This document shows positions 1 to 64,000 of a stretch of DNA of 64,000 bases, piece by piece. Origin of the DNA: a virus. Where the stretch lies: IMG/VR virus record IMGVR_UViG_3300032288_003288. One strand, written 5' to 3'. Numbering within the stretch: the first letter of the stretch is position 1; each line of letters opens with the position of its first letter. Made by a program: the position numbers and the translations under genes. Below the pieces are notes generated by a model that saw nothing but the letters and a program-made list of their open reading frames with translations, was not told the origin of the DNA and did not search any database.

Positions 1-2404
1 AGTAACGAACGATGCCGTCGTTCTGAACGTTTGTGAAAGCGATTTCAGGATAGAGGACACGATCGATTTTAAATCCAGAACCAGCCATGCTATTGTTGCT
101 GATAGGTTGAGACAACACGATGGCTGTAGAGTTAACTGATGCGGCAACAGCGACTTGATAGTTATCAGGAAACAGATCGCTGTAGATACGAATCACGTCG
201 TTGTTGACTAGATACGTTGTTGGATTTACGTCTACTGCAGCCACGACACTATTAGAAACCTGTGTTACGAAGGATCCAGCGAGAGTGTTTGCTGTCTCGG
301 AATACTTAGGCAGCGAGTAAGTATATTCGGTGTATGACTCTACTTCTGGGTTGCCGTAGATGTTGGCGTTCTCAGTAATTACAAGAGGAGTCCAAGCTTT
401 GTCATCAAAGGTTTCAGGATCTTGACTATTGTAGAGCTTGGCATACACACGAATATCAGTAGCTCTGGCGCTAGGGACTACCTCTAATTCTGGATCCCAA
501 CAAATAGCTTCATTGACCTTTGGTCTATATCCTGTAACATATACCTTGAGATCTTCTGCAAACCGATTGTTGGCAAAAGTCAGTTTCTTGGCAATGTGCT
601 TGCTCTTTGCAATACCTTTATTTCCGACTTCAGTATCGACAGAAAGGTTGTTATTGCGCTGAGTAGCGTCATTGACAGTTAGTTTGTACGTATTGTCAAT
701 GATGTATTGGTTAATGACGATATTGGGATCAGGGATTCCTGCATCGTCTCCTCCATCTACTGGGCTTGGGCACCGAGTGTCTGGAAAAACGAAGGTGTTA
801 GAAGTAACAGTAGTGTTAACTCCAGGAATATTTCTCTTCTTAAATCTAATGATCTTTCTGACTGATCTGCTCTTCTCGGCACCTTCTCCGAGAAAATCGT
901 GCTGACACTCAACAGATCTAGAAAGGACGCGAGCTCTGTACTTTCTCATCGCGTTGCGCTCTTTATTTCTAAGCGCAGCCTTATGACCTTCTACGTTAGA
1001 CGTATCTAAGTTGTATGCACCGTTAGATTGTCTGTTGACAAACAGGTGTTCGGTTACGACGTCGACGTCTCCGTGTCCAGGACGAATGTTAAACATAGGA
1101 ATATGCTCAGACACGGGAAGCTCTTCAAAGTTGTCGATATAGACGCTGGCTCCTGTCATCACACCTATGATTTGAGAGTTGACAGAAAATCTAAACGTCG
1201 AGTTGGCAGCGTTACTGTTGCTTAGAACAAGCCTACGACGAGCTTTATTGAAATCCTCTACAGTGCCAACGACGGTGTCTAAGATCTTGGCATTTGCTGA
1301 AGTAAATGAAGGAGGCTCAACTAGGACCATGGCAGTAGAGTTGATGACATAGTCTATAGTCAGCGCATCGAACTCTGCGTTTGCTCCAGCTCTAGGGCCT
1401 GTATCGTCTCTAAAAATTAGAACGTCAGACTTTAAGTTATCAAAAGAAGTCCCTACGCCGAGGATAGTCGTATTTCCTTTCGTAAAGGATACGTTGCCAG
1501 CAATGGGATCGGTCTGTTGATAGACGTATTCTCCTCCCAGAAATTCGCGACCGTTTGTAGTGATGCTTTTGTATGCAAAGGTGGGAAGACTGGAATTTTG
1601 AGAAGACTTGACTTTCAAGAATTCGTACGGTTTGTTGACGAAAACTTGTTCTCTGACGTCAGAGTTGGCAGACAACTTTAATGCATTGACACGAAACTTG
1701 AGGTCACGATCTATGATAGGCTTTATTCCACCCGCTTCGTCGTTTGTCCTTCTGTAATACTTACCTCCATGACGATGTTTATAGAGGCCAGAAGATTTAA
1801 TTCCTGGAAGATCGAAAGTCACGTCTGTCGTAGCACCGACGCCCACCTCAGGAACACCGATCTGATTCTTACAAGTCACATAGCCTGGATCTTCGTGCTT
1901 GATAATGATAGCATAGTGCTTATTGACTTTAAGTCTTATCTTACCTAAGAGAACCTTGGTATAGATGTCTTTGCCGCTGCCGACGTTGATGTCATGATAA
2001 CGTAGGCGTCTAATCGTGTGTGGAATAATCCTATCTACTCGTGGCTTTTCGTCTTCGACTTCAGCTAGAGCAACGACTACTCCTGGCTCTTCAATACCAG
2101 AAGCGTTCTTGACAGGATCTGGCTTCATATCAAAGAATATGTCTATAGAACTGATAGTAGTCTCTTGAATGCCGAAGACTTTATCGTCTGTTATGATAAA
2201 TGTCTGAGCTTCATCAAAGTCTGCGAAGTCTTCGTGAGTAGACGCTGATTTGGTTTCAGGAGTATCACCGACAAGAAGAACGTTGGAGGCAATAAATGTG
2301 TTAGTGCCAGCAGCAGAGGTCGGATTCGGAGCAGTACTGCCTCCGCCCAAATACTCTAGAAGACCTTCTTGTTTGTTGTAACTTGTAAAATCTATCAGCT
2401 TCAT
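1..2404 (-). CDS. Virion structural protein resembling the C-terminal half of VrlC/DUF4815-type proteins (partial, runs off the left edge)
   Basis: Not in the ORF track. ATG at 2404 reads MKLIDFTSYNKQ...AQTFIITDDKVFGIQETTISSIDIFFDMKP...HYAIIIKH...DLKFRVNAF, matching the AQTF..SIDIFF / DLKF motifs of the VrlC C-terminal region. Late promoter upstream. Confidence 0.75.
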   Translation of the reverse strand, partial: MKLIDFTSYNKQEGLLEYLGGGSTAPNPTSAAGTNTFIASNVLLVGDTPETKSASTHEDFADFDEAQTFIITDDKVFGIQETTISSIDIFFDMKPDPVKNASGIEEPGVVVALAEVEDEKPRVDRIIPHTIRRLRYHDINVGSGKDIYTKVLLGKIRLKVNKHYAIIIKHEDPGYVTCKNQIGVPEVGVGATTDVTFDLPGIKSSGLYKHRHGGKYYRRTNDEAGGIKPIIDRDLKFRVNALKLSANSDVREQVFVNKPYEFLKVKSSQNSSLPTFAYKSITTNGREFLGGEYVYQQTDPIAGNVSFTKGNTTILGVGTSFDNLKSDVLIFRDDTGPRAGANAEFDALTIDYVINSTAMVLVEPPSFTSANAKILDTVVGTVEDFNKARRRLVLSNSNAANSTFRFSVNSQIIGVMTGASVYIDNFEELPVSEHIPMFNIRPGHGDVDVVTEHLFVNRQSNGAYNLDTSNVEGHKAALRNKERNAMRKYRARVLSRSVECQHDFLGEGAEKSRSVRKIIRFKKRNIPGVNTTVTSNTFVFPDTRCPSPVDGGDDAGIPDPNIVINQYIIDNTYKLTVNDATQRNNNLSVDTEVGNKGIAKSKHIAKKLTFANNRFAEDLKVYVTGYRPKVNEAICWDPELEVVPSARATDIRVYAKLYNSQDPETFDDKAWTPLVITENANIYGNPEVESYTEYTYSLPKYSETANTLAGSFVTQVSNSVVAAVDVNPTTYLVNNDVIRIYSDLFPDNYQVAVAASVNSTAIVLSQPISNNSMAGSGFKIDRVLYPEIAFTNVQNDGIVRY

Positions 2405-2429
2405 GTTTAAAATGCCTATTTGTTTTGAC

Positions 2430-2437
2430 TATTTATA
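2430..2437 (-). promoter_or_regulatory. T4-type late promoter TATAAATA
   Basis: Exact TATAAATA on the minus strand, 25 nt upstream of the ATG at 2404. Confidence 0.8.
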
Positions 2438-2451
2438 GAGACGTCCATAAA

Positions 2452-5400
2452 TTAAACTTTATCAACTTGTTCAGTTTCTGTGCCCTTAGTAGCAAACATA
2501 AGCCTAGTACCAATATCTGCACCAGACGCCGATGATCCATCTAAGTTGTCTGTAGACGTTGAATCTGCAGTAGCAACACTAGTGACTGGTACAACAGATG
2601 GCGTCGTAGTAGGCTGAACAACCGCCTCTGACTCATTCGTGCTATTCACATAGTCTGTAGTAAACGAGGGTTGAGAAATGGTTGTTACTGCGCTAGAAGT
2701 TTGATCTTCTGATACAACCACTAACATTCTATCGCCTCTATTAGTGGATCTCTGATCTCTCAGAGTTTCACTCAACTGAGTCTGACTAGTCGTTTTTAAT
2801 TCGTTTAGATATACGGTAGCCACAATCTTTCCGTACTTGTCTGCGACTAAGTCTTCAGTTATATCTTTCCCTACCTGACGAACGAACTGTGATATCTTAT
2901 AGCCGTCGAGGATAAACTCATGTTTGGTATTTGGTTTCAGACCGCACAGCTCAATGCGAATAGCTTGGTCTGCTTCTACCCACGGCTTCGTAGGAATCCT
3001 GCTAATTCTTCTTGTATCTCTGAAAGGTCTCAAGATACGAATTGGCGATTTTCTGTTCACTGCGCCGCGATGAATGATCTTATCGATAACGATCGTTCTT
3101 TCTAACTTCTTGGAGAAGTAATCTTCAGGATAAAGAACGACAATCTTTCCTTCGTCTACGAAAGTTAATGCTTCTGGAACAAACCTCTCGGCGCGACCTG
3201 CTGGTAAAGGTCTATCTTCTACGCGATAGACCACTATCTTGTAGAACCTACCGCCAGATGGGTTATGATTCCATGTGATCACTGATGAGCCTCTGACAAC
3301 GTTGACGCCAGAAACTGTGGTAGAAGAGAATGTTTGATACTTGACCAATCGAAGAGATCTTTGTCTCTTTTCTTGATTGGTCAATGCGACTGCAGACTCT
3401 GAAGTTATCAACGGAGTCAGCACGTCTACACCAGGAACAAATGTTCTTGAGGTACCTTGATAAACTTCTACACGATAAGATGCATATGGCACGTCGACAT
3501 ATACTTTTGCTTGACCGGCAGAAGAGCTAAACTCTATAGGACCCTGTGTTCTAAACTTCGAAAGGTCTGTAGCCACTGTGCCGTAGTCTGTCGTAGCGTA
3601 TCCGACAAAGATCTGCGTTCTTTGTAAGATCAGCGTAGTATCTGTCGGAATAGCATTTGCTTCCGTGCAGGGTTCTGGCTCGATCACAGGCTCTTCAGTG
3701 CCGCCATCCTCAGGATCTTTTGGCTGGACAGGAATTATGAGCTGTTCGACTTTAGGCACAAGCTTGTTGTCGTAGATGCTGCAGCTGTACTCTGGATTAT
3801 CCAGATCTGATAGCTTGTCATCATTAAAATTATCTACGTAGAAGCCAAACTTGTAGCGATTCAACGCCGCGCTCGATGAGCTGGCGATGTAACGCGAGTT
3901 GACAGCAGTCTCAGCTAGAGTGAACGATACGTAGTATTCGAGGTCACGAATACGGCGTTCGAGTTGACCGATGTCGGTCATCTTGTAGGCTCTCGGCTGA
4001 AGTGCCTGTCTTTGATCTACTGTAACATTCTGTGTTACCTGATACTTCTTCAACCTCTGAGCTAGCAACTTCTCGTTGCCCATGTTCGTATCGATGTACT
4101 TGATGGTGTCTTCAGACAGAGCATAAGGATACGAAGGATAAGGAGGAATGTTTAGCAAGTTCAGCGTCATGCTATGGGCCGGCTGTGGAGGTACGCTCGG
4201 TCCGTTAGGAGAAGTGTCTCCGCTAAGCACTCTAATCTTGTTATCTGAGTCGACTACCACGCGATCTATGCGAGGCAGGTAATATTCTATCGTCGCGCTG
4301 ATAGCAGAACCGGGGACTGGGAAGTTCTTATTTGAAGTATTATACTTCGAAGTTCCTGTAGGCTCTGTCGGATTGATAGGCGCATATCTGAAGTTTCCGT
4401 TTGCAGACGCAGTGTTGTTTGCAAACGGTCTAAAGTCTAGGCTGTCGCGAAGATCATAGTATTCTCCCTTACGATTGCCATAGAGTTCAGGAATTTCGGC
4501 AGTATTGATGTATGTATTTGTGGCGTTCGCAAACGATACTGCGTCATTGACTTGATATGACTTAATAGTCTTAAGTCCTTCGCCAGTTCTGGTGAATACG
4601 TCGATCTTAATCAGAAGAACATCATTGTTGGAATAAGTATTCGAAGTAATGTTTGCATTTCTGTATAGATACGAAGTATTGTATGAGTCTTCAGTCTGAT
4701 TGCTGTCGACGTAGAATTGATCTGTGACGTCGTAGACACCATATGTATCAGGACCAAAATACAGAGGAGCTCCGACGAATTGGTGTTCTTGACTACTCGA
4801 TATCGCTGCTACAGAGATGACTCCCCCGGACGAGTTAGCAATCTTAAACGTCGTGCTAGTAGTATTGGCTATATAGTATGTGTTGCCGCCTGTAAGGCCG
4901 GTAATAGGAGTGCCAGCGACAGTGTTAGAGACTGTGACAGTTGCGGTGGCATTCGTCAGGCCGATTGCCGTGTTGGTCGTAAAGTGTGTGGAATTGACCG
5001 TGGCGACTTTGGCAGAAATGTTTGTGTTGACCACTTGAGTGTTGGAAGAACCGACTACGAGGTCATTGACATTGATGCCAGTATTGCTGCCTATAACGAA
5101 GACTGTAGGTGCAGCGCTGTTTGCTGTTACAGATATGCTCGTATTGGTAACAACGCTTGGAACAGTATAGACTACTGAATCGCCGTTGGCGAATGGAAGA
5201 GACTCTACTGTAAATACGTTTGCCGACACGTCGCTGTTTGAATTGAAGGTAATAGTCGTGTTCGCAGCGCCGTTGGCTGCATAGACTCCTCTGAGTCTGA
5301 AGACGTCAGAGAAACCTAATGCCCACGGTCCACGACCATAGTCATATTCACCACCAAATCCCAGGCTGGCGATGGCGCTCTGAGCAGCCTCGTTGTTTGC

Positions 5401-8391
5401 TAGTTTAAGTCTTACATAGATGCTACGTAGAGAGTTCTTTGTTACGGGAGCATCTGCGTTTGTGATCACATAGTTGTACGAAGCCACAGCGTTTCCAGAG
5501 GCGGCGAGCGAAGTACCGAGGCCTAGGACAAGATTCGTATTTGAAGTGGCATTTGCAATTCTATCTGTTCTCAATAGATCTACTGGAACGTTCTTGGGGA
5601 AGTGCAAGTATACGTTGCCGCTGGTCACTACAGACGAAGGAGTCGTGGCAAGTTGAATAGCTGTGGCATTGATGACGTTAGTGATTCTGCCGTATACTGT
5701 ATTTGCACCACCGACGATCTTGATATTGTCTCCAGCATAGAACGTGGTATGAAATACTGTATCGGAACCAGTAACCACATTCGAAGTGGTGGTGGTCGTA
5801 GTATTTCCTGTGGAGATCACGTTCGAAGTCAAGTTGGCTACAGGGATCAGATCGATCAGACGAGCGTTGATAGAAGAATACGTGTTGTTACCAGTCAGCG
5901 TGATGGTGGTGTTGCCGTTGACGTCTAGCGTAACTTCTGAAGTTTGTCTAGAAGTATAAGAAGTGGCATTGACTGACTTAAGAGCGGGCTTATCGATAGA
6001 GAATATCAGAGTTGAATTCTCACTGTCATATAGAGAAGCAGTAGTGATGTAAGTATTAACGAACGAAACTGTGGCCGTGCCGTTACCTGTCGCGACAGCT
6101 GTGTTTACTGTAAATGCTGTGGCGTTGATGATCGACGTGACTTCGCATACGATGTCAGTGTTGACCTTGGCAAGATCGCCGCTTCGTGTCAGCTTGTCGC
6201 CGATTCTAATTCTACGCTTCCGACCCCATCTAGGACGTTGTATGCCAGAACGATACTTAAAGTTTTGGTCGACGTCAAAGTCGTTGTCTCTATCTTCGTA
6301 CTGTTCCTTAAACAGCGGCATGAAAAATGGTGTGCCGATGCCGCGAGAAGGCTCAGTCGTGTCAGTGACCGGATCAGTAGTATTACCTGACACTAGGACG
6401 ATGGTAGTGTTTGCGCCTGTATTGGCTAAGATCTGAATGGGAGTTTCTACGACGATAGTATCTACCACTACGTCAGCGATGCCGTCGTAGTCGTTGTCTT
6501 GATAGATAGAGCGAATATCGGCAAAGTTTTCGCCGGCATTCATCACAATGTCAAAGAGGTAAACGCGATAGACTGCTTCAGGTGTACCAGCAACACCGCG
6601 CTCATGCAAGACAGAACGCACTCTGGCTGTACCGACCTCAGAACCAGCCGCCGTGATGTTTCCTCCGCCGTTTGTGAGGAACTGCGCAAACTCGCTTCTC
6701 AACGAGATCACGTCACCCGTGGTGAAGTTAAACTTGCCGCCTAGTTCCTTGACACGAATGAAGTTTCCGTAATTGATCTGCTTAGAAACGGTCGTAGTGG
6801 CAGTGTTGATTGCCTTATCAGTCTTGACGCTGTAGTTGTAGTATGTCTGTACTCGCTTGCCTTCGATATATGCGAGACCGGGATCCACGACAACGCTGAA
6901 AGAGTTTGCTTCTTCAGCGAACGTTGTGCGTGACTTTGTGGTCGTCAAGAACTGGTCGAGGACGTAGTTTCCAGACTCTTCATAGGTTCTACGAGCAAAC
7001 TCTTCGGCGATGCCGTTGTATTGAGTCTGTGTGAAGCGCTTTGCTGGATAGCCTTCTGAAAACTCGATAATCGGAAGGAAGCGAGTATTGGCTTCGGCCT
7101 CTTCCTTTGTCAGAGTCACCAGTGTCGGAGACAACTTGAGACGATTGGCGCCAGGAGCAGTAGCGTTTGGAGTTCCGAGAGAGTTGTCGAGCAGCGACGT
7201 GTCTTGATTGCTGTTGATGATCTCTTCTTTGGTGTCGAAACCTACGACTACTTGGTCTGGAAGAGCGCTGTAGCGATCAACGATAACTGTCTGTGGAAGA
7301 ACCTTTGTGAAGTAGCCCTTCTGATAGACGATGCCTTCGCCTACTGACACCGCATAGCCAGAGCCGACTGGGTTATCAAGAGCTCCTAGAACTGTCAACC
7401 GAGCCTTATAAGTCTGCGGCTCTAGTTGCAACGTATCGATCTCTGCAACGCCGCCAGTAGAAGTTTGAACTGTAACGTGCGGAGCGATGTTGTAGTCTAG
7501 ACCTTTCTCAGAGATGTTGATCGAGGTAATAGTACCTCCACCAGCACCAGCAGTCGTAGCCAGAGTGGCTTCTGCATTAGAACCAAAGACTGTTACGATA
7601 GTGCCGTTGACTTGGTTATTTGCAGCTGAGACGAAGGTGTCGTTAGAAGCCACGGTCCACTTGATAGCCGTAAGTTCGGTGTTGGCAAGGTCAGCCGACA
7701 CCGGCTTGACTTTAAGAATAACTACTTCTGAGTTGGTCGTAGTGTCGATGTCTGTAATGATCAGATTCGCCGAAGCAGTATAGATCTGATCGTCCACAGA
7801 GAATACGTTGGCGAAAGTGTTTCCGCCTGTTGTGTTCTGTACGGCGATAGCAGGAACAAACACGACAGTGTCATTGTTCGAGAAGCCCGCGCTGCCGTTG
7901 AGGATACGAATACTTTCGATGGGAGTATTGACGTCGTATACTGTCAGGACCTGATTAGCAGAGAAGGCAGAAGTGTTTCCACTAGTTCCTGAATTCTGAT
8001 AACGAACGTACAGAGTCTTCTTGTCTTCGCGCGACTCGAATCCTGGAGCCGTCTGAATGATGACAGCCTGCAGGTTGCTAGACTCATGACGAATGCGATA
8101 GCCTTGCAGGTCAGAAACGTTGATAGACGAGATGCCGTCAGACTGAATGTCACGAATCTTGACATATGGGAAGTATGAGTGATACGTAATGTTGCATCCG
8201 TCGATGATCGTGCCTTGCTTGAAGACGTGATCGCCGAAGCGCTCGATCTGATTTTGAAGAATCGTTTGGAGCTGATTTAGCTCACGCGCCTGAATAGCGA
8301 CGCCAGGACGGAAAAGAATCTTGTAGTAGTTCTTATTCTCATCATAGTCGTCGTAGTAGGGAGCGCCAGAAAGATCTGTTTGAATAGCCAT
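2452..8391 (-). CDS. Large virion structural protein, VrlC/DUF4815-like (baseplate/fibre associated)
   Basis: N-terminal PYYDDYDENKNYYKILFRPGVAIQARELNQLQ, APGANRLKL, RRTYEESGNY and MTDIGQLERRIRDLEYY motifs; Asn/Thr-rich inserted modules. Confidence 0.85.
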   Translation of the reverse strand: MAIQTDLSGAPYYDDYDENKNYYKILFRPGVAIQARELNQLQTILQNQIERFGDHVFKQGTIIDGCNITYHSYFPYVKIRDIQSDGISSINVSDLQGYRIRHESSNLQAVIIQTAPGFESREDKKTLYVRYQNSGTSGNTSAFSANQVLTVYDVNTPIESIRILNGSAGFSNNDTVVFVPAIAVQNTTGGNTFANVFSVDDQIYTASANLIITDIDTTTNSEVVILKVKPVSADLANTELTAIKWTVASNDTFVSAANNQVNGTIVTVFGSNAEATLATTAGAGGGTITSINISEKGLDYNIAPHVTVQTSTGGVAEIDTLQLEPQTYKARLTVLGALDNPVGSGYAVSVGEGIVYQKGYFTKVLPQTVIVDRYSALPDQVVVGFDTKEEIINSNQDTSLLDNSLGTPNATAPGANRLKLSPTLVTLTKEEAEANTRFLPIIEFSEGYPAKRFTQTQYNGIAEEFARRTYEESGNYVLDQFLTTTKSRTTFAEEANSFSVVVDPGLAYIEGKRVQTYYNYSVKTDKAINTATTTVSKQINYGNFIRVKELGGKFNFTTGDVISLRSEFAQFLTNGGGNITAAGSEVGTARVRSVLHERGVAGTPEAVYRVYLFDIVMNAGENFADIRSIYQDNDYDGIADVVVDTIVVETPIQILANTGANTTIVLVSGNTTDPVTDTTEPSRGIGTPFFMPLFKEQYEDRDNDFDVDQNFKYRSGIQRPRWGRKRRIRIGDKLTRSGDLAKVNTDIVCEVTSIINATAFTVNTAVATGNGTATVSFVNTYITTASLYDSENSTLIFSIDKPALKSVNATSYTSRQTSEVTLDVNGNTTITLTGNNTYSSINARLIDLIPVANLTSNVISTGNTTTTTTSNVVTGSDTVFHTTFYAGDNIKIVGGANTVYGRITNVINATAIQLATTPSSVVTSGNVYLHFPKNVPVDLLRTDRIANATSNTNLVLGLGTSLAASGNAVASYNYVITNADAPVTKNSLRSIYVRLKLANNEAAQSAIASLGFGGEYDYGRGPWALGFSDVFRLRGVYAANGAANTTITFNSNSDVSANVFTVESLPFANGDSVVYTVPSVVTNTSISVTANSAAPTVFVIGSNTGINVNDLVVGSSNTQVVNTNISAKVATVNSTHFTTNTAIGLTNATATVTVSNTVAGTPITGLTGGNTYYIANTTSTTFKIANSSGGVISVAAISSSQEHQFVGAPLYFGPDTYGVYDVTDQFYVDSNQTEDSYNTSYLYRNANITSNTYSNNDVLLIKIDVFTRTGEGLKTIKSYQVNDAVSFANATNTYINTAEIPELYGNRKGEYYDLRDSLDFRPFANNTASANGNFRYAPINPTEPTGTSKYNTSNKNFPVPGSAISATIEYYLPRIDRVVVDSDNKIRVLSGDTSPNGPSVPPQPAHSMTLNLLNIPPYPSYPYALSEDTIKYIDTNMGNEKLLAQRLKKYQVTQNVTVDQRQALQPRAYKMTDIGQLERRIRDLEYYVSFTLAETAVNSRYIASSSSAALNRYKFGFYVDNFNDDKLSDLDNPEYSCSIYDNKLVPKVEQLIIPVQPKDPEDGGTEEPVIEPEPCTEANAIPTDTTLILQRTQIFVGYATTDYGTVATDLSKFRTQGPIEFSSSAGQAKVYVDVPYASYRVEVYQGTSRTFVPGVDVLTPLITSESAVALTNQEKRQRSLRLVKYQTFSSTTVSGVNVVRGSSVITWNHNPSGGRFYKIVVYRVEDRPLPAGRAERFVPEALTFVDEGKIVVLYPEDYFSKKLERTIVIDKIIHRGAVNRKSPIRILRPFRDTRRISRIPTKPWVEADQAIRIELCGLKPNTKHEFILDGYKISQFVRQVGKDITEDLVADKYGKIVATVYLNELKTTSQTQLSETLRDQRSTNRGDRMLVVVSEDQTSSAVTTISQPSFTTDYVNSTNESEAVVQPTTTPSVVPVTSVATADSTSTDNLDGSSASGADIGTRLMFATKGTETEQVDKV

Positions 8392-8396
8392 TTAAA

Positions 8397-10409
8397 TCAA
8401 AACTCCAGAATTAGTTTTATTTTTTCGTTAGTAGTAGAATCTCGTGTAACTGCGTCGATGTTCTCTAAGTATAGGATCTCGCCGCTGTCTTTAACCAAAT
8501 CTCCTGGGTATTTATTATTGACAGTGAAGACCGCATTGCCAGAAACCACGTTTCCTGTATTGGCTAAGTTGTGCTTCTCGTTCGTTACCCAGAGTGTGGA
8601 TGAATTTTGAAAGAATACGTTTGCTTCTGGTCTATCTTCTGCATCTCCAGTCCATCCACTTTGATAGACAAGAGAGTCTTCTGAGAAGACACCTACACTG
8701 TTAGCTCCCTCAAGCTTAACTAGCTGCATAAACGTATTGAAATCGTTAGTCGATCTGCCGTTGTTATTGACGGTGTTGATAGTAATCTTTGTAAAAGATT
8801 CCGTGCCGATTAAAGCTTCTCCAGAAGCAAACTTGCCGTCTGCGTCCGTGACCCAAAGATCTCCACTTCCATAGTCGGTAACAGTAGCAGACGCTGTCGT
8901 TCTAATGATAGAAACGTTCATCGAGGAGACGTTTGAAGTAATCTGCGTGCTCAGCGTCAGTTGAGTAGAGTTGGCTATGCTGTTGACGGTGTTGTAGTAG
9001 TACACAGTAGAGTTCGAGAGTAGAATCTTATCCCCTACTTGAAGAGCGTCAGAAAATAGTGTACCTGTTCCTTTGAGAATGGTATTACTAGACGCAGTGT
9101 TGACTGCTGCAGTGCCTACTACCTGAATAGGTCTATACTGATATACTGTCTCGCCTATGTCAAAGATTTCTGCACCGCCGCTATATGTGATATACACGTT
9201 CGCGAACTTAGGATTCTTTAGAATTCCGATCGATCTAAAGTCGTTCGACGAGATAACGTTGTTCGACTCTGTATTAGATACTCTGACGCTGATGCAGATC
9301 TTATTTGCGCCAAGTTCTTGAACAGGATCGTAAGAATGTCCTATGGCGGGAGAGATGATAGAGCGAACATTTGCTTCGACGTCTACGCTGACAACGTTGG
9401 AAGCAAGAACCTTTGTGACTGCGCTTCTATAGCCTTCGCCTTCTTTTCCAGGAAGAACCTCGATCTTATAGATCGAGTTAGAAGATGTAGTATTGACTAG
9501 TCCCCAAGCCTGAGCTTCTACTGTCTCACTTCCGTCACCGTAGATCTTTACTTGTGGAAAGACTTTATACGTGGTAGTGGTCGTAGGAGTATTGGTAAAC
9601 GGCGTATCTATGGAAGCTCTCTTGGTAGCTCCGACGTAGCTAACTACTGTACGATACTCAGTGTTTGCACCAGTCGTAATTTCAATGATACAGTCTTTGT
9701 AGTAGTCGTTGAAAGCAGAAGCTGTGCTGCCGAAGACGTAGTCTGTAGAAACGCCTCCCGGTTGAATGTCTGCAGCAGTGAATGTGCCAGTTGTGTGATT
9801 GTCGTATCCTGCTCCTCCGTCGTTGATCAGAATGATCTCGACCGAGCCTCCTACTGCGCTAGCACGGGCATTGGCATCTACCAGTGCTGGCATGTGTGCC
9901 GTCGTAGTAAACTTTGCCCACGTAGAAGAGTCAATAGTGTACAGATACTTCCATGCATAGCCGTCTGACGTAAAGACTACAGAGTTCGAGGTGCCAGTGG
10001 GTTCTGTCCCGTTGGAGCCAGTGTTAGCTCCATCGTTATTATATAAGCACTTGTACACTCTATAGTTGGTACCGTTGGCAACAGCTGTATAAAATTCCTT
10101 ATTAAAAAGATCTACGTCTTGATCGTCATACATTGCATACGGAGTGTTGTAGCTGTAGATGATCTTGCCTACCATGTGCTGAACGTCGCTGTTGGCAACT
10201 TTCTTGCCGAGGATCATGTTGTCGTATGTCTTGACCACCTTCTCATATTGGCTGTCAAAGGCTGGCTCTACGATCGGCTCGTTGACGAATTCCGTATGCT
10301 TTCCAAGGAACAGATAGTACTGATCATTTTGAGGCTCACTGAGAGACTCAACGAATTGAATAGCGTTGTGTACGTTAAACGTCTTTGAAACTAGTTTTTC
10401 TGTTGCCAT
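8397..10409 (-). CDS. gp8: Baseplate wedge subunit gp8-like
   Basis: YRVYKCLYNN, DGYAWKYLY, DFRSIGILKNP and SGEILYLEN...EKIKLILEF motifs; follows gp7. Confidence 0.8.
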   Translation of the reverse strand: MATEKLVSKTFNVHNAIQFVESLSEPQNDQYYLFLGKHTEFVNEPIVEPAFDSQYEKVVKTYDNMILGKKVANSDVQHMVGKIIYSYNTPYAMYDDQDVDLFNKEFYTAVANGTNYRVYKCLYNNDGANTGSNGTEPTGTSNSVVFTSDGYAWKYLYTIDSSTWAKFTTTAHMPALVDANARASAVGGSVEIILINDGGAGYDNHTTGTFTAADIQPGGVSTDYVFGSTASAFNDYYKDCIIEITTGANTEYRTVVSYVGATKRASIDTPFTNTPTTTTTYKVFPQVKIYGDGSETVEAQAWGLVNTTSSNSIYKIEVLPGKEGEGYRSAVTKVLASNVVSVDVEANVRSIISPAIGHSYDPVQELGANKICISVRVSNTESNNVISSNDFRSIGILKNPKFANVYITYSGGAEIFDIGETVYQYRPIQVVGTAAVNTASSNTILKGTGTLFSDALQVGDKILLSNSTVYYYNTVNSIANSTQLTLSTQITSNVSSMNVSIIRTTASATVTDYGSGDLWVTDADGKFASGEALIGTESFTKITINTVNNNGRSTNDFNTFMQLVKLEGANSVGVFSEDSLVYQSGWTGDAEDRPEANVFFQNSSTLWVTNEKHNLANTGNVVSGNAVFTVNNKYPGDLVKDSGEILYLENIDAVTRDSTTNEKIKLILEF

Positions 10410-13400
10410 TATTCTTGCTCTACAACACTCTCAGCTATGGTGACAGGGACACTAAACTTATCTTCGATCTGTACTGAACCGAACATCTTAGTGCCTGCAA
10501 CGTGCATTACTTTCATGAACATCTCTTTATACTTATCGATAGAGAGTCGGCTCATGACGTCGTATGAATATTCTTGATAGTAATCACCGTCATAGATATA
10601 TTTATCTGCACTCAAGAAACCTTTATTGTTTTTATAAAACCCGCTAGCTTGACCTGTTCCTTCTACGAAGGCTGTGGCCGTACCGCTATTTTCTCCGTCT
10701 AGACTAGTAAATGTGATCAAAGCTCCGTTACTATAACCTAGACCAGAATCTAAGACTTCTAAACCAGTAACTAGACCCGCAGAGATCAACGCAGTGCTGT
10801 TGACCACTGCATCGAGGCCGATTGACGCAGTGGTCAGATTTGCTTGAGATATCGTCAGGTTGCCCGTAGCGCCTGAAGATGTGCCTACGACGTTGCTGCC
10901 GACTATAAAGTTTTTGACACTCAGCCTTTCGACTTGCATGAATATGTCATTAGATCCAGATAGCCCGACCGAAATTACTTTGCCGCGAGCAACGTTTTCT
11001 TGCTGTCCAGAAGTGACACTTACGATAGCCTGATTCGCTGTGGTGTTTGAGAAGCTGACTGCGTTGTTTCCAGCAGTAAAACCGGCGCTATTTGAAACTC
11101 CAACGAGCACCAGAGTGTTACTGGTGACATATGACAGGATGCCGTTAGACAGGTTATTTGCTGCGCTATAGATCAAATCTCCGACAGTAAAGCCGTTAGT
11201 GTTACTCACTACTACATTTAGTGTATTGACATTTGCAAATCTTTGCAGAATGGTTTCGCCGCTAACGAACGTCTTGTCGATGCCTTCTACTTTCAGATAG
11301 TAGTCTTTAAGTCCAGATCCAGCAACCCTCGGTTCATAGAGCAGTGCAACAGGATCAGCGGTATAGTCTTCGCCAGGATTTGTAGTGGTAATGAGACCTA
11401 TGCTGCCTATCGTTCTAGCTTGAATGTCTAGCGCAGATAAGACGTAACTATTGGCATTTGCGCTGGGGAATTTTGGAAAGCCATAAGTCGCGGCAGCCAG
11501 CGCGGTGTTAAGATAGCTAGTATTTCCAGGAAACACTAGATCTGTATTGAACCATGCAACCTCTGTATCATCAATGTCAATAACATTATACTCGCCGTCT
11601 TTACCAAGGCTACTAGAATCTATATAAAAAGAAGTATTCGTCAGCGTGGTTTGGGCCACTGATGTATTAGAAACCGAAAGAGTTACAGAGCCATTTGCCA
11701 GAGTAAGAGCAGAGTTAGAAGTAAATGCTGTAGAGTTGACGATCGATGCAACTTTACTAGAAATTGAAGTGTTGACTATCTGCGTGTTAGACGACCCGCT
11801 GATGACATCATTTGTGGAGATATCACTCGTATTTCCTGTCGTCAAGACAAACAGAGTCGTGTTTGACGTGTTAGAAGAAACTGTTAGGTTGGCGGTAGCA
11901 AGAGTAGCTCCGAATCGTGGCTCGGTGTTAGTAACGACGATGTTTGCAGACCCGTTTGCCACGATCAGCGAGTTGTTGACGATAAAGGCAGTAGAGTTGA
12001 CGATGCTAGAAATCTTCGCTGCGTTGTACGTATTGACTACAGCCAGATTGCTAGAGTCTCTTATCAGATCTCCAACGTGTAAGTTTGCTGTGTTGCCAGT
12101 CGAAAGAATAAACTGAAGAGGAGCTCCAGAATTTGCAGTAACGGCCAAAGATTGACTGTTGCCTACCACATTGGCCACAGAAATATCAGTAGTGAGTGTT
12201 ACGAAAGTGGCAGAAGTGTTTGATGCTCTGAAGAGTAGATCTACAGAATTTGTAAATACCCCACTATAATTTTGTAATGTAATGAAACCTGTACCAGCAG
12301 TTAGCGATACTTGTGCTACTGTGCCGTTTGCAGTGATTTCGTTGTTTGCATTGACCTGATAACACTCTTCTCCGACAGTGACGAGGCTCGACGCGTCGGT
12401 AACAGAGAGAGCAACGTTGCTACTGATTCCTACGATTCTTCCTTTGGTATTTGCTTGAGAAACTACATCGAGTAGGTGGAAGTATTCTGTTGTCGTTGTA
12501 GCTACGTTTGATACTCTCAGAGTCTGCAGAGACAGAAGCTCTTGGGCATCTATCGTATATCCATAGCCGGTCTTAAAAAGCGAAAAGTCGACGAAACCAG
12601 AAATGTCAGTGATGGAAGTAACACGTGCTTGCCCACCGCTGCCCTGTAGAGCGCTGAGATTGACGAGATCTCCTACTACAAAGTTAGATCCTCCGTTAGT
12701 TACGTTTAACTCTTTAAGAGAGCCGAACACCACTGGAGAGTCTGAATAGATCTTCTCAGCGCCGACGACTTCGTCTTTGACAAACTCACCGACCATGTTG
12801 CTGATATAGAGTAGGTTGACCCAGATGCCGCGCGATCTGATTCGAATAAACTTTTCGACAAAGGCCTCTGCACCGGAAGTTTGACCTCTGATTACCTTAC
12901 CTACTAGATCTACGCTACGATCTGTTGCAGACACGCTGAGATATATCGGCTTGAACCATTGACCGTCAGATGGCTTAAGAACGTGTTCACCTGGAACATA
13001 GATCTCTGCCTTCGTCCCATAGATAAGTTTGAAGAATAGATCGATGCCGCGTTCTGTGCCTTTTGATCTATACAGATTCAGTGAATTCTTTACGACCAGC
13101 GGCCTGTTTGTAGCTACGTCAAACTGAATGTTCTTGAGATACTTCTCTTTGAAGTGCACGACAAATCTATCGATAGTATTGTCGATGTCCCTATACTTCA
13201 TGACCTTACGAGAATGAAATAGGGGATTCGTCGAACCCGACTCTTCAATGTACGTACTGCCTCCGCCTGAGCTAACAAACGGAGACAGCACGTTGCATCT
13301 TAGTTTACAGCGGAAGGGTGCAGTCGTGGTGGTGTAAACTAAGACGCTAGACTCTACGTCATCGACGTATACTATAGTACCGGAGGCGTCTTCTCCGACC

Positions 13401-13588
13401 AATTCTTGTGTGACAGTATCACCTACAGAAAATCCTGTCAGATCTTCGAGGATCAAAAACTGATAGTGAGATTCCAAAAACTCGTAGTAGGCCTTTACAA
13501 AGGCCACGAAGTTCTGTCCCTCATCCCGATAAAAGTCAGGAAAAAGATTATCGATTAATGGAGAGATAAACTGTTCTACGGTCTTCAT
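10409..13588 (-). CDS. gp7: Baseplate wedge initiator gp7-like
   Basis: FVKAYYEFLE, LYRSKGTE..LFFKLIYG and DGDYYQEYSY...HVAGTKMFG motifs. Confidence 0.8.
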   Translation of the reverse strand: MKTVEQFISPLIDNLFPDFYRDEGQNFVAFVKAYYEFLESHYQFLILEDLTGFSVGDTVTQELVGEDASGTIVYVDDVESSVLVYTTTTAPFRCKLRCNVLSPFVSSGGGSTYIEESGSTNPLFHSRKVMKYRDIDNTIDRFVVHFKEKYLKNIQFDVATNRPLVVKNSLNLYRSKGTERGIDLFFKLIYGTKAEIYVPGEHVLKPSDGQWFKPIYLSVSATDRSVDLVGKVIRGQTSGAEAFVEKFIRIRSRGIWVNLLYISNMVGEFVKDEVVGAEKIYSDSPVVFGSLKELNVTNGGSNFVVGDLVNLSALQGSGGQARVTSITDISGFVDFSLFKTGYGYTIDAQELLSLQTLRVSNVATTTTEYFHLLDVVSQANTKGRIVGISSNVALSVTDASSLVTVGEECYQVNANNEITANGTVAQVSLTAGTGFITLQNYSGVFTNSVDLLFRASNTSATFVTLTTDISVANVVGNSQSLAVTANSGAPLQFILSTGNTANLHVGDLIRDSSNLAVVNTYNAAKISSIVNSTAFIVNNSLIVANGSANIVVTNTEPRFGATLATANLTVSSNTSNTTLFVLTTGNTSDISTNDVISGSSNTQIVNTSISSKVASIVNSTAFTSNSALTLANGSVTLSVSNTSVAQTTLTNTSFYIDSSSLGKDGEYNVIDIDDTEVAWFNTDLVFPGNTSYLNTALAAATYGFPKFPSANANSYVLSALDIQARTIGSIGLITTTNPGEDYTADPVALLYEPRVAGSGLKDYYLKVEGIDKTFVSGETILQRFANVNTLNVVVSNTNGFTVGDLIYSAANNLSNGILSYVTSNTLVLVGVSNSAGFTAGNNAVSFSNTTANQAIVSVTSGQQENVARGKVISVGLSGSNDIFMQVERLSVKNFIVGSNVVGTSSGATGNLTISQANLTTASIGLDAVVNSTALISAGLVTGLEVLDSGLGYSNGALITFTSLDGENSGTATAFVEGTGQASGFYKNNKGFLSADKYIYDGDYYQEYSYDVMSRLSIDKYKEMFMKVMHVAGTKMFGSVQIEDKFSVPVTIAESVVEQE

Positions 13589-13591
13589 TCA

Positions 13592-15406
13592 TTATTCTCT
13601 TATTGGAATAATATCGATAACGACATCTTGGGCTGAGATATTAAGAATGATATCTTTTGATGAAAAGATGTCTTTGACTCGTGGTTTGGCATAGATCTTG
13701 ATGTCTGTGCCGTCGTATCCTTCAGTCTTGAAGTTTGCCAAGAATATTTTTCCAGTCTCATAATCCACTGTGCCAGCGAAGCCTAGACTCGTATGTTGCT
13801 GATTAGATTCGCTCACCGAGATGTATTCTAAGTTGCCCATCCCATCGTCTTCCAAGTACACTCTCTGTCCGTTCAAAGTTTTGAACGGAGTAGACTCGAT
13901 GATGTGTTCTTCAACAATAGGATGGAAGTTGCCTGTAGTAACTACAGTAGTCTTCAGAGGAATACCAAAATTGAGCTCATAGTTCTTAGTTCTATTGAGT
14001 TGCGGCCTAAAGTACTTGACTGCTAGAACATCTGTCTCGTTGGACACTATTCCCGTTGCAGCAGAGTCGATCGACTGAACGAGCTTTGAGTATCTCATAG
14101 TACGATTGAAGTCGTTGAGATTGTCATTTGCATAGCGCTGAATGGCTGCCATGACCAGCAACTTAAGATCTCCCGTACTAAGAGCAGAGACGTTGACGTT
14201 GTATCTGACCAACGATCTTACTGAGATATACACGTAGTCGGGATTTGTAAAGATGGGTTCGATCGAGACCATTGTGCGTGGCTTAAGGAAGTTGTAGTAT
14301 TCTTCGATCTTACCAGAAGGGAGAATGTCGGTCTCTTTAAGATCTACTGCCACAAAGACTCTTCCATATTGCGGAGGATCTACAGTCTCACCACCAAATG
14401 CTGAGACTGCATTGATTTCGGGGAAGTTGAGTTTGAGTAGGTTCTCAAAGTCTTCTGTGGTAACAGCGCGTTCTTGAGTAGTAAAGGCTCGAGGAGCATT
14501 AAACTTGATAGACTCCATCGTCTCGTTGACCGAGCCAGCTTCTGCCTTCTTATTTGTAGTAATGAGAATGTCGCTAGATCCGCCGATAGAAGCGTCTGGC
14601 CTAAATTGATTACATCCGTTAGGAAGCTCGCCTTGACTGATGCGATATTCGATGACCACCACGGAGTTGTCTTTTGGTTTACGGCCGATGACGTCGTCTC
14701 CAAAAACTATCTCATATGTGTTATTCTCTGCACCCTGTAAGAAAAATACTTTAGACGTCTCATCATATCCAAACAACGAAGTCGCTCGTTTGTACGTCTG
14801 AGTCGTGGCACCCAGATCTTCTAGCACCGTGACGTTGATGCTCGAGATGTCTACTTGGCGATTAGATATCAAGAATCTCTGCACCGTTCCAGGCACGGTA
14901 GTGTATGTGTCTGTGACGTATGTGCCTTCATAGATATCAACGTTTTGTTCTAGAAAGGTCGAGATGTTACCGGTAACACCCGTCTTATTTGTACAGACGA
15001 TATTCTCTGAAGTAGTAAAAGTAAAGACTCTGTCATTAAATCGTGAAGTAAACGAAGTGCCCTTAGGAATACTGATAGCGCGCGTTTCTGGATTGGTAAC
15101 GCTGATTCGAATATTGACGTTGGCTACAGCAGAAGTAAAAGATGCAGGCGTGTAGTTAAGCTCTTTGGCATGAGAGACGACAGTATCTCTTAGCTGCGCG
15201 GTGTCCAAGAACATCTCGTTGCCCACCATGTTCAGATAGAACGAGTTCATGTATGTGTTGTATGCCAATAGATCTAGCAAGACTGAGATGTTTGATCCCT
15301 CAAAGTCATAGTCTTTGAAACGATCTTGCGACCGCAGATACTGTTTGAAAGTATTCTTTAGTCTTTCGAAGTCTAGATTGCTTAGGATTACACTGGTATT
15401 TGCCAT
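13592..15406 (-). CDS. gp6: Baseplate wedge subunit gp6
   Basis: LDFERLK, DYDFEGSNISVLLDLLAYNT, EMFLDTAQLR and QERAVTTEDF motifs. Confidence 0.92.
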   Translation of the reverse strand: MANTSVILSNLDFERLKNTFKQYLRSQDRFKDYDFEGSNISVLLDLLAYNTYMNSFYLNMVGNEMFLDTAQLRDTVVSHAKELNYTPASFTSAVANVNIRISVTNPETRAISIPKGTSFTSRFNDRVFTFTTSENIVCTNKTGVTGNISTFLEQNVDIYEGTYVTDTYTTVPGTVQRFLISNRQVDISSINVTVLEDLGATTQTYKRATSLFGYDETSKVFFLQGAENNTYEIVFGDDVIGRKPKDNSVVVIEYRISQGELPNGCNQFRPDASIGGSSDILITTNKKAEAGSVNETMESIKFNAPRAFTTQERAVTTEDFENLLKLNFPEINAVSAFGGETVDPPQYGRVFVAVDLKETDILPSGKIEEYYNFLKPRTMVSIEPIFTNPDYVYISVRSLVRYNVNVSALSTGDLKLLVMAAIQRYANDNLNDFNRTMRYSKLVQSIDSAATGIVSNETDVLAVKYFRPQLNRTKNYELNFGIPLKTTVVTTGNFHPIVEEHIIESTPFKTLNGQRVYLEDDGMGNLEYISVSESNQQHTSLGFAGTVDYETGKIFLANFKTEGYDGTDIKIYAKPRVKDIFSSKDIILNISAQDVVIDIIPIRE

Positions 15407-15825
15407 TATCGGACTCTTTTAAGAACTACTGAAACGGCCGTCGGTTCCAGCACATTGACTACGTAAAAGTATATGTTAACTCTGTAGCTCTGATCTACTT
15501 CGATCGGAGTAACTTCGACGTTGATGATCTTGGCTCTCTTCTCATAGTTGCCTAATACCTCACGAATATTTGATTCTATCATGAGTGCAGTTTCTGGAGA
15601 AATGGGATCGAACAACATCTTTCTGATGTCTCCGCCCAGATTAGGAGCGAAAAGCCTTTCGGTCCTGTTGGTCAGCACCAAGTTACGAATAGAGCGACGA
15701 ACTGCAAACTCATTAGACAGAAGAAAGGCATCCCCAGAATTTGGATGAGGAGTCAAGTCTGTGCTAAAGTCGCTGTACAGCTCTAAAGTCTTATTGCGAC
15801 CAGTTTGAAAAGACGCTCTAGACAT
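15406..15825 (-). CDS. gp25: Baseplate wedge subunit gp25
   Basis: AVRRSIRNLVLTNRTERLFAPNLGG motif; ends LKRVR directly before gp6. Confidence 0.9.
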   Translation of the reverse strand: MSRASFQTGRNKTLELYSDFSTDLTPHPNSGDAFLLSNEFAVRRSIRNLVLTNRTERLFAPNLGGDIRKMLFDPISPETALMIESNIREVLGNYEKRAKIINVEVTPIEVDQSYRVNIYFYVVNVLEPTAVSVVLKRVR

Positions 15826-15843
15826 GTATCTGTGTTGTTCCTA

Positions 15844-16410
15844 TCATATCATTGTATTTATAGTGATTTGGTTGCTGGTATTCGAGCTAAAAACTATTGT
15901 TACGCCCTTTTCATCTTCCAAAAATGCTTTGAATATCGGTGTTCCAGCTGGAGCAGATACATTTTTTTCTTCTATGGTCTGATTTGATACGGCCATCCTA
16001 TCGACCGCATCAAAGCTATCGAAAGATTTCATCTCACTAGTGATCTGCGCAGTTTTTATTGAAGCTCTAAAGGGAACGAAACGAGTCTCTTTAGTCTTTC
16101 CGGTCTTTTTGTCGTATTCTCTAAACCTAACAATCTCGGTATTGTCGCCTATCTTACGATACTGAAAGTAGTAATTTACTACGTCTTTGTCTTGTGAGTA
16201 TACGACTCGCTCTTTGCTGTCTTTGATAAATGTGTATGAAGAGCTTGGAATTACAGATTTTCCTATGAACTTTGTGATTTCTGCGATGGGATCCATTGAA
16301 ATCCCAGCAGTCCCGTAAAGCTTTTCTGCTGCTTCAGTTCTCTCATCTTGTTCTGTAGGATCGTCTGGATTTGTCTTTATAATTCCAGATAATTCATATA
16401 TCTTTGTCAT
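15844..16410 (-). CDS. Hypothetical protein in the baseplate cluster
   Basis: 188-aa ORF coupled (ATGA overlap) to the upstream gene. Confidence 0.7.
   Translation of the reverse strand: MTKIYELSGIIKTNPDDPTEQDERTEAAEKLYGTAGISMDPIAEITKFIGKSVIPSSSYTFIKDSKERVVYSQDKDVVNYYFQYRKIGDNTEIVRFREYDKKTGKTKETRFVPFRASIKTAQITSEMKSFDSFDAVDRMAVSNQTIEEKNVSAPAGTPIFKAFLEDEKGVTIVFSSNTSNQITINTMI
15855..15862 (-). promoter_or_regulatory. T4-type late promoter TATAAATA
   Basis: Exact motif about 30 nt upstream of gp25. Confidence 0.75.
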
Positions 16411-19247
16411 GGCAACTCCACTTTCGGAAGTCTTGAAACCCCTGCAGGAACTAGGTCGGTCTTGATATTTGCCTTATCTATGATGTCACCCATAGACATG
16501 TTTGTTTTGCGTATAGGTATCCCTTCATACCCATATTTGGTATACTCCACTCTAATATTGTCTGGTAGTATACTATACACTAGCTTCATTAGATTGAAGG
16601 CTTGGGGGAATATTAATTTCATGGCTGTGCCGACAGGGAATCTGCCTGTGCATATGTCTATGACCATTTCTATGGCTTTGAGAATAGTTCCTAGAATAGG
16701 GAACATCTTCAGAATCATGGAAGGTAGGCTGAGGATGAGATCATAAAACTTCTTAAGGAACGCACCAGAAAAAAACCTACGAATCTTGTCCATCAGATCG
16801 GCCCAAGCTTCTTTGACTCTTACCAGAACATTCTCTTTTATGTGGACTTTAAACTTCTTGACTTCTTCTTTCCAGTTTATGCCCATCACTTTGCCTACAG
16901 TCCCGAATAACGGGATCGGGATGTTTAAAATTTGATCGATCAAGCCATCTAGAAGCTTATCTGCCATATCTTTTAACTTGACGATAAGCTTCTTGTCGCT
17001 GTCTTTTACTGATCCACCCTTGCCGTCTTTCTTTTTAAAGCTCTTGTAGATGTCTTCTATCTGTTTCTTGATGGCTTTATACTTGGCAACAGCTGCGTCC
17101 CAGATCGCATCGAAGATCTTATTGAGAGAGATTGAAGGATCGATCAGTATGCCTAGAGCCTTGATAATAGAGCCGATTATCGGGATCTTGGTCAGAAAGC
17201 TCCAGATAGCGTTGACGATGTCGATGACTGTCACATTCAAGATATTTTTAATCCATTGCACGATACGATTATAGATCTCTTCGATCTTATACTCGATAGC
17301 TTCGATGCCGCGCTCTGCATAGATCTCGATCATCTTTGGATCTATAGCACCTATGGCTTTCTCTACTTGCTTATATTTCTCTTTCAATACTTTCTTGAAG
17401 TTTTCTTTGTCTATAAAGTAGTCCAAGATCCTTAGACCTAGACCAGGAATCGGGAAGTTAAAGATGCTCAAGAATGTAGATACAAACGGGATCTTAGTAA
17501 GAGCTCTGATCATGCGTTGGACTAACCAGAGCTCGATGTTCTTCATAAACTCTCTGACTTTATATTCCATTTCGTGTTCCCAGTTCTTTAGCCGGTCAAA
17601 CACCTTGGGAAAGATTCCTGTAATAGTCTCGATAGTCTTTTCAATATTTTTGATGGCGTCCGCAAAGGCACGCTGAGCTTCTTGATCAAAAGCAGATATT
17701 CGTGATCTATACTCAAACAGTTGCAGTTTAAGCTGCGCAGGTATGGTTCCGATAGTCTTGAAATACTCGATCAAATTCTTGTAATTAAAGTTCCCGTTAT
17801 TGGTTATTTCAAGCTCGAACGGTCGTGGCATGTACACTGTAAATAACTTTTCTGGAAGTGCAGCGAGACCTGCGACAGACGGCTTCGCTCTAAGTCCAGC
17901 TAATGGAGACTCAAAGAGTTCTGTCTTAACACCAGTATAGTCTTTAGCGTATGAAGAAACAAAATCACCTTCATACAATACATCAAATTCACCAGAATAG
18001 TTTGTAGAATAATCTACGTCATAGATCAGTTCATAAGGAGTCTCTACACTGCCCGTATACTCTGTAGTATACTCGTCATCTTCATAGCTAGACTCATACG
18101 TGCCGATATATTCTACGGCATAACTTCCACTATACGAACCGATGAATGGTGCTTCAAAGGCTTTTTGATATACAGAAGTAAAAGTTTCTTGATATTGCCC
18201 TGAAGTTTCATAAGTCTGTTCATACGGCAGTATGAAGTCTGTCGTATAAGTGTCTGCGTTATAAGCTTGACCGAACTGTAAGATATAATCTTGAGTATAG
18301 GTCGTTTCATACGTAATATCATATACAGAACCATACTCTGCAGAGTAGTCGCTGAATACTGTAGGATTATATTCAGCTGCAGTAAACTCTTTGATATACG
18401 TTCCGGTGTAGTCTCTCAGATATTGCGAAACATATAGACCAGAATATGTTGCTGTATAAGAACCTGCAGCTCCGAACCCAAATCCGGGTTCATCATATAA
18501 AAGTTCATAGGTTAATATATACGGACCAGCGTCATATACTACAGAATCATAGTCTCTTTGATATGTGTGACTATAGTTTTGTTCGTATAGCGGTGTGCCG
18601 TAAGTTCTTTCATAATCCGTAGACGTATAGCTGGCTAAATAGTTTCCAATGTATTTGGTAGTACCATCATATGTCGGTCCAGCATAACTAATATCAAAGT
18701 TTTCAGTGTTATAAAGAACGTTAAAGTTTGCTGAATAGTCACTTGAAAGATAAGAGACGGTAAAATCGCCACCATACGACACGTTATATCCGACAGTAGG
18801 ACCAGCATAGCTCTTCTCATAACTTAGAAGAACATAGTCAATCAAGTAGTCTGTCTGATATTCTAGATCATAGCTACCGTCGAACGTGCCGTAAGTGCGT
18901 TGATATGTTACAAGATAGTCAGAAGTATATGTGAGCTCATAGTCTATTTCGTAGGACTCTTGATATATTAGGCCTTCGAAGTCTGACTCGTATGTCGTTA
19001 TAGCGTATTCTGAGATAAAAGTGCCAGAATATTTAGTAATAATATCGTACGCTTCTTCATATGCGTTAGTGAAATCTGTCTCATAAGAGGCCAAATAGAG
19101 AGAAGCGTAGTTTACAAATACTGTGCCTGTGTACGTGGCAAGTTCATACGCCAGCGTATATAAGGTTTCATAAGTCCCCTCATATGTGCCAGCGTATAGC
19201 GTACTATACGTCGTATCATAATCACTCGTGTATAGTGCACTTGTCAT
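16407..19247 (-). CDS. 946-aa protein with an N-terminal Tyr tetrad-repeat (YxxxYxxx) region and a C-terminal amphipathic helical region
   Basis: About 440 N-terminal residues with Y/F at nearly every 4th position; overlaps the gp5 stop (ATGA). Confidence 0.8.
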   Translation of the reverse strand: MTSALYTSDYDTTYSTLYAGTYEGTYETLYTLAYELATYTGTVFVNYASLYLASYETDFTNAYEEAYDIITKYSGTFISEYAITTYESDFEGLIYQESYEIDYELTYTSDYLVTYQRTYGTFDGSYDLEYQTDYLIDYVLLSYEKSYAGPTVGYNVSYGGDFTVSYLSSDYSANFNVLYNTENFDISYAGPTYDGTTKYIGNYLASYTSTDYERTYGTPLYEQNYSHTYQRDYDSVVYDAGPYILTYELLYDEPGFGFGAAGSYTATYSGLYVSQYLRDYTGTYIKEFTAAEYNPTVFSDYSAEYGSVYDITYETTYTQDYILQFGQAYNADTYTTDFILPYEQTYETSGQYQETFTSVYQKAFEAPFIGSYSGSYAVEYIGTYESSYEDDEYTTEYTGSVETPYELIYDVDYSTNYSGEFDVLYEGDFVSSYAKDYTGVKTELFESPLAGLRAKPSVAGLAALPEKLFTVYMPRPFELEITNNGNFNYKNLIEYFKTIGTIPAQLKLQLFEYRSRISAFDQEAQRAFADAIKNIEKTIETITGIFPKVFDRLKNWEHEMEYKVREFMKNIELWLVQRMIRALTKIPFVSTFLSIFNFPIPGLGLRILDYFIDKENFKKVLKEKYKQVEKAIGAIDPKMIEIYAERGIEAIEYKIEEIYNRIVQWIKNILNVTVIDIVNAIWSFLTKIPIIGSIIKALGILIDPSISLNKIFDAIWDAAVAKYKAIKKQIEDIYKSFKKKDGKGGSVKDSDKKLIVKLKDMADKLLDGLIDQILNIPIPLFGTVGKVMGINWKEEVKKFKVHIKENVLVRVKEAWADLMDKIRRFFSGAFLKKFYDLILSLPSMILKMFPILGTILKAIEMVIDICTGRFPVGTAMKLIFPQAFNLMKLVYSILPDNIRVEYTKYGYEGIPIRKTNMSMGDIIDKANIKTDLVPAGVSRLPKVELP

Positions 19248-19972
19248 GGATTGATGTTAACCTTAGGCGCCAAGAGGTTTATCTCGGATCTAGAAACTAT
19301 ATTGACGTCCTGAGCTCCGTCGATGGTGATAGAGCCTTTATTAGCTACTATCTTGATGTCTCCTCCATGAACATAGATCGTCTTGTCTTTGATCACCACG
19401 TTCATGTCCTCGTCCACCACCTTGGTGACCATTCTGCCCTTCTCATTGATCTCTACATATGACCCGCTCTTGTGATAGACGTGTAGTCTTTCATGAGCAG
19501 ACGTGTCATCGATCTCGACGATATGACCGGAACGAGATTCGAATACTTGATTGAACGGATATTGGGCCGCATAGGCAGTAGTTGGTTCAGGACCAACCAC
19601 GGTCTTACGAATCTTATTCTCCCCACGAGCCAACTTATTGACGTCGTGTTGAGTAGGATCATTGCGCGGGATCTTGTGAAAGGTGCCCATGACAACAGGA
19701 AACTGCCCGCCTTGCCCGTCCAAGAAGAAGCCGATGACAGTAGAACCTTGTACTAGACCGGTAGGAGAGTTGCCCTTCTGATCTACGCTGGCAGATGAGC
19801 ATGGCATCATGACCACTGCCCATGGAATGTCTTCAGATGTCAGCTCAGCGTCGTGTAGATTTACGACTCTGACCTTTACTCTGCCTAATTTTTGGGGATC
19901 GTCTAGGTTCTCGACTACGCCAGTAAACCAGCGAAAGCCTTCTTCACCCATGTTTTGAATAGTACCTGACAT
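19244..19972 (-). CDS. gp5: Baseplate hub/spike gp5 (OB fold plus short beta-helix, no lysozyme domain)
   Basis: WFTGVVENLDDPQKLGRVKVR, GFFLDG and YPFNQVFESRSGHIVEIDDT..ERLHVYHKSGSYVEI motifs. Confidence 0.9.
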   Translation of the reverse strand: MSGTIQNMGEEGFRWFTGVVENLDDPQKLGRVKVRVVNLHDAELTSEDIPWAVVMMPCSSASVDQKGNSPTGLVQGSTVIGFFLDGQGGQFPVVMGTFHKIPRNDPTQHDVNKLARGENKIRKTVVGPEPTTAYAAQYPFNQVFESRSGHIVEIDDTSAHERLHVYHKSGSYVEINEKGRMVTKVVDEDMNVVIKDKTIYVHGGDIKIVANKGSITIDGAQDVNIVSRSEINLLAPKVNINP

Positions 19973-19979
19973 ATTATCC

Positions 19980-21233
19980 TCATTGACTCAACAGGTTGCC
20001 CTTGATGCATTCCACATACATGCTATGATTAGGGCGATCGCCGAGTTTTATTACGTGTCTTATTGTAGAGACCATATACTTGCCGCTGATAGACTTATCT
20101 TCTTTTGGAAGCTGTGTCTTGGCGGTAGTCTCAGGAAACTTACATTCTATGATGTCTGAAATATCCATAGCACTGTCGCCGTATAGATGCAGTCTTACAG
20201 TATTACTTATGATCTTGACCATGTAAGATTGTAGGATGGCTCGCTTCTCGGCAATAAGAATATCTGAAGGCTTCTCTGTGGTGATAGGCATCAGCATCGT
20301 CTTGGAAGTAGTGCCGCCATATTTCTTAGAGAACGTAGCAGAGTTATAAGTTCCGCCCTTGTCTGCTGTCACCAACTTATCGGCAACTTTGCCGTCGTCA
20401 TGTCTAATTTGTTTGATCTCACCCGTCAATAGATCTTGAGCGTAGACGATGTTGCTCTGTTCGCCTTCTTGAATGGCAGAACCCGCGTCTCTAAATCCCA
20501 CACGATTGTAGGCTATGATGTTTCTGATCGTCACAGCGGTGGCATCGATGTTGTTAGTCTTGTCAAAGAAGAACACTCTGTCTCCAGCGCCAAACTTTTG
20601 ACCAGACTCGAACAGACTCTCGAGAGTCGTGAAGAAAAAGCCACGTTGGTTTTCGAAGAACACGAACGAGGATGAGAGATGGCGAGTGGAGATGGCATTC
20701 CTTCTGGCCTGATCGATGGCTTGTAGAGGCGTCTTACGGGCTACAAGCATCTCATCGATGCCCTTCGTAGGTTCTATCTGTAGTTTCTTTTTTGAATATG
20801 GCGCGATGTGTGTATCATAAACATCTCGCACGGCGCTACTCAACTCGACCTTATACTTCTTGTTGACCAGTTTATTTGCATTAATAAACCACTCTTCGCT
20901 GACACACTTAAGTATGTAGCGCTGACTCTGTTGGGCTTCTTCGATCCTTTGGTTCAAGACAGACTGCAGATACAAGCGATACTTGGCCGTATTAGGTACT
21001 CCTGGAGTTCTATATTCAAGTTCTACGTATTCACCTTGGCAGAGAATAGGAAACCCGCCATACAAGTTGATGGCATCCATGATATCAAACTCAGCAAAGA
21101 TCACAGGCTGATGTAAGCCCAAGAATATGTCTATTCTCATGACCTGTCTACGAATGTCTACTTCGCGACACCCGTCATTACTCTTCAGCTTAAGAGTCTT
21201 GATCTCTATGTCGCCTGCTACTGCGTTTTGCAT
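19980..21233 (-). CDS. Baseplate hub protein (gp27/gpD-like)
   Basis: FVFFENQRGFFFTTLESL and SGKYMVSTIRH motifs; lies between gp53 and gp5. Confidence 0.7.
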   Translation of the reverse strand: MQNAVAGDIEIKTLKLKSNDGCREVDIRRQVMRIDIFLGLHQPVIFAEFDIMDAINLYGGFPILCQGEYVELEYRTPGVPNTAKYRLYLQSVLNQRIEEAQQSQRYILKCVSEEWFINANKLVNKKYKVELSSAVRDVYDTHIAPYSKKKLQIEPTKGIDEMLVARKTPLQAIDQARRNAISTRHLSSSFVFFENQRGFFFTTLESLFESGQKFGAGDRVFFFDKTNNIDATAVTIRNIIAYNRVGFRDAGSAIQEGEQSNIVYAQDLLTGEIKQIRHDDGKVADKLVTADKGGTYNSATFSKKYGGTTSKTMLMPITTEKPSDILIAEKRAILQSYMVKIISNTVRLHLYGDSAMDISDIIECKFPETTAKTQLPKEDKSISGKYMVSTIRHVIKLGDRPNHSMYVECIKGNLLSQ

Positions 21234-22111
21234 TATGTCCTAAACATATTTCTTAGTTGATCTTCGAGTTTCGAAGCGTATCTGACATCGAGAATATTGA
21301 TATTTTTCTTTTCGCGATCTAACTCTAATTCATAATCGTAGTAGTTGACCGCCGACCAATACTTGGCTTCTACGTTTGCAGAGATGTTATTTGCTACCCA
21401 GTGAACAGCAGACTCGCTCTCTTTAATGTCCGCTGTCGAGCCCGACTCGTCTCCCGTCAATGTGTATGTGATAGAAGGTGTGCTATAGTTAAAAGTTCCG
21501 GTCAGGTGCTGCAGTGTCACCACGCTCGTATTCGAGAAAGTACAGAATCCATAGTTGTTTGCATTCACGGCGACCTTTTCACCAGTAGTGAAAGTGCCGT
21601 TGGCGTTCTCTAGTTCTATCTGAACTACTCGATTTGTAGACATGATCAAGTCTTCTTTACGACGATTGTACCCTACGATCTCTCCGAACATGTTTACCTT
21701 ATGAATAAAATACTTCTTCTCTTCTCCAGCTAGAGCTTCGTAGGCGTTTGGATCGATGGTGTTCTCTTCGAACGTATCCCAGTTGGTTCTATAGAAGATG
21801 ATCTTCTTTTGTGCGTTCTCGATAGACCCATACTTTTTTATAATGAAAGGATCGAAGTCTAACTCAGATATTCCTAAATCGAAGTAAGGATCTACGACGT
21901 CGTTGGCAAAGTATAACAGCCACACGTATCCTGAGTCTTCATAGTATCGATGGGCTATGATGTCTGCTCGACCGTCGTTTTCTCTAATGGTATACGGATA
22001 GAACGAGAAGATAGAATTTTTTGTATTCTGATCCAACTTGGCACGTGCCAAGATGTTCTTGACTTGTTGTCCGCCGTAATAGATTGTTGGAAGAGCGTTG
22101 AAGAAGTTCAT
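21233..22111 (-). CDS. gp53: Baseplate wedge subunit gp53
   Basis: RADIIAHRYYEDSGYVWLLYFANDVVDPYFD..KKYGS and YDYELELDREKKNI motifs. Confidence 0.85.
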   Translation of the reverse strand: MNFFNALPTIYYGGQQVKNILARAKLDQNTKNSIFSFYPYTIRENDGRADIIAHRYYEDSGYVWLLYFANDVVDPYFDLGISELDFDPFIIKKYGSIENAQKKIIFYRTNWDTFEENTIDPNAYEALAGEEKKYFIHKVNMFGEIVGYNRRKEDLIMSTNRVVQIELENANGTFTTGEKVAVNANNYGFCTFSNTSVVTLQHLTGTFNYSTPSITYTLTGDESGSTADIKESESAVHWVANNISANVEAKYWSAVNYYDYELELDREKKNINILDVRYASKLEDQLRNMFRT

Positions 22112-22122
22112 TTTCTATCCTA

Positions 22123-23496
22123 TTATGGCGCTGGAGCCGGGGCTGGAGCCGGGGCTGGAGCTGGCGCAGGATTATCTCCTGGAGCTGGCTCTGCACCGGG
22201 TTCTGCTTCGGTCGGTTTATTTAGAGCTTCTTGACCATATGCCTGAATTGCTGCTGTATCGCGATCTTCTTTATATCCTGAACCAAACCAAGTTTCTGCT
22301 GTCTGGAATTCGATTTCTTTCAAAGTCAAACTAACTTGAATATAGACAGGAGAGCTTGCATTGTCACCGAAGAACGCAGGAATTCCGTCAGGAGCATAGT
22401 TGACGTTGACGTTTGATAAGAAGCATCTCTTAATTCTTAAAGGCGTCTTAGATCCCCATCCATATATAGAATGTTTTTCAGAGTCTCCGTCCCATGGAAA
22501 GAAATTAACCATTACCTGAGGAGGATAGTTTAAAAGACCGCTGTCTCCAGAAAAAGTCATAGATGGAAGTGAATAGCCTTTCAGCTTATTCATCATCTTT
22601 CTGATTCTATTTGACTCATCTTCATTTCTGGCATGGAACATAAAGCTAAAGGTAAACTCTCTCATGAGAGGACCTTTGAAAAGAACCGCCGGATTTGGGT
22701 TGGGTGCAACACCCAAAGATTGTTCGAACGCGCTATTCAATGTTTCTTCATCGACACCCAACTCTTCCATACTTTTAGAAGCGGCTTGACCTAAAAATCC
22801 AGAGTTTCCTAATTTAGATGTAAGTGCACCCAAACCTGTCCCAGCTGTAGCTTTAGCAATGCGCATTCCAGCCGCCGCTGCAGAGCCAGCACCCTTACCT
22901 GGATTAGAAACGATGTCGCCGACAGTCTTCATGTCTTTTGTTTCGTAGCTAGCTCCAGTGCTTTCCATTATCTCCGGAGGGAGAGGCAACTTGACATTCC
23001 ATAAATTGGTCGTCTTGGTTTTTTCAAATAGATTTTTTGTGTCGTAAATGTTAAATCTTAGTAACATGTAGTATTTGCTGTCAAAAGGAATAGCACTCTG
23101 AATAGTAGATGCGAGATTGACGTCTAGTCGGGCTCTCTCTATCTTGCCTTGCGGAGTAATTTTTTCGTAGTACATCTGTGAATCTTGCGGAGCGATCTGT
23201 CTATTTGCAGAGACGTCTGCCGCAGACGCGCGCTCAGGACACTTACCAGAGAATCCTGTAAACTCTTCGAAGGCGCTACTGATGACGCTGTCCAGCTTTT
23301 GGCCAGCTATAGAGTCTGTGATACTGAAGCTTAAACCAGACTTGAGAAGAAGCTCTCCTAACCCGCCGAACACCGAGTCGATCTCGTTAATGAATGAGCC
23401 TATGCCTGTGCTGTTGACTAGATCCCCGACAAGACTGTCGACGGCATCTAGAGCAGTATCTTTGACAAAATCTACTGCCTTGTCTAGTAATCCCAT
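22123..23496 (-). CDS. gp48: Baseplate tail-tube cap gp48
   Basis: NPNPAVLFKGPLMREFTFSFMFHARNEDES, CFLSNVNVNYAPDG and LTLKEIE motifs. Confidence 0.8.
   Translation of the reverse strand: MGLLDKAVDFVKDTALDAVDSLVGDLVNSTGIGSFINEIDSVFGGLGELLLKSGLSFSITDSIAGQKLDSVISSAFEEFTGFSGKCPERASAADVSANRQIAPQDSQMYYEKITPQGKIERARLDVNLASTIQSAIPFDSKYYMLLRFNIYDTKNLFEKTKTTNLWNVKLPLPPEIMESTGASYETKDMKTVGDIVSNPGKGAGSAAAAGMRIAKATAGTGLGALTSKLGNSGFLGQAASKSMEELGVDEETLNSAFEQSLGVAPNPNPAVLFKGPLMREFTFSFMFHARNEDESNRIRKMMNKLKGYSLPSMTFSGDSGLLNYPPQVMVNFFPWDGDSEKHSIYGWGSKTPLRIKRCFLSNVNVNYAPDGIPAFFGDNASSPVYIQVSLTLKEIEFQTAETWFGSGYKEDRDTAAIQAYGQEALNKPTEAEPGAEPAPGDNPAPAPAPAPAPAPAP
22126..22200 (-). repeat. Pro-Ala low-complexity repeat at the gp48 C-terminus
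   Basis: Tandem GGGGCTGGAGCC-type units encoding PAPAPAPAPAP. Confidence 0.85.
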
Positions 23497-23506
23497 TAAA
23501 TCTACC

Positions 23507-23535
23507 TATAAATAGAGCGAGCTAATCTATTTATA
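23507..23535. promoter_or_regulatory. Face-to-face pair of late promoters (TATAAATA on + at 23507-23514; on - at 23528-23535)
   Basis: TATAAATAGA-9 nt-TCTATTTATA inverted repeat between the divergent gp48 and gp4 genes. Confidence 0.85.
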
Positions 23536-23544
23536 TCGAAAACT

Positions 23545-23988
23545 ATGGCATATCAGGGAATGTTTAAACCCAGGAACCCCAGCAAATACAAGGGGGATCC
23601 GACGAACATCGTATATCGCTCGTCCTGGGAACTCAGGTTCATGATGTATCTCGATGCGCATGACAACATCTTAGAGTGGGCCAGCGAAGAGTTTTGTGTC
23701 CCATACAGATCTCCTATCGACGGAAAAGTTCATCGATACTTTCCAGACTTCTATGTCAAAAAGAAGAATAAGGAAGGTAAAGTGGACGTCGCTGTCGTTG
23801 AGATCAAACCCGCAGCCCAGTCTAAACCTCCTGAACCTGTGTCTGGCAAGCCTACGAAGAAATATCTGCGAGAAGTCTATACGTGGGGAGTCAACTCGGC
23901 AAAGTGGGAAAGTGCAGATAAATACTGTAAGGATAGGGGATGGAATTTTGTGGTCCTCACAGAGAACGAATTAAGGATTAACTTTTAG
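23545..23988 (+). CDS. gp4: Head completion nuclease gp4 (TnsA-like)
   Basis: KYKGDPTNIVYRSSWE, HRYFPDF, EIKP and NSAKWESA motifs. Confidence 0.93.
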   Translation: MAYQGMFKPRNPSKYKGDPTNIVYRSSWELRFMMYLDAHDNILEWASEEFCVPYRSPIDGKVHRYFPDFYVKKKNKEGKVDVAVVEIKPAAQSKPPEPVSGKPTKKYLREVYTWGVNSAKWESADKYCKDRGWNFVVLTENELRINF

Positions 23989-24584
23989 TGGCACTGATAT
24001 TCGATACGATCATTACGCAAGGCGTCAGAGCTGGGCAGATCCCCGCTCGGACACAATCTGCGCGTAACTGGTATCGTCAGACGGCCAAAAAGATTACCAC
24101 AATCAATGAGCGTCAGCTTATTAAAGGTGACAAAGAAAGGCTAAGAACATCCAATCCAATTCCTGGTGGGATGTACATGTTTTTCTACGATCCAAAACAC
24201 AAAGATACGCTGCCTTACTACGATAGGTTTCCGTTGGTTTTCCCATATGCATCTGCACCGGGTGGATTTATGGGACTCAACCTTCACTATCTGCCAAGAC
24301 CGATGAGAGCACGACTGATGGACGCTCTCTATGACTTCGCCAACAACACTCGCTACGACGAGTCTACCAAGATCAAGCTGAGCTACGATCTTTTGAAAAG
24401 CACTGCCAAGTTAAAGTACTTTGCTCCGTGTGTCAAGCATTACTTGTCAGGTCACGTGAAGTCTAAGTTCATGTACATCTATCCATCAGAATGGGACATC
24501 GCCCTCTTCTTGCCGACTGAACGTTTCGTAAAGAGTCAGTCAGGCACAGTGTGGCAAGACAGCATGGCTGCGATAAGAGGATAA
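23988..24584 (+). CDS. gp2: DNA end protector protein gp2
   Basis: YDPKHKDTLPYYDRFPL, GLNLHYL and LPTERF motifs. Confidence 0.93.
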   Translation: MALIFDTIITQGVRAGQIPARTQSARNWYRQTAKKITTINERQLIKGDKERLRTSNPIPGGMYMFFYDPKHKDTLPYYDRFPLVFPYASAPGGFMGLNLHYLPRPMRARLMDALYDFANNTRYDESTKIKLSYDLLKSTAKLKYFAPCVKHYLSGHVKSKFMYIYPSEWDIALFLPTERFVKSQSGTVWQDSMAAIRG

Positions 24585-24585
24585 A

Positions 24586-25512
24586 ATGGCAAACACCACT
24601 CCAACTATTAATACACCAAATCTATTGACGGCGATAGAGAATCCAGGACAGAGCAATACGACGGTAGCTCCTGCTACTCCTGGATTCGACATCGATGCTT
24701 TTACCACAGACATTAGAACTCGCGGAGTAGTAAGAACTCACAGCTTCTTGGCAATCATCTATCCGCCAGCTATCTTACGCGGTGAGTATAACGACCAATC
24801 TATCAGACGTATGATTATTCGCTGCGACGCTTCTAGCTTACCTTCAGTCAGCTTCATGACTCGTGAATTCTATCGCGCAGGATACGGATCTTCTGAATCC
24901 ATCGCTTATAATACCAACTTCGAGCCTGTCAACTTCTCGTTTCTTGTAGATTCTCAAGCAGAAGTTTACACGTTCTTCTATCGCTGGATGAATTGCATAG
25001 TCAACTTTAACGTCTCTGAGGGGTTTGATTCTGTATCAAACATCGGAGGAAAGAGTCTTAAGGCTTATGAAGTGGGATACAAAGACAACTTTGTGACCAA
25101 GATGGTCATCCTACTATACAACGAAGTGAGAGACAACATCGTAGAAGTGACTTTACACGATGCGTTTCCTATGTCACTGTCAGAAGTCGCTCTGTCATGG
25201 GGACAAACAGACGATCTAATGAAGATAAATGTTCCTATAAAATATAAAGACTTTTCTGTCAAGACTGTGGATCCTGTAGCGCTGGTGCAGAGTCCAGAAA
25301 ACAGCGTGCTGGAACCCGATCCGACAGTTCCTACAGCTCAGCAGTTTAAACCTATTGTGGCTGATGATCTAAGGAATCAAGGTCGAACACGCGTGGCAGC
25401 TCGTACTCCAGTAGAACACTATCTCGCGAGAAACATGATTCGACTGAAACCTGAAGCTTCGCCCGCTCCTCAACCTTCAATCGCGCAAGTATCATTCAAT
25501 CCTAATGCCTAA
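24586..25512 (+). CDS. Tail tube initiator gp54 / gp19-like protein
   Basis: CDASSLP, FFYRWM and LHDAFPMSLSEVALSW tube-fold motifs; synteny between gp2 and gp26. Confidence 0.7.
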   Translation: MANTTPTINTPNLLTAIENPGQSNTTVAPATPGFDIDAFTTDIRTRGVVRTHSFLAIIYPPAILRGEYNDQSIRRMIIRCDASSLPSVSFMTREFYRAGYGSSESIAYNTNFEPVNFSFLVDSQAEVYTFFYRWMNCIVNFNVSEGFDSVSNIGGKSLKAYEVGYKDNFVTKMVILLYNEVRDNIVEVTLHDAFPMSLSEVALSWGQTDDLMKINVPIKYKDFSVKTVDPVALVQSPENSVLEPDPTVPTAQQFKPIVADDLRNQGRTRVAARTPVEHYLARNMIRLKPEASPAPQPSIAQVSFNPNA

Positions 25513-25529
25513 TATAATGGAGATATAAT

Positions 25530-26240
25530 ATGTCACTACCTAAAATTGACAAACCGATCTTTACCATGATGTATCCTTCTCAAAAGAGAGAAATCAAGTT
25601 TAGACCGTTTCTGGTCAAAGAAGAAAAGATTCTGCTGATCGCTCAACAGGGCGGTGTAGATAAAGACATTGTACAAGCCATCAAGCAGATTCTCAAGAAC
25701 TGTGTGCTTGATGAGAAATTCAATGTCGATGATCTGACGACGTTCGACTTAGAATACATGTTCCTTAAACTGCGCTCTAAGTCAGTCAGCAACGTAGTGT
25801 CTCTGTCTTACCAGGATGTAGACGACGAGAAGATCTACGACTTCGACGTCAATCTCGATGAGATCGAACTGACATTCACCGAAGATCATAACAACAAGAT
25901 CGCTATTAACGATGAAGTCGGCATCATCATGAAGTGGCCGTCAGTGAACGTGGTCAACGATACACCTGAAGAAGCTACAGAGATCGACATCACCGATCAT
26001 CTTATTCGCAACTGTATCGATAAGATCTACGATGCAGAGACCGTATACGACGTCAAAGAATACTCTGAAGACGAAATCGTGGACTTCATCGATAACCTCG
26101 ACGTCAATACTTACGAGAAGATAGGCAAGTTTTTCGAGAGTCTGCCGAAGCTGAAGCATACGTTGAAGTATACTAATAGCAACGGCACTGAGAGAGTCAT
26201 CGAGCTACAAGGAATTCGTGATTTTTTTACGTGGGGCTGA
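25530..26240 (+). CDS. gp26: Baseplate hub assembly protein gp26
   Basis: MSLPKI, FRPFLVKEEKILL and FDLEYMFLKLRSKSV motifs; ends LQGIRDFF. Confidence 0.9.
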   Translation: MSLPKIDKPIFTMMYPSQKREIKFRPFLVKEEKILLIAQQGGVDKDIVQAIKQILKNCVLDEKFNVDDLTTFDLEYMFLKLRSKSVSNVVSLSYQDVDDEKIYDFDVNLDEIELTFTEDHNNKIAINDEVGIIMKWPSVNVVNDTPEEATEIDITDHLIRNCIDKIYDAETVYDVKEYSEDEIVDFIDNLDVNTYEKIGKFFESLPKLKHTLKYTNSNGTERVIELQGIRDFFTWG

Positions 26241-26404
26241 ATCATACCTCACTGAATCATTACTTCTCCCTGATGTTCTCTTTGATTCAGCACCATAAAT
26301 ACTCTATTAGTGATATTGAAAATCTGATGCCTTTTGAAAGAGACATCTACGTTGACATGCTGCTTGATTATCTAGAAGAACAAAAGGCAGAGTTTAACAG
26401 ATAA
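26231..26404 (+). CDS. gp51: Baseplate hub assembly catalyst gp51-like (short; may be expressed by -1 frameshift from gp26)
   Basis: Not in the ORF track. -1 frame reads VGLNHTSLNHYFSLMFSLIQHHKYSISDIENLMPFERDIYVDMLLDYLEEQ (HKYS..E..PFER.IY motif). Possible starts are GTG 26231 and ATG 26273. Confidence 0.8.
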   Translation: MGLNHTSLNHYFSLMFSLIQHHKYSISDIENLMPFERDIYVDMLLDYLEEQKAEFNR

Positions 26405-29358
26405 TGGCAAGAGGCCCAAAAGTAAGAGCACCTGGCTCCGGCGGCGGAGGATCACGTGGCGGTCGTCGCGGTGGAGCTGGAGGAAAGAGAAGAGCGAGTG
26501 GTGGCGGCGGAAAGAGTTTGGCCGCGGCAGCAGCTCTGTCTGCACTCTTCGGCGGAGGCGGACTTGCTTCTGGTGTAAAGGGCAAGAAAGGTGGTCCAGG
26601 CGGAGCAGGTGGTCGCGGAGGCGGCGGCGAGGCAGAATACAAGCCTTTACCTTCTTTTAATAAGCCTACGGCTCAAGTCAAACGTTACTCTAATCCTACG
26701 CTGAGCAACATATCCGACCAGATCGGTATGATGGTTCGTGGCCTCGTTATTCAAGAAAAGCTATTAGAGAGACAGAGCCAAGATCTACAATTTGGTTACA
26801 AGGAAATGGCTCGAGCTACGCGTGAAAAGAACGCAGAGTCCGGAGCCATGGCCATCGGAGGATCTGGCGCTTTGCCGATGGATGCCATCAAGAGCATGGC
26901 TGAATCATTCTCGGCCTTTGATCTTGCTTTGAAAGAAGCGACGGCTCTACTCAATGACATCAATGAAAACGGGGGCGGCGCCGGAGGACCTGGAATGCCG
27001 CTTGGTGTTCCAGACAAAGCTCCTAAGACTGCTAGAAAGCCTCCTCATAAATCATATCAATTTGTTCCTAAAGCTCAGGCGCTAGATGCTGACGGAGCAG
27101 TTAAAAAGGGTTTCGAAGCCGTAACAGACAAGAACGGCAGAGTAGTAGGTTATAGAAAGAAGCCTGGATTCATCGAGCGACAGCGTAGACAGATTACACG
27201 TGACGTCAAAGCCTTAAGACAGGCTGGAGTAAAAGCTTTTCGCCAAAAAATTCGTAACCCATTCATGAAGTTTTATCGCACACAAAAGAGGCGATTGACT
27301 AAAGCATTCACTCGTGTAAAAGATGCTGCTATGGCCAAGCTTGGAGAATGGGGACAAGCCGCCAAGAATGCCATGGGAAAAGTCGGCGGGCGGGCTGGAC
27401 AAGTACTAGAGAAGATCCTCAAAGATCCAAGAGTCAGTAAAGTATTAGAAGCTATCAAGAAAGCCGGTGGCAGAGTAAATGCCATGACTCTTGGTCGTGT
27501 CGCGCTCTACGTCTGGGCTTTATGGGAGCCTATCTCGGGAATCTTTAATACTTTTAAAAATAAAGACAAGCTTTCTGACAATGAGTTTAAGCAGCAGATG
27601 TCGCAACACGTCGCAGATCTTATCTCTGAGGCGGGTGTTCTTGTAGCCACCGAAATCGTATCTGCGTTTGTTCTAGCAACAATAGGTTCAGTCGTTCCGG
27701 GTATCGGTACAGTCATTGGTTTCATCTTAGGTCTGATCGTAGGTGGTTTCGCCTACGCTATCATCAGCTTTATCTATGGAAAGACAGCAGAAGAAGCTGT
27801 CGAAGGCGTCATACAAAAACTAGTCGGTCTTATCATCGAAGCTGCCTATAAGATTAGAGGAAACAAACGAGAGTCTGCCAGCAGAACTACTCCGGCTCAG
27901 ACTAGACCGCAGACTAGAGGTGGAGCTGCACAAAATACGCAAAAAATAAGCGGCAGCGGTACAGTTCCTCGCGGAGGTGGAGCTAAATCCAATCTCGGAG
28001 TTATCAAGAACCTAACAGTAGCAGACATCATCAACGACGCTGCGCAAAAGGCAGGGATCGATCCTGTAGCTCTGATGGCAATTGCTAGTGAAAATGCCGG
28101 GTTTGATCCTCGCAAGAAGATGGAAAACGTCACAGGCAAAGAGTTGTTTCCGCTGACTCAAGAACAATGGAAACAAATTACAGGAAAATACGGCTCGGCA
28201 TTTCCTCAGCTTAAAGCTGGTATCAATGATCCTCGTGCGGCATCTATAGCATCAGCGCTTCTTCTCAAAGACGCTCAAGATTTCTTGGCTACAAATAAAT
28301 TGCCTACGACTGCGCCTGCGCTCTATGCATCATGGCTGTTCGGTCAAGACGGTGCTTATAAGTTACTTACATCAAAACCTGACGACGTGGCATCGAAGCT
28401 TCTTCCTGAAGCCGCAGGAAGAAGGCCAGAACTATTTAAAAACTCTGCTGGTCAAGACGTAACATCTCAAGAATTAGTCAAAGCTTTGTATGACACCACC
28501 GTCAGAACAAAGAAAGAAGCAGGCGGCAAAAAGAGTAAGCGAGCTCCCGGTGAAACTAACGGAGGTTCATCTTCAAGCCCAAGCGGCGGAGGAAATACTT
28601 CGCCCGAGGGGGCAACACCTGCTGCTTCTCCTGCCGCTGCCACTCCGGCACCGGCAGCTAGTTCATCTTCTCCAGGCGCAAGCTCCACTGGCGGAGAAAC
28701 TGCTTCTCCAGCCGCTGCAGCTGCTCCTGCTGCGAGTACTGGCGGAAATGCTTCCGCAACTCCTACAGCCTCTTCTCCCTCTGCAGTTCCGGCAGCTGGA
28801 ACTCCTCCAACACCAGGCGCTACAACTACACCTGGAGGAATGGCTAAAGTAGAATTGCCGGGCGATAAAGCTCCAACGCCCGGTGCTCCAAGTGCAACTT
28901 CTCCAGGAGCAGTTCCTGCAGGAGGATCTTCTCCGACTCCTGGTTCAGAAATAAACAAGGCGGCAAAAGCTGAGACAGAAGGTGCTCCAGCAGCTCCAGT
29001 CGATCCTAAAAAAATCAAGGAAATAGAAGAAAAGGGCCAGAAAGAAGCAGCTCTTAACGGTGCTCCGGCCGCGGCAATTCCTACACCTGGAGTTCCTCCT
29101 GCAAAAGATATGGCGGCTAAAGTCTCTGCTGCGTCTAAAGAAATTGAAAAAGAATTAAACACTCCGACGTCTCAGGTCAACAGTGAGCCTAACACAGAAG
29201 CTAGCTCGCGTAAGCCGGCGATACTTCCATCAGGCTCTGCAGGTAGAGCCGGCACTGGTCTCGTTCTTTCTCCATACTATAATCCTGGCGATATCTCCAA
29301 GTCCATATACTTTTCACCCATTACATATCCAGCTGACGCTGCTGGTTCGAGGTCATAA
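26404..29358 (+). CDS. Tape-measure-like protein with hydrophobic helices and a degenerate SLT-like domain
   Basis: Gly/Ala/Pro-rich; hydrophobic GSVVPGIGTVIGFILGLIVGG segment; SLT-like IDPVALMAIASENAGFDP region. Confidence 0.65.
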   Translation: MARGPKVRAPGSGGGGSRGGRRGGAGGKRRASGGGGKSLAAAAALSALFGGGGLASGVKGKKGGPGGAGGRGGGGEAEYKPLPSFNKPTAQVKRYSNPTLSNISDQIGMMVRGLVIQEKLLERQSQDLQFGYKEMARATREKNAESGAMAIGGSGALPMDAIKSMAESFSAFDLALKEATALLNDINENGGGAGGPGMPLGVPDKAPKTARKPPHKSYQFVPKAQALDADGAVKKGFEAVTDKNGRVVGYRKKPGFIERQRRQITRDVKALRQAGVKAFRQKIRNPFMKFYRTQKRRLTKAFTRVKDAAMAKLGEWGQAAKNAMGKVGGRAGQVLEKILKDPRVSKVLEAIKKAGGRVNAMTLGRVALYVWALWEPISGIFNTFKNKDKLSDNEFKQQMSQHVADLISEAGVLVATEIVSAFVLATIGSVVPGIGTVIGFILGLIVGGFAYAIISFIYGKTAEEAVEGVIQKLVGLIIEAAYKIRGNKRESASRTTPAQTRPQTRGGAAQNTQKISGSGTVPRGGGAKSNLGVIKNLTVADIINDAAQKAGIDPVALMAIASENAGFDPRKKMENVTGKELFPLTQEQWKQITGKYGSAFPQLKAGINDPRAASIASALLLKDAQDFLATNKLPTTAPALYASWLFGQDGAYKLLTSKPDDVASKLLPEAAGRRPELFKNSAGQDVTSQELVKALYDTTVRTKKEAGGKKSKRAPGETNGGSSSSPSGGGNTSPEGATPAASPAAATPAPAASSSSPGASSTGGETASPAAAAAPAASTGGNASATPTASSPSAVPAAGTPPTPGATTTPGGMAKVELPGDKAPTPGAPSATSPGAVPAGGSSPTPGSEINKAAKAETEGAPAAPVDPKKIKEIEEKGQKEAALNGAPAAAIPTPGVPPAKDMAAKVSAASKEIEKELNTPTSQVNSEPNTEASSRKPAILPSGSAGRAGTGLVLSPYYNPGDISKSIYFSPITYPADAAGSRS

Positions 29359-32297
29359 TGGCAAAAGAACCAGTTACGATAGGCAATCAGAAGTTTATAT
29401 ACGACGAGAAGCGTGGAGGATGGATAGACTCCAAGTCTAAACAACCTGCAGATAAAGGTTTGCTGGCTATCTTAAACTCTGTTTCGAAAGAAACAAATGT
29501 CAAACCGAAAAGACTGAACATAGATCCTGCTGTAGCTCCTGTGTCAATGGGAACTACTAAGTTTGTCTATGATAAAAACTTGGGTTGGATAGACGAGAAG
29601 TCCAAAGTCCCAGCAGATCCTAAGTTCGCTTCTATGTTAGACGCGGCTGTCGGTGTGAAGAAGAAAGCCGTAACCGAAATCAAAAAAGACGTAGCCGAAA
29701 AAGCTATCAGCGGCGTAGGCTCTATAGTAAAGCCAAAAGATAGCGCAGCTTATAAAAAGATCTCTGATAGATTAGGAGATGGGCTGGCTTCTATTCAACG
29801 CATAAACGGTCACACCGAAAACTTAATATCGGCTAATCGATTTAAATACAAAGAAGAATCCAGAATCTCTAGAGAAAAGGCTCGAGAAGGCGGAAGTTCT
29901 GGAGCCACACAGACAGATGGTACGGCCGCGCAGTCTATGTCAGTCATGGCTGTCCTCGTCTCTTCTGTTACAGACAGCATGAATGAGTTTGTCGCTGTGC
30001 TCAAAGACACCAAACAAAGGGGTGGTTTCGGCGGAGGTGGTCTAGGAGGCGTAGTCAATGACGTCGTCGAAGGCGGATCTTCTATGTTTACTAACATAGT
30101 CGGTGGAGCCATAGCTGCTGTAGGCGTCGTCGGTACTGGATTAGCAATAGGCAAAAAAGCCACTGAGGATGACGAACGTCCTGGTGTAGCGCCTATCGAA
30201 TCTCCTGCGGCAACGCGAGTAGATAATCAACAAGCTCAGACTCCTGAAGAAGGTCAAGGAGAAGAGGAAGAGCCTGCTTCGACGACTTCTAGCGGAGGCG
30301 CTGCGGTTCCTGTTGCTGCAGCTTCTAAAGCTGCAGCCGGAATACCTACTAGAGAAGAGAGTGAATCTGGAGGAGATCGTGGTGGAGGCTCCAAGAACAT
30401 TAAGGTTCAGGTGCAAACTCCTGAAGAGCGCGGTAAACTAGAAGAGCCTCAACGCAAATCTAAGACGTCGTTTAAAGTAGCTCCCAAAAAAGAAGAGAAG
30501 AAAGAGGCTACTTCGAAGCCCCCATCTGGACAATCAGCTCGAAGAGTATCTACTGGGACTCCTCCAGGTGGAGCGAAGGGACCTGCGCAAGCTACATCGT
30601 CTAGAAAAGAGCCTGCAGCTCCTAAAGTTTCTTGGGCAAAAGCATTCGCCGACATCGGTAAAGCTTTAACGGATATCAAAAAATCTATAGCAAGTGCTAT
30701 TAGAAGCGGAGCTGGTGCTATTCAAAGGGCTGGTTCTGCAGTATCAGAAGCAGTGTCTGGTGCTGTGACTGCAGTCACTGAGACTGCTGCAGGTATGGGT
30801 GAAACTGTCAATGCTCCGACTTCTGGTAACGCCGCTCTTATATTTCAGACTGCCAAGCGTAAGGGATATGACGACAGAATGGCCGTGGCGTTTGTTTCCG
30901 TGGCACAAAAAGAGTCTGGTCTAAATCCCGCTCGAGGCGAAGTCATGAACTATACGTCTCAGCAGAGACTGGTTCAGGTTTTCGGTAATCGCGTTCAACC
31001 AAACCCATCGGCATATCTCAGAAATCCTCAAGCTCTTGCAAACAAGGTATATGGACCTGGAGACAGAGTCGGCAGGAGCTTAGGAAATACCGGTCCAAAC
31101 GATGGATGGACGTATAGAGGTCGTGGATTCAACCAGCTAACTGGTAAAGCTAACTACGCCGACATCACTTCTAAGCTCGCACGAACCGGATCTAATATCA
31201 ATCTGGTCAGAAATCCAGATGCATTGGCAGATCCAAGAACAGCTGTGGAAGCCTTCTTTGCTTTTTATGAAACAAATCGTGTTCTCAGAGGTAGAAAGAC
31301 CGCAAGAAGTCAATCAGAAGCGAACAGATTAGTCACTGATGCCACCGGCGGGCGTGAAGGATTTAGTAACACGAGATTCGGTCAAGAAAACTTAGCAAAA
31401 GTTGAAGGCTTTTCACGAAACTATACGAGCGCTGGCACTCTATCACAATTAGCTACAGGAGCGACAGAAGGAGCTGCAGCTGTAGGCAGCGCAGTAGTTT
31501 CTACAGGTCAACGTATAGGTGGAGCTATTACTGCAGCTGGTAGAGGCGTTAGAGGTATGGCATACGAGGCCTCTAGAGCTGCCATCTCTGCCATGGGCAT
31601 TCGAGGAACGAACGGTAACCTCGAGACTAGTCAGTTGGCTCCTATCGGCGTAGGATCTCTCAAAGCTGCACCTCCAGCTGCTCAGGCCATAAGAGCTCTA
31701 CGTACGGCAGCTGAGCGAGATGGCGTTAGGATCGGTGTAACAGATGCCTATAGAAACTATGCTACTCAGGTAGATCTAAAGAGACGTAAAGGTAGAATGG
31801 CAGCCACACCAGGCAGATCTAATCACGGTTGGGGTTTGGCATTTGACCTTAGTGACAATGGAAGTGGTCTTCGCGAAGGCAGTAGAGCTGCCAATTGGCT
31901 GCGTCAGAATGCTCCGCGCTTCGGCATCTTTGGTCCACTCGCAAGTCCATATGAATTGTGGCACTGGGAATATCGAGGAGGAGGAACTGGCAATTCCAAT
32001 ACTCCTACCACTCCACCTCCACAAGAAAGGAGCGCGCCAGCTGGTCAACCACCGAGAGGAAATGTACCAGCTCCTAGATCTGATAGACCAGCCGCGGATC
32101 AAGCTATTCAGCAGGTAGCCATTCAGCAGGCAGCGGATCGCAGAAGAAGAAACGCCGCAGTAAATGGAGGAAATACTCAGACGAGAGGCGGTAATACCCG
32201 AGCGGGTGGAAATACTACCAATCGTGGAGGCACTGGGGGAGGAAACAGGCGACCGGTAGAATCTTCAGGTGGTCTGTGGAAATCATTGTTCGGATAA
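29358..32297 (+). CDS. Tape-measure-like tail protein with a GH19/lysozyme-like domain and an M15/VanY-type peptidase
   Basis: KESGL..GNTGPNDGWTYRGRGFNQLTGKANY (GH19-like); DAYRNYATQ..AATPGRSNHGWGLAFDL..ELWHWEY (VanY/M15). Confidence 0.8.
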   Translation: MAKEPVTIGNQKFIYDEKRGGWIDSKSKQPADKGLLAILNSVSKETNVKPKRLNIDPAVAPVSMGTTKFVYDKNLGWIDEKSKVPADPKFASMLDAAVGVKKKAVTEIKKDVAEKAISGVGSIVKPKDSAAYKKISDRLGDGLASIQRINGHTENLISANRFKYKEESRISREKAREGGSSGATQTDGTAAQSMSVMAVLVSSVTDSMNEFVAVLKDTKQRGGFGGGGLGGVVNDVVEGGSSMFTNIVGGAIAAVGVVGTGLAIGKKATEDDERPGVAPIESPAATRVDNQQAQTPEEGQGEEEEPASTTSSGGAAVPVAAASKAAAGIPTREESESGGDRGGGSKNIKVQVQTPEERGKLEEPQRKSKTSFKVAPKKEEKKEATSKPPSGQSARRVSTGTPPGGAKGPAQATSSRKEPAAPKVSWAKAFADIGKALTDIKKSIASAIRSGAGAIQRAGSAVSEAVSGAVTAVTETAAGMGETVNAPTSGNAALIFQTAKRKGYDDRMAVAFVSVAQKESGLNPARGEVMNYTSQQRLVQVFGNRVQPNPSAYLRNPQALANKVYGPGDRVGRSLGNTGPNDGWTYRGRGFNQLTGKANYADITSKLARTGSNINLVRNPDALADPRTAVEAFFAFYETNRVLRGRKTARSQSEANRLVTDATGGREGFSNTRFGQENLAKVEGFSRNYTSAGTLSQLATGATEGAAAVGSAVVSTGQRIGGAITAAGRGVRGMAYEASRAAISAMGIRGTNGNLETSQLAPIGVGSLKAAPPAAQAIRALRTAAERDGVRIGVTDAYRNYATQVDLKRRKGRMAATPGRSNHGWGLAFDLSDNGSGLREGSRAANWLRQNAPRFGIFGPLASPYELWHWEYRGGGTGNSNTPTTPPPQERSAPAGQPPRGNVPAPRSDRPAADQAIQQVAIQQAADRRRRNAAVNGGNTQTRGGNTRAGGNTTNRGGTGGGNRRPVESSGGLWKSLFG

Positions 32298-32299
32298 AA

Positions 32300-32325
32300 A
32301 AAGAGGGAGCCGAAGCTCCCTCTTT
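32300..32325. terminator. Bidirectional rho-independent terminator
   Basis: AAAGAGGGAGC-CGAA-GCTCCCTCTTT perfect hairpin between convergent genes. Confidence 0.9.
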
Positions 32326-32328
32326 CTC

Positions 32329-33237
32329 TTAGTCATCCTGCAACTTCTTGAAGAAGTCGTCTAGATCCTCATCTTCATCAGAGGAACCTGCCAGTGCAGG
32401 AGCGGCCGCTTCCTTCAGCTGAGGCGCAGGAGCTTCAGTGTGCCAAGGAACATCGTCCTCATCGACCGTAGCACGAGCAGCTGCAGTGGTAGCAGTGCCA
32501 GTCAGACCGAGAACACGATTAAGCTTGGCTTCCAGCTCAGCGAACGACTTGAAGTTAGAACGATCGAGGAAGGGCTGCAGCTTGTGCTCGCTCTTGTAGA
32601 TCGCTTCCAGCTCGTCGTCACCAGCCAGCGGACGTTCGGCATCGAACTCAGACTTGTCGTAGTTGCGATAGCCTTCTACCTGGCGAATCTTCAGCTTGAA
32701 GTTGGCGCCGTTCCAAAGATCAAACGGATTGATCGGAGCGTCGTCAGGAAACTGAGGATTCATGAGGTCATTGATCTTGTCGAAGATCTTCTTGCCATAC
32801 TTGTACAAGAAAACCTTGCCTTCGTTTTCCGGGTTTGCCGGATCAGAGACGACATAGATGTTCGAGATGTAGGTCAGACGACGCTTCTGCTTGCGAGCCT
32901 GTTCCTTGTCCTTGTCGTTGCCTGAATTCCAGAGCTTGGAATTGTACTCGCCGACAGGATCCTTCTCACCGATGGTGGTCAGTGAGTTCTCAATGTACCA
33001 ACCGGCGGGGCCCTGGAATCCATGATCCCAGATACGAATGAACGGCAGATCTTCACCGTCAGGAGCAGGAAGAAAGCGAATGACAGCGTAGCCGTTGCCA
33101 GCCTTGTCTACGCTAGGCTTCCAAAAACGATCGTCGTCGTTGCTGTTGCTCTGAGTGGTGGTATTCAGCTTGCTAAGGGCTTGATTAAGCTTATCGAAGC
33201 TGTTCGCCGACTGGCGCTTGAGGTCTGCAAATGACAT
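32329..33237 (-). CDS. gp32: Single-stranded DNA-binding protein gp32
   Basis: DDRFWKP..DKAGNGYAVIRFLP, WYIENSLTT, GANFKLKI and NYDKSEF motifs; acidic tail. Confidence 0.97.
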   Translation of the reverse strand: MSFADLKRQSANSFDKLNQALSKLNTTTQSNSNDDDRFWKPSVDKAGNGYAVIRFLPAPDGEDLPFIRIWDHGFQGPAGWYIENSLTTIGEKDPVGEYNSKLWNSGNDKDKEQARKQKRRLTYISNIYVVSDPANPENEGKVFLYKYGKKIFDKINDLMNPQFPDDAPINPFDLWNGANFKLKIRQVEGYRNYDKSEFDAERPLAGDDELEAIYKSEHKLQPFLDRSNFKSFAELEAKLNRVLGLTGTATTAAARATVDEDDVPWHTEAPAPQLKEAAAPALAGSSDEDEDLDDFFKKLQDD

Positions 33238-33305
33238 ATGTGTGTTTCCTTATATTGCGTTGTATTGCGAGTTATCCACTTTGACATAATGATATTCTAT
33301 ATATC

Positions 33306-33881
33306 TCACTCCACAAACTTGTTCTTCAATATTTCGCGACACTTGAATGCATCGTAGTTGAAGAAAGGCTTGTACTTGACGAGCTTGGTATATAGGTCTG
33401 GCCAAAGCACGTTGTCTTGTATGTGCTTGTTCCAGTGCGGGAAAAAACCGACAATATCGTTGAGGATAATGACGGTCTCTATAGACACCTCGCCTTGTCT
33501 ATAAAGCTTGAGCAGCAATGGATGCTGTCCATTGTCTACCTTAAAGTTATCGTTGAAGTTTGTACATAGTTTTTCTAAATCTTGCGTAAAGATATAGGTC
33601 AGAGACTGCTGTCTCTTCTGCCATGCAACGTAGTTGTCTTCAGCCTCATTCGTAAAGAGGTCTCCGATCCAAGTAACCTTTGAGGCTATTAGATTGGAGA
33701 CCAGATACTTTAAAGGATCTTTATGTTTGGAGAGCTTGTAATACTGATACTTGTCTTTACGAGTATCGAAAGACGCCGCGTTGGCGTTGACCTTGCCGTT
33801 GTACTTAAAGTAGTCGTAGGCAGGTTTCGTGAAATGCATCTTCAGAGCTTGAAAAAGCTGGTATGTTTCGAATGGTGACAC
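33306..33881 (-). CDS. gp59: Helicase loader gp59
   Basis: ALKMHFT..YDYFKYNGK, HPLLLK and KYKPF motifs; upstream of gp32. Confidence 0.9.
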   Translation of the reverse strand: MSPFETYQLFQALKMHFTKPAYDYFKYNGKVNANAASFDTRKDKYQYYKLSKHKDPLKYLVSNLIASKVTWIGDLFTNEAEDNYVAWQKRQQSLTYIFTQDLEKLCTNFNDNFKVDNGQHPLLLKLYRQGEVSIETVIILNDIVGFFPHWNKHIQDNVLWPDLYTKLVKYKPFFNYDAFKCREILKNKFVE

Positions 33882-33893
33882 GCTGTGCCTCCG

Positions 33894-34130
33894 TCATATA
33901 GGTAGTTTAGCTCGCTTAGGAAGGAAGTTAAGATCTTCTGCTTCGTTCCGCAGCCTCGCCTTGATCCGCTGGTTGTTGCGAATAAGTGAGGCTGCGGCTT
34001 CTATTTCCAATCCATTCTTTTCACAGTAATGAATGACAGCGTCGATATAGTCAATGTTATGATTAGCCACGATCTTATCGATCTCAATGCTAAACTTCTC
34101 TGTACTCATTACTTTTTCCAAATGATCCAT
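33894..34130 (-). CDS. gp33: Late transcription coactivator gp33
   Basis: YIDAVIHYCEKNGLEIE..EAEDLNFL..AKLPI motif. Confidence 0.9.
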   Translation of the reverse strand: MDHLEKVMSTEKFSIEIDKIVANHNIDYIDAVIHYCEKNGLEIEAAASLIRNNQRIKARLRNEAEDLNFLPKRAKLPI

Positions 34131-34132
34131 AA

Positions 34133-34690
34133 TTATCCTTGATAAAAGATGTGTGTGTCGATCTTGATTAGTCGCCTCATACGCCAGCCGGGATTGACAT
34201 AGTCGGCATGATAGAATTGAGCTCCACCTGTCACGTCACCGATGTTTCCAATATAGACCTGCTCGGCGATTTTCTTGGCTTCAGCGTAAGCATCGTGATC
34301 AGTCACACGCTTACCACGTTCGCAGACCCATGAAAATTGGCACACTCTACTTGTTCGTTGTGATATAACTGCACAAGGAGTCTTAGGAAAACGTGGATCA
34401 GACACTCTGTTCATGACCACGTTATTGACAGCGATCTTGCCGTCTCGCGATTCGTATGCTGCTTCGAAGTATGTGTTTTCTGCCATACACGCGATCTGTC
34501 TACGATCGGCAGCATTTAGATATACGGGCACTTTTTCTACGCGTTCAATGATTTGAACTTCTGTTTCTGGTATATTAGCATATGCTTTTGCTGCAACCGA
34601 AAGTGTCAGAGCTACAAAAATCGTAGTAACGACGCCTAAAAGCTTTTCTCTTGTAGTTAGATTATTTATTTTTTGAATTAGAGAAGTCAT
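34133..34690 (-). CDS. SleB/Hydrolase_2 cell-wall hydrolase with N-terminal hydrophobic segment (candidate endolysin)
   Basis: CMAENTYFEA, VVMNRV..FPKTPCAVI, CQFSW, FYHADYVNPGW and HIFY motifs. Confidence 0.88.
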   Translation of the reverse strand: MTSLIQKINNLTTREKLLGVVTTIFVALTLSVAAKAYANIPETEVQIIERVEKVPVYLNAADRRQIACMAENTYFEAAYESRDGKIAVNNVVMNRVSDPRFPKTPCAVISQRTSRVCQFSWVCERGKRVTDHDAYAEAKKIAEQVYIGNIGDVTGGAQFYHADYVNPGWRMRRLIKIDTHIFYQG

Positions 34691-34701
34691 TGTAACCTCT
34701 T

Positions 34702-34945
34702 AAGTCAATGACTTTGGCATGTAGAGACGACGATACGAGTGCATCGCAGCACTCCGTCAGTCAATACCGCTATAGAAGATACAAGACATCATGGTAAAGG
34801 TATCTTCCATCCATCCCTCTCTTACTAGGAATGCAAAATCATTATTGTTTTCGTCGGTGGATATAATCTCGATCATATCCGCTTTCTAGCCAACTTTGAC
34901 TTGAAGCTTTGTAAGAGTCAATGGAGTGGCAACACCCCCTATTGA
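34702..34945 (-). ncRNA. Putative structured leader RNA upstream of the hydrolase (contains a 39-aa uORF, 34876..34757)
   Basis: Long-range pairing of 34702-34725 with 34885-34902, internal hairpins (GGATAT...ATATCC; GAAGATAC...GTATCTTC), downstream of a promoter at 34951. Confidence 0.5.
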
Positions 34946-34950
34946 TAATT

Positions 34951-34981
34951 TATTTATACTATATGGGTGCTCAGAAGTACA
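34951..34981 (-). promoter_or_regulatory. Composite promoter: TGTACT-N17-TATAAA overlapping late TATAAATA
   Basis: TGTACT at 34981-34976, 17-nt spacer, TATAAATA at 34958-34951; 12-bp inverted repeat at 34960-34971/35001-35012. Confidence 0.7.
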
Positions 34982-35017
34982 TCCTTTTATGGCGACTCGT
35001 AGCACCCATATAACACC

Positions 35018-35434
35018 TCATAGATCTGCTTTACGAACTAAATCTTTGTATCCTCGCCATGACGGATGGATATTATCTGGCTGGACGTAAGAAGTAGAGA
35101 TGATGGTATCATTGTGTGCTGCAGCGATCTGTCTAACTGTGTTGTTGACGTTAGACTTACAGAAACCTCTGTTACAGGGAGGCATGATCCATACCACATT
35201 CACAGAACGAATTCGGTGACGAACCTTATTCAGTTCTCTGTAAGTGTTGATGTACCTGTGATCATTAGTACCTAGGCTGATCACGACCTTATTGGCTTCG
35301 AGCTTTACATTGCCCCAGCGTTTGTTCCACTGCCAAGTGTTGTAGCCGCCCTTAGAATAAGATACGCATTCTTTGGGAGCAAACATCTTGGTGCCGACGG
35401 CGATACTATCGCCAATAATCAAACATTCAAGCAT
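35018..35434 (-). CDS. SGNH/GDSL-like hydrolase
   Basis: IIGDSI, SLGTND and DNIHP blocks; start moved to ATG 35434, which has an AGGAG RBS. Confidence 0.8.
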   Translation of the reverse strand: MLECLIIGDSIAVGTKMFAPKECVSYSKGGYNTWQWNKRWGNVKLEANKVVISLGTNDHRYINTYRELNKVRHRIRSVNVVWIMPPCNRGFCKSNVNNTVRQIAAAHNDTIISTSYVQPDNIHPSWRGYKDLVRKADL

Positions 35435-35455
35435 ACTATTTACTCCTATGATATT

Positions 35456-35765
35456 GGGCCCGTTCTGTTCCAAGGTGGAGCCCATACCCGTGAGATCACG
35501 CCGCTAGGCGAGATTCAAGGACACCGTTATCGTTGGCATCTATACGTTGTGACCGCTCGGTCAGCGAATCAGTCTCGAATCTTCCTATTCCGTCCCAGTC
35601 GATCCTAGTTCACCCCCATCATAAGCGCTCAGTGTTGCTGAGAGGAGAATCCCGGTCCTCGGATGTGCAACCATCCTACATACCACTCCTGTTGCAACGC
35701 TTATGGTGGAGGTGGCGGGTACTGCCCCCGCGTCCTCGGAACCTTTATTGTTGATTGTCATCAAC
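35456..35765 (-). ncRNA. ssrA: Permuted two-piece tmRNA (alphaproteobacterial type), tag ANDNGVLESRLAA
   Basis: Acceptor piece ends GCGGGGGCAGTACCCGCCACCTCCACCA (CCA at 35706-35704). Coding piece starts GGGGGTG at 35617 and pairs with CACCTCC, giving G3:U70. Tag ORF at 35537-35496. Confidence 0.93.
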
Positions 35766-35774
35766 TGATAGATT

Positions 35775-35805
35775 TATTTATACCAAAATACTTCAAATAT
35801 GTAAA
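35775..35805 (-). promoter_or_regulatory. Composite sigma70-like/late promoter for the tmRNA
   Basis: TTTACA (35805-35800), 17 nt, then TATAAATA (35782-35775). Confidence 0.7.
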
Positions 35806-35808
35806 TGC

Positions 35809-36246
35809 TTAGTTGCACCAAGATTGCTTGGCATCACCAAAATATGGACGCGCATAGCCGTTGGAGATCAGCTGTTCGCGAAGGCTCTTGCCATCAAGAA
35901 CCACGTCGCCGAGTACACGACCACCAAACTTGTCCCAATCATACAGCACGTACTGTTTCTTGGCAGCTCGAGCAATCAGATCCTTAGTGAAGGCACTTGC
36001 TGCCTGACCTTTGGCATCTTCAGCTGAGCACTTGGCACGAAACCCCTTCTCAGGCGTGTCCACGCCGAATATGCGAATCGCAATCTCCTTCTTAAGAGGA
36101 GCTTGGATCCACAGTGCTTCTACGACGACAGTATCACCGTCTGTAGCTCGTAGAATGTTGGCATCATACGTGACGCCTGTAGGTGTTTTTTGCGCAAACG
36201 CTGGAGTCGCCAGCGCCAACAGCGCAAGAAATGCAAGTTTCTTCAT
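35809..36246 (-). CDS. Thermonuclease (SNase-like) with signal peptide
   Basis: DGDTV, IRIFGVDTPE, DKFGGRVLG and LISNGYA motifs; MKKLAFLALLALATPAFA signal. Confidence 0.9.
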   Translation of the reverse strand: MKKLAFLALLALATPAFAQKTPTGVTYDANILRATDGDTVVVEALWIQAPLKKEIAIRIFGVDTPEKGFRAKCSAEDAKGQAASAFTKDLIARAAKKQYVLYDWDKFGGRVLGDVVLDGKSLREQLISNGYARPYFGDAKQSWCN

Positions 36247-36265
36247 TATTGGTTTTTTCTCTCTA

Positions 36266-36655
36266 TTATTGGCAGGTGCGAGTGACGTAGATATTTCCCC
36301 AACGATCTACCTGCTGACTAGTTACGCAATAGTGGTCGTAATAGTTACGAGCGTCAGGGTTGTACTGATAGTTGTAGTAGGTAGGAATATCGCGCCGATT
36401 CTGAGGCGGATAGTTCGGTTCACGATCATAGTAACGATCGTCACGGCGGTCATTGTCAGATCCTGAGATCAAAGCACCGATGATGATGCCGCCGATCAGA
36501 GGAGCTACCCACTTACCTCCACCGCCATGACGATGGTGTTCAGAATGGCCTCCGCGATCGTGATGACGATCGCGCGCCAGGGCAGGCGAGGCGATCAGGG
36601 TACAGGCTACTGTAGCTGCAAGAATCTTCTTAATCATGTTTGCTTCCTTCTTCAT
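36266..36655 (-). CDS. Exported/membrane hypothetical protein (signal peptide, His/Arg-rich linker, hydrophobic helix)
   Basis: Signal ending SPALA; WVAPLIGGIIIGALIS helix; early promoter upstream. Confidence 0.7.
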   Translation of the reverse strand: MKKEANMIKKILAATVACTLIASPALARDRHHDRGGHSEHHRHGGGGKWVAPLIGGIIIGALISGSDNDRRDDRYYDREPNYPPQNRRDIPTYYNYQYNPDARNYYDHYCVTSQQVDRWGNIYVTRTCQ

Positions 36656-36664
36656 TATAGGCCT

Positions 36665-36693
36665 ATATTACTCTGTTTTTGATAATAAGTACA
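36665..36693 (-). promoter_or_regulatory. Phage early promoter TGTACT-N17-TAATAT
   Basis: Member of the repeated motif family also at 38404, 38766, 40105 and 44835. Confidence 0.75.
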
Positions 36694-36717
36694 TGCTTAT
36701 TTTTAGGCCCTAAGTCT

Positions 36718-36906
36718 TTAATATATAAAGCCATTTTCATCAAGAATCAATACAGATTGTTCAGACGGTGCGCCAATACATCTGGCCAGAGTCTGAGCTT
36801 CCTTCTCGGAGCGCGTATTAAAGCGCACGAAAAAGATACTCGGAAGGTCATTTTGATCAAAAGTAAGACAACTTACTGCATACTGTACAGGAGCACTATT
36901 TCCCAT
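36718..36906 (-). CDS. Hypothetical protein
   Basis: 62-aa ORF in gene-dense minus-strand context. Confidence 0.45.
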   Translation of the reverse strand: MGNSAPVQYAVSCLTFDQNDLPSIFFVRFNTRSEKEAQTLARCIGAPSEQSVLILDENGFIY

Positions 36907-36917
36907 ACATCTATTTA

Positions 36918-37208
36918 TTAGATTGTCAATCCCGTAGTCTGCTTAATGTAAGCGTCTGCCACAGGCTTATGAGTCTTGACGATGGCCAAGATCTGACTGC
37001 GCGGGATGGTGATCTTGGTGTCAGGATCTGCTGTGAGAACATACGGCATAAAGCCGAAGCCTTGCTGAGCCATCATAACTACCATAGGCTTGATAAGTTT
37101 AATCTCGTCAGGTCCAGCAGAGTCATCGAAGCGAGCTACAACCTCGTCTCCACCGACGAGCTTGATAGTGATGGTATCTCCGTTCTTGTAGGGAGTTTCA
37201 ATCAACAT
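36918..37208 (-). CDS. Sm-like fold hypothetical protein
   Basis: GDTITIKLVGGDEVVARF..LIKPM pattern; GGAG RBS. Confidence 0.65.
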   Translation of the reverse strand: MLIETPYKNGDTITIKLVGGDEVVARFDDSAGPDEIKLIKPMVVMMAQQGFGFMPYVLTADPDTKITIPRSQILAIVKTHKPVADAYIKQTTGLTI

Positions 37209-37228
37209 TCTTATTCTCCAAATTTATC

Positions 37229-37420
37229 TTAAAATCTCGTACACTTAATAACTAACTCTCTGACAACATCACAGAGCAGATCAAAGTCTTTGTTCGCATG
37301 CGCGATATGAACAGCTTCAAGAAAGTGTTCACGCTCCAAGACTTTGCTGGCTTCGATGGCGCCGCATTCATGCTCATCCATGTAGCGGCGCACATCTTCA
37401 TTAGTATAGTTACGCTGCAT
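37229..37420 (-). CDS. Hypothetical protein
   Basis: 63 aa; overlaps the stop of the upstream gene. Confidence 0.6.
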   Translation of the reverse strand: MQRNYTNEDVRRYMDEHECGAIEASKVLEREHFLEAVHIAHANKDFDLLCDVVRELVIKCTRF

Positions 37421-38372
37421 CTGCCATTTCCACGGCAGTTTCCAGCGCCTTGGTCTTGAGCGTCTTGTTCTGACCGTACCAAGCCGACTGAAGGCGAGTA
37501 TCAGCCGAACGACCGATGATGTGATCAGTCATATAGGTAACAGTGTTGAACAACTGCCAGAAAGAACCTTCGCCGAACTCAGCACCAGGCTGAGTGTGCA
37601 TCAGGTCGAGAGCAGCGGTGGCCGACTTCGAGAGATCCTTCTGCGAATCTTCCTTGCTGGTCAGGACCGGGAAAACACGCTTGAAGTAGTCTACGACGTC
37701 TTCGTTCTTGTAGCGCTTCTGGCTGAGGTGCTGAGCCATTTCCTTGTACTGCTCGAGCTTGTGCTTGGCAACTCCCAGCGTTTCCTTGACCATGTCAGCG
37801 TCGAACTCACGACGATGGCTGACCTTGACCATCTGCTTGGCAGTCTGATTCAGCGAGAGAGTCAGCGTGTTGTTGCAGACCACGCGAATAGGAGTGAAGC
37901 GAACGTCGATCGACTGACCGTAGGAGTGCGGGTTGGTGAAGAGCAGGTAGCTGTCTACCTGGTCCTTGCCACCGAAGAGCTCGAACGACTCGTTGACCTT
38001 AGCCAAGGCCCAGACGATCTTGCCGTCGCGAAGCGAACCAGCGGTGTGCATCTCCATGTCACCAGCACCAACGAAGTCGTTGAAGAACTCGAAAGCTTCG
38101 TGGTTCTGCATCGGATTCCAGTCGTCAGTGATGACGTCGATCACCTTCTGGTCGAGCGAGCGAACCAGCGCGCGGTGACCAGTAGCCAACTTCTGACCAC
38201 CAACCTCAGCGAAGAGATCCACCGGATCTACTGTCCAGTCGAGGCCAGCTGCCTGCAGCATCTGCTCAGGAGTCAGGTCGTTAGGAACCTTGGTGCCGAG
38301 ACCGTGCCACGGAAGATCACCAGCGTAAGCCATAGAAGCCTGACCATTTACCATTTCAATCATATGTGCCAT
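37410..38372 (-). CDS. DUF932 family (phage/plasmid TIGR03299-like) protein
   Basis: PWHGLG, AGLDWTV, TAGSLRDG and TPIRVVCNNTL motifs. Confidence 0.9.
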   Translation of the reverse strand: MAHMIEMVNGQASMAYAGDLPWHGLGTKVPNDLTPEQMLQAAGLDWTVDPVDLFAEVGGQKLATGHRALVRSLDQKVIDVITDDWNPMQNHEAFEFFNDFVGAGDMEMHTAGSLRDGKIVWALAKVNESFELFGGKDQVDSYLLFTNPHSYGQSIDVRFTPIRVVCNNTLTLSLNQTAKQMVKVSHRREFDADMVKETLGVAKHKLEQYKEMAQHLSQKRYKNEDVVDYFKRVFPVLTSKEDSQKDLSKSATAALDLMHTQPGAEFGEGSFWQLFNTVTYMTDHIIGRSADTRLQSAWYGQNKTLKTKALETAVEMADAA

Positions 38373-38403
38373 AACAAAATTACCTCTTAGTGTTGATATT
38401 CTT

Positions 38404-38432
38404 AATCTACTACGCTTTTGAAAATAAGTACA
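38404..38432 (-). promoter_or_regulatory. Phage early promoter TGTACT-N17-TAGATT
   Basis: Repeated motif, upstream of the DUF932 gene. Confidence 0.75.
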
Positions 38433-38449
38433 CTAGTTTTTTAAAAAAA

Positions 38450-38653
38450 TTAGTCGATCATGATCTTAGCCCCAGCTGCCATCAAGATCAGACCGCCGAT
38501 AGACTGCAGAGTCATCTGCAAGCCACTCATAGGCTCACCAGCGACGCAGTCTGCTGCAGCACGACATTCTTCGTAGAAGTCCGAGCTACCGGCAGTGCCG
38601 ATGATCAGGAAGAAGCCGCCGAGGACCATAATGTAACCAAGAGTCTTCATCAT
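38450..38653 (-). CDS. Small two-TM membrane protein
   Basis: MMKTLGYIMVLGGFFLIIGTAGSSDFYEEC..; GGAG RBS before the ATG. Confidence 0.65.
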   Translation of the reverse strand: MMKTLGYIMVLGGFFLIIGTAGSSDFYEECRAAADCVAGEPMSGLQMTLQSIGGLILMAAGAKIMID

Positions 38654-38765
38654 TATCTCCAAATAAAAAGGATCAGAACGCCGGCTCACTTAGCAATATC
38701 TAGCAATTTACGAAAAGCCATTCGGGACGTTCTGATCAAGTAACCTCTTAACTGATTATAGGTCT

Positions 38766-38794
38766 ACCTTACTCTAGTTTTCAAAATAAGTACA
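38766..38794 (-). promoter_or_regulatory. Phage early promoter TGTACT-N17-TAAGGT
   Basis: TGTACTTATTTTGAAAACTAGAGTAAGGT, nearly identical to the 40105 copy. Confidence 0.75.
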
Positions 38795-38844
38795 TGCCTA
38801 TTTCGAAAAAAGGATAAAATATTTTATCTAACAATATCAATGGT

Positions 38845-39014
38845 CTAGTTCTTATCCTTCCATTGACCACAGAATGCGCTAGGCTTTACCTCAGGAAAAC
38901 ATTCCATCCTTTAACATCATACACAGGAGGACTGATTCTGCATTGACCGATCTGGCCCGCGAACTCGTCCTGCTTTAAATAGACATAATATCTACACGAT
39001 TCACATAGTCTCAT
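38845..39014 (-). pseudogene. Small four-Cys protein interrupted by a 1-nt frameshift
   Basis: MRLCESC...GQC..PP...WNVF stops early; the adjacent frame continues FPEVKPSAFCGQWKDKN*. Span is 170 nt. Confidence 0.55.
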
Positions 39015-39028
39015 TACAACTACTCCAA

Positions 39029-39271
39029 TTATGACGTCAGCTTCTGGTGAGCCATGGTGATGTGCTTACACTTACCATGATGGGTAAATCCCATACACTC
39101 GCACTTCCACCCAGACTCAGTCAGGGTAGTCAGGTAGGTCGTACCCATACAGTTGGTATACGGCCACTGAAAGCCAGCGTAGAAGTGGCCCCTGTAGTTG
39201 ATTCCAGGCAGAGCCAGAGCCTTACGGTCATACTTGTTACGCCGCTTAGGAGCAGGATTACGTCTGTCCAT
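39029..39271 (-). CDS. SWIM-type zinc-finger protein
   Basis: CECMGFTHHGKCKH motif. Confidence 0.75.
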   Translation of the reverse strand: MDRRNPAPKRRNKYDRKALALPGINYRGHFYAGFQWPYTNCMGTTYLTTLTESGWKCECMGFTHHGKCKHITMAHQKLTS

Positions 39272-39548
39272 TGGCTACTCCAAAGATACTGGACCATGTC
39301 TCAAGACGCTCTCTTTTGTTGTATCTTGACGTGTTCATTATGTTCTCATCGATCAGATCATGGTCAACCATCAGAGCTACCATGCACAGCAGATCGCCTA
39401 CCTCGGCGGATAGGTGCTTCTTGTTGATTACACCTTTCCACTCAGACTCTAGGCCAAAGCGCAAGACTTTACTGATGGCTTGAGTCACCTCAGCACATTC
39501 CTCTGCTGCGATCAGCAGGATCTCTTTATCTTTATCGTTCATTACCAT
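39258..39548 (-). CDS. MazG-like NTP pyrophosphohydrolase
   Basis: EECAEVTQAISK..RFG and EVGDLLCM motifs. Confidence 0.8.
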   Translation of the reverse strand: MVMNDKDKEILLIAAEECAEVTQAISKVLRFGLESEWKGVINKKHLSAEVGDLLCMVALMVDHDLIDENIMNTSRYNKRERLETWSSIFGVANGQT

Positions 39549-39742
39549 TCCTTAAAGTCGCCAGAATCACACTGATCGTTGAAACCGGCCGCATATGCGG
39601 CGAGTTCTTCTTGAGTCAGATCCTCGACTCGCTCAGACGAGTATGTGCCGGACTTGTAGTAGTGCGGATCATAAGGACGCCGATAGTAGGCATCAGCCGA
39701 CCCCCGATCGTATGGACCTCCGTGACGCTTGTCGTAAGTCAT
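39542..39742 (-). CDS. Conserved phage hypothetical protein
   Basis: RHGGPYDRGSADAYY..PHYY motif. Confidence 0.75.
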   Translation of the reverse strand: MTYDKRHGGPYDRGSADAYYRRPYDPHYYKSGTYSSERVEDLTQEELAAYAAGFNDQCDSGDFKEW

Positions 39743-40098
39743 TAGTACTGCTCCAGAGGGTTGAAGCCAAACGAAGCGCAGCGATAGAGCTGACCGTCGT
39801 GTTCGACAATGTCGCCGACCGACATCGAGCTGCAGCGCTTCAGACGCTCGATCTTCGACTCATCGTTCCAGAGATTCATGAGGCTGAAAGCTTCTTCGAG
39901 GTTATCTGCGTCAACGTTCGCGACGTGATCGTAGTGCTTGAACGTTTCGGCCTTGAAGGTCTTCTCGAACGAGCGGTTGAAGTACGCCTTGATGCGATCG
40001 TTCTCAGGCATTTCGCCCGAGTTGTTCACGAGGTTGATCTCGTAGTCGCTCAACTGGATCTGGTAGACCTTGATCATGTATGTTCCTTTCTTCATCAT
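39742..40098 (-). CDS. YodL-like hypothetical protein
   Basis: LEEAFSLMN...SMSVGDIV motif; early promoter upstream. Confidence 0.65.
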   Translation of the reverse strand: MMKKGTYMIKVYQIQLSDYEINLVNNSGEMPENDRIKAYFNRSFEKTFKAETFKHYDHVANVDADNLEEAFSLMNLWNDESKIERLKRCSSMSVGDIVEHDGQLYRCASFGFNPLEQY

Positions 40099-40104
40099 GG
40101 TCCT

Positions 40105-40133
40105 ACCTTACACTAGTTTTCAAAATAAGTACA
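40105..40133 (-). promoter_or_regulatory. Phage early promoter TGTACT-N17-TAAGGT
   Basis: TGTACTTATTTTGAAAACTAGTGTAAGGT. Confidence 0.75.
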
Positions 40134-40134
40134 C

Positions 40135-40172
40135 AAAAAAACGCACCCAGAGCCTGTCCAAGTGCGTTTTTT
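40135..40172 (-). terminator. Possible terminator after the exonuclease gene
   Basis: AAAAAACGCAC...GTGCGTTTTTT inverted repeat with a U-run; the loop is long (15 nt). Confidence 0.45.
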
Positions 40173-40194
40173 ATTTTGCTTTAGAATCAAAGGT

Positions 40195-40860
40195 TTATCT
40201 GGAGTGATACCTTTTGACCAGTTCTGTGGCCTTCTGAGCGTAGTTCTTAGGATACTCTACGAACACCTGAGGCTCTGGGTTGTCATCCACAGCTATCAGG
40301 ACAGCTACCTTCTTGGCCATCAGGCCAGTCATTTCCCAGAGCATGTAGGAGTACAGGCTGGCCTGTAGGAAGTAGCCCTCGATCCATTCCTTGCGCTTGA
40401 GCTTGGACGAGGTCTTGTAGTCGATGATGGCTAGCTCGCCGTCAAAGTCAGCGATCAGGTCACACGTTCCTGCCACCTTGAGGTAGTGGCTGACGAGCAT
40501 CGACTCGATGCCTCTGATGTTGTCTACCCTACGATCAATGACTGACTTGAGCTGCTTGAAGGCGACCAGGTTGGTCAGTCTGCTGGTGTCTACCATGTTT
40601 CCTAACACATAGTCTTCACACATGCTATGGACGTTAGTGCCTCGAGTGGAAGCAAAGCTAGAGACTCTGTCTGCTTCTGCGTCGCCTACTCTCTTGCGCC
40701 ATTGGTCTAGTGCAGACTTGTCAGTCATGGCTCCTAGGACGGTGGTGACAGAAGGATACTTCCTTCCATCCTCTGTTACATAGTATCTAGTACCGTCTTC
40801 TTCTACACGACTAAGCGGCTCAAAATTGAGCAAGTCAATGTTAAATGGCTTTCGATCCAA
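40195..40860 (-). CDS. PD-(D/E)xK exonuclease (Cas4/RecB-like)
   Basis: YPSVTTVL, RGTNVH, AGTCDLI, IIDYKTS and YFLQASLY motifs; start uncertain (TTG near 40860). Confidence 0.85.
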   Translation of the reverse strand: MDRKPFNIDLLNFEPLSRVEEDGTRYYVTEDGRKYPSVTTVLGAMTDKSALDQWRKRVGDAEADRVSSFASTRGTNVHSMCEDYVLGNMVDTSRLTNLVAFKQLKSVIDRRVDNIRGIESMLVSHYLKVAGTCDLIADFDGELAIIDYKTSSKLKRKEWIEGYFLQASLYSYMLWEMTGLMAKKVAVLIAVDDNPEPQVFVEYPKNYAQKATELVKRYHSR

Positions 40861-41602
40861 GACCAAGCTTCTCGCGGGTGATAATGTATTCACGAACCAA
40901 TTTGCTCCTAACAATGTCGTTCTGATCAAATTCAATATACTCAAAATCTGACAGCTTGTAAATGATTTTCATGAAGTCTTTTAGACCGTTACGCTCTTGT
41001 TCTCTCGTAAGGTCTGACTGACGGAAGTCTCCGCAGAAGATGACTTTGCAGTTGCTGCCGATGCGAGTGATGACCGAGTCTAGTTCCTGATAGGTCATGT
41101 TCTGCATCTCGTCTACGATCACGTAGCAGTCGTTCATTGTAATGCCACGAACGAACGACGTAGACACAAAGTCGATAGCAGCTTTCTGCTTTAGAATGTC
41201 GTATGCATCTCCGCGACCAAACAACTCAGTTGAGATGGAGTAGTACGGAGCCTCGTAGACCTTCATCTTTTCTTTCTGACTGCCGGGCAAGAAACCCATG
41301 TCTCTCGTGGGCACTACAGACCGAACCACATAGATCTTGTTCTGCAGACCAGAGCCATCGATCAACTCGCGCAGTGTCAGATACAGAGACAAGAACGTCT
41401 TGCCTGTACCAGCCATGCCGTGAAGCATCAGATGCTTACCACGTTCAAAAGCCTCGAACGTCAGACGCTGATTCTCTGTCAACGGCTCAATGTATCTGAG
41501 ATTAAAGTTTTCTGACTTGAAGTTTGGTCTATTCAGGAGAACTTCGTCACCAGTCTGCCTAAGAATACGCTTTTGTCTTTTAGTAAGTCTCGGCTGATTC
41601 AC
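40841..41602 (-). CDS. phoH: PhoH-family ATPase
   Basis: GMAGTGKT, DMGFLPG, VDEMQN, GDFRQSD and DIVRS motifs. Confidence 0.95.
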   Translation of the reverse strand: MNQPRLTKRQKRILRQTGDEVLLNRPNFKSENFNLRYIEPLTENQRLTFEAFERGKHLMLHGMAGTGKTFLSLYLTLRELIDGSGLQNKIYVVRSVVPTRDMGFLPGSQKEKMKVYEAPYYSISTELFGRGDAYDILKQKAAIDFVSTSFVRGITMNDCYVIVDEMQNMTYQELDSVITRIGSNCKVIFCGDFRQSDLTREQERNGLKDFMKIIYKLSDFEYIEFDQNDIVRSKLVREYIITREKLGLGSKAI

Positions 41603-41603
41603 T

Positions 41604-41894
41604 TTATGTCCTATTCTTATACTTGTTTACAGCTTCTCTGACTTTGACAGACTTGGTATCTTTTGCACCGTGTTTTTCTGCAAGAGGAGAGCCGGGGTTT
41701 GCATCTGCGACTCTTCTCAACATGTCATTGAAACCGGAGTCGGTCTTGATGCCACCTACACCACCTACCACATTCACCTTATAGACCAGCCGAATGTCTG
41801 GGTTTTCAGCGAGAAACTCCTTCATGCTGTCATATGACATGAATTCGTCCCACTTCTCGTCAGTGGTAGTGTCATGAAATTCATAGAGAGGCAC
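41604..41894 (-). CDS. Conserved FmdB-like small protein
   Basis: MPLYEF..D..GFNDML pattern, usually found next to phoH in T4-like phages. Confidence 0.65.
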   Translation of the reverse strand: MPLYEFHDTTTDEKWDEFMSYDSMKEFLAENPDIRLVYKVNVVGGVGGIKTDSGFNDMLRRVADANPGSPLAEKHGAKDTKSVKVREAVNKYKNRT

Positions 41895-42052
41895 TATTCT
41901 TCGTCGATCTTTAGAAGAGTGTCGATGTCTTTCGCTCGAAGAGCACTGATCAGGTGTTTTTCTTTACGATGATTTTGAAGATCACGGCGATTGGGAGTGT
42001 AATCGTCTTCAAGAAACTCTTTAAGCTTCTTGATGTTCTGCTTTTTCTTCAT
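41894..42052 (-). CDS. Hypothetical 52-aa protein
   Basis: Read manually: MKKKQNIKKLKEFLEDD...ALRAKDIDTLLKIDEE*; fills the gap between neighbours. Confidence 0.6.
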   Translation of the reverse strand: MKKKQNIKKLKEFLEDDYTPNRRDLQNHRKEKHLISALRAKDIDTLLKIDEE

Positions 42053-42461
42053 GGATCAGACCCGGAAATGCTTTGTTGATGTGCTTTACTGTAAGTCCCT
42101 TGACAGGGAGTTTCTTGTCTTTAGCAGACAGAAGGAGTTTGGCGTCGCCAGGATGTATAGTCTCCAACATTTCAATGAAGAGCTGTTCACGCCTGACCGG
42201 TCGCATATTTACATTAGCATGTTCTAAGAATAGGTAGAGACGACGAGCTTCAGTGTACATCATGCCGTGTGTCTCAGGCTCAGGAGCTTCGTTATAAGGA
42301 GGCTCGCCTTCTGGCAATAGCCACTTGACTCGTGGATCCAAAGCAAACTGTAGGATCATCTTCAGCGGCTCGCTCTCGTTTTTTTGAAGGAAAGCAATCT
42401 TATCCTCTTCCTTCTTTTGAGCTGCAGCTTGAGCCACGATTTCGAATATAGCTAACTTCAC
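42021..42461 (-). CDS. Conserved T4-like hypothetical protein downstream of rnh
   Basis: LLPEGEPPY and RREQLFIEMLETIHP motifs. Confidence 0.8.
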   Translation of the reverse strand: MKLAIFEIVAQAAAQKKEEDKIAFLQKNESEPLKMILQFALDPRVKWLLPEGEPPYNEAPEPETHGMMYTEARRLYLFLEHANVNMRPVRREQLFIEMLETIHPGDAKLLLSAKDKKLPVKGLTVKHINKAFPGLIHEEKAEHQEA

Positions 42462-43313
42462 TTAAAAGTCTCCAATGCTCTCAATGAGATTCTTCATTCT
42501 CTTTTGAATAAAGTAGTTGAGAAGGTTCTTCCTAGACTTGCCTTCCTGGTTTATATATTCATCCAAGATTTTCTCCCTGATCTGGGGAGGAGTAAAAGAC
42601 AGGTCGACTAGCTGTTGGTTGCGCTTATAGTTACGCAACATCTGCTCGTCACAGAACTGTTCAGGTTGCTGAGTAACCCAGTGATCAAGCTTCTTCTGTC
42701 CTAGAGGACGCTGACGCTGACCAACCACAAAGGTGTTGTCAGCAGACAAGAAGTTAGGCACACCGTCGCCTACGTCGCCGCGCATGATGTGCTCGTTGAG
42801 GAAGCGAGTAGGATCGTTCGTAATACGCCACTTCTTCTGGACCGGGTCGTACTGCTTGACGTTGAAGTACTTCTGCAGCTGCATGAAGTCCTTGTCGCCT
42901 GACACGATCAAGATCTTTTCGCTGGTGTTGGCATACTTTTCGACCAACACTCCGATGACGTCGTCAGCTTCTGCGCCGTCTACGTGAATGACCCTGTACG
43001 GGAAGTTGTTCTTGATGTCTTCGCGCACGCCGTTCAAGATCGTAAAGATCTTGTTCCAGTCCAGCTCGCTGGCATCACGAGACTTCTTGCGATTGGCCTT
43101 GTAGTAAGGAAAGATTTGCTTGCGCCAGTTGTTGCCAGCGTCTGCTGCAATGACCATCTCTCCGTATTCCGAACGGAACTTGGCATTGTATGAGCGCAGT
43201 GAGTTGAGGATCATGTGGCGAAGGAGATCCTCGTCCACTTCGATGTTAGTGTGATTACCGATCTGCGACATAAAGTTCGAGATCATCACTTGGTTCAAGT
43301 CAACAATAATCAT
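42462..43313 (-). CDS. rnh: RNase H (5'-3' exonuclease)
   Basis: YKANR, EADDVI, SGDKDFMQL and GDVGDGVPNFLS motifs. Confidence 0.95.
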   Translation of the reverse strand: MIIVDLNQVMISNFMSQIGNHTNIEVDEDLLRHMILNSLRSYNAKFRSEYGEMVIAADAGNNWRKQIFPYYKANRKKSRDASELDWNKIFTILNGVREDIKNNFPYRVIHVDGAEADDVIGVLVEKYANTSEKILIVSGDKDFMQLQKYFNVKQYDPVQKKWRITNDPTRFLNEHIMRGDVGDGVPNFLSADNTFVVGQRQRPLGQKKLDHWVTQQPEQFCDEQMLRNYKRNQQLVDLSFTPPQIREKILDEYINQEGKSRKNLLNYFIQKRMKNLIESIGDF

Positions 43314-43328
43314 AGCTATATAAGAGTA

Positions 43329-43694
43329 TTACTCTTCTCCAGTTTTATCTACAACGATATCTAGGTCATACTTATATTCTAGATTTCCATCTTCGTGTTC
43401 GAACAGAGAGAACGAAGATTCAGTGAAGTCGTGCAGCGCGTGTTCTAGGTCTAGTGACTTATAGACCAGCGCCTTGAAGCTCTCGCAAAATAAAGCTAGA
43501 TCCTTGCCGCACTTTTCACTGTCGATATCCAATCCTCCTTCGAGGATGATCTGAATAATATGCGGAAAGGCCATAGTCATCATGTAATCTGCGCGAGCTT
43601 TGCGAAGAGTTGCTATAGATTCATGCAACTCTTCAAGCGATTGCGGTGGACTCTCGCCCTTGGCTTTAGGAAATATGATAACATTATTTGTCAT
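43329..43694 (-). CDS. Hypothetical protein
   Basis: NNVIIFPK start and HALH motif; coupled to the upstream gene. Confidence 0.7.
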   Translation of the reverse strand: MTNNVIIFPKAKGESPPQSLEELHESIATLRKARADYMMTMAFPHIIQIILEGGLDIDSEKCGKDLALFCESFKALVYKSLDLEHALHDFTESSFSLFEHEDGNLEYKYDLDIVVDKTGEE

Positions 43695-44824
43695 TTAATG
43701 ATCCGCAACAGGATGGTATCTGTATTTATACGTCCGTTAGGCTTGGACTCGACAGTCTTGAGATCATCCATTATCTTTCTTAGTGCCACACGCCCTGCTC
43801 CAAGCAACTGCTGTATGGTGATATCTGGCTTGCGCAAGCTTTTGGTCGATGACTTGTCGACATCGTAGCCAATAAGCGTGGTACCCTTCACTTGGATCCC
43901 AGTTGGGCCAACAGCGTCGTACCTCGTCAGCCTCTTGTACTTTGTATTGTAGGTCCATAGTTGCTGACATCCCACGATCTCGACGGGGTTAACAGATACG
44001 ATCTTGAGAGGAGCGAACTCCTTCTGGAACTTGAGCTTCTCGACCTGCTTGGCCAGAGGCTTCTCGCGAATCGTCTTTGGCTTGCGAACCTTGGTGACCT
44101 TCTTGTTGCCGATGTACCGATTCAGATCATCGATGACCGCCTGCATGAAAGCACGTTCATCCTTTAGCTTCTTACCAAAAGCTTCTTTGACCTGCTCATC
44201 GTCGCTCATGACCTCGTCATAGATCGGCTGGTAATAAGCCAGCATGAAGCGAGCTGCAGCAGGAGTGGCTGTGTACTTCTGCAGAAACTCATACATCGAT
44301 CCACGCTCATCGATGACTTTGCCTTCGGCGTCAGACAGAAGCTGATTGTTCCTGGCCTTTGTGCGAGCCTGAATGTCGACGATCGGCTTTGCCTTAGGAA
44401 CCTGAGGCTGCTCTTCAGTCTCTTCATCGAGACGGATGCGAGCTGCTCCCATCTCCTCGATGCGAGTGACGATCCATTCCTTGTTCTCTGCAGCAAGCTT
44501 AGTACCGTTCAGCGCCATCTTGGCGATCCAGCCAGGGGTGGTGCTGACGAGTTTATCAGGGATATCGCGAACGATCTTGCTGAGGTCTGCACGACCTTCG
44601 ATCTTGAGATACTGAAGCAACCACTGCTTTGCCTTGGAGGCATCGTACATGTAGTTGTACCAGTTGAGGACTTCCGTCAGACGAGGATCTCGCCGACCAG
44701 TCAGTTCCTCGAGGATGGGCTCGTCGCCCATGTACTTGCTATCGAGCGAAGCGTTGCGACGGTTCGAGATAGGCTTCTTCTTGATCTTCTGTGTGATGCT
44801 CTTTTTAGCCACGTTTTTCTCCAA
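43691..44824 (-). CDS. Conserved T4-like hypothetical protein
   Basis: C-terminal YNTKYKRL..KGTTL..KSLRKP..NGRINTDTILL motif. Confidence 0.8.
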   Translation of the reverse strand: MEKNVAKKSITQKIKKKPISNRRNASLDSKYMGDEPILEELTGRRDPRLTEVLNWYNYMYDASKAKQWLLQYLKIEGRADLSKIVRDIPDKLVSTTPGWIAKMALNGTKLAAENKEWIVTRIEEMGAARIRLDEETEEQPQVPKAKPIVDIQARTKARNNQLLSDAEGKVIDERGSMYEFLQKYTATPAAARFMLAYYQPIYDEVMSDDEQVKEAFGKKLKDERAFMQAVIDDLNRYIGNKKVTKVRKPKTIREKPLAKQVEKLKFQKEFAPLKIVSVNPVEIVGCQQLWTYNTKYKRLTRYDAVGPTGIQVKGTTLIGYDVDKSSTKSLRKPDITIQQLLGAGRVALRKIMDDLKTVESKPNGRINTDTILLRIIK

Positions 44825-44834
44825 TCTATGATTA

Positions 44835-44863
44835 AATCTACCATAGATTTCAAAAAATGTACA
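44835..44863 (-). promoter_or_regulatory. Phage early promoter TGTACA-N17-TAGATT
   Basis: Variant of the repeated motif. Confidence 0.7.
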
Positions 44864-44885
44864 TGTTTATTTTTATTAAATGTTA

Positions 44886-45482
44886 TCAATACTTTAGGTC
44901 TTCAGGATCTAGGTAGGTATGGCGAGCCCTGATGTTTTGAGCTATGAAGTGCATGATGGCTTGACTCACGTCCTCTACGATACCGTAGTTTCCTGATGGG
45001 ATGTGAATGGCCACGTCTGCCAATTCTTTGGCCTTTCCTCCATCGAACCCGAGGATGGCGATCGACTTCATGCCGATCTCTTTGGCCATCTTGAGAGCAT
45101 TGATGATATTAGGACTGTTGCCGCTCGAGCTGATGGCAATCAGCAGGTCGTCTTGAGCTGCTGACCAAGATAGCTGCTTAGAAAACACATGCTCAAAGCC
45201 GATGTCGTTGGCCACAGCAGTCATCATAGAATCGTTGCAGTTCAGAGACACGATCTTCGGAAAGAAGTTTGTATCGCATGCCACGCCTTTGACGCAGTCA
45301 CATACCAGATGGTTTGAGATGGCAGCAGAGCCGCCGTTACCACATGAGTAGATCGTGCCACTGGTAACGTAGGCTTCTACGATCAGCTCTATCGCACGTT
45401 CAACCTTATTGGCTTCAACGTTATCCAAAGCCTTTGATAGATGGTCAGAGTACTCGAATAAGCTCTTAATCACGGTAGACAA
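44886..45482 (-). CDS. gmhA: Phosphoheptose isomerase (SIS domain)
   Basis: CGNGGSAA, AND.GFE.VF, ISSSGNSPNI and EDV..H motifs. Confidence 0.9.
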   Translation of the reverse strand: MSTVIKSLFEYSDHLSKALDNVEANKVERAIELIVEAYVTSGTIYSCGNGGSAAISNHLVCDCVKGVACDTNFFPKIVSLNCNDSMMTAVANDIGFEHVFSKQLSWSAAQDDLLIAISSSGNSPNIINALKMAKEIGMKSIAILGFDGGKAKELADVAIHIPSGNYGIVEDVSQAIMHFIAQNIRARHTYLDPEDLKY

Positions 45483-46413
45483 CGCGTGCTCCTTCGTGTG
45501 CGCATTGAATGATTAGACACTCGCGATCACTAAACTCTTCATGCAGAGCAGGATCGTCTTCTGACAGGGCTAGCATGTATCCTCCGCCGCCGGCACCGAG
45601 AAGCTTGGCACCCCATGCTCCTGCCTTCATGCAACGATCGTACATCTCGTCGATGGTACTGTTTGAGATGCTGTCATCCATCTGCTTCTTTAGTTGCCAC
45701 GCAGACACCAACAGAGCTCCGTATTCTTTGGCAGTCATAGGCGGTTGACCATATGTCATGTCTGCCATATCGGCCAGAGAACGAATTACGAACTGTTTAG
45801 CGTCGAAGTTGATGTTGCCGAGTATCTCAGATGCATGTCTCTCGATGTTAGTAGGGATCAGAGTAATGTAGGGTTCAATGAATGCGGGATTCATGCGACT
45901 TACTCTAATGTTGCCTTCATTACTATACTTGATATAGTTCATTCCACCAAGAGCAGACGCATACTGATCTTGCTTACCGATCTTCCATTCACACATGTCT
46001 AATTCAATATGACATGCTAGTTCGGCTACGTCGAGTTGATTGTACACATCTCCCATTCCAATGTATTCTGTAATGGCCCTGATCAGTGCACAAGTAAAGG
46101 CAGACGATCCACCAAGACCTGTACCGATCGTGGGAATGTCTGCGAAAGATGTGATCTCGATGTTAGATCGAATGTTGAAGTACTTCAGAACGTTCTTGAC
46201 GATCTCGTTCTGGAGATCTTCTACGTCAGTCACGCACTCTTGTTTTGAATAAGAGACTTTGATATGATTCTGAGGAGTGTACATGACAGCTACATAGACG
46301 TAGCGATCAATGGCCATGGAAATGGTAGCTCCACCCCATTGCATGAAGTGGGCCGGAATGTCCGACCCACCTCCGAAGAAACTAATTCTAAGCGGCGCTT
46401 TTGACAGAATCAT
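45466..46413 (-). CDS. hddA: GHMP kinase, D-glycero-alpha-D-manno-heptose-7-phosphate kinase-like
   Basis: APLRISFFGGGSD, GTGLGGSSAF, IGKQDQYA and GAKLLGAGGGG motifs. Confidence 0.88.
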   Translation of the reverse strand: MILSKAPLRISFFGGGSDIPAHFMQWGGATISMAIDRYVYVAVMYTPQNHIKVSYSKQECVTDVEDLQNEIVKNVLKYFNIRSNIEITSFADIPTIGTGLGGSSAFTCALIRAITEYIGMGDVYNQLDVAELACHIELDMCEWKIGKQDQYASALGGMNYIKYSNEGNIRVSRMNPAFIEPYITLIPTNIERHASEILGNINFDAKQFVIRSLADMADMTYGQPPMTAKEYGALLVSAWQLKKQMDDSISNSTIDEMYDRCMKAGAWGAKLLGAGGGGYMLALSEDDPALHEEFSDRECLIIQCAHEGARVVYRD

Positions 46414-47407
46414 TCGTTGCTTCCCTGCGTGCCTTATCTGCCTTGAGCGAGTTGATCAGCGCCTTCCAGCGAAGCGAGATCTTGTCCCAACCGAAGCGAT
46501 TGTCGGTGTATGCTTTGATGAACCCGAGCATGTTGGTCATGTCGTTGTTCATGACGTTCTCGATGGTGTACATCAGGTTATGAGCAAAGATGTTGGCGTG
46601 CATGTTGGGATCCGTATGATCGCCATCATACTGCACAGTCAGACCAGCAGAAGTATCGGTCAGAGCTGAGAAGTTAGGATGGACCGCAACGCAACCAGCA
46701 CTCATGGCTTCAATCAGTGAACGACACGAAGTCTCAGGCCAAATACATGGATATGCAAAGATGTGTGCCTTCTGATAAGCTTCACGAACCACTTCGTTAG
46801 GCTGCCATCCGTAGTAGTTGATCTTAGGATGATCGCGGCATGCCTTGAAGAGCGACTCAAACTGGGCATCACGCTGCTCCCACTTAGGACCATAGATGCC
46901 GAATGAGGAATAAACATCCAGCTCGATGTTGTCATACTTCTTACAGAGAGACATAAACACTGGCACCAAGATCTCAAGGCCGCGATGCGGCGTCGAAGTG
47001 TAGATAAGACGAATGGTGTCCTTCTTGTTCTTCTCGACAGGATCGAACGGAATAGGATCGATGCCAGTCTCGATCACGCAACTCTGTGCACTGTACGGGA
47101 CTCCGAGGAAATCGCGATAGTGCTGATACTGCCAGTTAGAAGAGAATACCAGCTTATCGAAGCGGGCCCGACTGTCCTTTTCCTTGAGATGCTTGCACTC
47201 AGGATCCATGGCCAGATCATGAAGATGGTAGATCTTAATCTTGTCATCGTGTAGCTCGCGTACGCGAGACGAGATGATCTGTACGCCTTCTAGTTCTTCA
47301 CGCGTAAGACGGTTGAAGAGGGCTCGTGTGGTCAGCTCAGTGCCACCTTGCGAGTCTTGATTAAGTTCATTGAACTCGATCAAGTCTTGGTTCTTAAGGT
47401 CTTTCAT
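46388..47407 (-). CDS. GT-B glycosyltransferase (GT4-like)
   Basis: GGTE, YTSTPHRGL and ETSCRSLIEAMSAG (E-x7-E) motifs. Confidence 0.88.
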   Translation of the reverse strand: MKDLKNQDLIEFNELNQDSQGGTELTTRALFNRLTREELEGVQIISSRVRELHDDKIKIYHLHDLAMDPECKHLKEKDSRARFDKLVFSSNWQYQHYRDFLGVPYSAQSCVIETGIDPIPFDPVEKNKKDTIRLIYTSTPHRGLEILVPVFMSLCKKYDNIELDVYSSFGIYGPKWEQRDAQFESLFKACRDHPKINYYGWQPNEVVREAYQKAHIFAYPCIWPETSCRSLIEAMSAGCVAVHPNFSALTDTSAGLTVQYDGDHTDPNMHANIFAHNLMYTIENVMNNDMTNMLGFIKAYTDNRFGWDKISLRWKALINSLKADKARREATNDSVKSAA

Positions 47408-47724
47408 TGCAATGCTCCAGTAAAATACATATCAGAATTGATGGCTTTATCGTCGATCCAAATATCATAAGATGGCTTGCCCATCCACAGCTCTTTATAC
47501 TTGCATCCCCATGAGTCAAGTTGATTTTTTGTCAACTCAGCCCAATCGAGGCCAGTCGAAGAGCCACGTGCAGTCCAATAGATGATGGTCTCTCCTGCAT
47601 CGTGTAGCTTGTTGATTGCTTCGATGCGACCGGGCAAAGGTTCTGCCTTGTCGTACTGACGAGATCCATCTTCGCCAGTAAACGAAGTGCAGATGGTGTC
47701 GTCGATGTCGACCACATAGATCAT
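47404..47724 (-). CDS. Small HAD phosphatase (capsule-biosynthesis/EcbF-like; GmhB-equivalent candidate)
   Basis: DIDDTIC, WTARG and GKP..D.WIDDK motifs. Confidence 0.85.
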   Translation of the reverse strand: MIYVVDIDDTICTSFTGEDGSRQYDKAEPLPGRIEAINKLHDAGETIIYWTARGSSTGLDWAELTKNQLDSWGCKYKELWMGKPSYDIWIDDKAINSDMYFTGALQ

Positions 47725-48029
47725 CTATCAGTCTCCGAAAACCCGATTACAGAGTCGTAGCGAAATGAGCGCCAACCCTCCTTCTCGAGGTCGTATACGG
47801 CCAAGATGTCAGGATTTTGAGTCTTCTTCTGCACCGACTCTTCTATATCTATCTGTGCAGGCAGGAGATCGGGATTGAGGGTGCAGAGCATATCTCGCAC
47901 AGTCCCGTCTTTCTTGATAAAGTTGACCTTGAGGACCTTAGTCTTCAGCTGGTCTCGGAGAAAAGTATTCCTCCACGATGTCTCGCTCGACGCTTGGTTC
48001 GAACCATTCTGTAAGTTTGTCAAATCCAC
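47721..48029 (-). CDS. WYL-like (Sm/SH3-fold) protein
   Basis: FIKKDGTVRDMLCTL..VYDLEKEGWRSFR motif. Confidence 0.8.
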   Translation of the reverse strand: MDLTNLQNGSNQASSETSWRNTFLRDQLKTKVLKVNFIKKDGTVRDMLCTLNPDLLPAQIDIEESVQKKTQNPDILAVYDLEKEGWRSFRYDSVIGFSETDR

Positions 48030-48273
48030 CGATGTTCACTCCGTCAATAATAATAAATGGGACACTACGCACGTTAGGAAAGATACTCACGAAATCTTCT
48101 CGCGTAATATCTGATCCTATACCAACTTGAGTGTATTGTAAACCCTTTTGTGTCAAAAGATTCTTGGCCGCATCACAATACGGACAGTTTTCTTTGGTAT
48201 AGACAATGATCTTACTCACTCTCTTTACTCTTGTAAATGCTATAAGATTTGTTAGGATCGCCCCAATAGGCAT
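47938..48273 (-). CDS. Glutaredoxin
   Basis: CPYC, RSVPFI and IGGF motifs; true start probably near 48220. Confidence 0.9.
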   Translation of the reverse strand: MPIGAILTNLIAFTRVKRVSKIIVYTKENCPYCDAAKNLLTQKGLQYTQVGIGSDITREDFVSIFPNVRSVPFIIIDGVNIGGFDKLTEWFEPSVERDIVEEYFSPRPAED

Positions 48274-48481
48274 TTGATCTCACTCTGATAAAAGGTTGAT
48301 TAGTGCCTCTTGAGGGATTGGGAATGGATAACCATGGGTTCTTACCCCGGCGCCATGCTTCAAGCTTGGTTAGATACTTATCTAGCTCTGTACGACTCTG
48401 ACGAACCTCTTTAACTCCGTTCACGATAGAACGACGTTCACCTTTGGATGTCTGCGACGTACGTGTTCTCTTCTTACCCAT
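48212..48481 (-). CDS. Basic hypothetical protein
   Basis: SKGERRS..AWRRGKNPWLSIPNP; GAGG RBS. Confidence 0.75.
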   Translation of the reverse strand: MGKKRTRTSQTSKGERRSIVNGVKEVRQSRTELDKYLTKLEAWRRGKNPWLSIPNPSRGTNQPFIRVRSNAYWGDPNKSYSIYKSKESE

Positions 48482-48492
48482 TAATTAAGTCC

Positions 48493-48582
48493 TCACTTCT
48501 TACGAGCTGCACGAGCCTTACGCTTTGTAGAGCCGATCTTGCGGCGCCCTTTGCGCGGTCTATTTTTTGATGGCCATGGCAT
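48493..48582 (-). CDS. 29-aa highly basic peptide
   Basis: Read manually: MPWPSKNRPRKGRRKIGSTKRKARAARKK*, with an AAGGAGA RBS. Confidence 0.7.
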   Translation of the reverse strand: MPWPSKNRPRKGRRKIGSTKRKARAARKK

Positions 48583-48594
48583 AATATATCTCCT

Positions 48595-48984
48595 TCACGT
48601 TAATATGCCTTTGTTGATAAGAGTCAGATCATGTTCTCTGTCTATATACTTATACTCGACCCGGACTGGCTCGAACTGCATTATAGCAGAAAATACATCT
48701 TGGATGTTGAGAGTCGAGCATGTGTACACGTCCAGTTGCATCAGGCCAGGATCTTCTTCGTCCCAGATATGCAACGCGATGTGTGATGTCTCGATGATAG
48801 TGACTGCTGTGAGTCCTTGATTTCCCGGCATCGCAGAGTAGACGGCGTATGGCCCCATCAAAATCTTCATTCCGATGGTCTTGACAAGATTACTCATCCA
48901 GTCCTGAATCATCTCTGGGCTTTTGGGAGGATTGTTTAGAGTCGCCCGGACTATAAGATGTTTGTGCTCAAGAATCTTAGACAC
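48595..48984 (-). CDS. speD: S-adenosylmethionine decarboxylase proenzyme
   Basis: IETSHIALHIW and QLDVYTC motifs. Confidence 0.88.
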   Translation of the reverse strand: MSKILEHKHLIVRATLNNPPKSPEMIQDWMSNLVKTIGMKILMGPYAVYSAMPGNQGLTAVTIIETSHIALHIWDEEDPGLMQLDVYTCSTLNIQDVFSAIMQFEPVRVEYKYIDREHDLTLINKGILT

Positions 48985-48985
48985 T

Positions 48986-49420
48986 TCATAAAATCTCCGT
49001 ATTGTTATCGATATTCTTTTTAAAACAAAGGGCTTTCACGTGACTCGTCTGTACTTTTACAGCTGCCCAACTGTTATAGTAGTCCTCATCAAGGATCGCA
49101 TCTACTTCGAACATATACTTCATCTCGTAGTAGTTGCATTCGCCTCTTGTTTTACATAGTCTAAGAATACGCCTCACGAACTTGTCTGTACCGTACTTTT
49201 CGACATCTTCTCTCAGAGAAGGCGACGAACCGTAATAGTCTTTCCAATCCGATTCAACACGGATTTTTTTACGTTTGCCTCGTACTTGTTTGTATCCGGC
49301 TTTGGTTAGGTATTTTCTACCTATATACTTTTTTCCGTTGACTGTACACGTTATTTCGTAAACAAAGCCGTAATAGTCGTCAACATTTTCAAATTCTTTA
49401 TCTTCTATCAACCAAGTCAT
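48986..49420 (-). CDS. GIY-YIG endonuclease
   Basis: GFVY..YIGRK, WKDYYGSS and YYN motifs. Confidence 0.85.
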   Translation of the reverse strand: MTWLIEDKEFENVDDYYGFVYEITCTVNGKKYIGRKYLTKAGYKQVRGKRKKIRVESDWKDYYGSSPSLREDVEKYGTDKFVRRILRLCKTRGECNYYEMKYMFEVDAILDEDYYNSWAAVKVQTSHVKALCFKKNIDNNTEIL

Positions 49421-49449
49421 AGTATCTTTCCGGTAGAAAGATCTATTTA

Positions 49450-49605
49450 TTATAGTCTGGTGTTATCTACAGACTCCCAATCGTAAACTGCTTCTTCTTC
49501 AATAAGCATCTCTTCACCGCAGAATGGACAAAAAGAAGTGGGTAGATCTGCATCAGAGATCACTCTGAACTCTTCTTCACAGCTTGAACACGTGATCCAA
49601 TCCAT
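49450..49605 (-). CDS. Small zinc-ribbon protein
   Basis: Read manually: MDWITCSSC...FCPFCG; AGGAG RBS. Confidence 0.7.
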   Translation of the reverse strand: MDWITCSSCEEEFRVISDADLPTSFCPFCGEEMLIEEEAVYDWESVDNTRL

Positions 49606-49633
49606 TGTTAGGTTCTCCTAATCTTTTTGTTTC

Positions 49634-50719
49634 TCATAGCGAGAATCCCCTGAATGTATCTGCATCGACATCTTTTTTGACACCGCCGATGACATAGCTA
49701 GTGATCTCGGTTTCCTGTGGTGCCACTTGAACATCAGAGCCGCTGATCCACTTCTGTGTCCACGGCAACGGATTTGCACCTGGCTTACCGTTCAAGCCTA
49801 CTGCTCCCATTCTCTTGGCAGCGATATGATCTACGTATTCAGCGAGCAGCTGTTCGTTCAGACCGATCATCGATCCGTCCTTGAATAGATAACTCGCCCA
49901 AGCCTTTTCTTGGTCGACCACTTTGTAAAACATATCAATACACTCATCCCGTGTATCTTCCCGAATCTGTTCAAAGTCTGGATCTTCTTTTGGAAGAATC
50001 TTGAGGAGCTGCTGAGTTGAGGCAAGGTGAACGTTCTCGTCCCGTGCAATGAGTTTGATGATCTTAGCATTTCCCTCCATCTTCTTGACTTCGGCGAAAG
50101 CCCATGAGCATGCAAACGAGACATAGAACCGTACTCCTTCGAGCGCATTCACCGCATTGAGACAGAGCCAAAGAGCCCGCTTATGATGATACGTATCTTT
50201 CTTGTTTCCACCAAACAACGAGCGCTGATTGTTATGTGTGATCAGACGATCGTAATACTTGCTAATGTCCTGTGCGCAGTCTACGATTTCCGGAAGATCG
50301 AGCATCTCGTCGAAGACTTTCGACGGGTCGTTGTAGACGTTACGAATGATGTGAGTGTAGGACCGAGAATGTATCGTCTCAAAAAATGCCCACGTCTGGA
50401 TCCAGGTTTCAAGCTCAGGTATCGAACACACAGGAAGAAAAGCCATAGAAGGGGCTCGACCCTGCACGCTATCAAGAAGGATCTGACGTTTGAGATTCGA
50501 TGTGAAGATGTGTTTTTCATGGTCTGTTAATGCCTTAAAGTCCTTACTGTCGCGAGACAGATCGACCTCTTCTGGACGCCAGAAGAAGCCGAGTTGTTTC
50601 TCAGTAAGTTTTTCAAAAATAGAGTGACGCTGCTTGTCATAGCGAGCTATATTGACGGATTCTCCAAAGAAACACTTTTGCTCAGTTGCATCAAACTTAT
50701 TTGTATTGAATACGGTCAT
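49634..50719 (-). CDS. nrdB: Ribonucleotide reductase class Ia beta subunit
   Basis: FFWRPEE, LDSVQGR, ETIHSRSY, RDENVH and VAPQETEI motifs. Confidence 0.97.
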   Translation of the reverse strand: MTVFNTNKFDATEQKCFFGESVNIARYDKQRHSIFEKLTEKQLGFFWRPEEVDLSRDSKDFKALTDHEKHIFTSNLKRQILLDSVQGRAPSMAFLPVCSIPELETWIQTWAFFETIHSRSYTHIIRNVYNDPSKVFDEMLDLPEIVDCAQDISKYYDRLITHNNQRSLFGGNKKDTYHHKRALWLCLNAVNALEGVRFYVSFACSWAFAEVKKMEGNAKIIKLIARDENVHLASTQQLLKILPKEDPDFEQIREDTRDECIDMFYKVVDQEKAWASYLFKDGSMIGLNEQLLAEYVDHIAAKRMGAVGLNGKPGANPLPWTQKWISGSDVQVAPQETEITSYVIGGVKKDVDADTFRGFSL

Positions 50720-51261
50720 TCAACTCTCCAGATACTTGTATTCAATTTAAGATCCTTTGGCCAATCGCCTTCTGTATATGACTTGTCGTGGAATCTCATC
50801 TCATTGGTCGGCATTATCGATAGTCGTCCATTGTCTAGCTGTAAAAACATAAACTCTTTAGACTGAGATGGATCTTGAGTGAATCCATCATACATGGGCA
50901 CTACTGTAAACAAGTATCTGCCCATATGATTACCATTTTTTACCTCTGCCCTCTGTCCGTTTAAGTAGTCGTACTTGACTACAGAAAACTGATCGCCGTA
51001 ACAATCCCAAATCTGACAGTCGAGTAGAGACCATTCGGGTTCAGGATTCTCAGAGAAAGCTATGGCATGCGGAGGAACTCCCCGATAGACTGCTCCACAT
51101 TCTAACATTACATGACATCCCCACGAATGTCCTGCTTTTGCATGTAAAGCAAACCAAATACACGATTCAAATGTATTTGGTTTAGCGTTTTTTCTAATAA
51201 AAGAAGAGTCTACATAACAGTATATGTGGTGTGGAATATTACCAGAACCGGTGTAAAGCAT
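50716..51261 (-). CDS. Conserved phage hypothetical protein between nrdA and nrdB
   Basis: GAVYRGVPPHA, WDC and LDNG..PTN motifs. Confidence 0.75.
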   Translation of the reverse strand: MLYTGSGNIPHHIYCYVDSSFIRKNAKPNTFESCIWFALHAKAGHSWGCHVMLECGAVYRGVPPHAIAFSENPEPEWSLLDCQIWDCYGDQFSVVKYDYLNGQRAEVKNGNHMGRYLFTVVPMYDGFTQDPSQSKEFMFLQLDNGRLSIMPTNEMRFHDKSYTEGDWPKDLKLNTSIWRVE

Positions 51262-51265
51262 TTAA

Positions 51266-51451
51266 TTAATAGACCCATTCGATAGAGTGATAAGCGACAG
51301 TGCGTCTAAAACGATTGCCCCGATATTCTAATACTAACTCTACAGCCGTACTATCTTCTCTTCGCGAGTACTGCAGAACTCTATATATCTTTCCGATGTC
51401 GTCCCAAGAATCGTTGTTGATACGAATCTTATCGGTAACTAGATCGTGCAT
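51266..51451 (-). CDS. Hypothetical protein
   Basis: 61 aa; overlaps the nrdA stop. Confidence 0.6.
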   Translation of the reverse strand: MHDLVTDKIRINNDSWDDIGKIYRVLQYSRREDSTAVELVLEYRGNRFRRTVAYHSIEWVY

Positions 51452-53712
51452 GAATCGCAGTCATCTTGACTAATTTGCCCAACAGCAAGAGGTTCTTCGA
51501 TCTTCATCTCACCAGAACCATCGAACGTGTTGAAGTAGTACAGAGTCTTGCCTCCATACTTATAGTGCATCAGAATGTGCTTAAGCATCTCAGACATCGG
51601 GATCTTCTCGTCTTCATAGTGACGAGGATTATATGACGTGTTGACCGAGATAGCCTGGTCGATAAACTTCTGCAAGACTGCCATGATCTTGAGATACCCT
51701 TCGGGAGAAGGTTGATCCCAAAGCAACTCGTACTTGTTCTTAAGACGCTTGAGCTCAGGCACCACCTGCTTCATGACTCCGTCCTTCGATTGCTTGATCG
51801 AGACGAGTGCACGAGGAGGTTCGATGCCGTTGGTCGAGTTACTGATCTGGGCAGAAGTTTCTGAAGGCATCAGAGCCATCAACGTGGAGTTGCGAATACC
51901 CCATTGATTAGCTCGAAACGCCAGAGCATCCCAATCCATCTTATATTCTGGAGCGACTAGCTCGTCTACTTCTTTCTTGTAAGTATCAATCGGCATAATG
52001 CCAGAGCCATACTTAGTGTCGACGAACTTAGGACACGGCTTCGTCTCTTCTGCCAGATCTACTGAAGCTTTGATCAAGTAATAGGACCAAGCCTCGGCGT
52101 ATTCATGAACCAGATCAAGGTTAGGATTGGAATAAGTGCTATCATTCTTAGCCAACCAATAGGCGAAATTAATAATGCCAATTCCAAGAGGGCGGCGAGC
52201 CATAGTACCCAATTGGGCAGCTCGAATCGGGTAACTTTGGTAATCGAGGAGCGCGTCGAGTGCTCTAACGGCAATCGTACACGGCTTCTCAAAGTCACTA
52301 GGCTTCTTGATTTTGCCCCAGTTGATGGCTGCAAGTGTACAGAGTGAAATCTCTCCATCTTCATCATGAACATCCTTTAGTGGAGTTGTAGGCAGTGTGA
52401 TCTCGCAACAGAGATTAGACATCTTGATAAGCGCCTTGTCCTTATCAAACGAGCCATGATCGTTGGCATGATCAACATTCATCAGATAGATTCGTCCAGT
52501 ATCCTTACGTTCGGTGACGAATGCACTAAATAGATCGATGGCTGGGACGACTTTCTTTCTGATCTTTGTGCTTCTCTCATACTTCTCATAGAGTGTACGG
52601 AACGCATCAACATCTCGAAAGAACGCTTCGTAGAGATCCGGGCAATCATGAGGTGAGAAGAGGGTGATATTACCTCCAGCCAAAAGTCTTTCATACATCA
52701 CCTTATTGAACTGAACGCCATAGTCTAGATGACGTATGCGATTGTCTTCAGTGCCTTTGTTGTTCTTCAGGACAAGAAGATCTTCCACTTCGTAATGCCA
52801 GATGGGATAATAGAGTGTCGCCGCTCCACCTCGGACACCGCCTTGGCTACAGCTCTTAACAGCAGATTGAAAATGCTTCCAAAAAGGAATAACGCCAGTG
52901 TGACTAGCATCACCATAGCGAATAGGAGATCCAATAGCCCTAATACGACCAGCACCAATCCCAATTCCAGCTTTCTGACTAACGTACTTGACGATCGAGG
53001 AGGATGTTGCATTTATGGAATCCAATGAGTCGTCAGTCTCGATAAGTACACACGAGCTAAACTGACGTTGAGGGGACCGAACTCCTGCCATGATAGGAGT
53101 AGGAAGGCTAATATCAAATGTACTGATAGCATCATACAAATCCTTTACCCACTTAATACGATCTTTCTTATAGTTCTGAAACAACGTCATAGCAATGAGC
53201 ATGAACGCCATCTGAGGCGTCTCATAGTATTTACCTGTGACGCGATTTTTGATGAGATACTTGCCACGAAACTGTTCCATGGCAGCATAAGTTAACAGGT
53301 TATCGCGGTCATGGTCGATGTACCGATCGAGTTCCTGCCACTCTTCGGGAGAATATGCATCATAGATCGCCCAGTCATAGTAACCAGCAGTAGCTACTTC
53401 AAAGTAGTGTGTGATCAGAGACATTGGTTCATACTGACCATACACTTCTTTACGAAGGTGGTAGTTGATCAGACGACCAGCAACGTACTGATAGTTGGGG
53501 TTCTCTTCGGAAATCAAGTCAGCAGCAGCCTTGATCAGAGTCTCCTGAATGTCAGAAGACTTGATGCCGTTATAAAACTGAATGTGAGTCTTTATTTCTA
53601 GATCTGATACTGATACACCAGTCAGGCCTTCGCAAGCATGAGAAGCAACCTTATGGAACTTATTGATGTCTAGTGGTTCTTTAGTTCCATCACGCTTGGT
53701 TACTTGAATCAT
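51439..53712 (-). CDS. nrdA: Ribonucleotide reductase class Ia alpha subunit
   Basis: ATP cone VTKRDG, QFSSCVL, SNLCCEI, MPSETS and C-terminal CDSC. Confidence 0.97.
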   Translation of the reverse strand: MIQVTKRDGTKEPLDINKFHKVASHACEGLTGVSVSDLEIKTHIQFYNGIKSSDIQETLIKAAADLISEENPNYQYVAGRLINYHLRKEVYGQYEPMSLITHYFEVATAGYYDWAIYDAYSPEEWQELDRYIDHDRDNLLTYAAMEQFRGKYLIKNRVTGKYYETPQMAFMLIAMTLFQNYKKDRIKWVKDLYDAISTFDISLPTPIMAGVRSPQRQFSSCVLIETDDSLDSINATSSSIVKYVSQKAGIGIGAGRIRAIGSPIRYGDASHTGVIPFWKHFQSAVKSCSQGGVRGGAATLYYPIWHYEVEDLLVLKNNKGTEDNRIRHLDYGVQFNKVMYERLLAGGNITLFSPHDCPDLYEAFFRDVDAFRTLYEKYERSTKIRKKVVPAIDLFSAFVTERKDTGRIYLMNVDHANDHGSFDKDKALIKMSNLCCEITLPTTPLKDVHDEDGEISLCTLAAINWGKIKKPSDFEKPCTIAVRALDALLDYQSYPIRAAQLGTMARRPLGIGIINFAYWLAKNDSTYSNPNLDLVHEYAEAWSYYLIKASVDLAEETKPCPKFVDTKYGSGIMPIDTYKKEVDELVAPEYKMDWDALAFRANQWGIRNSTLMALMPSETSAQISNSTNGIEPPRALVSIKQSKDGVMKQVVPELKRLKNKYELLWDQPSPEGYLKIMAVLQKFIDQAISVNTSYNPRHYEDEKIPMSEMLKHILMHYKYGGKTLYYFNTFDGSGEMKIEEPLAVGQISQDDCDSCTI

Positions 53713-53863
53713 TCTCTCTGCTCTCTCTTAAAATAATAGTTCCGTCAGTTTCAACGATAAAGACCATGTTGGTGCCTTCATCCCATCCCATTTTTTCTAG
53801 AAGTTCAGGAGGTAATTCTATATATAACTCTCCGTCTTCATTTTCTTTGACTATCAGTTTCAT
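53690..53863 (-). CDS. AbrB/MazE-like small protein
   Basis: Read manually: MKLIVKENEDGELYIELPPELLEKMGWDEG... Confidence 0.65.
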   Translation of the reverse strand: MKLIVKENEDGELYIELPPELLEKMGWDEGTNMVFIVETDGTIILRESRENDSSNQA

Positions 53864-53866
53864 ATT

Positions 53867-54025
53867 TCACCAGTGCCTTATAGCGTTTGCGACAATAAAA
53901 ATGTTCGTGATTACTGCTTGTATAATTAAAAATGTTCGAACCCAGGCAACTCGATCAGATTCATTGTCACAGTCCGATGCCTTCTCTCCTAGCGCTTTGA
54001 ACCAAATTCGTTTCCATGATTTCAT
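53867..54025 (-). CDS. Small conserved membrane protein
   Basis: Read manually: MKSWKRIWFKALGEKA...ITNIFIVANAIRHW*. Confidence 0.7.
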   Translation of the reverse strand: MKSWKRIWFKALGEKASDCDNESDRVAWVRTFLIIQAVITNIFIVANAIRHW

Positions 54026-54726
54026 GGAAGTTTACTTTCGAAGTCTTTCCACATTGCAATCTCTGCAACTGCATCACGGATATCTGGGAAATGTTGCATG
54101 ATAATTTTCCAGCACTGCTCGGCTACGATGCGATGTTCCTTCTGTGTGGCCTTATCCGTACGAAGCTGACAGTAGTGAACCCACGATCGAAGCGATCCGC
54201 TCATGATCATGACCGACTCAGTGTTACCCTCAGGAAGAACAGCTCGAGCTTGCTCCTTGGCGATGCCGCGCTCTGTGGCCCACTGATATGCAAACTGCGC
54301 TGCATTGATAGCTTGCTGCTGGACTACATTCCACTCTTCGGCCAGTCGGTTTTCATCTGGAGTCAGTTCGACCGAATTCTGTCGATTCTTGGCATCTTGC
54401 AGTCTGGCTTCCCGTCTAACAAATCCAAGATCCTTGGTTGGATCAGCGTAACGCTGACTGTACTCTTGGAATGAGAAAGAACGATGCCGCAAGATCTGGC
54501 GGGCGATATCTCGGGTGGTCTTGATTTCCATTGAGACATGAACCATCTCCAAAGGTGACCAGTGCTGGTTCTTGATGAGATACTGCACAAGCTTAGATGC
54601 AGTGGCGGTATTGTTTTGATTTGATGGGTTGGATACACGAGCACTCCATGCCACCAGTTCATTTGCAGTAGCACAACCAGTATAGGCGCTAGGCTTAGTA
54701 AGACCGATTAGATTTACTTCACTCAC
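54022..54726 (-). CDS. thyX: Flavin-dependent thymidylate synthase
   Basis: ARVS, HWSPLE and RHRSFSFQEYSQRY motifs. Confidence 0.97.
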   Translation of the reverse strand: MSEVNLIGLTKPSAYTGCATANELVAWSARVSNPSNQNNTATASKLVQYLIKNQHWSPLEMVHVSMEIKTTRDIARQILRHRSFSFQEYSQRYADPTKDLGFVRREARLQDAKNRQNSVELTPDENRLAEEWNVVQQQAINAAQFAYQWATERGIAKEQARAVLPEGNTESVMIMSGSLRSWVHYCQLRTDKATQKEHRIVAEQCWKIIMQHFPDIRDAVAEIAMWKDFESKLP

Positions 54727-54905
54727 TTAATAACTCCATACATAAGAGGCTCAAATAACTCTGGCTCACCGATCTCGTCGAAAAATAATTTCATCAGCTG
54801 ATCACCCACCGGCTTTTTATCAGATTCGGTAGTTTCAAGTAGAGTTTTTTCCCGACGTCGAATAATTTCAATATAAAATAGCATTTTCTTCTGATTTTCA
54901 GTCAC
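54723..54905 (-). CDS. Hypothetical protein
   Basis: Short ORF overlapping both neighbours. Confidence 0.55.
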   Translation of the reverse strand: MTENQKKMLFYIEIIRRREKTLLETTESDKKPVGDQLMKLFFDEIGEPELFEPLMYGVIK

Positions 54906-55086
54906 TTACAAAACTCCTCAAAAGACGCTGTAGTTCAATATCATGTGCAGCTTGTAGACTCTCTACTTCAGAGAGTTGGGACTTAGTCAATGTTTGCTTG
55001 ACAATTTTGCCTCCTGCTAGACGACCATTCATGATAACTTCATCAGACCAAAACAAATTAACTAGATCAAAATATTCCTCAGGCAT
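54898..55086 (-). CDS. Hypothetical protein
   Basis: Short ORF coupled to its neighbours. Confidence 0.55.
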   Translation of the reverse strand: MPEEYFDLVNLFWSDEVIMNGRLAGGKIVKQTLTKSQLSEVESLQAAHDIELQRLLRSFVSD

Positions 55087-55451
55087 TAAATAAAATCCTC
55101 TAGAGTTGCTGATGTCATGCCGATGTGATAGGGCTTCTTACGTCGAATCATGTTCTCGATCATGTTACGAGTGCCGCGAGATTCTCCATCCCAGATAATG
55201 ATGGCTGCGTCTGCATAGATCGCCATGTCTCGATTACGAATTGGACCTGCGCTGTTGCCGTGGCTGTTCCAGTTAGCAGGCATCTCCTTGATAGGAATAT
55301 TATTAGTTCTTGCCCACTGTTCGCCGAGTCTATCTACTCCGACAGCACAACCTGTGACGACTTCTGTGATGTCGTATCCAGAACTTTGAATGGTTTTTAC
55401 GACGAGAGCATAGTCTTCGATGTTACGAGAACCTGCAATGATGACCTTCAT
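55086..55451 (-). CDS. SLOG/YspA-like (DUF2493) protein
   Basis: IIAGSR, GCAVGVD, AGPIRN and WDGESRGT motifs. Confidence 0.85.
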   Translation of the reverse strand: MKVIIAGSRNIEDYALVVKTIQSSGYDITEVVTGCAVGVDRLGEQWARTNNIPIKEMPANWNSHGNSAGPIRNRDMAIYADAAIIIWDGESRGTRNMIENMIRRKKPYHIGMTSATLEDFI

Positions 55452-55717
55452 TACTCTACCTCAAAAGTCTTTACTGTCTGGAACCGAGTCTTGGACACGA
55501 ACTTGGCAGTGCGCAGAAACTCTACACGTTCGCGAGCATCCGTGTAGTCGACGTACTTGCCGTCGTTGAACCACCACCAGCGATCGAGGCCCAAGATCCA
55601 ACGAGGCTTGCGGCGATACTCTACCAACCATTGACCGTCTGTTCTAAAGATGCGGAGTTTGGTAATTTCGATCTGATCAAACTCCACGCCGTATTCATTT
55701 GTTACTGGCTCTGTCAT
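55451..55717 (-). CDS. Hypothetical protein
   Basis: TAATG coupling at both ends. Confidence 0.65.
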   Translation of the reverse strand: MTEPVTNEYGVEFDQIEITKLRIFRTDGQWLVEYRRKPRWILGLDRWWWFNDGKYVDYTDARERVEFLRTAKFVSKTRFQTVKTFEVE

Positions 55718-55974
55718 TAGTTTGCTCCATTTCCACGATGCGCAAAGAAGTCAGGACTGTAATACACCTTCCTCGGATTGAGGCTTTCTTGGTGTAGCGA
55801 GTTGACACTGTTTGCTGCAATGACTGTGACGCGAGAAGCAAACTCTTCTCCTCGAAGTTCGACGATCATTGCTCGGTTCTTTTCAATCATGTCGTAGTTA
55901 TAACATACCCAATAGATCTCATCTTGAATCGTCTCAGGTATTTTCATGATGGCATTGGTGATGGCTTCGCTCAT
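55717..55974 (-). CDS. Hypothetical protein
   Basis: ATGA overlap with the primase stop. Confidence 0.6.
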   Translation of the reverse strand: MSEAITNAIMKIPETIQDEIYWVCYNYDMIEKNRAMIVELRGEEFASRVTVIAANSVNSLHQESLNPRKVYYSPDFFAHRGNGAN

Positions 55975-56993
55975 GAATCTTTTCTCCATACGGCCAAGCG
56001 CATCTTGGCCTGCAAATCTTTGTAGGTATTCTGATCGATCATCTGTCTGATAGTGTCAGGACTCATTCCCGCCATTACCATGTCGTTGATGTCCTTGTAC
56101 ACTAGGCCGTCAGGCCAAATACACACATTATACTTATTTGCTATGGCCGCTTCGATCTTCTTGACGGTGTCTTTGCTGCGAGGTTCGTTGTCGTATACCA
56201 CTACTGTATTACCAGTATCGATAAAAGTACATCTTTTTATCTCATTTTCTATCTTACCGCCGCACGAGGCCAGGCTGTTTGGAATAAACATGGCGTCGAT
56301 GGGACCTTCGAACACGTATACAGTCTTGTCAGGATCCACGGCATCGAGACCAAACAATTTAGGTTTACTCTCGTCGACGATTATGGTAATGTACTTGAGT
56401 GGATCGTCTTTCTTGAACGATCTGCCCTGAAACCCGATGATCTCTCCGTCCTTGTCCAGCATAGGGATCACCAGACGAGGCTCATCCTTTGTAATGTCCA
56501 CATACTTGTCAGAACGAACCGAGTTGACCCACTTCTTAAACTTAGGAGCGAAGTAGAGCTTGTAGTGCATGTTAGAAGGGATCGCTCGCTTCTCGACGTA
56601 TGCCTTGACAGGATGCCCGACTTCGAGCTGAGATACCTTACGCAGCGACTTGAGGATCTTGATGTCTGCATACTTGATAGGAGTCTTCTTCGGCGGAGGC
56701 ACAGAGACGTGCCGCGTCCCTCCATTTTCTGCCATAAACTCGAGCGTATACTCCTTATGAAGGATCGGGTCGAGTGTATAGAGAAACTTAGAGAACCGCA
56801 TCGATGCGTTGCAGTTGTGACAGTAGAACCGAGTCTTGTCGCCGTTAGATAGGATCCAACCGCGAGCCTTGGACTGGTTTTTCTTTGAATCTCCGCAGAT
56901 AGGGCAACGGAAGTTGAAGTTGCCGCCCACCCTCTTAAATCTGTCGAGGCGGGCCGAGAGAAGATTACTGTATTTTGTATCGAGCCAATTCAT
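55971..56993 (-). CDS. gp61: DNA primase gp61
   Basis: RCPICGDS..CHNC zinc finger, GFQGR, EGPID, YDNEPR and KDINDM motifs. Confidence 0.95.
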   Translation of the reverse strand: MNWLDTKYSNLLSARLDRFKRVGGNFNFRCPICGDSKKNQSKARGWILSNGDKTRFYCHNCNASMRFSKFLYTLDPILHKEYTLEFMAENGGTRHVSVPPPKKTPIKYADIKILKSLRKVSQLEVGHPVKAYVEKRAIPSNMHYKLYFAPKFKKWVNSVRSDKYVDITKDEPRLVIPMLDKDGEIIGFQGRSFKKDDPLKYITIIVDESKPKLFGLDAVDPDKTVYVFEGPIDAMFIPNSLASCGGKIENEIKRCTFIDTGNTVVVYDNEPRSKDTVKKIEAAIANKYNVCIWPDGLVYKDINDMVMAGMSPDTIRQMIDQNTYKDLQAKMRLAVWRKDS

Positions 56994-57016
56994 ATCTACT
57001 CCAATGACGATAACTC

Positions 57017-57045
57017 ATTATACGCCTAGGAGCTGAAGATGTAAA
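57017..57045 (-). promoter_or_regulatory. Sigma70-like promoter TTTACA-N17-TATAAT upstream of primase
   Basis: Near-consensus -35/-10 with a 17-nt spacer. Confidence 0.75.
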
Positions 57046-57050
57046 TGTTT

Positions 57051-57520
57051 TTAGAAGAGACTTGAGAAATTAATTTGACCGATCACGTAGCTGATAATTG
57101 CTGCCCCGCCCACGGCGATCCAGATCAGCTTTTCCAAAGTAGTTATGCGAGTACTCAGGCTCTCGTGTTGCTTGGTAGACTCTACACGGAGCTCTTTGAT
57201 CTCTTTCATGATATCGTCGTATTGCTTGTCTATCTTTTCTGACATTTGTTTTTCACCTGAAGAGATGCGACCATGAAGCTGCTGTATCTTATTATCGTTT
57301 TCCACCCTTCTACTTTCAACTAGATCAATGGTGCTCTTTGTTAGAATCTCTTGACTCGTTAGTTTGGCTTCATGGACGGCCAGAAGTTTCGAAACTCCAG
57401 TAGAAATGTCTGTCAACTTTTCAAGAGTAGAGTCGAGGCGGTCTACGAGTAGACCGACCTTAGCCATATCTTGTTGCAAGTCAGTAACGTCTTCTTTGAT
57501 TTTCTGAACGTCAGCGACCA
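57051..57520 (-). CDS. Coiled-coil protein with C-terminal TM helix
   Basis: LLAVHEAKL coiled coil and WIAVGGAAIISYVI helix; likely start MVADVQ. Confidence 0.7.
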
Positions 57521-57522
57521 TT

Positions 57523-57756
57523 TTATTCGATTGGATCCACTGGTTTTCTAGGAGCAAACTTCTCTACACCAGTAAAACCAAACCCTGCGATGACGATCAT
57601 CATGACAGCATCGATTAGATTGTCGTCGACGTTGTAGTCCCAAAATAGATTGGCGACATAACCCACCATGACAAGAAAGGCGCACAGGACGGTAACCACT
57701 CTCTTGGTGGATGGGACGCCTGCTGCATCGCCTAGCATTTTAGCTAAGTAGTTCAT
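57523..57756 (-). CDS. Two-TM holin-like protein
   Basis: PSTKRV, two hydrophobic helices and G.EKF ending; close to the spanin pair. Confidence 0.55.
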   Translation of the reverse strand: MNYLAKMLGDAAGVPSTKRVVTVLCAFLVMVGYVANLFWDYNVDDNLIDAVMMIVIAGFGFTGVEKFAPRKPVDPIE

Positions 57757-57811
57757 GATTGACTCCGATTTCTGTTATCATAATGAATCAACCATCAAAT
57801 AACATTTTTAT

Positions 57812-58096
57812 TTATTTCTTTTTACGACCCGGCCGATTCTTGCCTTTGACTGCGTCGACTACGTCTGCTGCCTGATCAACTACTTCTGCTGCAGCTTCCT
57901 TGATATCTACTAGCTCTTCTTTAACACGCTTAGCACGACGCTTGGTTTCTGCTTTAGCTTCGTTGATGATCCTATTAGCATCTTTGATCTTAGCTTCTGC
58001 AACTGCTTGAGCTACAGCTGCGTCTTCTGCTGTAATGCGACCGTCATTGTTTAAATCAAAAATCGCTTTGATCTTTTCCCATAGATTCTTTAACAT
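57812..58096 (-). CDS. Hypothetical protein
   Basis: DLNNDGRIT motif, Ala/Lys/Glu helical body and basic tail. Confidence 0.7.
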   Translation of the reverse strand: MLKNLWEKIKAIFDLNNDGRITAEDAAVAQAVAEAKIKDANRIINEAKAETKRRAKRVKEELVDIKEAAAEVVDQAADVVDAVKGKNRPGRKKK

Positions 58097-58097
58097 G

Positions 58098-58352
58098 TTA
58101 TACCTTCCCCGTTCCTCTCGATAGTGCGTTAGAAATCAATCTACGCGCAGTTTGCATGAGCAAATCATTCCCGTTACTCATGTTCATTATCACCAAAGCG
58201 GCCAGAACCATCAAGACTCCTGTCTTGTTTGGATCTTTGGCGCTCGAGAACCTCTGCAGAGCCATAGCTGCCATGCTAGCATAGGCTTTCTTGCTATTTA
58301 GGTCTCCGACCTGAGTAAGGCTATACTCGTTGTCGTCTTCTCTCGGTGTCAT
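58098..58352 (-). CDS. Hypothetical protein
   Basis: ATGA-coupled to the i-spanin stop. Confidence 0.6.
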   Translation of the reverse strand: MTPREDDNEYSLTQVGDLNSKKAYASMAAMALQRFSSAKDPNKTGVLMVLAALVIMNMSNGNDLLMQTARRLISNALSRGTGKV

Positions 58353-58864
58353 TTGTTTTTCTTTTCTTCTGCCATCTCATCTACGGCGCGCTTATTGTCA
58401 TTGATCCATTGTTGCAAACTTGTAAGTTGTTGACTGTTTTGCAGGCATCTGTTGTAGTTGCCGATGATTCCGAGGAGGGCTTGAGTGTCCGTAACTCCTG
58501 AGGGGGACGCATCAGAAGCTCTGGAGGCGTCGGCATCACTGGATGTGGCACTAATGTCGTGCGTGTACACCCAGCCGTTAGACATAACAGACTGACTAGG
58601 CACACTGTTTTGAGCGATGTCACGATAGACATATTCTTTTTCCCTAATAGTGTTGACTCTATCAACGTATTCTGTGACTACGTTGTTACTGATCTCTGCG
58701 TTCTTCTTTTCGAGCTCGGCGATCTGTTCAGACTTTTCAGCTGCAAATCTAGCCAGCTCTGCTTCAGCGTATGCAGATCCCTTCATGTACCCAAACACGA
58801 ATACACCCACAATGATTGCGGCAGCCGCTAATAATTTATATGGGAGTGGGATCATACCGAGCAT
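58349..58864 (-). CDS. Inner-membrane spanin (Rz-like)
   Basis: N-terminal TM (LLAAAAIIVGVFVFGY), coiled coil, VVTEYVDRV and LTSLQQWI motifs. Confidence 0.75.
   Translation of the reverse strand: MLGMIPLPYKLLAAAAIIVGVFVFGYMKGSAYAEAELARFAAEKSEQIAELEKKNAEISNNVVTEYVDRVNTIREKEYVYRDIAQNSVPSQSVMSNGWVYTHDISATSSDADASRASDASPSGVTDTQALLGIIGNYNRCLQNSQQLTSLQQWINDNKRAVDEMAEEKKNK
58381..58632 (-). CDS. Outer-membrane spanin lipoprotein (Rz1-like), fully embedded in the i-spanin
   Basis: MSIVTSLKTVCLVSLLCLTAG-C lipobox followed by a Pro-rich segment, in a different frame. Confidence 0.75.
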   Translation of the reverse strand: MSIVTSLKTVCLVSLLCLTAGCTRTTLVPHPVMPTPPELLMRPPQELRTLKPSSESSATTTDACKTVNNLQVCNNGSMTISAP

Positions 58865-58865
58865 A

Positions 58866-59924
58866 TTATTTTCCAGTCGTAAATGGCTTGAATCTCTTGA
58901 TTGGTTTGCCAAATAGCTTCTTGTTCTTTGGATCTGCAACAGCTCCCGAAGACATGTTGTTGGTAGGAACCCCACCAGCAGCGCCCATTTCTTCGTCTAC
59001 CTTGTCTACCTTGGCATGAGCTTTGGCCTTGGCCAGCCCACCTTCAGTGTCTCGCCAATCTTTTCTTTGACCCCACTTGCTCAGAGACTTGAGCGCAGTG
59101 GTTCCATCTGAACGTGTATAGCGCTTTATGCTGGGTTTTCCAGGTGCACGAGCTTCGCTCAGCTCTGTGCTCATATAATCTGTAGCCGTCTGAAGATAGT
59201 CGTAAGCTAGAGTGATCTTCGATTGGACCCATTCAGGAAGGTCTGTGTCGGGCTTAAGCATACCATGCATCTTGTCCGCATGCATCATGATGCCCTTGAG
59301 CTGAGACATGACCATCTCGCCTTCGTATCCATATTCTCTTGAATCTTTTGCTTCAGCCATCTCTCTTAAGTCCTTGTCGGCACCATGATACGTACCTTTG
59401 CCTTTACGAATGTAAGCATTTACACGAGCGTGACCCCATTGCTGAGGCGTAGTTCCTGGTCTGTGACCAGAATTCCATGCTGCAACTCCTCGCTTATACA
59501 CCGTCTTGAGTGTAGATAGCGAGATGCCTGTCTTCTTGGCCTTTGCGGATAAAGAAGAGTCTGCCTCATTGACTTCGTCTTTCTTATCTTTTTTAGAAAG
59601 ACTTTTCAACACGTCTCTTTGCTTGGCGTGAGTCTTGACAGACTTGTCGAGCTGACCAACAAATTTTTTCAGTTTCTTGTTGACAGCATCAGGAATCTCT
59701 ACTTCTTGCTCTTTCATCATTTTTCTAACTTCTATGGTAGCCTTGCTTGGTCTAGTTTTTGCTCTAGCATCCCCTGGCGCAGGTTCATATGCACGAGGAT
59801 CGCGATCAGAGTACTTACTCATCTTCTTCCAATGGGCTTTTCTAGCTTTTGCAGTAGAAGCGCTGAGCTTACCGACATATGGCTTCGGTAATCCAGACTC
59901 CTTGTGCTTGTCTACTTTGTCCAT
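58866..59924 (-). CDS. Basic modular head-associated protein (DUF5824-like segment)
   Basis: VYKRGVAAW.SGHRPG..PQQWG.ARVN and DLPEWVQSKITLA segments separated by VNE/LSE/VDE motifs. Confidence 0.7.
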   Translation of the reverse strand: MDKVDKHKESGLPKPYVGKLSASTAKARKAHWKKMSKYSDRDPRAYEPAPGDARAKTRPSKATIEVRKMMKEQEVEIPDAVNKKLKKFVGQLDKSVKTHAKQRDVLKSLSKKDKKDEVNEADSSLSAKAKKTGISLSTLKTVYKRGVAAWNSGHRPGTTPQQWGHARVNAYIRKGKGTYHGADKDLREMAEAKDSREYGYEGEMVMSQLKGIMMHADKMHGMLKPDTDLPEWVQSKITLAYDYLQTATDYMSTELSEARAPGKPSIKRYTRSDGTTALKSLSKWGQRKDWRDTEGGLAKAKAHAKVDKVDEEMGAAGGVPTNNMSSGAVADPKNKKLFGKPIKRFKPFTTGK

Positions 59925-60316
59925 CAGATCTTCCTAAGAACGTCTACGATATATTGGTCTAGAGGTATTTCACTACTGATAATCGTCTCGTTTTGAAACC
60001 CAATTCCTGTAACAGTTTCTGGCATTCGACCTAAAAATACCAAGAATGGTTTTAAGTATTGATGATAGTTCTTAAGTCTAAATAACAATAACTTTGTAGC
60101 AGAATTGCCGAACACGTTATACAAGATAATCAAGTGATTGAGGATTAGTCTCTCTTTTAATTCACCAGTCTCTACATACTTGTTAAAGTGTCTCTTGATA
60201 TACTTTATACGTTTTAAATCTTCGTAAAACTCTAGCGTGTCAAAGCACTCTGGATTATCATAGTGTTTTGCAGCATACAATACAAAGTTGGTCTCATCTA
60301 CTTTATCATCTATCAT
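59924..60316 (-). CDS. Conserved T4-like hypothetical protein
   Basis: YAAKHYDNP..EFYEDLKRIKY..ERLILNHLI motif. Confidence 0.85.
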   Translation of the reverse strand: MIDDKVDETNFVLYAAKHYDNPECFDTLEFYEDLKRIKYIKRHFNKYVETGELKERLILNHLIILYNVFGNSATKLLLFRLKNYHQYLKPFLVFLGRMPETVTGIGFQNETIISSEIPLDQYIVDVLRKI

Positions 60317-60567
60317 TATGTAATTCGTACTTTGACGACTCCTGCCGCTGTGTAGTATAGTTGACCTAATAGAACGCCTGCTGTGTTTGCGGCAGCATCA
60401 TCAGCAAATGGGCCTTGAACGACTGCTTTACGAATAGTCGCCAGAGTGGCAGACTTGGTCGAGTTAGCGGAGACATCCACCAATGGGAAGAGGTCTCCGC
60501 TAGCAATCGAGTTGTTGGCGGTTCCAATAGATGTCAGTTCAGATATTTTCTTGGCACGATCTGACAT
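60316..60567 (-). CDS. Small virion structural protein
   Basis: KKISELT start and FADDAAA..G..GQLYY motif. Confidence 0.65.
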   Translation of the reverse strand: MSDRAKKISELTSIGTANNSIASGDLFPLVDVSANSTKSATLATIRKAVVQGPFADDAAANTAGVLLGQLYYTAAGVVKVRIT

Positions 60568-60578
60568 ATGTTATATCC

Positions 60579-61451
60579 TTACGCGTCTGGTAGAGTCTTA
60601 TCGTCAGTCGCGTCGTTTGTGAAGTTGCCGCCGAATGCAACGAGCGTCTCATACTGTACACGACCAGCGCGACCGCCAGTACCGACTGTGCGAAGTAGCC
60701 AGCCAGTGTGAGCAGCGCCCTTGGTATAGCCACGCTCTGTGAGAATAGCCACAGCTGTAGCTGTCTCTCCAGTCAAGGTATGAGTTTCGCCTGGGTTTGT
60801 AACACGAGCGTCTGTAAGATCGATAGCTGTACCACCCTTGGTAGCTGAGATCTTGACCGACGTAGTGTTGGCAGCTACTACGTAGTAGTAAGAGTTGCCT
60901 GTCAGCGGAGCGATAGCTGTGTTATTTGTCGGCACAGTGTAGTATACCTTATCACCCACCAGCAACTTCGAGTTGGCTGTCGAGATGAGAAGTGTGTCCG
61001 CCGTGTTGCTGAAACCAGTCGAGTTGGCTGTGATGTTGATCGCAGCAGGAGCAGCTATCGTTACAGATGGAACAGACGTGTATCCGCCCACCGTTACGTT
61101 TGCTGTCACAGCTGTGACACGACCAGTAGCGACTGTCGAGTTTGCAAGAACCGTGTTAGCACCACCAGATGTATTGGCTACTGTGACAGCTGCGTTTGCC
61201 GCATAGCCAGAACCTGCGAAGGTGATGATGTACTGTTGAACCGCCGCGTTGCCGCTGACACGAATTTCTGTAGCATCAAGACCAAATTGACCGACGCCTT
61301 TGTTCATTGCAACATTGTTGTTCTTGAACGCTTGCACGGTCGTGTTACCAAACAGATTAGTCTGGTTGGTCGTATTAGGTGTTAAGTTCACTGCTGTAGT
61401 GGCCCAAAGGACCGAATTCGCAGCATCGTCTGTTTTTCCCCACTGGGCCAT
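60579..61451 (-). CDS. Virion structural (decoration/fibre-like) protein
   Basis: MAQWGKTD start, AHTGW..GRAGRVQYETLVA end, Asn/Thr-rich beta modules. Confidence 0.75.
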   Translation of the reverse strand: MAQWGKTDDAANSVLWATTAVNLTPNTTNQTNLFGNTTVQAFKNNNVAMNKGVGQFGLDATEIRVSGNAAVQQYIITFAGSGYAANAAVTVANTSGGANTVLANSTVATGRVTAVTANVTVGGYTSVPSVTIAAPAAINITANSTGFSNTADTLLISTANSKLLVGDKVYYTVPTNNTAIAPLTGNSYYYVVAANTTSVKISATKGGTAIDLTDARVTNPGETHTLTGETATAVAILTERGYTKGAAHTGWLLRTVGTGGRAGRVQYETLVAFGGNFTNDATDDKTLPDA

Positions 61452-61488
61452 TAGTTTTCTCCTGTTAAGGCTCGATGTTCTTATTTAT

Positions 61489-61752
61489 TTATTTAATAAT
61501 ATCAGTCAAGTAATCAGAATCTCGGTCTATAATGAAGGTAGTTTTAGTTTCTTCTGAAGAATTCTTAAACATTTTTAAGTTTTCTTGAGGAGCATTACGA
61601 GCAGCTATTCGAGCTTCTATCTCTTGCGCGCGCTTCTCTCTTTCAATTCTAAGCTTTTCTTTTGCGATCTTTTGATGAATAGATTCGAGACCAGAAGTCT
61701 TTTCTTCGACTTCTCGACCTTTGACTATTATCTTAGATGCATTGATAGCCAT
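61489..61752 (-). CDS. Hypothetical protein
   Basis: TAATG coupling to the upstream gene. Confidence 0.6.
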   Translation of the reverse strand: MAINASKIIVKGREVEEKTSGLESIHQKIAKEKLRIEREKRAQEIEARIAARNAPQENLKMFKNSSEETKTTFIIDRDSDYLTDIIK

Positions 61753-64000
61753 TACTGTCCTGCCTCTTTCTGCAAGAATTCTTTTTCGCGCAGCTTGTCT
61801 TGATAGTCCAGCTTTTCTTTGGCTGTCTTCATACCAGCGTGCTTGTCGAGGATGCGGGCTGCTTGAACTCCTGTGACATGATGCTTCTCTCCAGTATGAA
61901 GAGTTACATGATGACCACCTGTCATGCTAGTAGAAGCCTTACGTAGCTGATTGATAGGATTCTCGCTAGAAGGGCGATCACCGAGATTGGTGTATCCTTT
62001 AGCACGAAGCTTCGAGATCAGCTCTTTGTCTTTGACAGGATGGAGCTTACGATCCTTGTTCCATGGATGCTGGATCATGATCTTCGGCCGACCTTCGACC
62101 AACTCTTCGAATGCCTCGTCCAGCTCATTGACCTGAGGAGTAAGCCACTTGGCTTCGAACTCTTCAGCTGAAAGGTTCACGGCATCCTGCTCAAACTGCT
62201 CGAACTCTTCCTTGTAAGGTTGATTCATTCCCTTAGAAGCAAGCTTTAGACCAACAGAGCGCTTACGAACGCGTTCAGCTGCCTGCGCATGGAACTGCTT
62301 GTTATCTTCTTTGTTTCCAAGATCGTGCTTTAGTTCGCCACGAGCTTCTTCCTCATCGCCGCGGGCCATAGCGTGATAGCTCTTGCGCAATTTGTCTGAA
62401 ATCTCGTCGATCTGCTCAGCTTCTTCTTTCTTCAGCATGCTCATGCCCTTCTGACGGCGATTCCATTTCTTTACTTCGTCAGGATTCATGCTGTGAGCTT
62501 TGTTCATGATGTATGATGAAGCTTTCTTAGCGTACTCAGTTTTCGTCTTTGCAGAGATCTCGTCGATCTGCTCAGCTTCTTCACTCATATACTTGCGCTT
62601 GATTTCATTGGCTGCGCCCATGGCTGCAGCTGCAAGAGCGTGACTACCATTCTTCTTGAACATCTTGTGTGTGGTCATGTATGTATCAAGATGACGCTTG
62701 ACTGCATCTTTTGGCATGTTCTTAAGTTCAGCATGTGCCTGAGGAGTAAGGAACGATTCATCAAGCTCTTCTGAAACAATACGTGCACTCTTAGTAGAAA
62801 CTAATCCACGATAGTGATTTAATGCTTTATATGCATTGGTTGGGTGTACAGGTACTTTCTTTTTATGGCCGAGAAGATGGGTTATTTCAATATACTGTTT
62901 GTTCTTTGAGAGCTCGTCGATCTGCTCGACTTCTTCATTGGCAATCTTACAAATGGTGTTCTTACGGTTATAGTACTTGCGTGCTGCATCAGCATCTACA
63001 TTGCTCTTGTGCCAATATTTGTGTACTTGCGGTACTGCCTTCTTGACATATGCATCCTTTGCTACGGCTGAGATCTCGTCTAGCTCTTCAACTTCTTCAG
63101 TGGCATTGACTTTTGCTTTTAGCGGTGAATTCTTATATTGATCGGGATAGAGTTTTGCAGAAGCAAGATTTGCAGACTTCATGTGCCTGTCTGCGTCTTT
63201 ACCGCCTTCTAGTCCTTTACGCAGCATTCTACCGCCAGCATTACGTAAGGTTGTCTTTGAGAGCTCGTCGATCTGCTCGACTTCTTCCATAACATAAAGA
63301 TGTTTTGTACCTAGCTTTTTAGCTGCCTCGGCATGTGCATCCCTTAAAGTTTTTTCGCCTGAGGAAAAATGCATCTCGTGTTCTTTCGGTGAACCGTAGA
63401 GCTTTGTAGTAAAAGCCCATGATCCAGTGCCGCGTGCCTTCTTGCCGTGATTGCGTTCATATCTATTATGCATGATGCCTTCGATGATCTCAATGTCTTC
63501 ATTAGCCTTTTTGGCTTTCCAAGCAGTGGCGTAGGCGATCGATCTTTCTTGATCGGTCAGTCCGCCCTTCGAGTAACCCTTCTTGATGTGCTTGACCATA
63601 CGCTCAAACTTTTTACCGGGAGGAGCTACTTCTACCACATCATTGCACTCGCCGCAACACTCAGGAGTGCCGCAGTTGTTGTGCTCTACTTCTTCTTTGA
63701 AGTTTTCGGACTTATAAGTCTTCTTGAAGTGGGCGAAACGGGACGTGATGTTGCTGTCTGTCGGCTCGCCAGCAATGTGACGACCGTGAGCTGAGTCGAG
63801 GAAGTGCTTGACCATTACGTTGGGCTTCTTGGCATCTTGCAGATGACCTTTTGAACTCACAAGCTTCTTAACCTTGGCATGCATGGCAGAGTACTTCTTC
63901 TCACGATCTTCATCGCCAGAAGCTTCTACTGAGCCGTGATAACCATATGTAAGATTGCCCGACTTGATCTTTGATGAAGCTTCGTCAAGATCCACCTCTT
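61752..64000 (-). CDS. Modular internal-head polyprotein-like protein with EEVEQIDE linkers (probably 5' truncated by the window edge)
   Basis: Repeated EE(V/A)E(Q/E)(I/L)DE(I/L)S linkers separating basic modules; frame open to the window end. Confidence 0.75.
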   Translation of the reverse strand, partial: EVDLDEASSKIKSGNLTYGYHGSVEASGDEDREKKYSAMHAKVKKLVSSKGHLQDAKKPNVMVKHFLDSAHGRHIAGEPTDSNITSRFAHFKKTYKSENFKEEVEHNNCGTPECCGECNDVVEVAPPGKKFERMVKHIKKGYSKGGLTDQERSIAYATAWKAKKANEDIEIIEGIMHNRYERNHGKKARGTGSWAFTTKLYGSPKEHEMHFSSGEKTLRDAHAEAAKKLGTKHLYVMEEVEQIDELSKTTLRNAGGRMLRKGLEGGKDADRHMKSANLASAKLYPDQYKNSPLKAKVNATEEVEELDEISAVAKDAYVKKAVPQVHKYWHKSNVDADAARKYYNRKNTICKIANEEVEQIDELSKNKQYIEITHLLGHKKKVPVHPTNAYKALNHYRGLVSTKSARIVSEELDESFLTPQAHAELKNMPKDAVKRHLDTYMTTHKMFKKNGSHALAAAAMGAANEIKRKYMSEEAEQIDEISAKTKTEYAKKASSYIMNKAHSMNPDEVKKWNRRQKGMSMLKKEEAEQIDEISDKLRKSYHAMARGDEEEARGELKHDLGNKEDNKQFHAQAAERVRKRSVGLKLASKGMNQPYKEEFEQFEQDAVNLSAEEFEAKWLTPQVNELDEAFEELVEGRPKIMIQHPWNKDRKLHPVKDKELISKLRAKGYTNLGDRPSSENPINQLRKASTSMTGGHHVTLHTGEKHHVTGVQAARILDKHAGMKTAKEKLDYQDKLREKEFLQKEAGQ
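62401..63287. repeat. Dispersed DNA repeats encoding the EEVEQIDE linkers
   Basis: 34-nt identity 62903-62936 = 63254-63287; 26-nt identity 62401-62426 = 62557-62582; related copy near 63070-63098. Confidence 0.9.

Follow-up and report, generated by a model that had tools for sequence, protein, structure and literature searches.

A candidate heptose-activation module attached to a conserved GT4-type glycosyltransferase in T4-like phages

Introduction

Heptose nucleotides are building blocks of the bacterial envelope and agonists of innate immunity. Phage genes for heptose synthesis are already annotated in GenBank (in Cr30 and in cyanophages) and have been discussed in papers. In pelagimyophages, rfaE and glycosyltransferase genes were noted among the "LPS-related AMGs" and modification of the host O-chain was proposed (PMC7029224). 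A recent study by Tang et al. (2024, Science 385:678) of the cross-kingdom "HBEs/HENases", as presented in a commentary (PMC11461863), determined that viral NDP-heptose enzymes make ADP-heptose in vitro, and the commentary describes viruses as lacking the phosphatase.

A record of an uncultured T4-like phage (IMGVR_UViG_3300032288_003288) raises the question of what a phage would make, and what it would glycosylate, with sugar-phosphate enzymes placed around a glycosyltransferase of its own. The window analyzed here is a stretch of 64,000 nucleotides of this record. We will describe the locus, the enzymes that it encodes and the sugar that they may activate, and we will then weigh the possible acceptors, including phage DNA.

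Organization and conservation of the locus

The operon occupies the minus strand from 47724 to 44886. Its genes and their neighbors are listed below in the direction of transcription.

Glutaredoxin, NrdC-like: 47938..48273, minus strand; PF00462, E 9.6e-12; first recognizable gene in the co-directional stretch that leads into the operon
WYL_2 (DUF2693) small protein: 47721..48029, minus strand; PF10902, E 2.5e-15
Mini-HAD phosphatase: 47404..47724, minus strand; 106 aa, BcbF/EcbF type
GT4-type GT-B glycosyltransferase, retaining: 46388..47407, minus strand; 339 aa, Pfam PF00534 and PF13692
HddA/WcbL-like GHMP sugar-1-kinase: 45466..46413, minus strand; 315 aa
GmhA-like SIS sugar-phosphate isomerase: 44886..45482, minus strand; 198 aa
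Basic protein, phrog_11903: 43691..44824, minus strand; 377 aa, pI 9.66, flanks the operon

The first-pass annotation had described four overlapping and coupled genes encoding a HAD phosphatase, a GT-B glycosyltransferase, a GHMP kinase and an isomerase, and the ORFs (which have exactly the same coordinates), their overlaps and the family matches agree with that description. The HAD/GT4, GT4/kinase and kinase/SIS pairs overlap by 4, 26 and 17 nt, and by these overlaps the four genes are translationally coupled. The stop codon of the WYL_2 gene also overlaps the HAD start, in ATGA. The nrdA, nrdB and grx genes are co-directional with the operon unit. The TATAAATA box, which marks structural genes and is enriched in the window (7 found vs 1.7 expected), was not found ahead of the operon, so that no late promoter was detected there.

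The 377-aa gene is preceded by a 61-nt AT-rich spacer. It adjoins the module in most of the related loci and is absent from loci of the L077, L095 and L089 types; its product is 27% identical to the corresponding Cr30 neighbor. The gene is probably a separate unit and a non-obligatory partner of the module. The protein was considered as a partner or acceptor of the glycosyltransferase and set aside, given that its structure model has a pTM of 0.32, that searches of PDB, the Atlas and fold neighbors returned nothing beyond uncharacterized viral proteins, and that several module-bearing loci do without it.

No near-identical phage was returned by megablast when the region was compared with 50,697 phage records. 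Relatives are abundant, with more than 593 for the GT4 protein in IMG/VR and orthologues at 40-47% identity in DLP6, Cr30, RHph_I1_18, the phages phiM12/M7/M19/N3 and Ochrobactrum phage OC. Matches in metagenome-assembled genomes were left out, as they are mostly on small contigs of inconsistent taxonomy and are probably mis-binned phage DNA. The slot of the GT4 gene is the same, Grx-WYL_2-GT4-...-RNase H, in more than 590 IMG/VR loci as well as in phiM12, Cr30 and DLP6. Grx precedes the slot in Cr30, phiM12, DLP6, RHph_I1_18 and many IMG/VR loci, and phiM12 shares the order Grx-DUF2693-GT. The kinase and SIS genes follow GT4 in 36-38 of the 48 informative related loci, which makes a chance grouping unlikely; GT4 stands alone in 9, and the mini-HAD gene adjoins it in 19. 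In Cr30 (KF301602) the order is Grx-epimerase-GT-kinase-small ORF-isomerase-365-aa protein, with identities to the window proteins of 43% (GT), 37% (kinase, annotated in Cr30 as "D,D-heptose 7-phosphate kinase") and 46% (isomerase). In the cyanophage SynMITS9220M01 (MT408532) the order is GT-kinase-isomerase-HAD::NTase-epimerase. Compared with these two annotated loci, the window has a stand-alone HAD gene upstream and no adjacent epimerase, and its genome also makes hydroxymethylcytosine. GT4 is the old, lineage-conserved core of the locus and the sugar genes are variable add-ons.

Enzymes of the module

The 315-aa kinase has HddA as its best NCBIfam match (NF049969, E 2.8e-33, 116 bits vs a cut-off of 600) and the heptokinase WcbL as its best PDB match (4usm, E 1e-28, with GHMP motifs II and III and QDQY aligned). 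It carries the motifs GLGSSA, QDQY and GAGGGG and matches phrog_34407 (E 1.5e-60). We propose that it acts as an anomeric kinase on D-glycero-D-manno-heptose-7-P.

The HAD protein is only 106 aa long and retains intact DxDxT, T-A-R-G, K and DD motifs (as DIDDT, TARG, GKPSYD and IDDKA). The closest solved structure is a 134-aa "capsule biosynthesis protein" (PDB 9iqw, E 3.5e-9); the protein matches phrog_1238 (E 4e-30), with weak matches to HAD_PNKP and TIGR01689 (EcbF/BcbF). GmhB enzymes are HADs of ~180 aa in the histidinol-phosphatase-like subfamily, and no GmhB model matched the 106-aa protein. The mini-HAD shares 46% identity with the N-terminal half of the HAD::nucleotidyltransferase fusion of SynMITS9220M01. 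We propose that it may be a heptose-1,7-bisphosphate 7-phosphatase and a functional analogue of GmhB. The mini-HAD is a candidate for the phosphatase said to be missing in viruses.

All of the best matches of the SIS protein are to GmhA. The models NF010546 (E 5e-36) and TIGR00441 (E 4e-35) were both matched below their cut-offs (124 bits vs 276 for GmhA), and solved GmhA structures were matched with E 3e-28 by the window protein alone and 2e-38 by the profile of its clade. None of the 21 SIS matches is to a KdsD/KpsF model. The sugar-phosphate loops GNGGS and SSSGNS are retained. At the catalytic/zinc site, the phage clade has His-x3-Asp and Glu-Asp-x-His where GmhA has His-x3-Glu and Gln-Glu-x-His. 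The window copy alone goes further and reads VEDVSQ, with Ser (codon AGT) where 11 of 11 relatives and every solved GmhA in the alignment have His. The window isomerase could be weak or inactive, or could act on another sugar phosphate. An extreme form of this idea is that the gene is decaying through the His-to-Ser change, and that the module relies on the host GmhA or is heading toward the GT4-only state, which is found for example in locus L060, whose GT is 73% identical to that of the window. We regard this as improbable, as the ORF is full length and still translationally coupled and every residue invariant in the phage clade is retained. Additionally, one solved-structure study argues that this His, buried in the protein, binds zinc and is not the catalytic base (PMC7705670).

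The AlphaFold model of the glycosyltransferase (pLDDT 92, pTM 0.90) has the GT-B fold with two Rossmann domains and a C-terminal Glycos_transf_1 domain. In the E-x7-E motif, E225 is invariant and E233 nearly invariant (alignment A1), and these features place the protein among the retaining GT-B enzymes of the CAZy GT4 type. Its nearest folds are BshA, PimA, MshA, HepE and glycogen synthase. Since these are generic GT4 neighbors, the fold searches did not discriminate between acceptors. Two further clues to the acceptor were tried and abandoned. The isoelectric point of the family, whose members are mildly acidic (pI 5.2-6.5), was uninformative, and an inositol-1-phosphate synthase, which might have pointed to an MshA/PimA-like acceptor, is encoded only in Cr30. 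Two bacterial homologues lie in settings that we count in favor of the explanation given below, one (L132) beside AIDA-repeat adhesins and a TPR-GT9-like protein, and the other (L135) beside MlaA and MlaC.

The first-pass annotation had found no nucleotidyltransferase in the window, and this holds. In the 133-kb record (79% complete) there is no match to PF00483, the HddC-type guanylyltransferase family, for which the control was positive in 14 of 14 genomes, and all of the PF12804 and PF01467 matches lie outside of the window. A search for HddC/HldE-type transferases in the rest of the genome, which had been recommended with that annotation, was negative for the HddC type and positive for an RfaE-II/TagD-like ORF that is located ~30 kb from the operon and cut by the contig end. 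The fragment matches phrog_7878 (E 3e-20), and its best NCBIfam model is rfaE_dom_II (29 bits vs a cut-off of 181); full-length orthologues in relatives reach 68-77 bits on this model and have HxGH and S-S/T-T motifs. The connection with the operon comes from the relatives. The fragment and the C-terminal half of the SynMITS9220M01 fusion share 38% identity; the order NTase-epimerase-GT4-kinase-SIS occurs within one operon in L077, L095 and L084; and each of the four longer genomes bearing the kinase and SIS genes (G000, G003, G004 and G005) has an orthologue. A GT identical to that of the window is found on a 158,560-bp contig (P0001), and the complete NTase gene is expected there. The predicted enzyme has an Arg located five positions ahead of its S-S/T-S/T motif, a hint that it may be able to use CTP or UTP. 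A 203-aa PF01467 protein (C1:124518-125129) was rejected as the pathway enzyme, since it resembles NMN adenylyltransferases and is not related to the fusion protein of the cyanophage.

A proposed hybrid route to an activated heptose

Since none of the four enzymes comes near its curated equivalog cut-off, the identity of the substrates is read from family resemblance and synteny. In the pathway that we infer, the GmhA-like SIS protein would convert sedoheptulose-7-P to D-glycero-D-manno-heptose-7-P, and the HddA/WcbL-like kinase would phosphorylate C1, probably giving the alpha anomer. The mini-HAD would then remove the 7-phosphate, the small RfaE-II/TagD-like transferase would form the NDP-heptose, and the retaining GT4 enzyme would transfer the heptose as an alpha-glycoside. 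HddA-type kinases yield alpha-heptose-1-P, and the NDP-sugars used by retaining GT4 enzymes are alpha-linked. The combination of an alpha-type GHMP kinase with a retaining GT4 enzyme is thus chemically coherent. RfaE-II-type enzymes, in turn, are known for beta-heptose-1-P, so that the anomers of the two predicted partners would not match, and the NTase gene is truncated in the record and non-adjacent to the operon; both are counter-points to the heptose pathway. Where hosts supply enough donor, GT4 alone may be sufficient, and the add-on genes of the window phage would free the supply of donor from the host.

The first-pass annotation had assigned the operon to the GDP-heptose pathway (GmhA, HddA, GmhB and HddC), with three of the four steps present. 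That assignment has to be revised. A SIS isomerase, a putative GHMP anomeric kinase, the predicted removal of the 7-phosphate and nucleotidyl transfer after it, and a consumer outside of the GT9 family would be shared with that pathway, whereas the window differs in having a BcbF/EcbF-type mini-HAD in place of GmhB, no HddC/PF00483 protein, an NTase with the cytidylyltransferase fold (RfaE-II/TagD-like) located elsewhere, and an altered isomerase site. The putative RfaE-II-like heptose NTase would be shared with the ADP-heptose pathway and with the enzymes of Tang et al., viral members of which were reported to be active. The kinase, however, belongs to the GHMP (HddA) family instead of PfkB (HldA/HldE), a search of the record for GT9 heptosyltransferases (PF01075) had no match, and the consumer is a retaining GT4. 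By its family matches, the predicted pathway is a cross between the GDP-heptose and the ADP-heptose route. The four enzyme classes and their coupling are confirmed, and the broader proposal that the phage diverts sedoheptulose-7-P into a heptose donor for its own GT remains the best reading.

The module might instead activate a sugar other than glycero-manno-heptose, such as a different aldose phosphate formed by the divergent SIS protein, or its SIS and HAD proteins might serve a phage Kdo pathway, in which case the heptose label would be carried over from annotation. The low scores are compatible with this, as are the Glu-to-Asp and Gln-to-Glu changes that are invariant in the phage SIS clade. 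An arabinose pathway uses the same enzyme logic for a different sugar, and the genome encodes KdsA (305 bits, above cut-off) and KdsB, with neither KdsD nor KdsC. The epimerase, dehydratase and methyltransferase add-ons of the relatives are variable, which shows that the final sugar differs among phages. Against this, the SIS protein, the kinase and the NTase each have a heptose enzyme as best match independently (GmhA, HddA/WcbL and RfaE-II), KdsD/KpsF models are missing among the SIS matches, the phosphate-binding loops of GmhA are conserved, and the kinase-SIS pair accompanies GT4 in phages where no Kdo genes were found beside the pair. Activation of another sugar is quite unlikely on this evidence.

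Acceptor of the glycosyltransferase

Glucosylation in T4 and arabinosylation in RB69 and DLP3 are examples of DNA protection by sugars. By analogy, GT4 could place heptose on the 5-hydroxymethylcytosine of replicated phage DNA and guard it against restriction and type IV nucleases. The search for DNA hydroxymethylases proposed at the first pass was positive, as the genome encodes a T4-type dCMP hydroxymethylase (gp42, E 6e-85 to T4 gp42). The protein keeps the T4-type motifs FMCTN and RSNDVVFG.RND, with Asp and not the Asn signature of 5-hydroxy-dCMP synthases (PMC13326640). In T4-type glucosylation the hydroxymethylase is combined with AGT or BGT; here gp42 is present, and neither the alpha- nor the beta-glucosyltransferase family (PF11440 and PF09198) was detected in the genome, in searches run without a positive control, which weakens this point. 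Heptosylation of DNA is conceivable from the presence of gp42 together with the lack of a detected T4 glucosyltransferase. The operon is also located among nucleotide-metabolism genes (grx, nrd, rnh) with no late promoter; G004 combines gp42 with the GT4 module; and Cr30 and DLP6 lack gp42 but have TET/JBP dioxygenases together with GT4.

A close precedent is the arabinosyl-5-hydroxycytosine system of RB69, DLP3 and HY126 (AfhE/AfhF; PMC13326640), which is also found in T4-like phages. The isomerase-kinase-HAD-NTase-GT4 logic of the module mirrors its UDP-arabinose route, in which a SIS isomerase, a C1 kinase, a HAD for the distal phosphate, an NTase and a GT4-like GT-B enzyme take part, and the DNA transferases of the three phages match the same fold neighbors BshA, PimA and MshA. 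The systems differ in their components. The Afh system has a KdsD-like isomerase and an APH/protein-kinase-like kinase fused to a PF00483-type NTase, whereas the window SIS protein has no KdsD/KpsF match and its kinase is a stand-alone GHMP protein. The 5-hydroxycytosine of the Afh system is made by a ThyA homologue with an Asp169-to-Asn change, whereas the ThyA homologue here is a true gp42 that keeps the Asp (RSND).

Heptosylation of DNA is disfavored because gp42 has a cassette of its own and because several GT4 phages have no enzyme for a hydroxymethylated base. In G000 and G004, gp42 is flanked by a conserved five-gene cassette that includes a PLP enzyme and is the more obvious consumer of hydroxymethylcytosine. 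The phages phiM12, RHph_I1_18 and Ochrobactrum phage OC and the genome G005 (85% complete) have a GT4 orthologue with neither gp42 nor TET/JBP, and ThyA, where present, is canonical, as it is in Cr30 (Pfam-family search). In sequence, GT4 does not resemble the DNA transferases of T4 or RB69, and the mild acidity of its family also counts against a DNA substrate. We consider it unlikely that GT4 heptosylates DNA, giving 5-(heptosyloxymethyl)cytosine in gp42 phages and acting, in Cr30 and DLP6, on a hydroxymethyl base formed by TET/JBP. If true, this would be the first seven-carbon sugar on a nucleobase, supplied by a hybrid phage NDP-heptose pathway.

We favor an acceptor other than DNA that phages of widely differing hosts would share, namely a protein of the phage or the host, or else a precursor of an envelope glycoconjugate. 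A protein and an envelope glycan or lipid are given equal weight as the two leading candidates, neither of them close to even chances; hydroxymethylated DNA and a small molecule or other acceptor follow, again equally weighted. A single conserved protein, of the phage or of the host, may for example be heptosylated by GT4 in all of the GT4 phages. The words glycosyl, heptose, hydroxymethyl, modified and restriction are not mentioned in the phiM9 paper (PMC4621102).

Conclusions

The locus is probably an auxiliary sugar-activation module, expressed early or in the middle of infection and attached to a GT4 glycosyltransferase that has been retained throughout a large lineage of T4-like phages, with an activated heptose as the likely product and a non-DNA acceptor favored. 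To the phage heptose genes described previously it adds a predicted hybrid route composed of an alpha-type GHMP kinase, a mini-HAD and an RfaE-II-like transferase. This route is tied to one glycosyltransferase in a fixed slot of hundreds of aquatic and soil T4-like phages, including the cultured phages Cr30, DLP6 and phiM12. With cultured carriers, it can be tested directly in the laboratory whether the targets that lytic phages glycosylate with rare sugars of their own making are DNA, phage proteins or the host surface.

Genome context and organization of the operon

The window spans bases 55862-119861 of a 133,314-bp IMG/VR record whose completeness is estimated at 79%. Judged by its gene content, the source virus is a T4-like myovirus, as the record encodes a gp44 clamp loader, a gp45 sliding clamp, a T4-type RNase H, NrdA, NrdB, and PhoH and contains TATAAATA late-promoter boxes. 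The four overlapping, coupled genes described in the first-pass annotation were recovered as minus-strand ORFs at exactly the expected positions, with overlaps of 4, 26, and 17 nt between successive ORFs. The features of this region, in window positions, are:

50716-51261 (-), 181-aa ferredoxin-like gene (phrog_3704) between nrdA and nrdB, conserved in several relatives
48986-49420 and 48595-48984 (-), two small genes between nrdB and the glutaredoxin gene, both conserved in relatives
47724-47404 (-), HAD
47407-46388 (-), GT4 glycosyltransferase
46413-45466 (-), GHMP kinase
45482-44886 (-), SIS isomerase
43723-43730 (-), TATAAATA late-promoter-like box; others at 2430, 15855, 23507, 23528, 34951, and 35775 (7 in total)

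The HAD ORF starts in an ATGA that also holds the stop codon of the WYL_2 (DUF2693) gene before it, which is preceded by a glutaredoxin gene, and the unit is co-directional with nrdA and nrdB. One of the two small genes between nrdB and the glutaredoxin gene matches phrog_447 ('NAD synthetase') and homing-endonuclease families. The TATAAATA boxes are over-represented in the window (7 seen, 1.7 expected) and mark the structural genes as well as a small gene at 43694-43329. The box before this 121-aa gene falls inside the end of the gene for the neighboring 377-aa protein. When the window was scanned no copy was found upstream of the operon, which suggests early or middle expression of the unit.

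The four operon enzymes

Profile searches returned the enzyme classes originally proposed for the four genes, and all substrate assignments are based on homology below curated cut-offs combined with synteny. The HAD protein (106 aa) is a HAD of minimal size in which the DIDDT, TARG, GKPSYD, and IDDKA motifs are intact; the closest solved structure is 9iqw, a 134-aa 'capsule biosynthesis protein' (E 3.5e-9), and it matches TIGR01689 (EcbF/BcbF) weakly and the GmhB models not at all. The glycosyltransferase (339 aa) is a GT4-type GT-B enzyme that matches PF00534 and PF13692 and has an E-x7-E motif with conserved E225 and E233. The folds closest to its AlphaFold model (pLDDT 92) are BshA, PimA, MshA, HepE, and glycogen synthase. 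The GHMP kinase (315 aa) has HddA as its top family at 116 bits (cut-off 600), and among solved structures it is closest to the heptokinases WcbL, 3k85, and 4n3o (E 1e-28 to 7e-23), to which its GHMP motifs align.

The top matches of the SIS protein (198 aa) are exclusively GmhA models, with scores under their cut-offs. Twelve phage homologues were aligned and a profile search was run against solved GmhAs; both show that the sugar-phosphate loops GNGGS and SSSGNS are kept in the phage proteins. Throughout the phage clade His-x3-Asp and Glu-Asp-x-His are found where GmhAs have His-x3-Glu and Gln-Glu-x-His, and among the 12 homologues the last His is replaced by Ser (codon AGT) in the window copy alone. 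The roles of the GmhA active-site residues are treated in PMC7705670.

Nucleotidyltransferase and proposed pathway

The first-pass annotation read the operon as a GDP-heptose pathway (GmhA, HddA, GmhB, HddC) lacking one step. The isomerase, kinase, and phosphatase classes stand, and the GmhB identity does not. No HddC-type (PF00483) gene was found in the whole record (79% complete), and the search of the rest of the record for a transferase instead found an RfaE-II-like ORF at the right contig end.

C1:133014-133314 (L010, a part of the source record, 14014-14313) (-), nucleotidyltransferase (NTase) ORF broken off by the contig end, phrog_7878, E 3e-20
C1:4994-5782 (-), 262-aa SDR between the gp44 clamp-loader and gp45 clamp genes (L007, another part of the record)

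Among NCBIfam models, the NTase ORF is matched best by RfaE domain II and glycerol-3-P cytidylyltransferase. Synechococcus phage SynMITS9220M01 encodes a 261-aa HAD::NTase fusion whose C-terminal half shares 38% identity with this ORF and whose N-terminal half shares 46% with the HAD of the window; the fusion gene lies directly after the cyanophage's kinase and isomerase genes. Additionally, in three related loci (L077, L084, and L095) an operon of NTase, epimerase, GT4, kinase, and SIS genes opens with a full-length orthologue of 138-148 aa and 55% identity (in L077 at 8579-9025). Another full-length orthologue lies at L120:3895-4323, and the related phage genome G004 (99% complete, no adjacent NTase) has its orthologue elsewhere. 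The genome's other PF01467 protein, of 203 aa, resembles NMN adenylyltransferases and is unrelated. The best NCBIfam match of the 262-aa SDR is ADP-glyceromanno-heptose 6-epimerase at 74 bits, far under the cut-off, and the SDR is missing from the equivalent position in G004. NTases of the contig-end family carry an Arg five residues ahead of the S-S/T-S/T motif, a feature linked to CTP or UTP use in a commentary (PMC11461863) on Tang et al. 2024. We tentatively propose that the phage NTases use CTP or UTP.

We infer a five-step pathway in which sedoheptulose-7-P would be isomerised to heptose-7-P, the GHMP kinase would phosphorylate C1, the mini-HAD would remove the C7 phosphate, the small NTase would activate the sugar, and the retaining GT4 would transfer it. 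An HddA-type (alpha) kinase and a retaining GT4 are a chemically coherent pairing. To our knowledge, an HddA-type kinase paired with an RfaE-II-like NTase has been described for neither textbook pathway.

Conservation of GT4 and variation of its neighbors

Orthologues of the GT are found at 40-47% identity in the cultured phages DLP6, Cr30, RHph_I1_18, phiM12/M7/M19/N3, and Ochrobactrum phage OC, and more than 593 GT-related stretches are present in IMG/VR. The neighbors were counted at 48 GT4 loci with enough flank.

Genes neighboring GT4 (number of the 48 loci)
Kinase and SIS after GT4: 36-38
HAD adjoining: 19
Methyltransferase adjoining: 13
Epimerase or dehydratase adjoining: about 10
NTase adjoining: 9
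GT4 alone: 9

One lone GT (locus L060) is 73% identical to the window GT, and in phiM12 the order Grx, DUF2693, GT, 388-aa protein, 120-aa protein, RNase H is that of the window without HAD, kinase, and isomerase. Given this variable composition, the lone GTs, and the phiM12 order, the sugar genes are variable accessories to an old GT. In the 13 loci with a methyltransferase, a 251-aa Methyltransf_24 gene separates the isomerase gene from that of the 377-aa protein (L016:11516-12271, L066:12477-13232, and 11 others), an arrangement suggesting that the sugar of these phages is methylated. The 377-aa basic neighbor (phrog_11903) is frequent yet missing from several loci that retain the module; its gene has its own AT-rich upstream spacer, and a structure model and fold search gave no informative match.

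The acceptor

The GT could act on DNA, protein, or an envelope glycoconjugate. The operon is surrounded by nucleotide-metabolism genes, and the search of the rest of the genome for a DNA hydroxymethylase found a T4-type enzyme outside the window.

C1:12935-13582 (L007) (-), T4-type dCMP hydroxymethylase (gp42), E 6e-85 to 1b49
C1:7034-12752 (L007) (-), cassette after gp42: phrog_1574, phrog_480, phrog_13881, a PLP 'threonine dehydratase'-like protein, and a 384-aa protein
Cr30 59353-60681 (L108) and DLP6 about 27833-28279 (L109), TET/JBP dioxygenase-domain proteins, ~445 aa each, 77 and 70 bits
C1:37570-40531 (L009:1570-4531) (+), cupin, Kdo-8-P synthase, CMP-Kdo synthetase-like, 2OG-Fe(II) oxygenase, and GT2 cluster

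This hydroxymethylase is ~65% identical to T4 gp42, has T4-type active-site motifs, and retains the Asp that separates hydroxymethylases from 5-hydroxy-dCMP synthases. A T4 glucosyltransferase was not found in the genome by searches run without a positive control, and the pathway logic resembles the UDP-arabinose system of RB69 and DLP3. G004 also has gp42, and the TET/JBP domains suggest oxidised pyrimidines in Cr30 and DLP6 DNA; in Cr30 the protein carries the annotation 'SNF2 DNA repair protein'. However, the GT is present without gp42 or TET/JBP in phiM12, RHph_I1_18, OC, and the related phage genome G005 (85% complete), canonical ThyA is encoded by Cr30, phiM12, and RHph_I1_18, and the five-gene cassette with the PLP enzyme follows gp42 in both the source genome and G004.

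That the GT is conserved at 40-47% identity between phages infecting Alpha- and Gammaproteobacteria points to an acceptor shared by all GT-bearing phages. Clear chromosomal bacterial homologues occur in only two contexts. One (45% identical; L132:1049-12795, a 1.41-Mb contig of an uncultured alphaproteobacterium) lies among AIDA-repeat adhesin genes, near a second GT4 gene with a 'GT4-conflict' match and the gene for an 818-aa TPR protein that weakly matches GT9; the other (L135, a SAR11 cell; 33% identity) adjoins MlaA and MlaC. The same phage has a separate KdsA/KdsB/GT2 island, in which the Kdo-8-P synthase scores 305 bits, over its cut-off, and which is convergent with radical SAM/SPASM and methyltransferase genes; neither KdsD nor KdsC was found for it. 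Host O-chain modification has been proposed for pelagimyophages (PMC7029224). We regard protein and envelope glycoconjugate as equally possible acceptors, each of them doubtful, and consider DNA, like some other acceptor, improbable.

Relation to known systems

A 'D,D-heptose 7-phosphate kinase' and a 'phosphoheptose isomerase' are already annotated beside a GT in Cr30 (2013) and cyanophage records, and rfaE and glycosyltransferases are listed as auxiliary genes in pelagimyophages (PMC7029224). Viral NDP-heptose enzymes are active, and viruses were reported to lack the phosphatase, according to Tang et al. 2024 as relayed in PMC11461863. The predicted hybrid make-up of the heptose pathway is new, as is the assignment of the mini-HAD as the probable phosphatase of viruses, backed by the HAD::NTase fusion. 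A third new finding is that a very large phage lineage has one GT in a conserved slot, to which the sugar genes are accessories.
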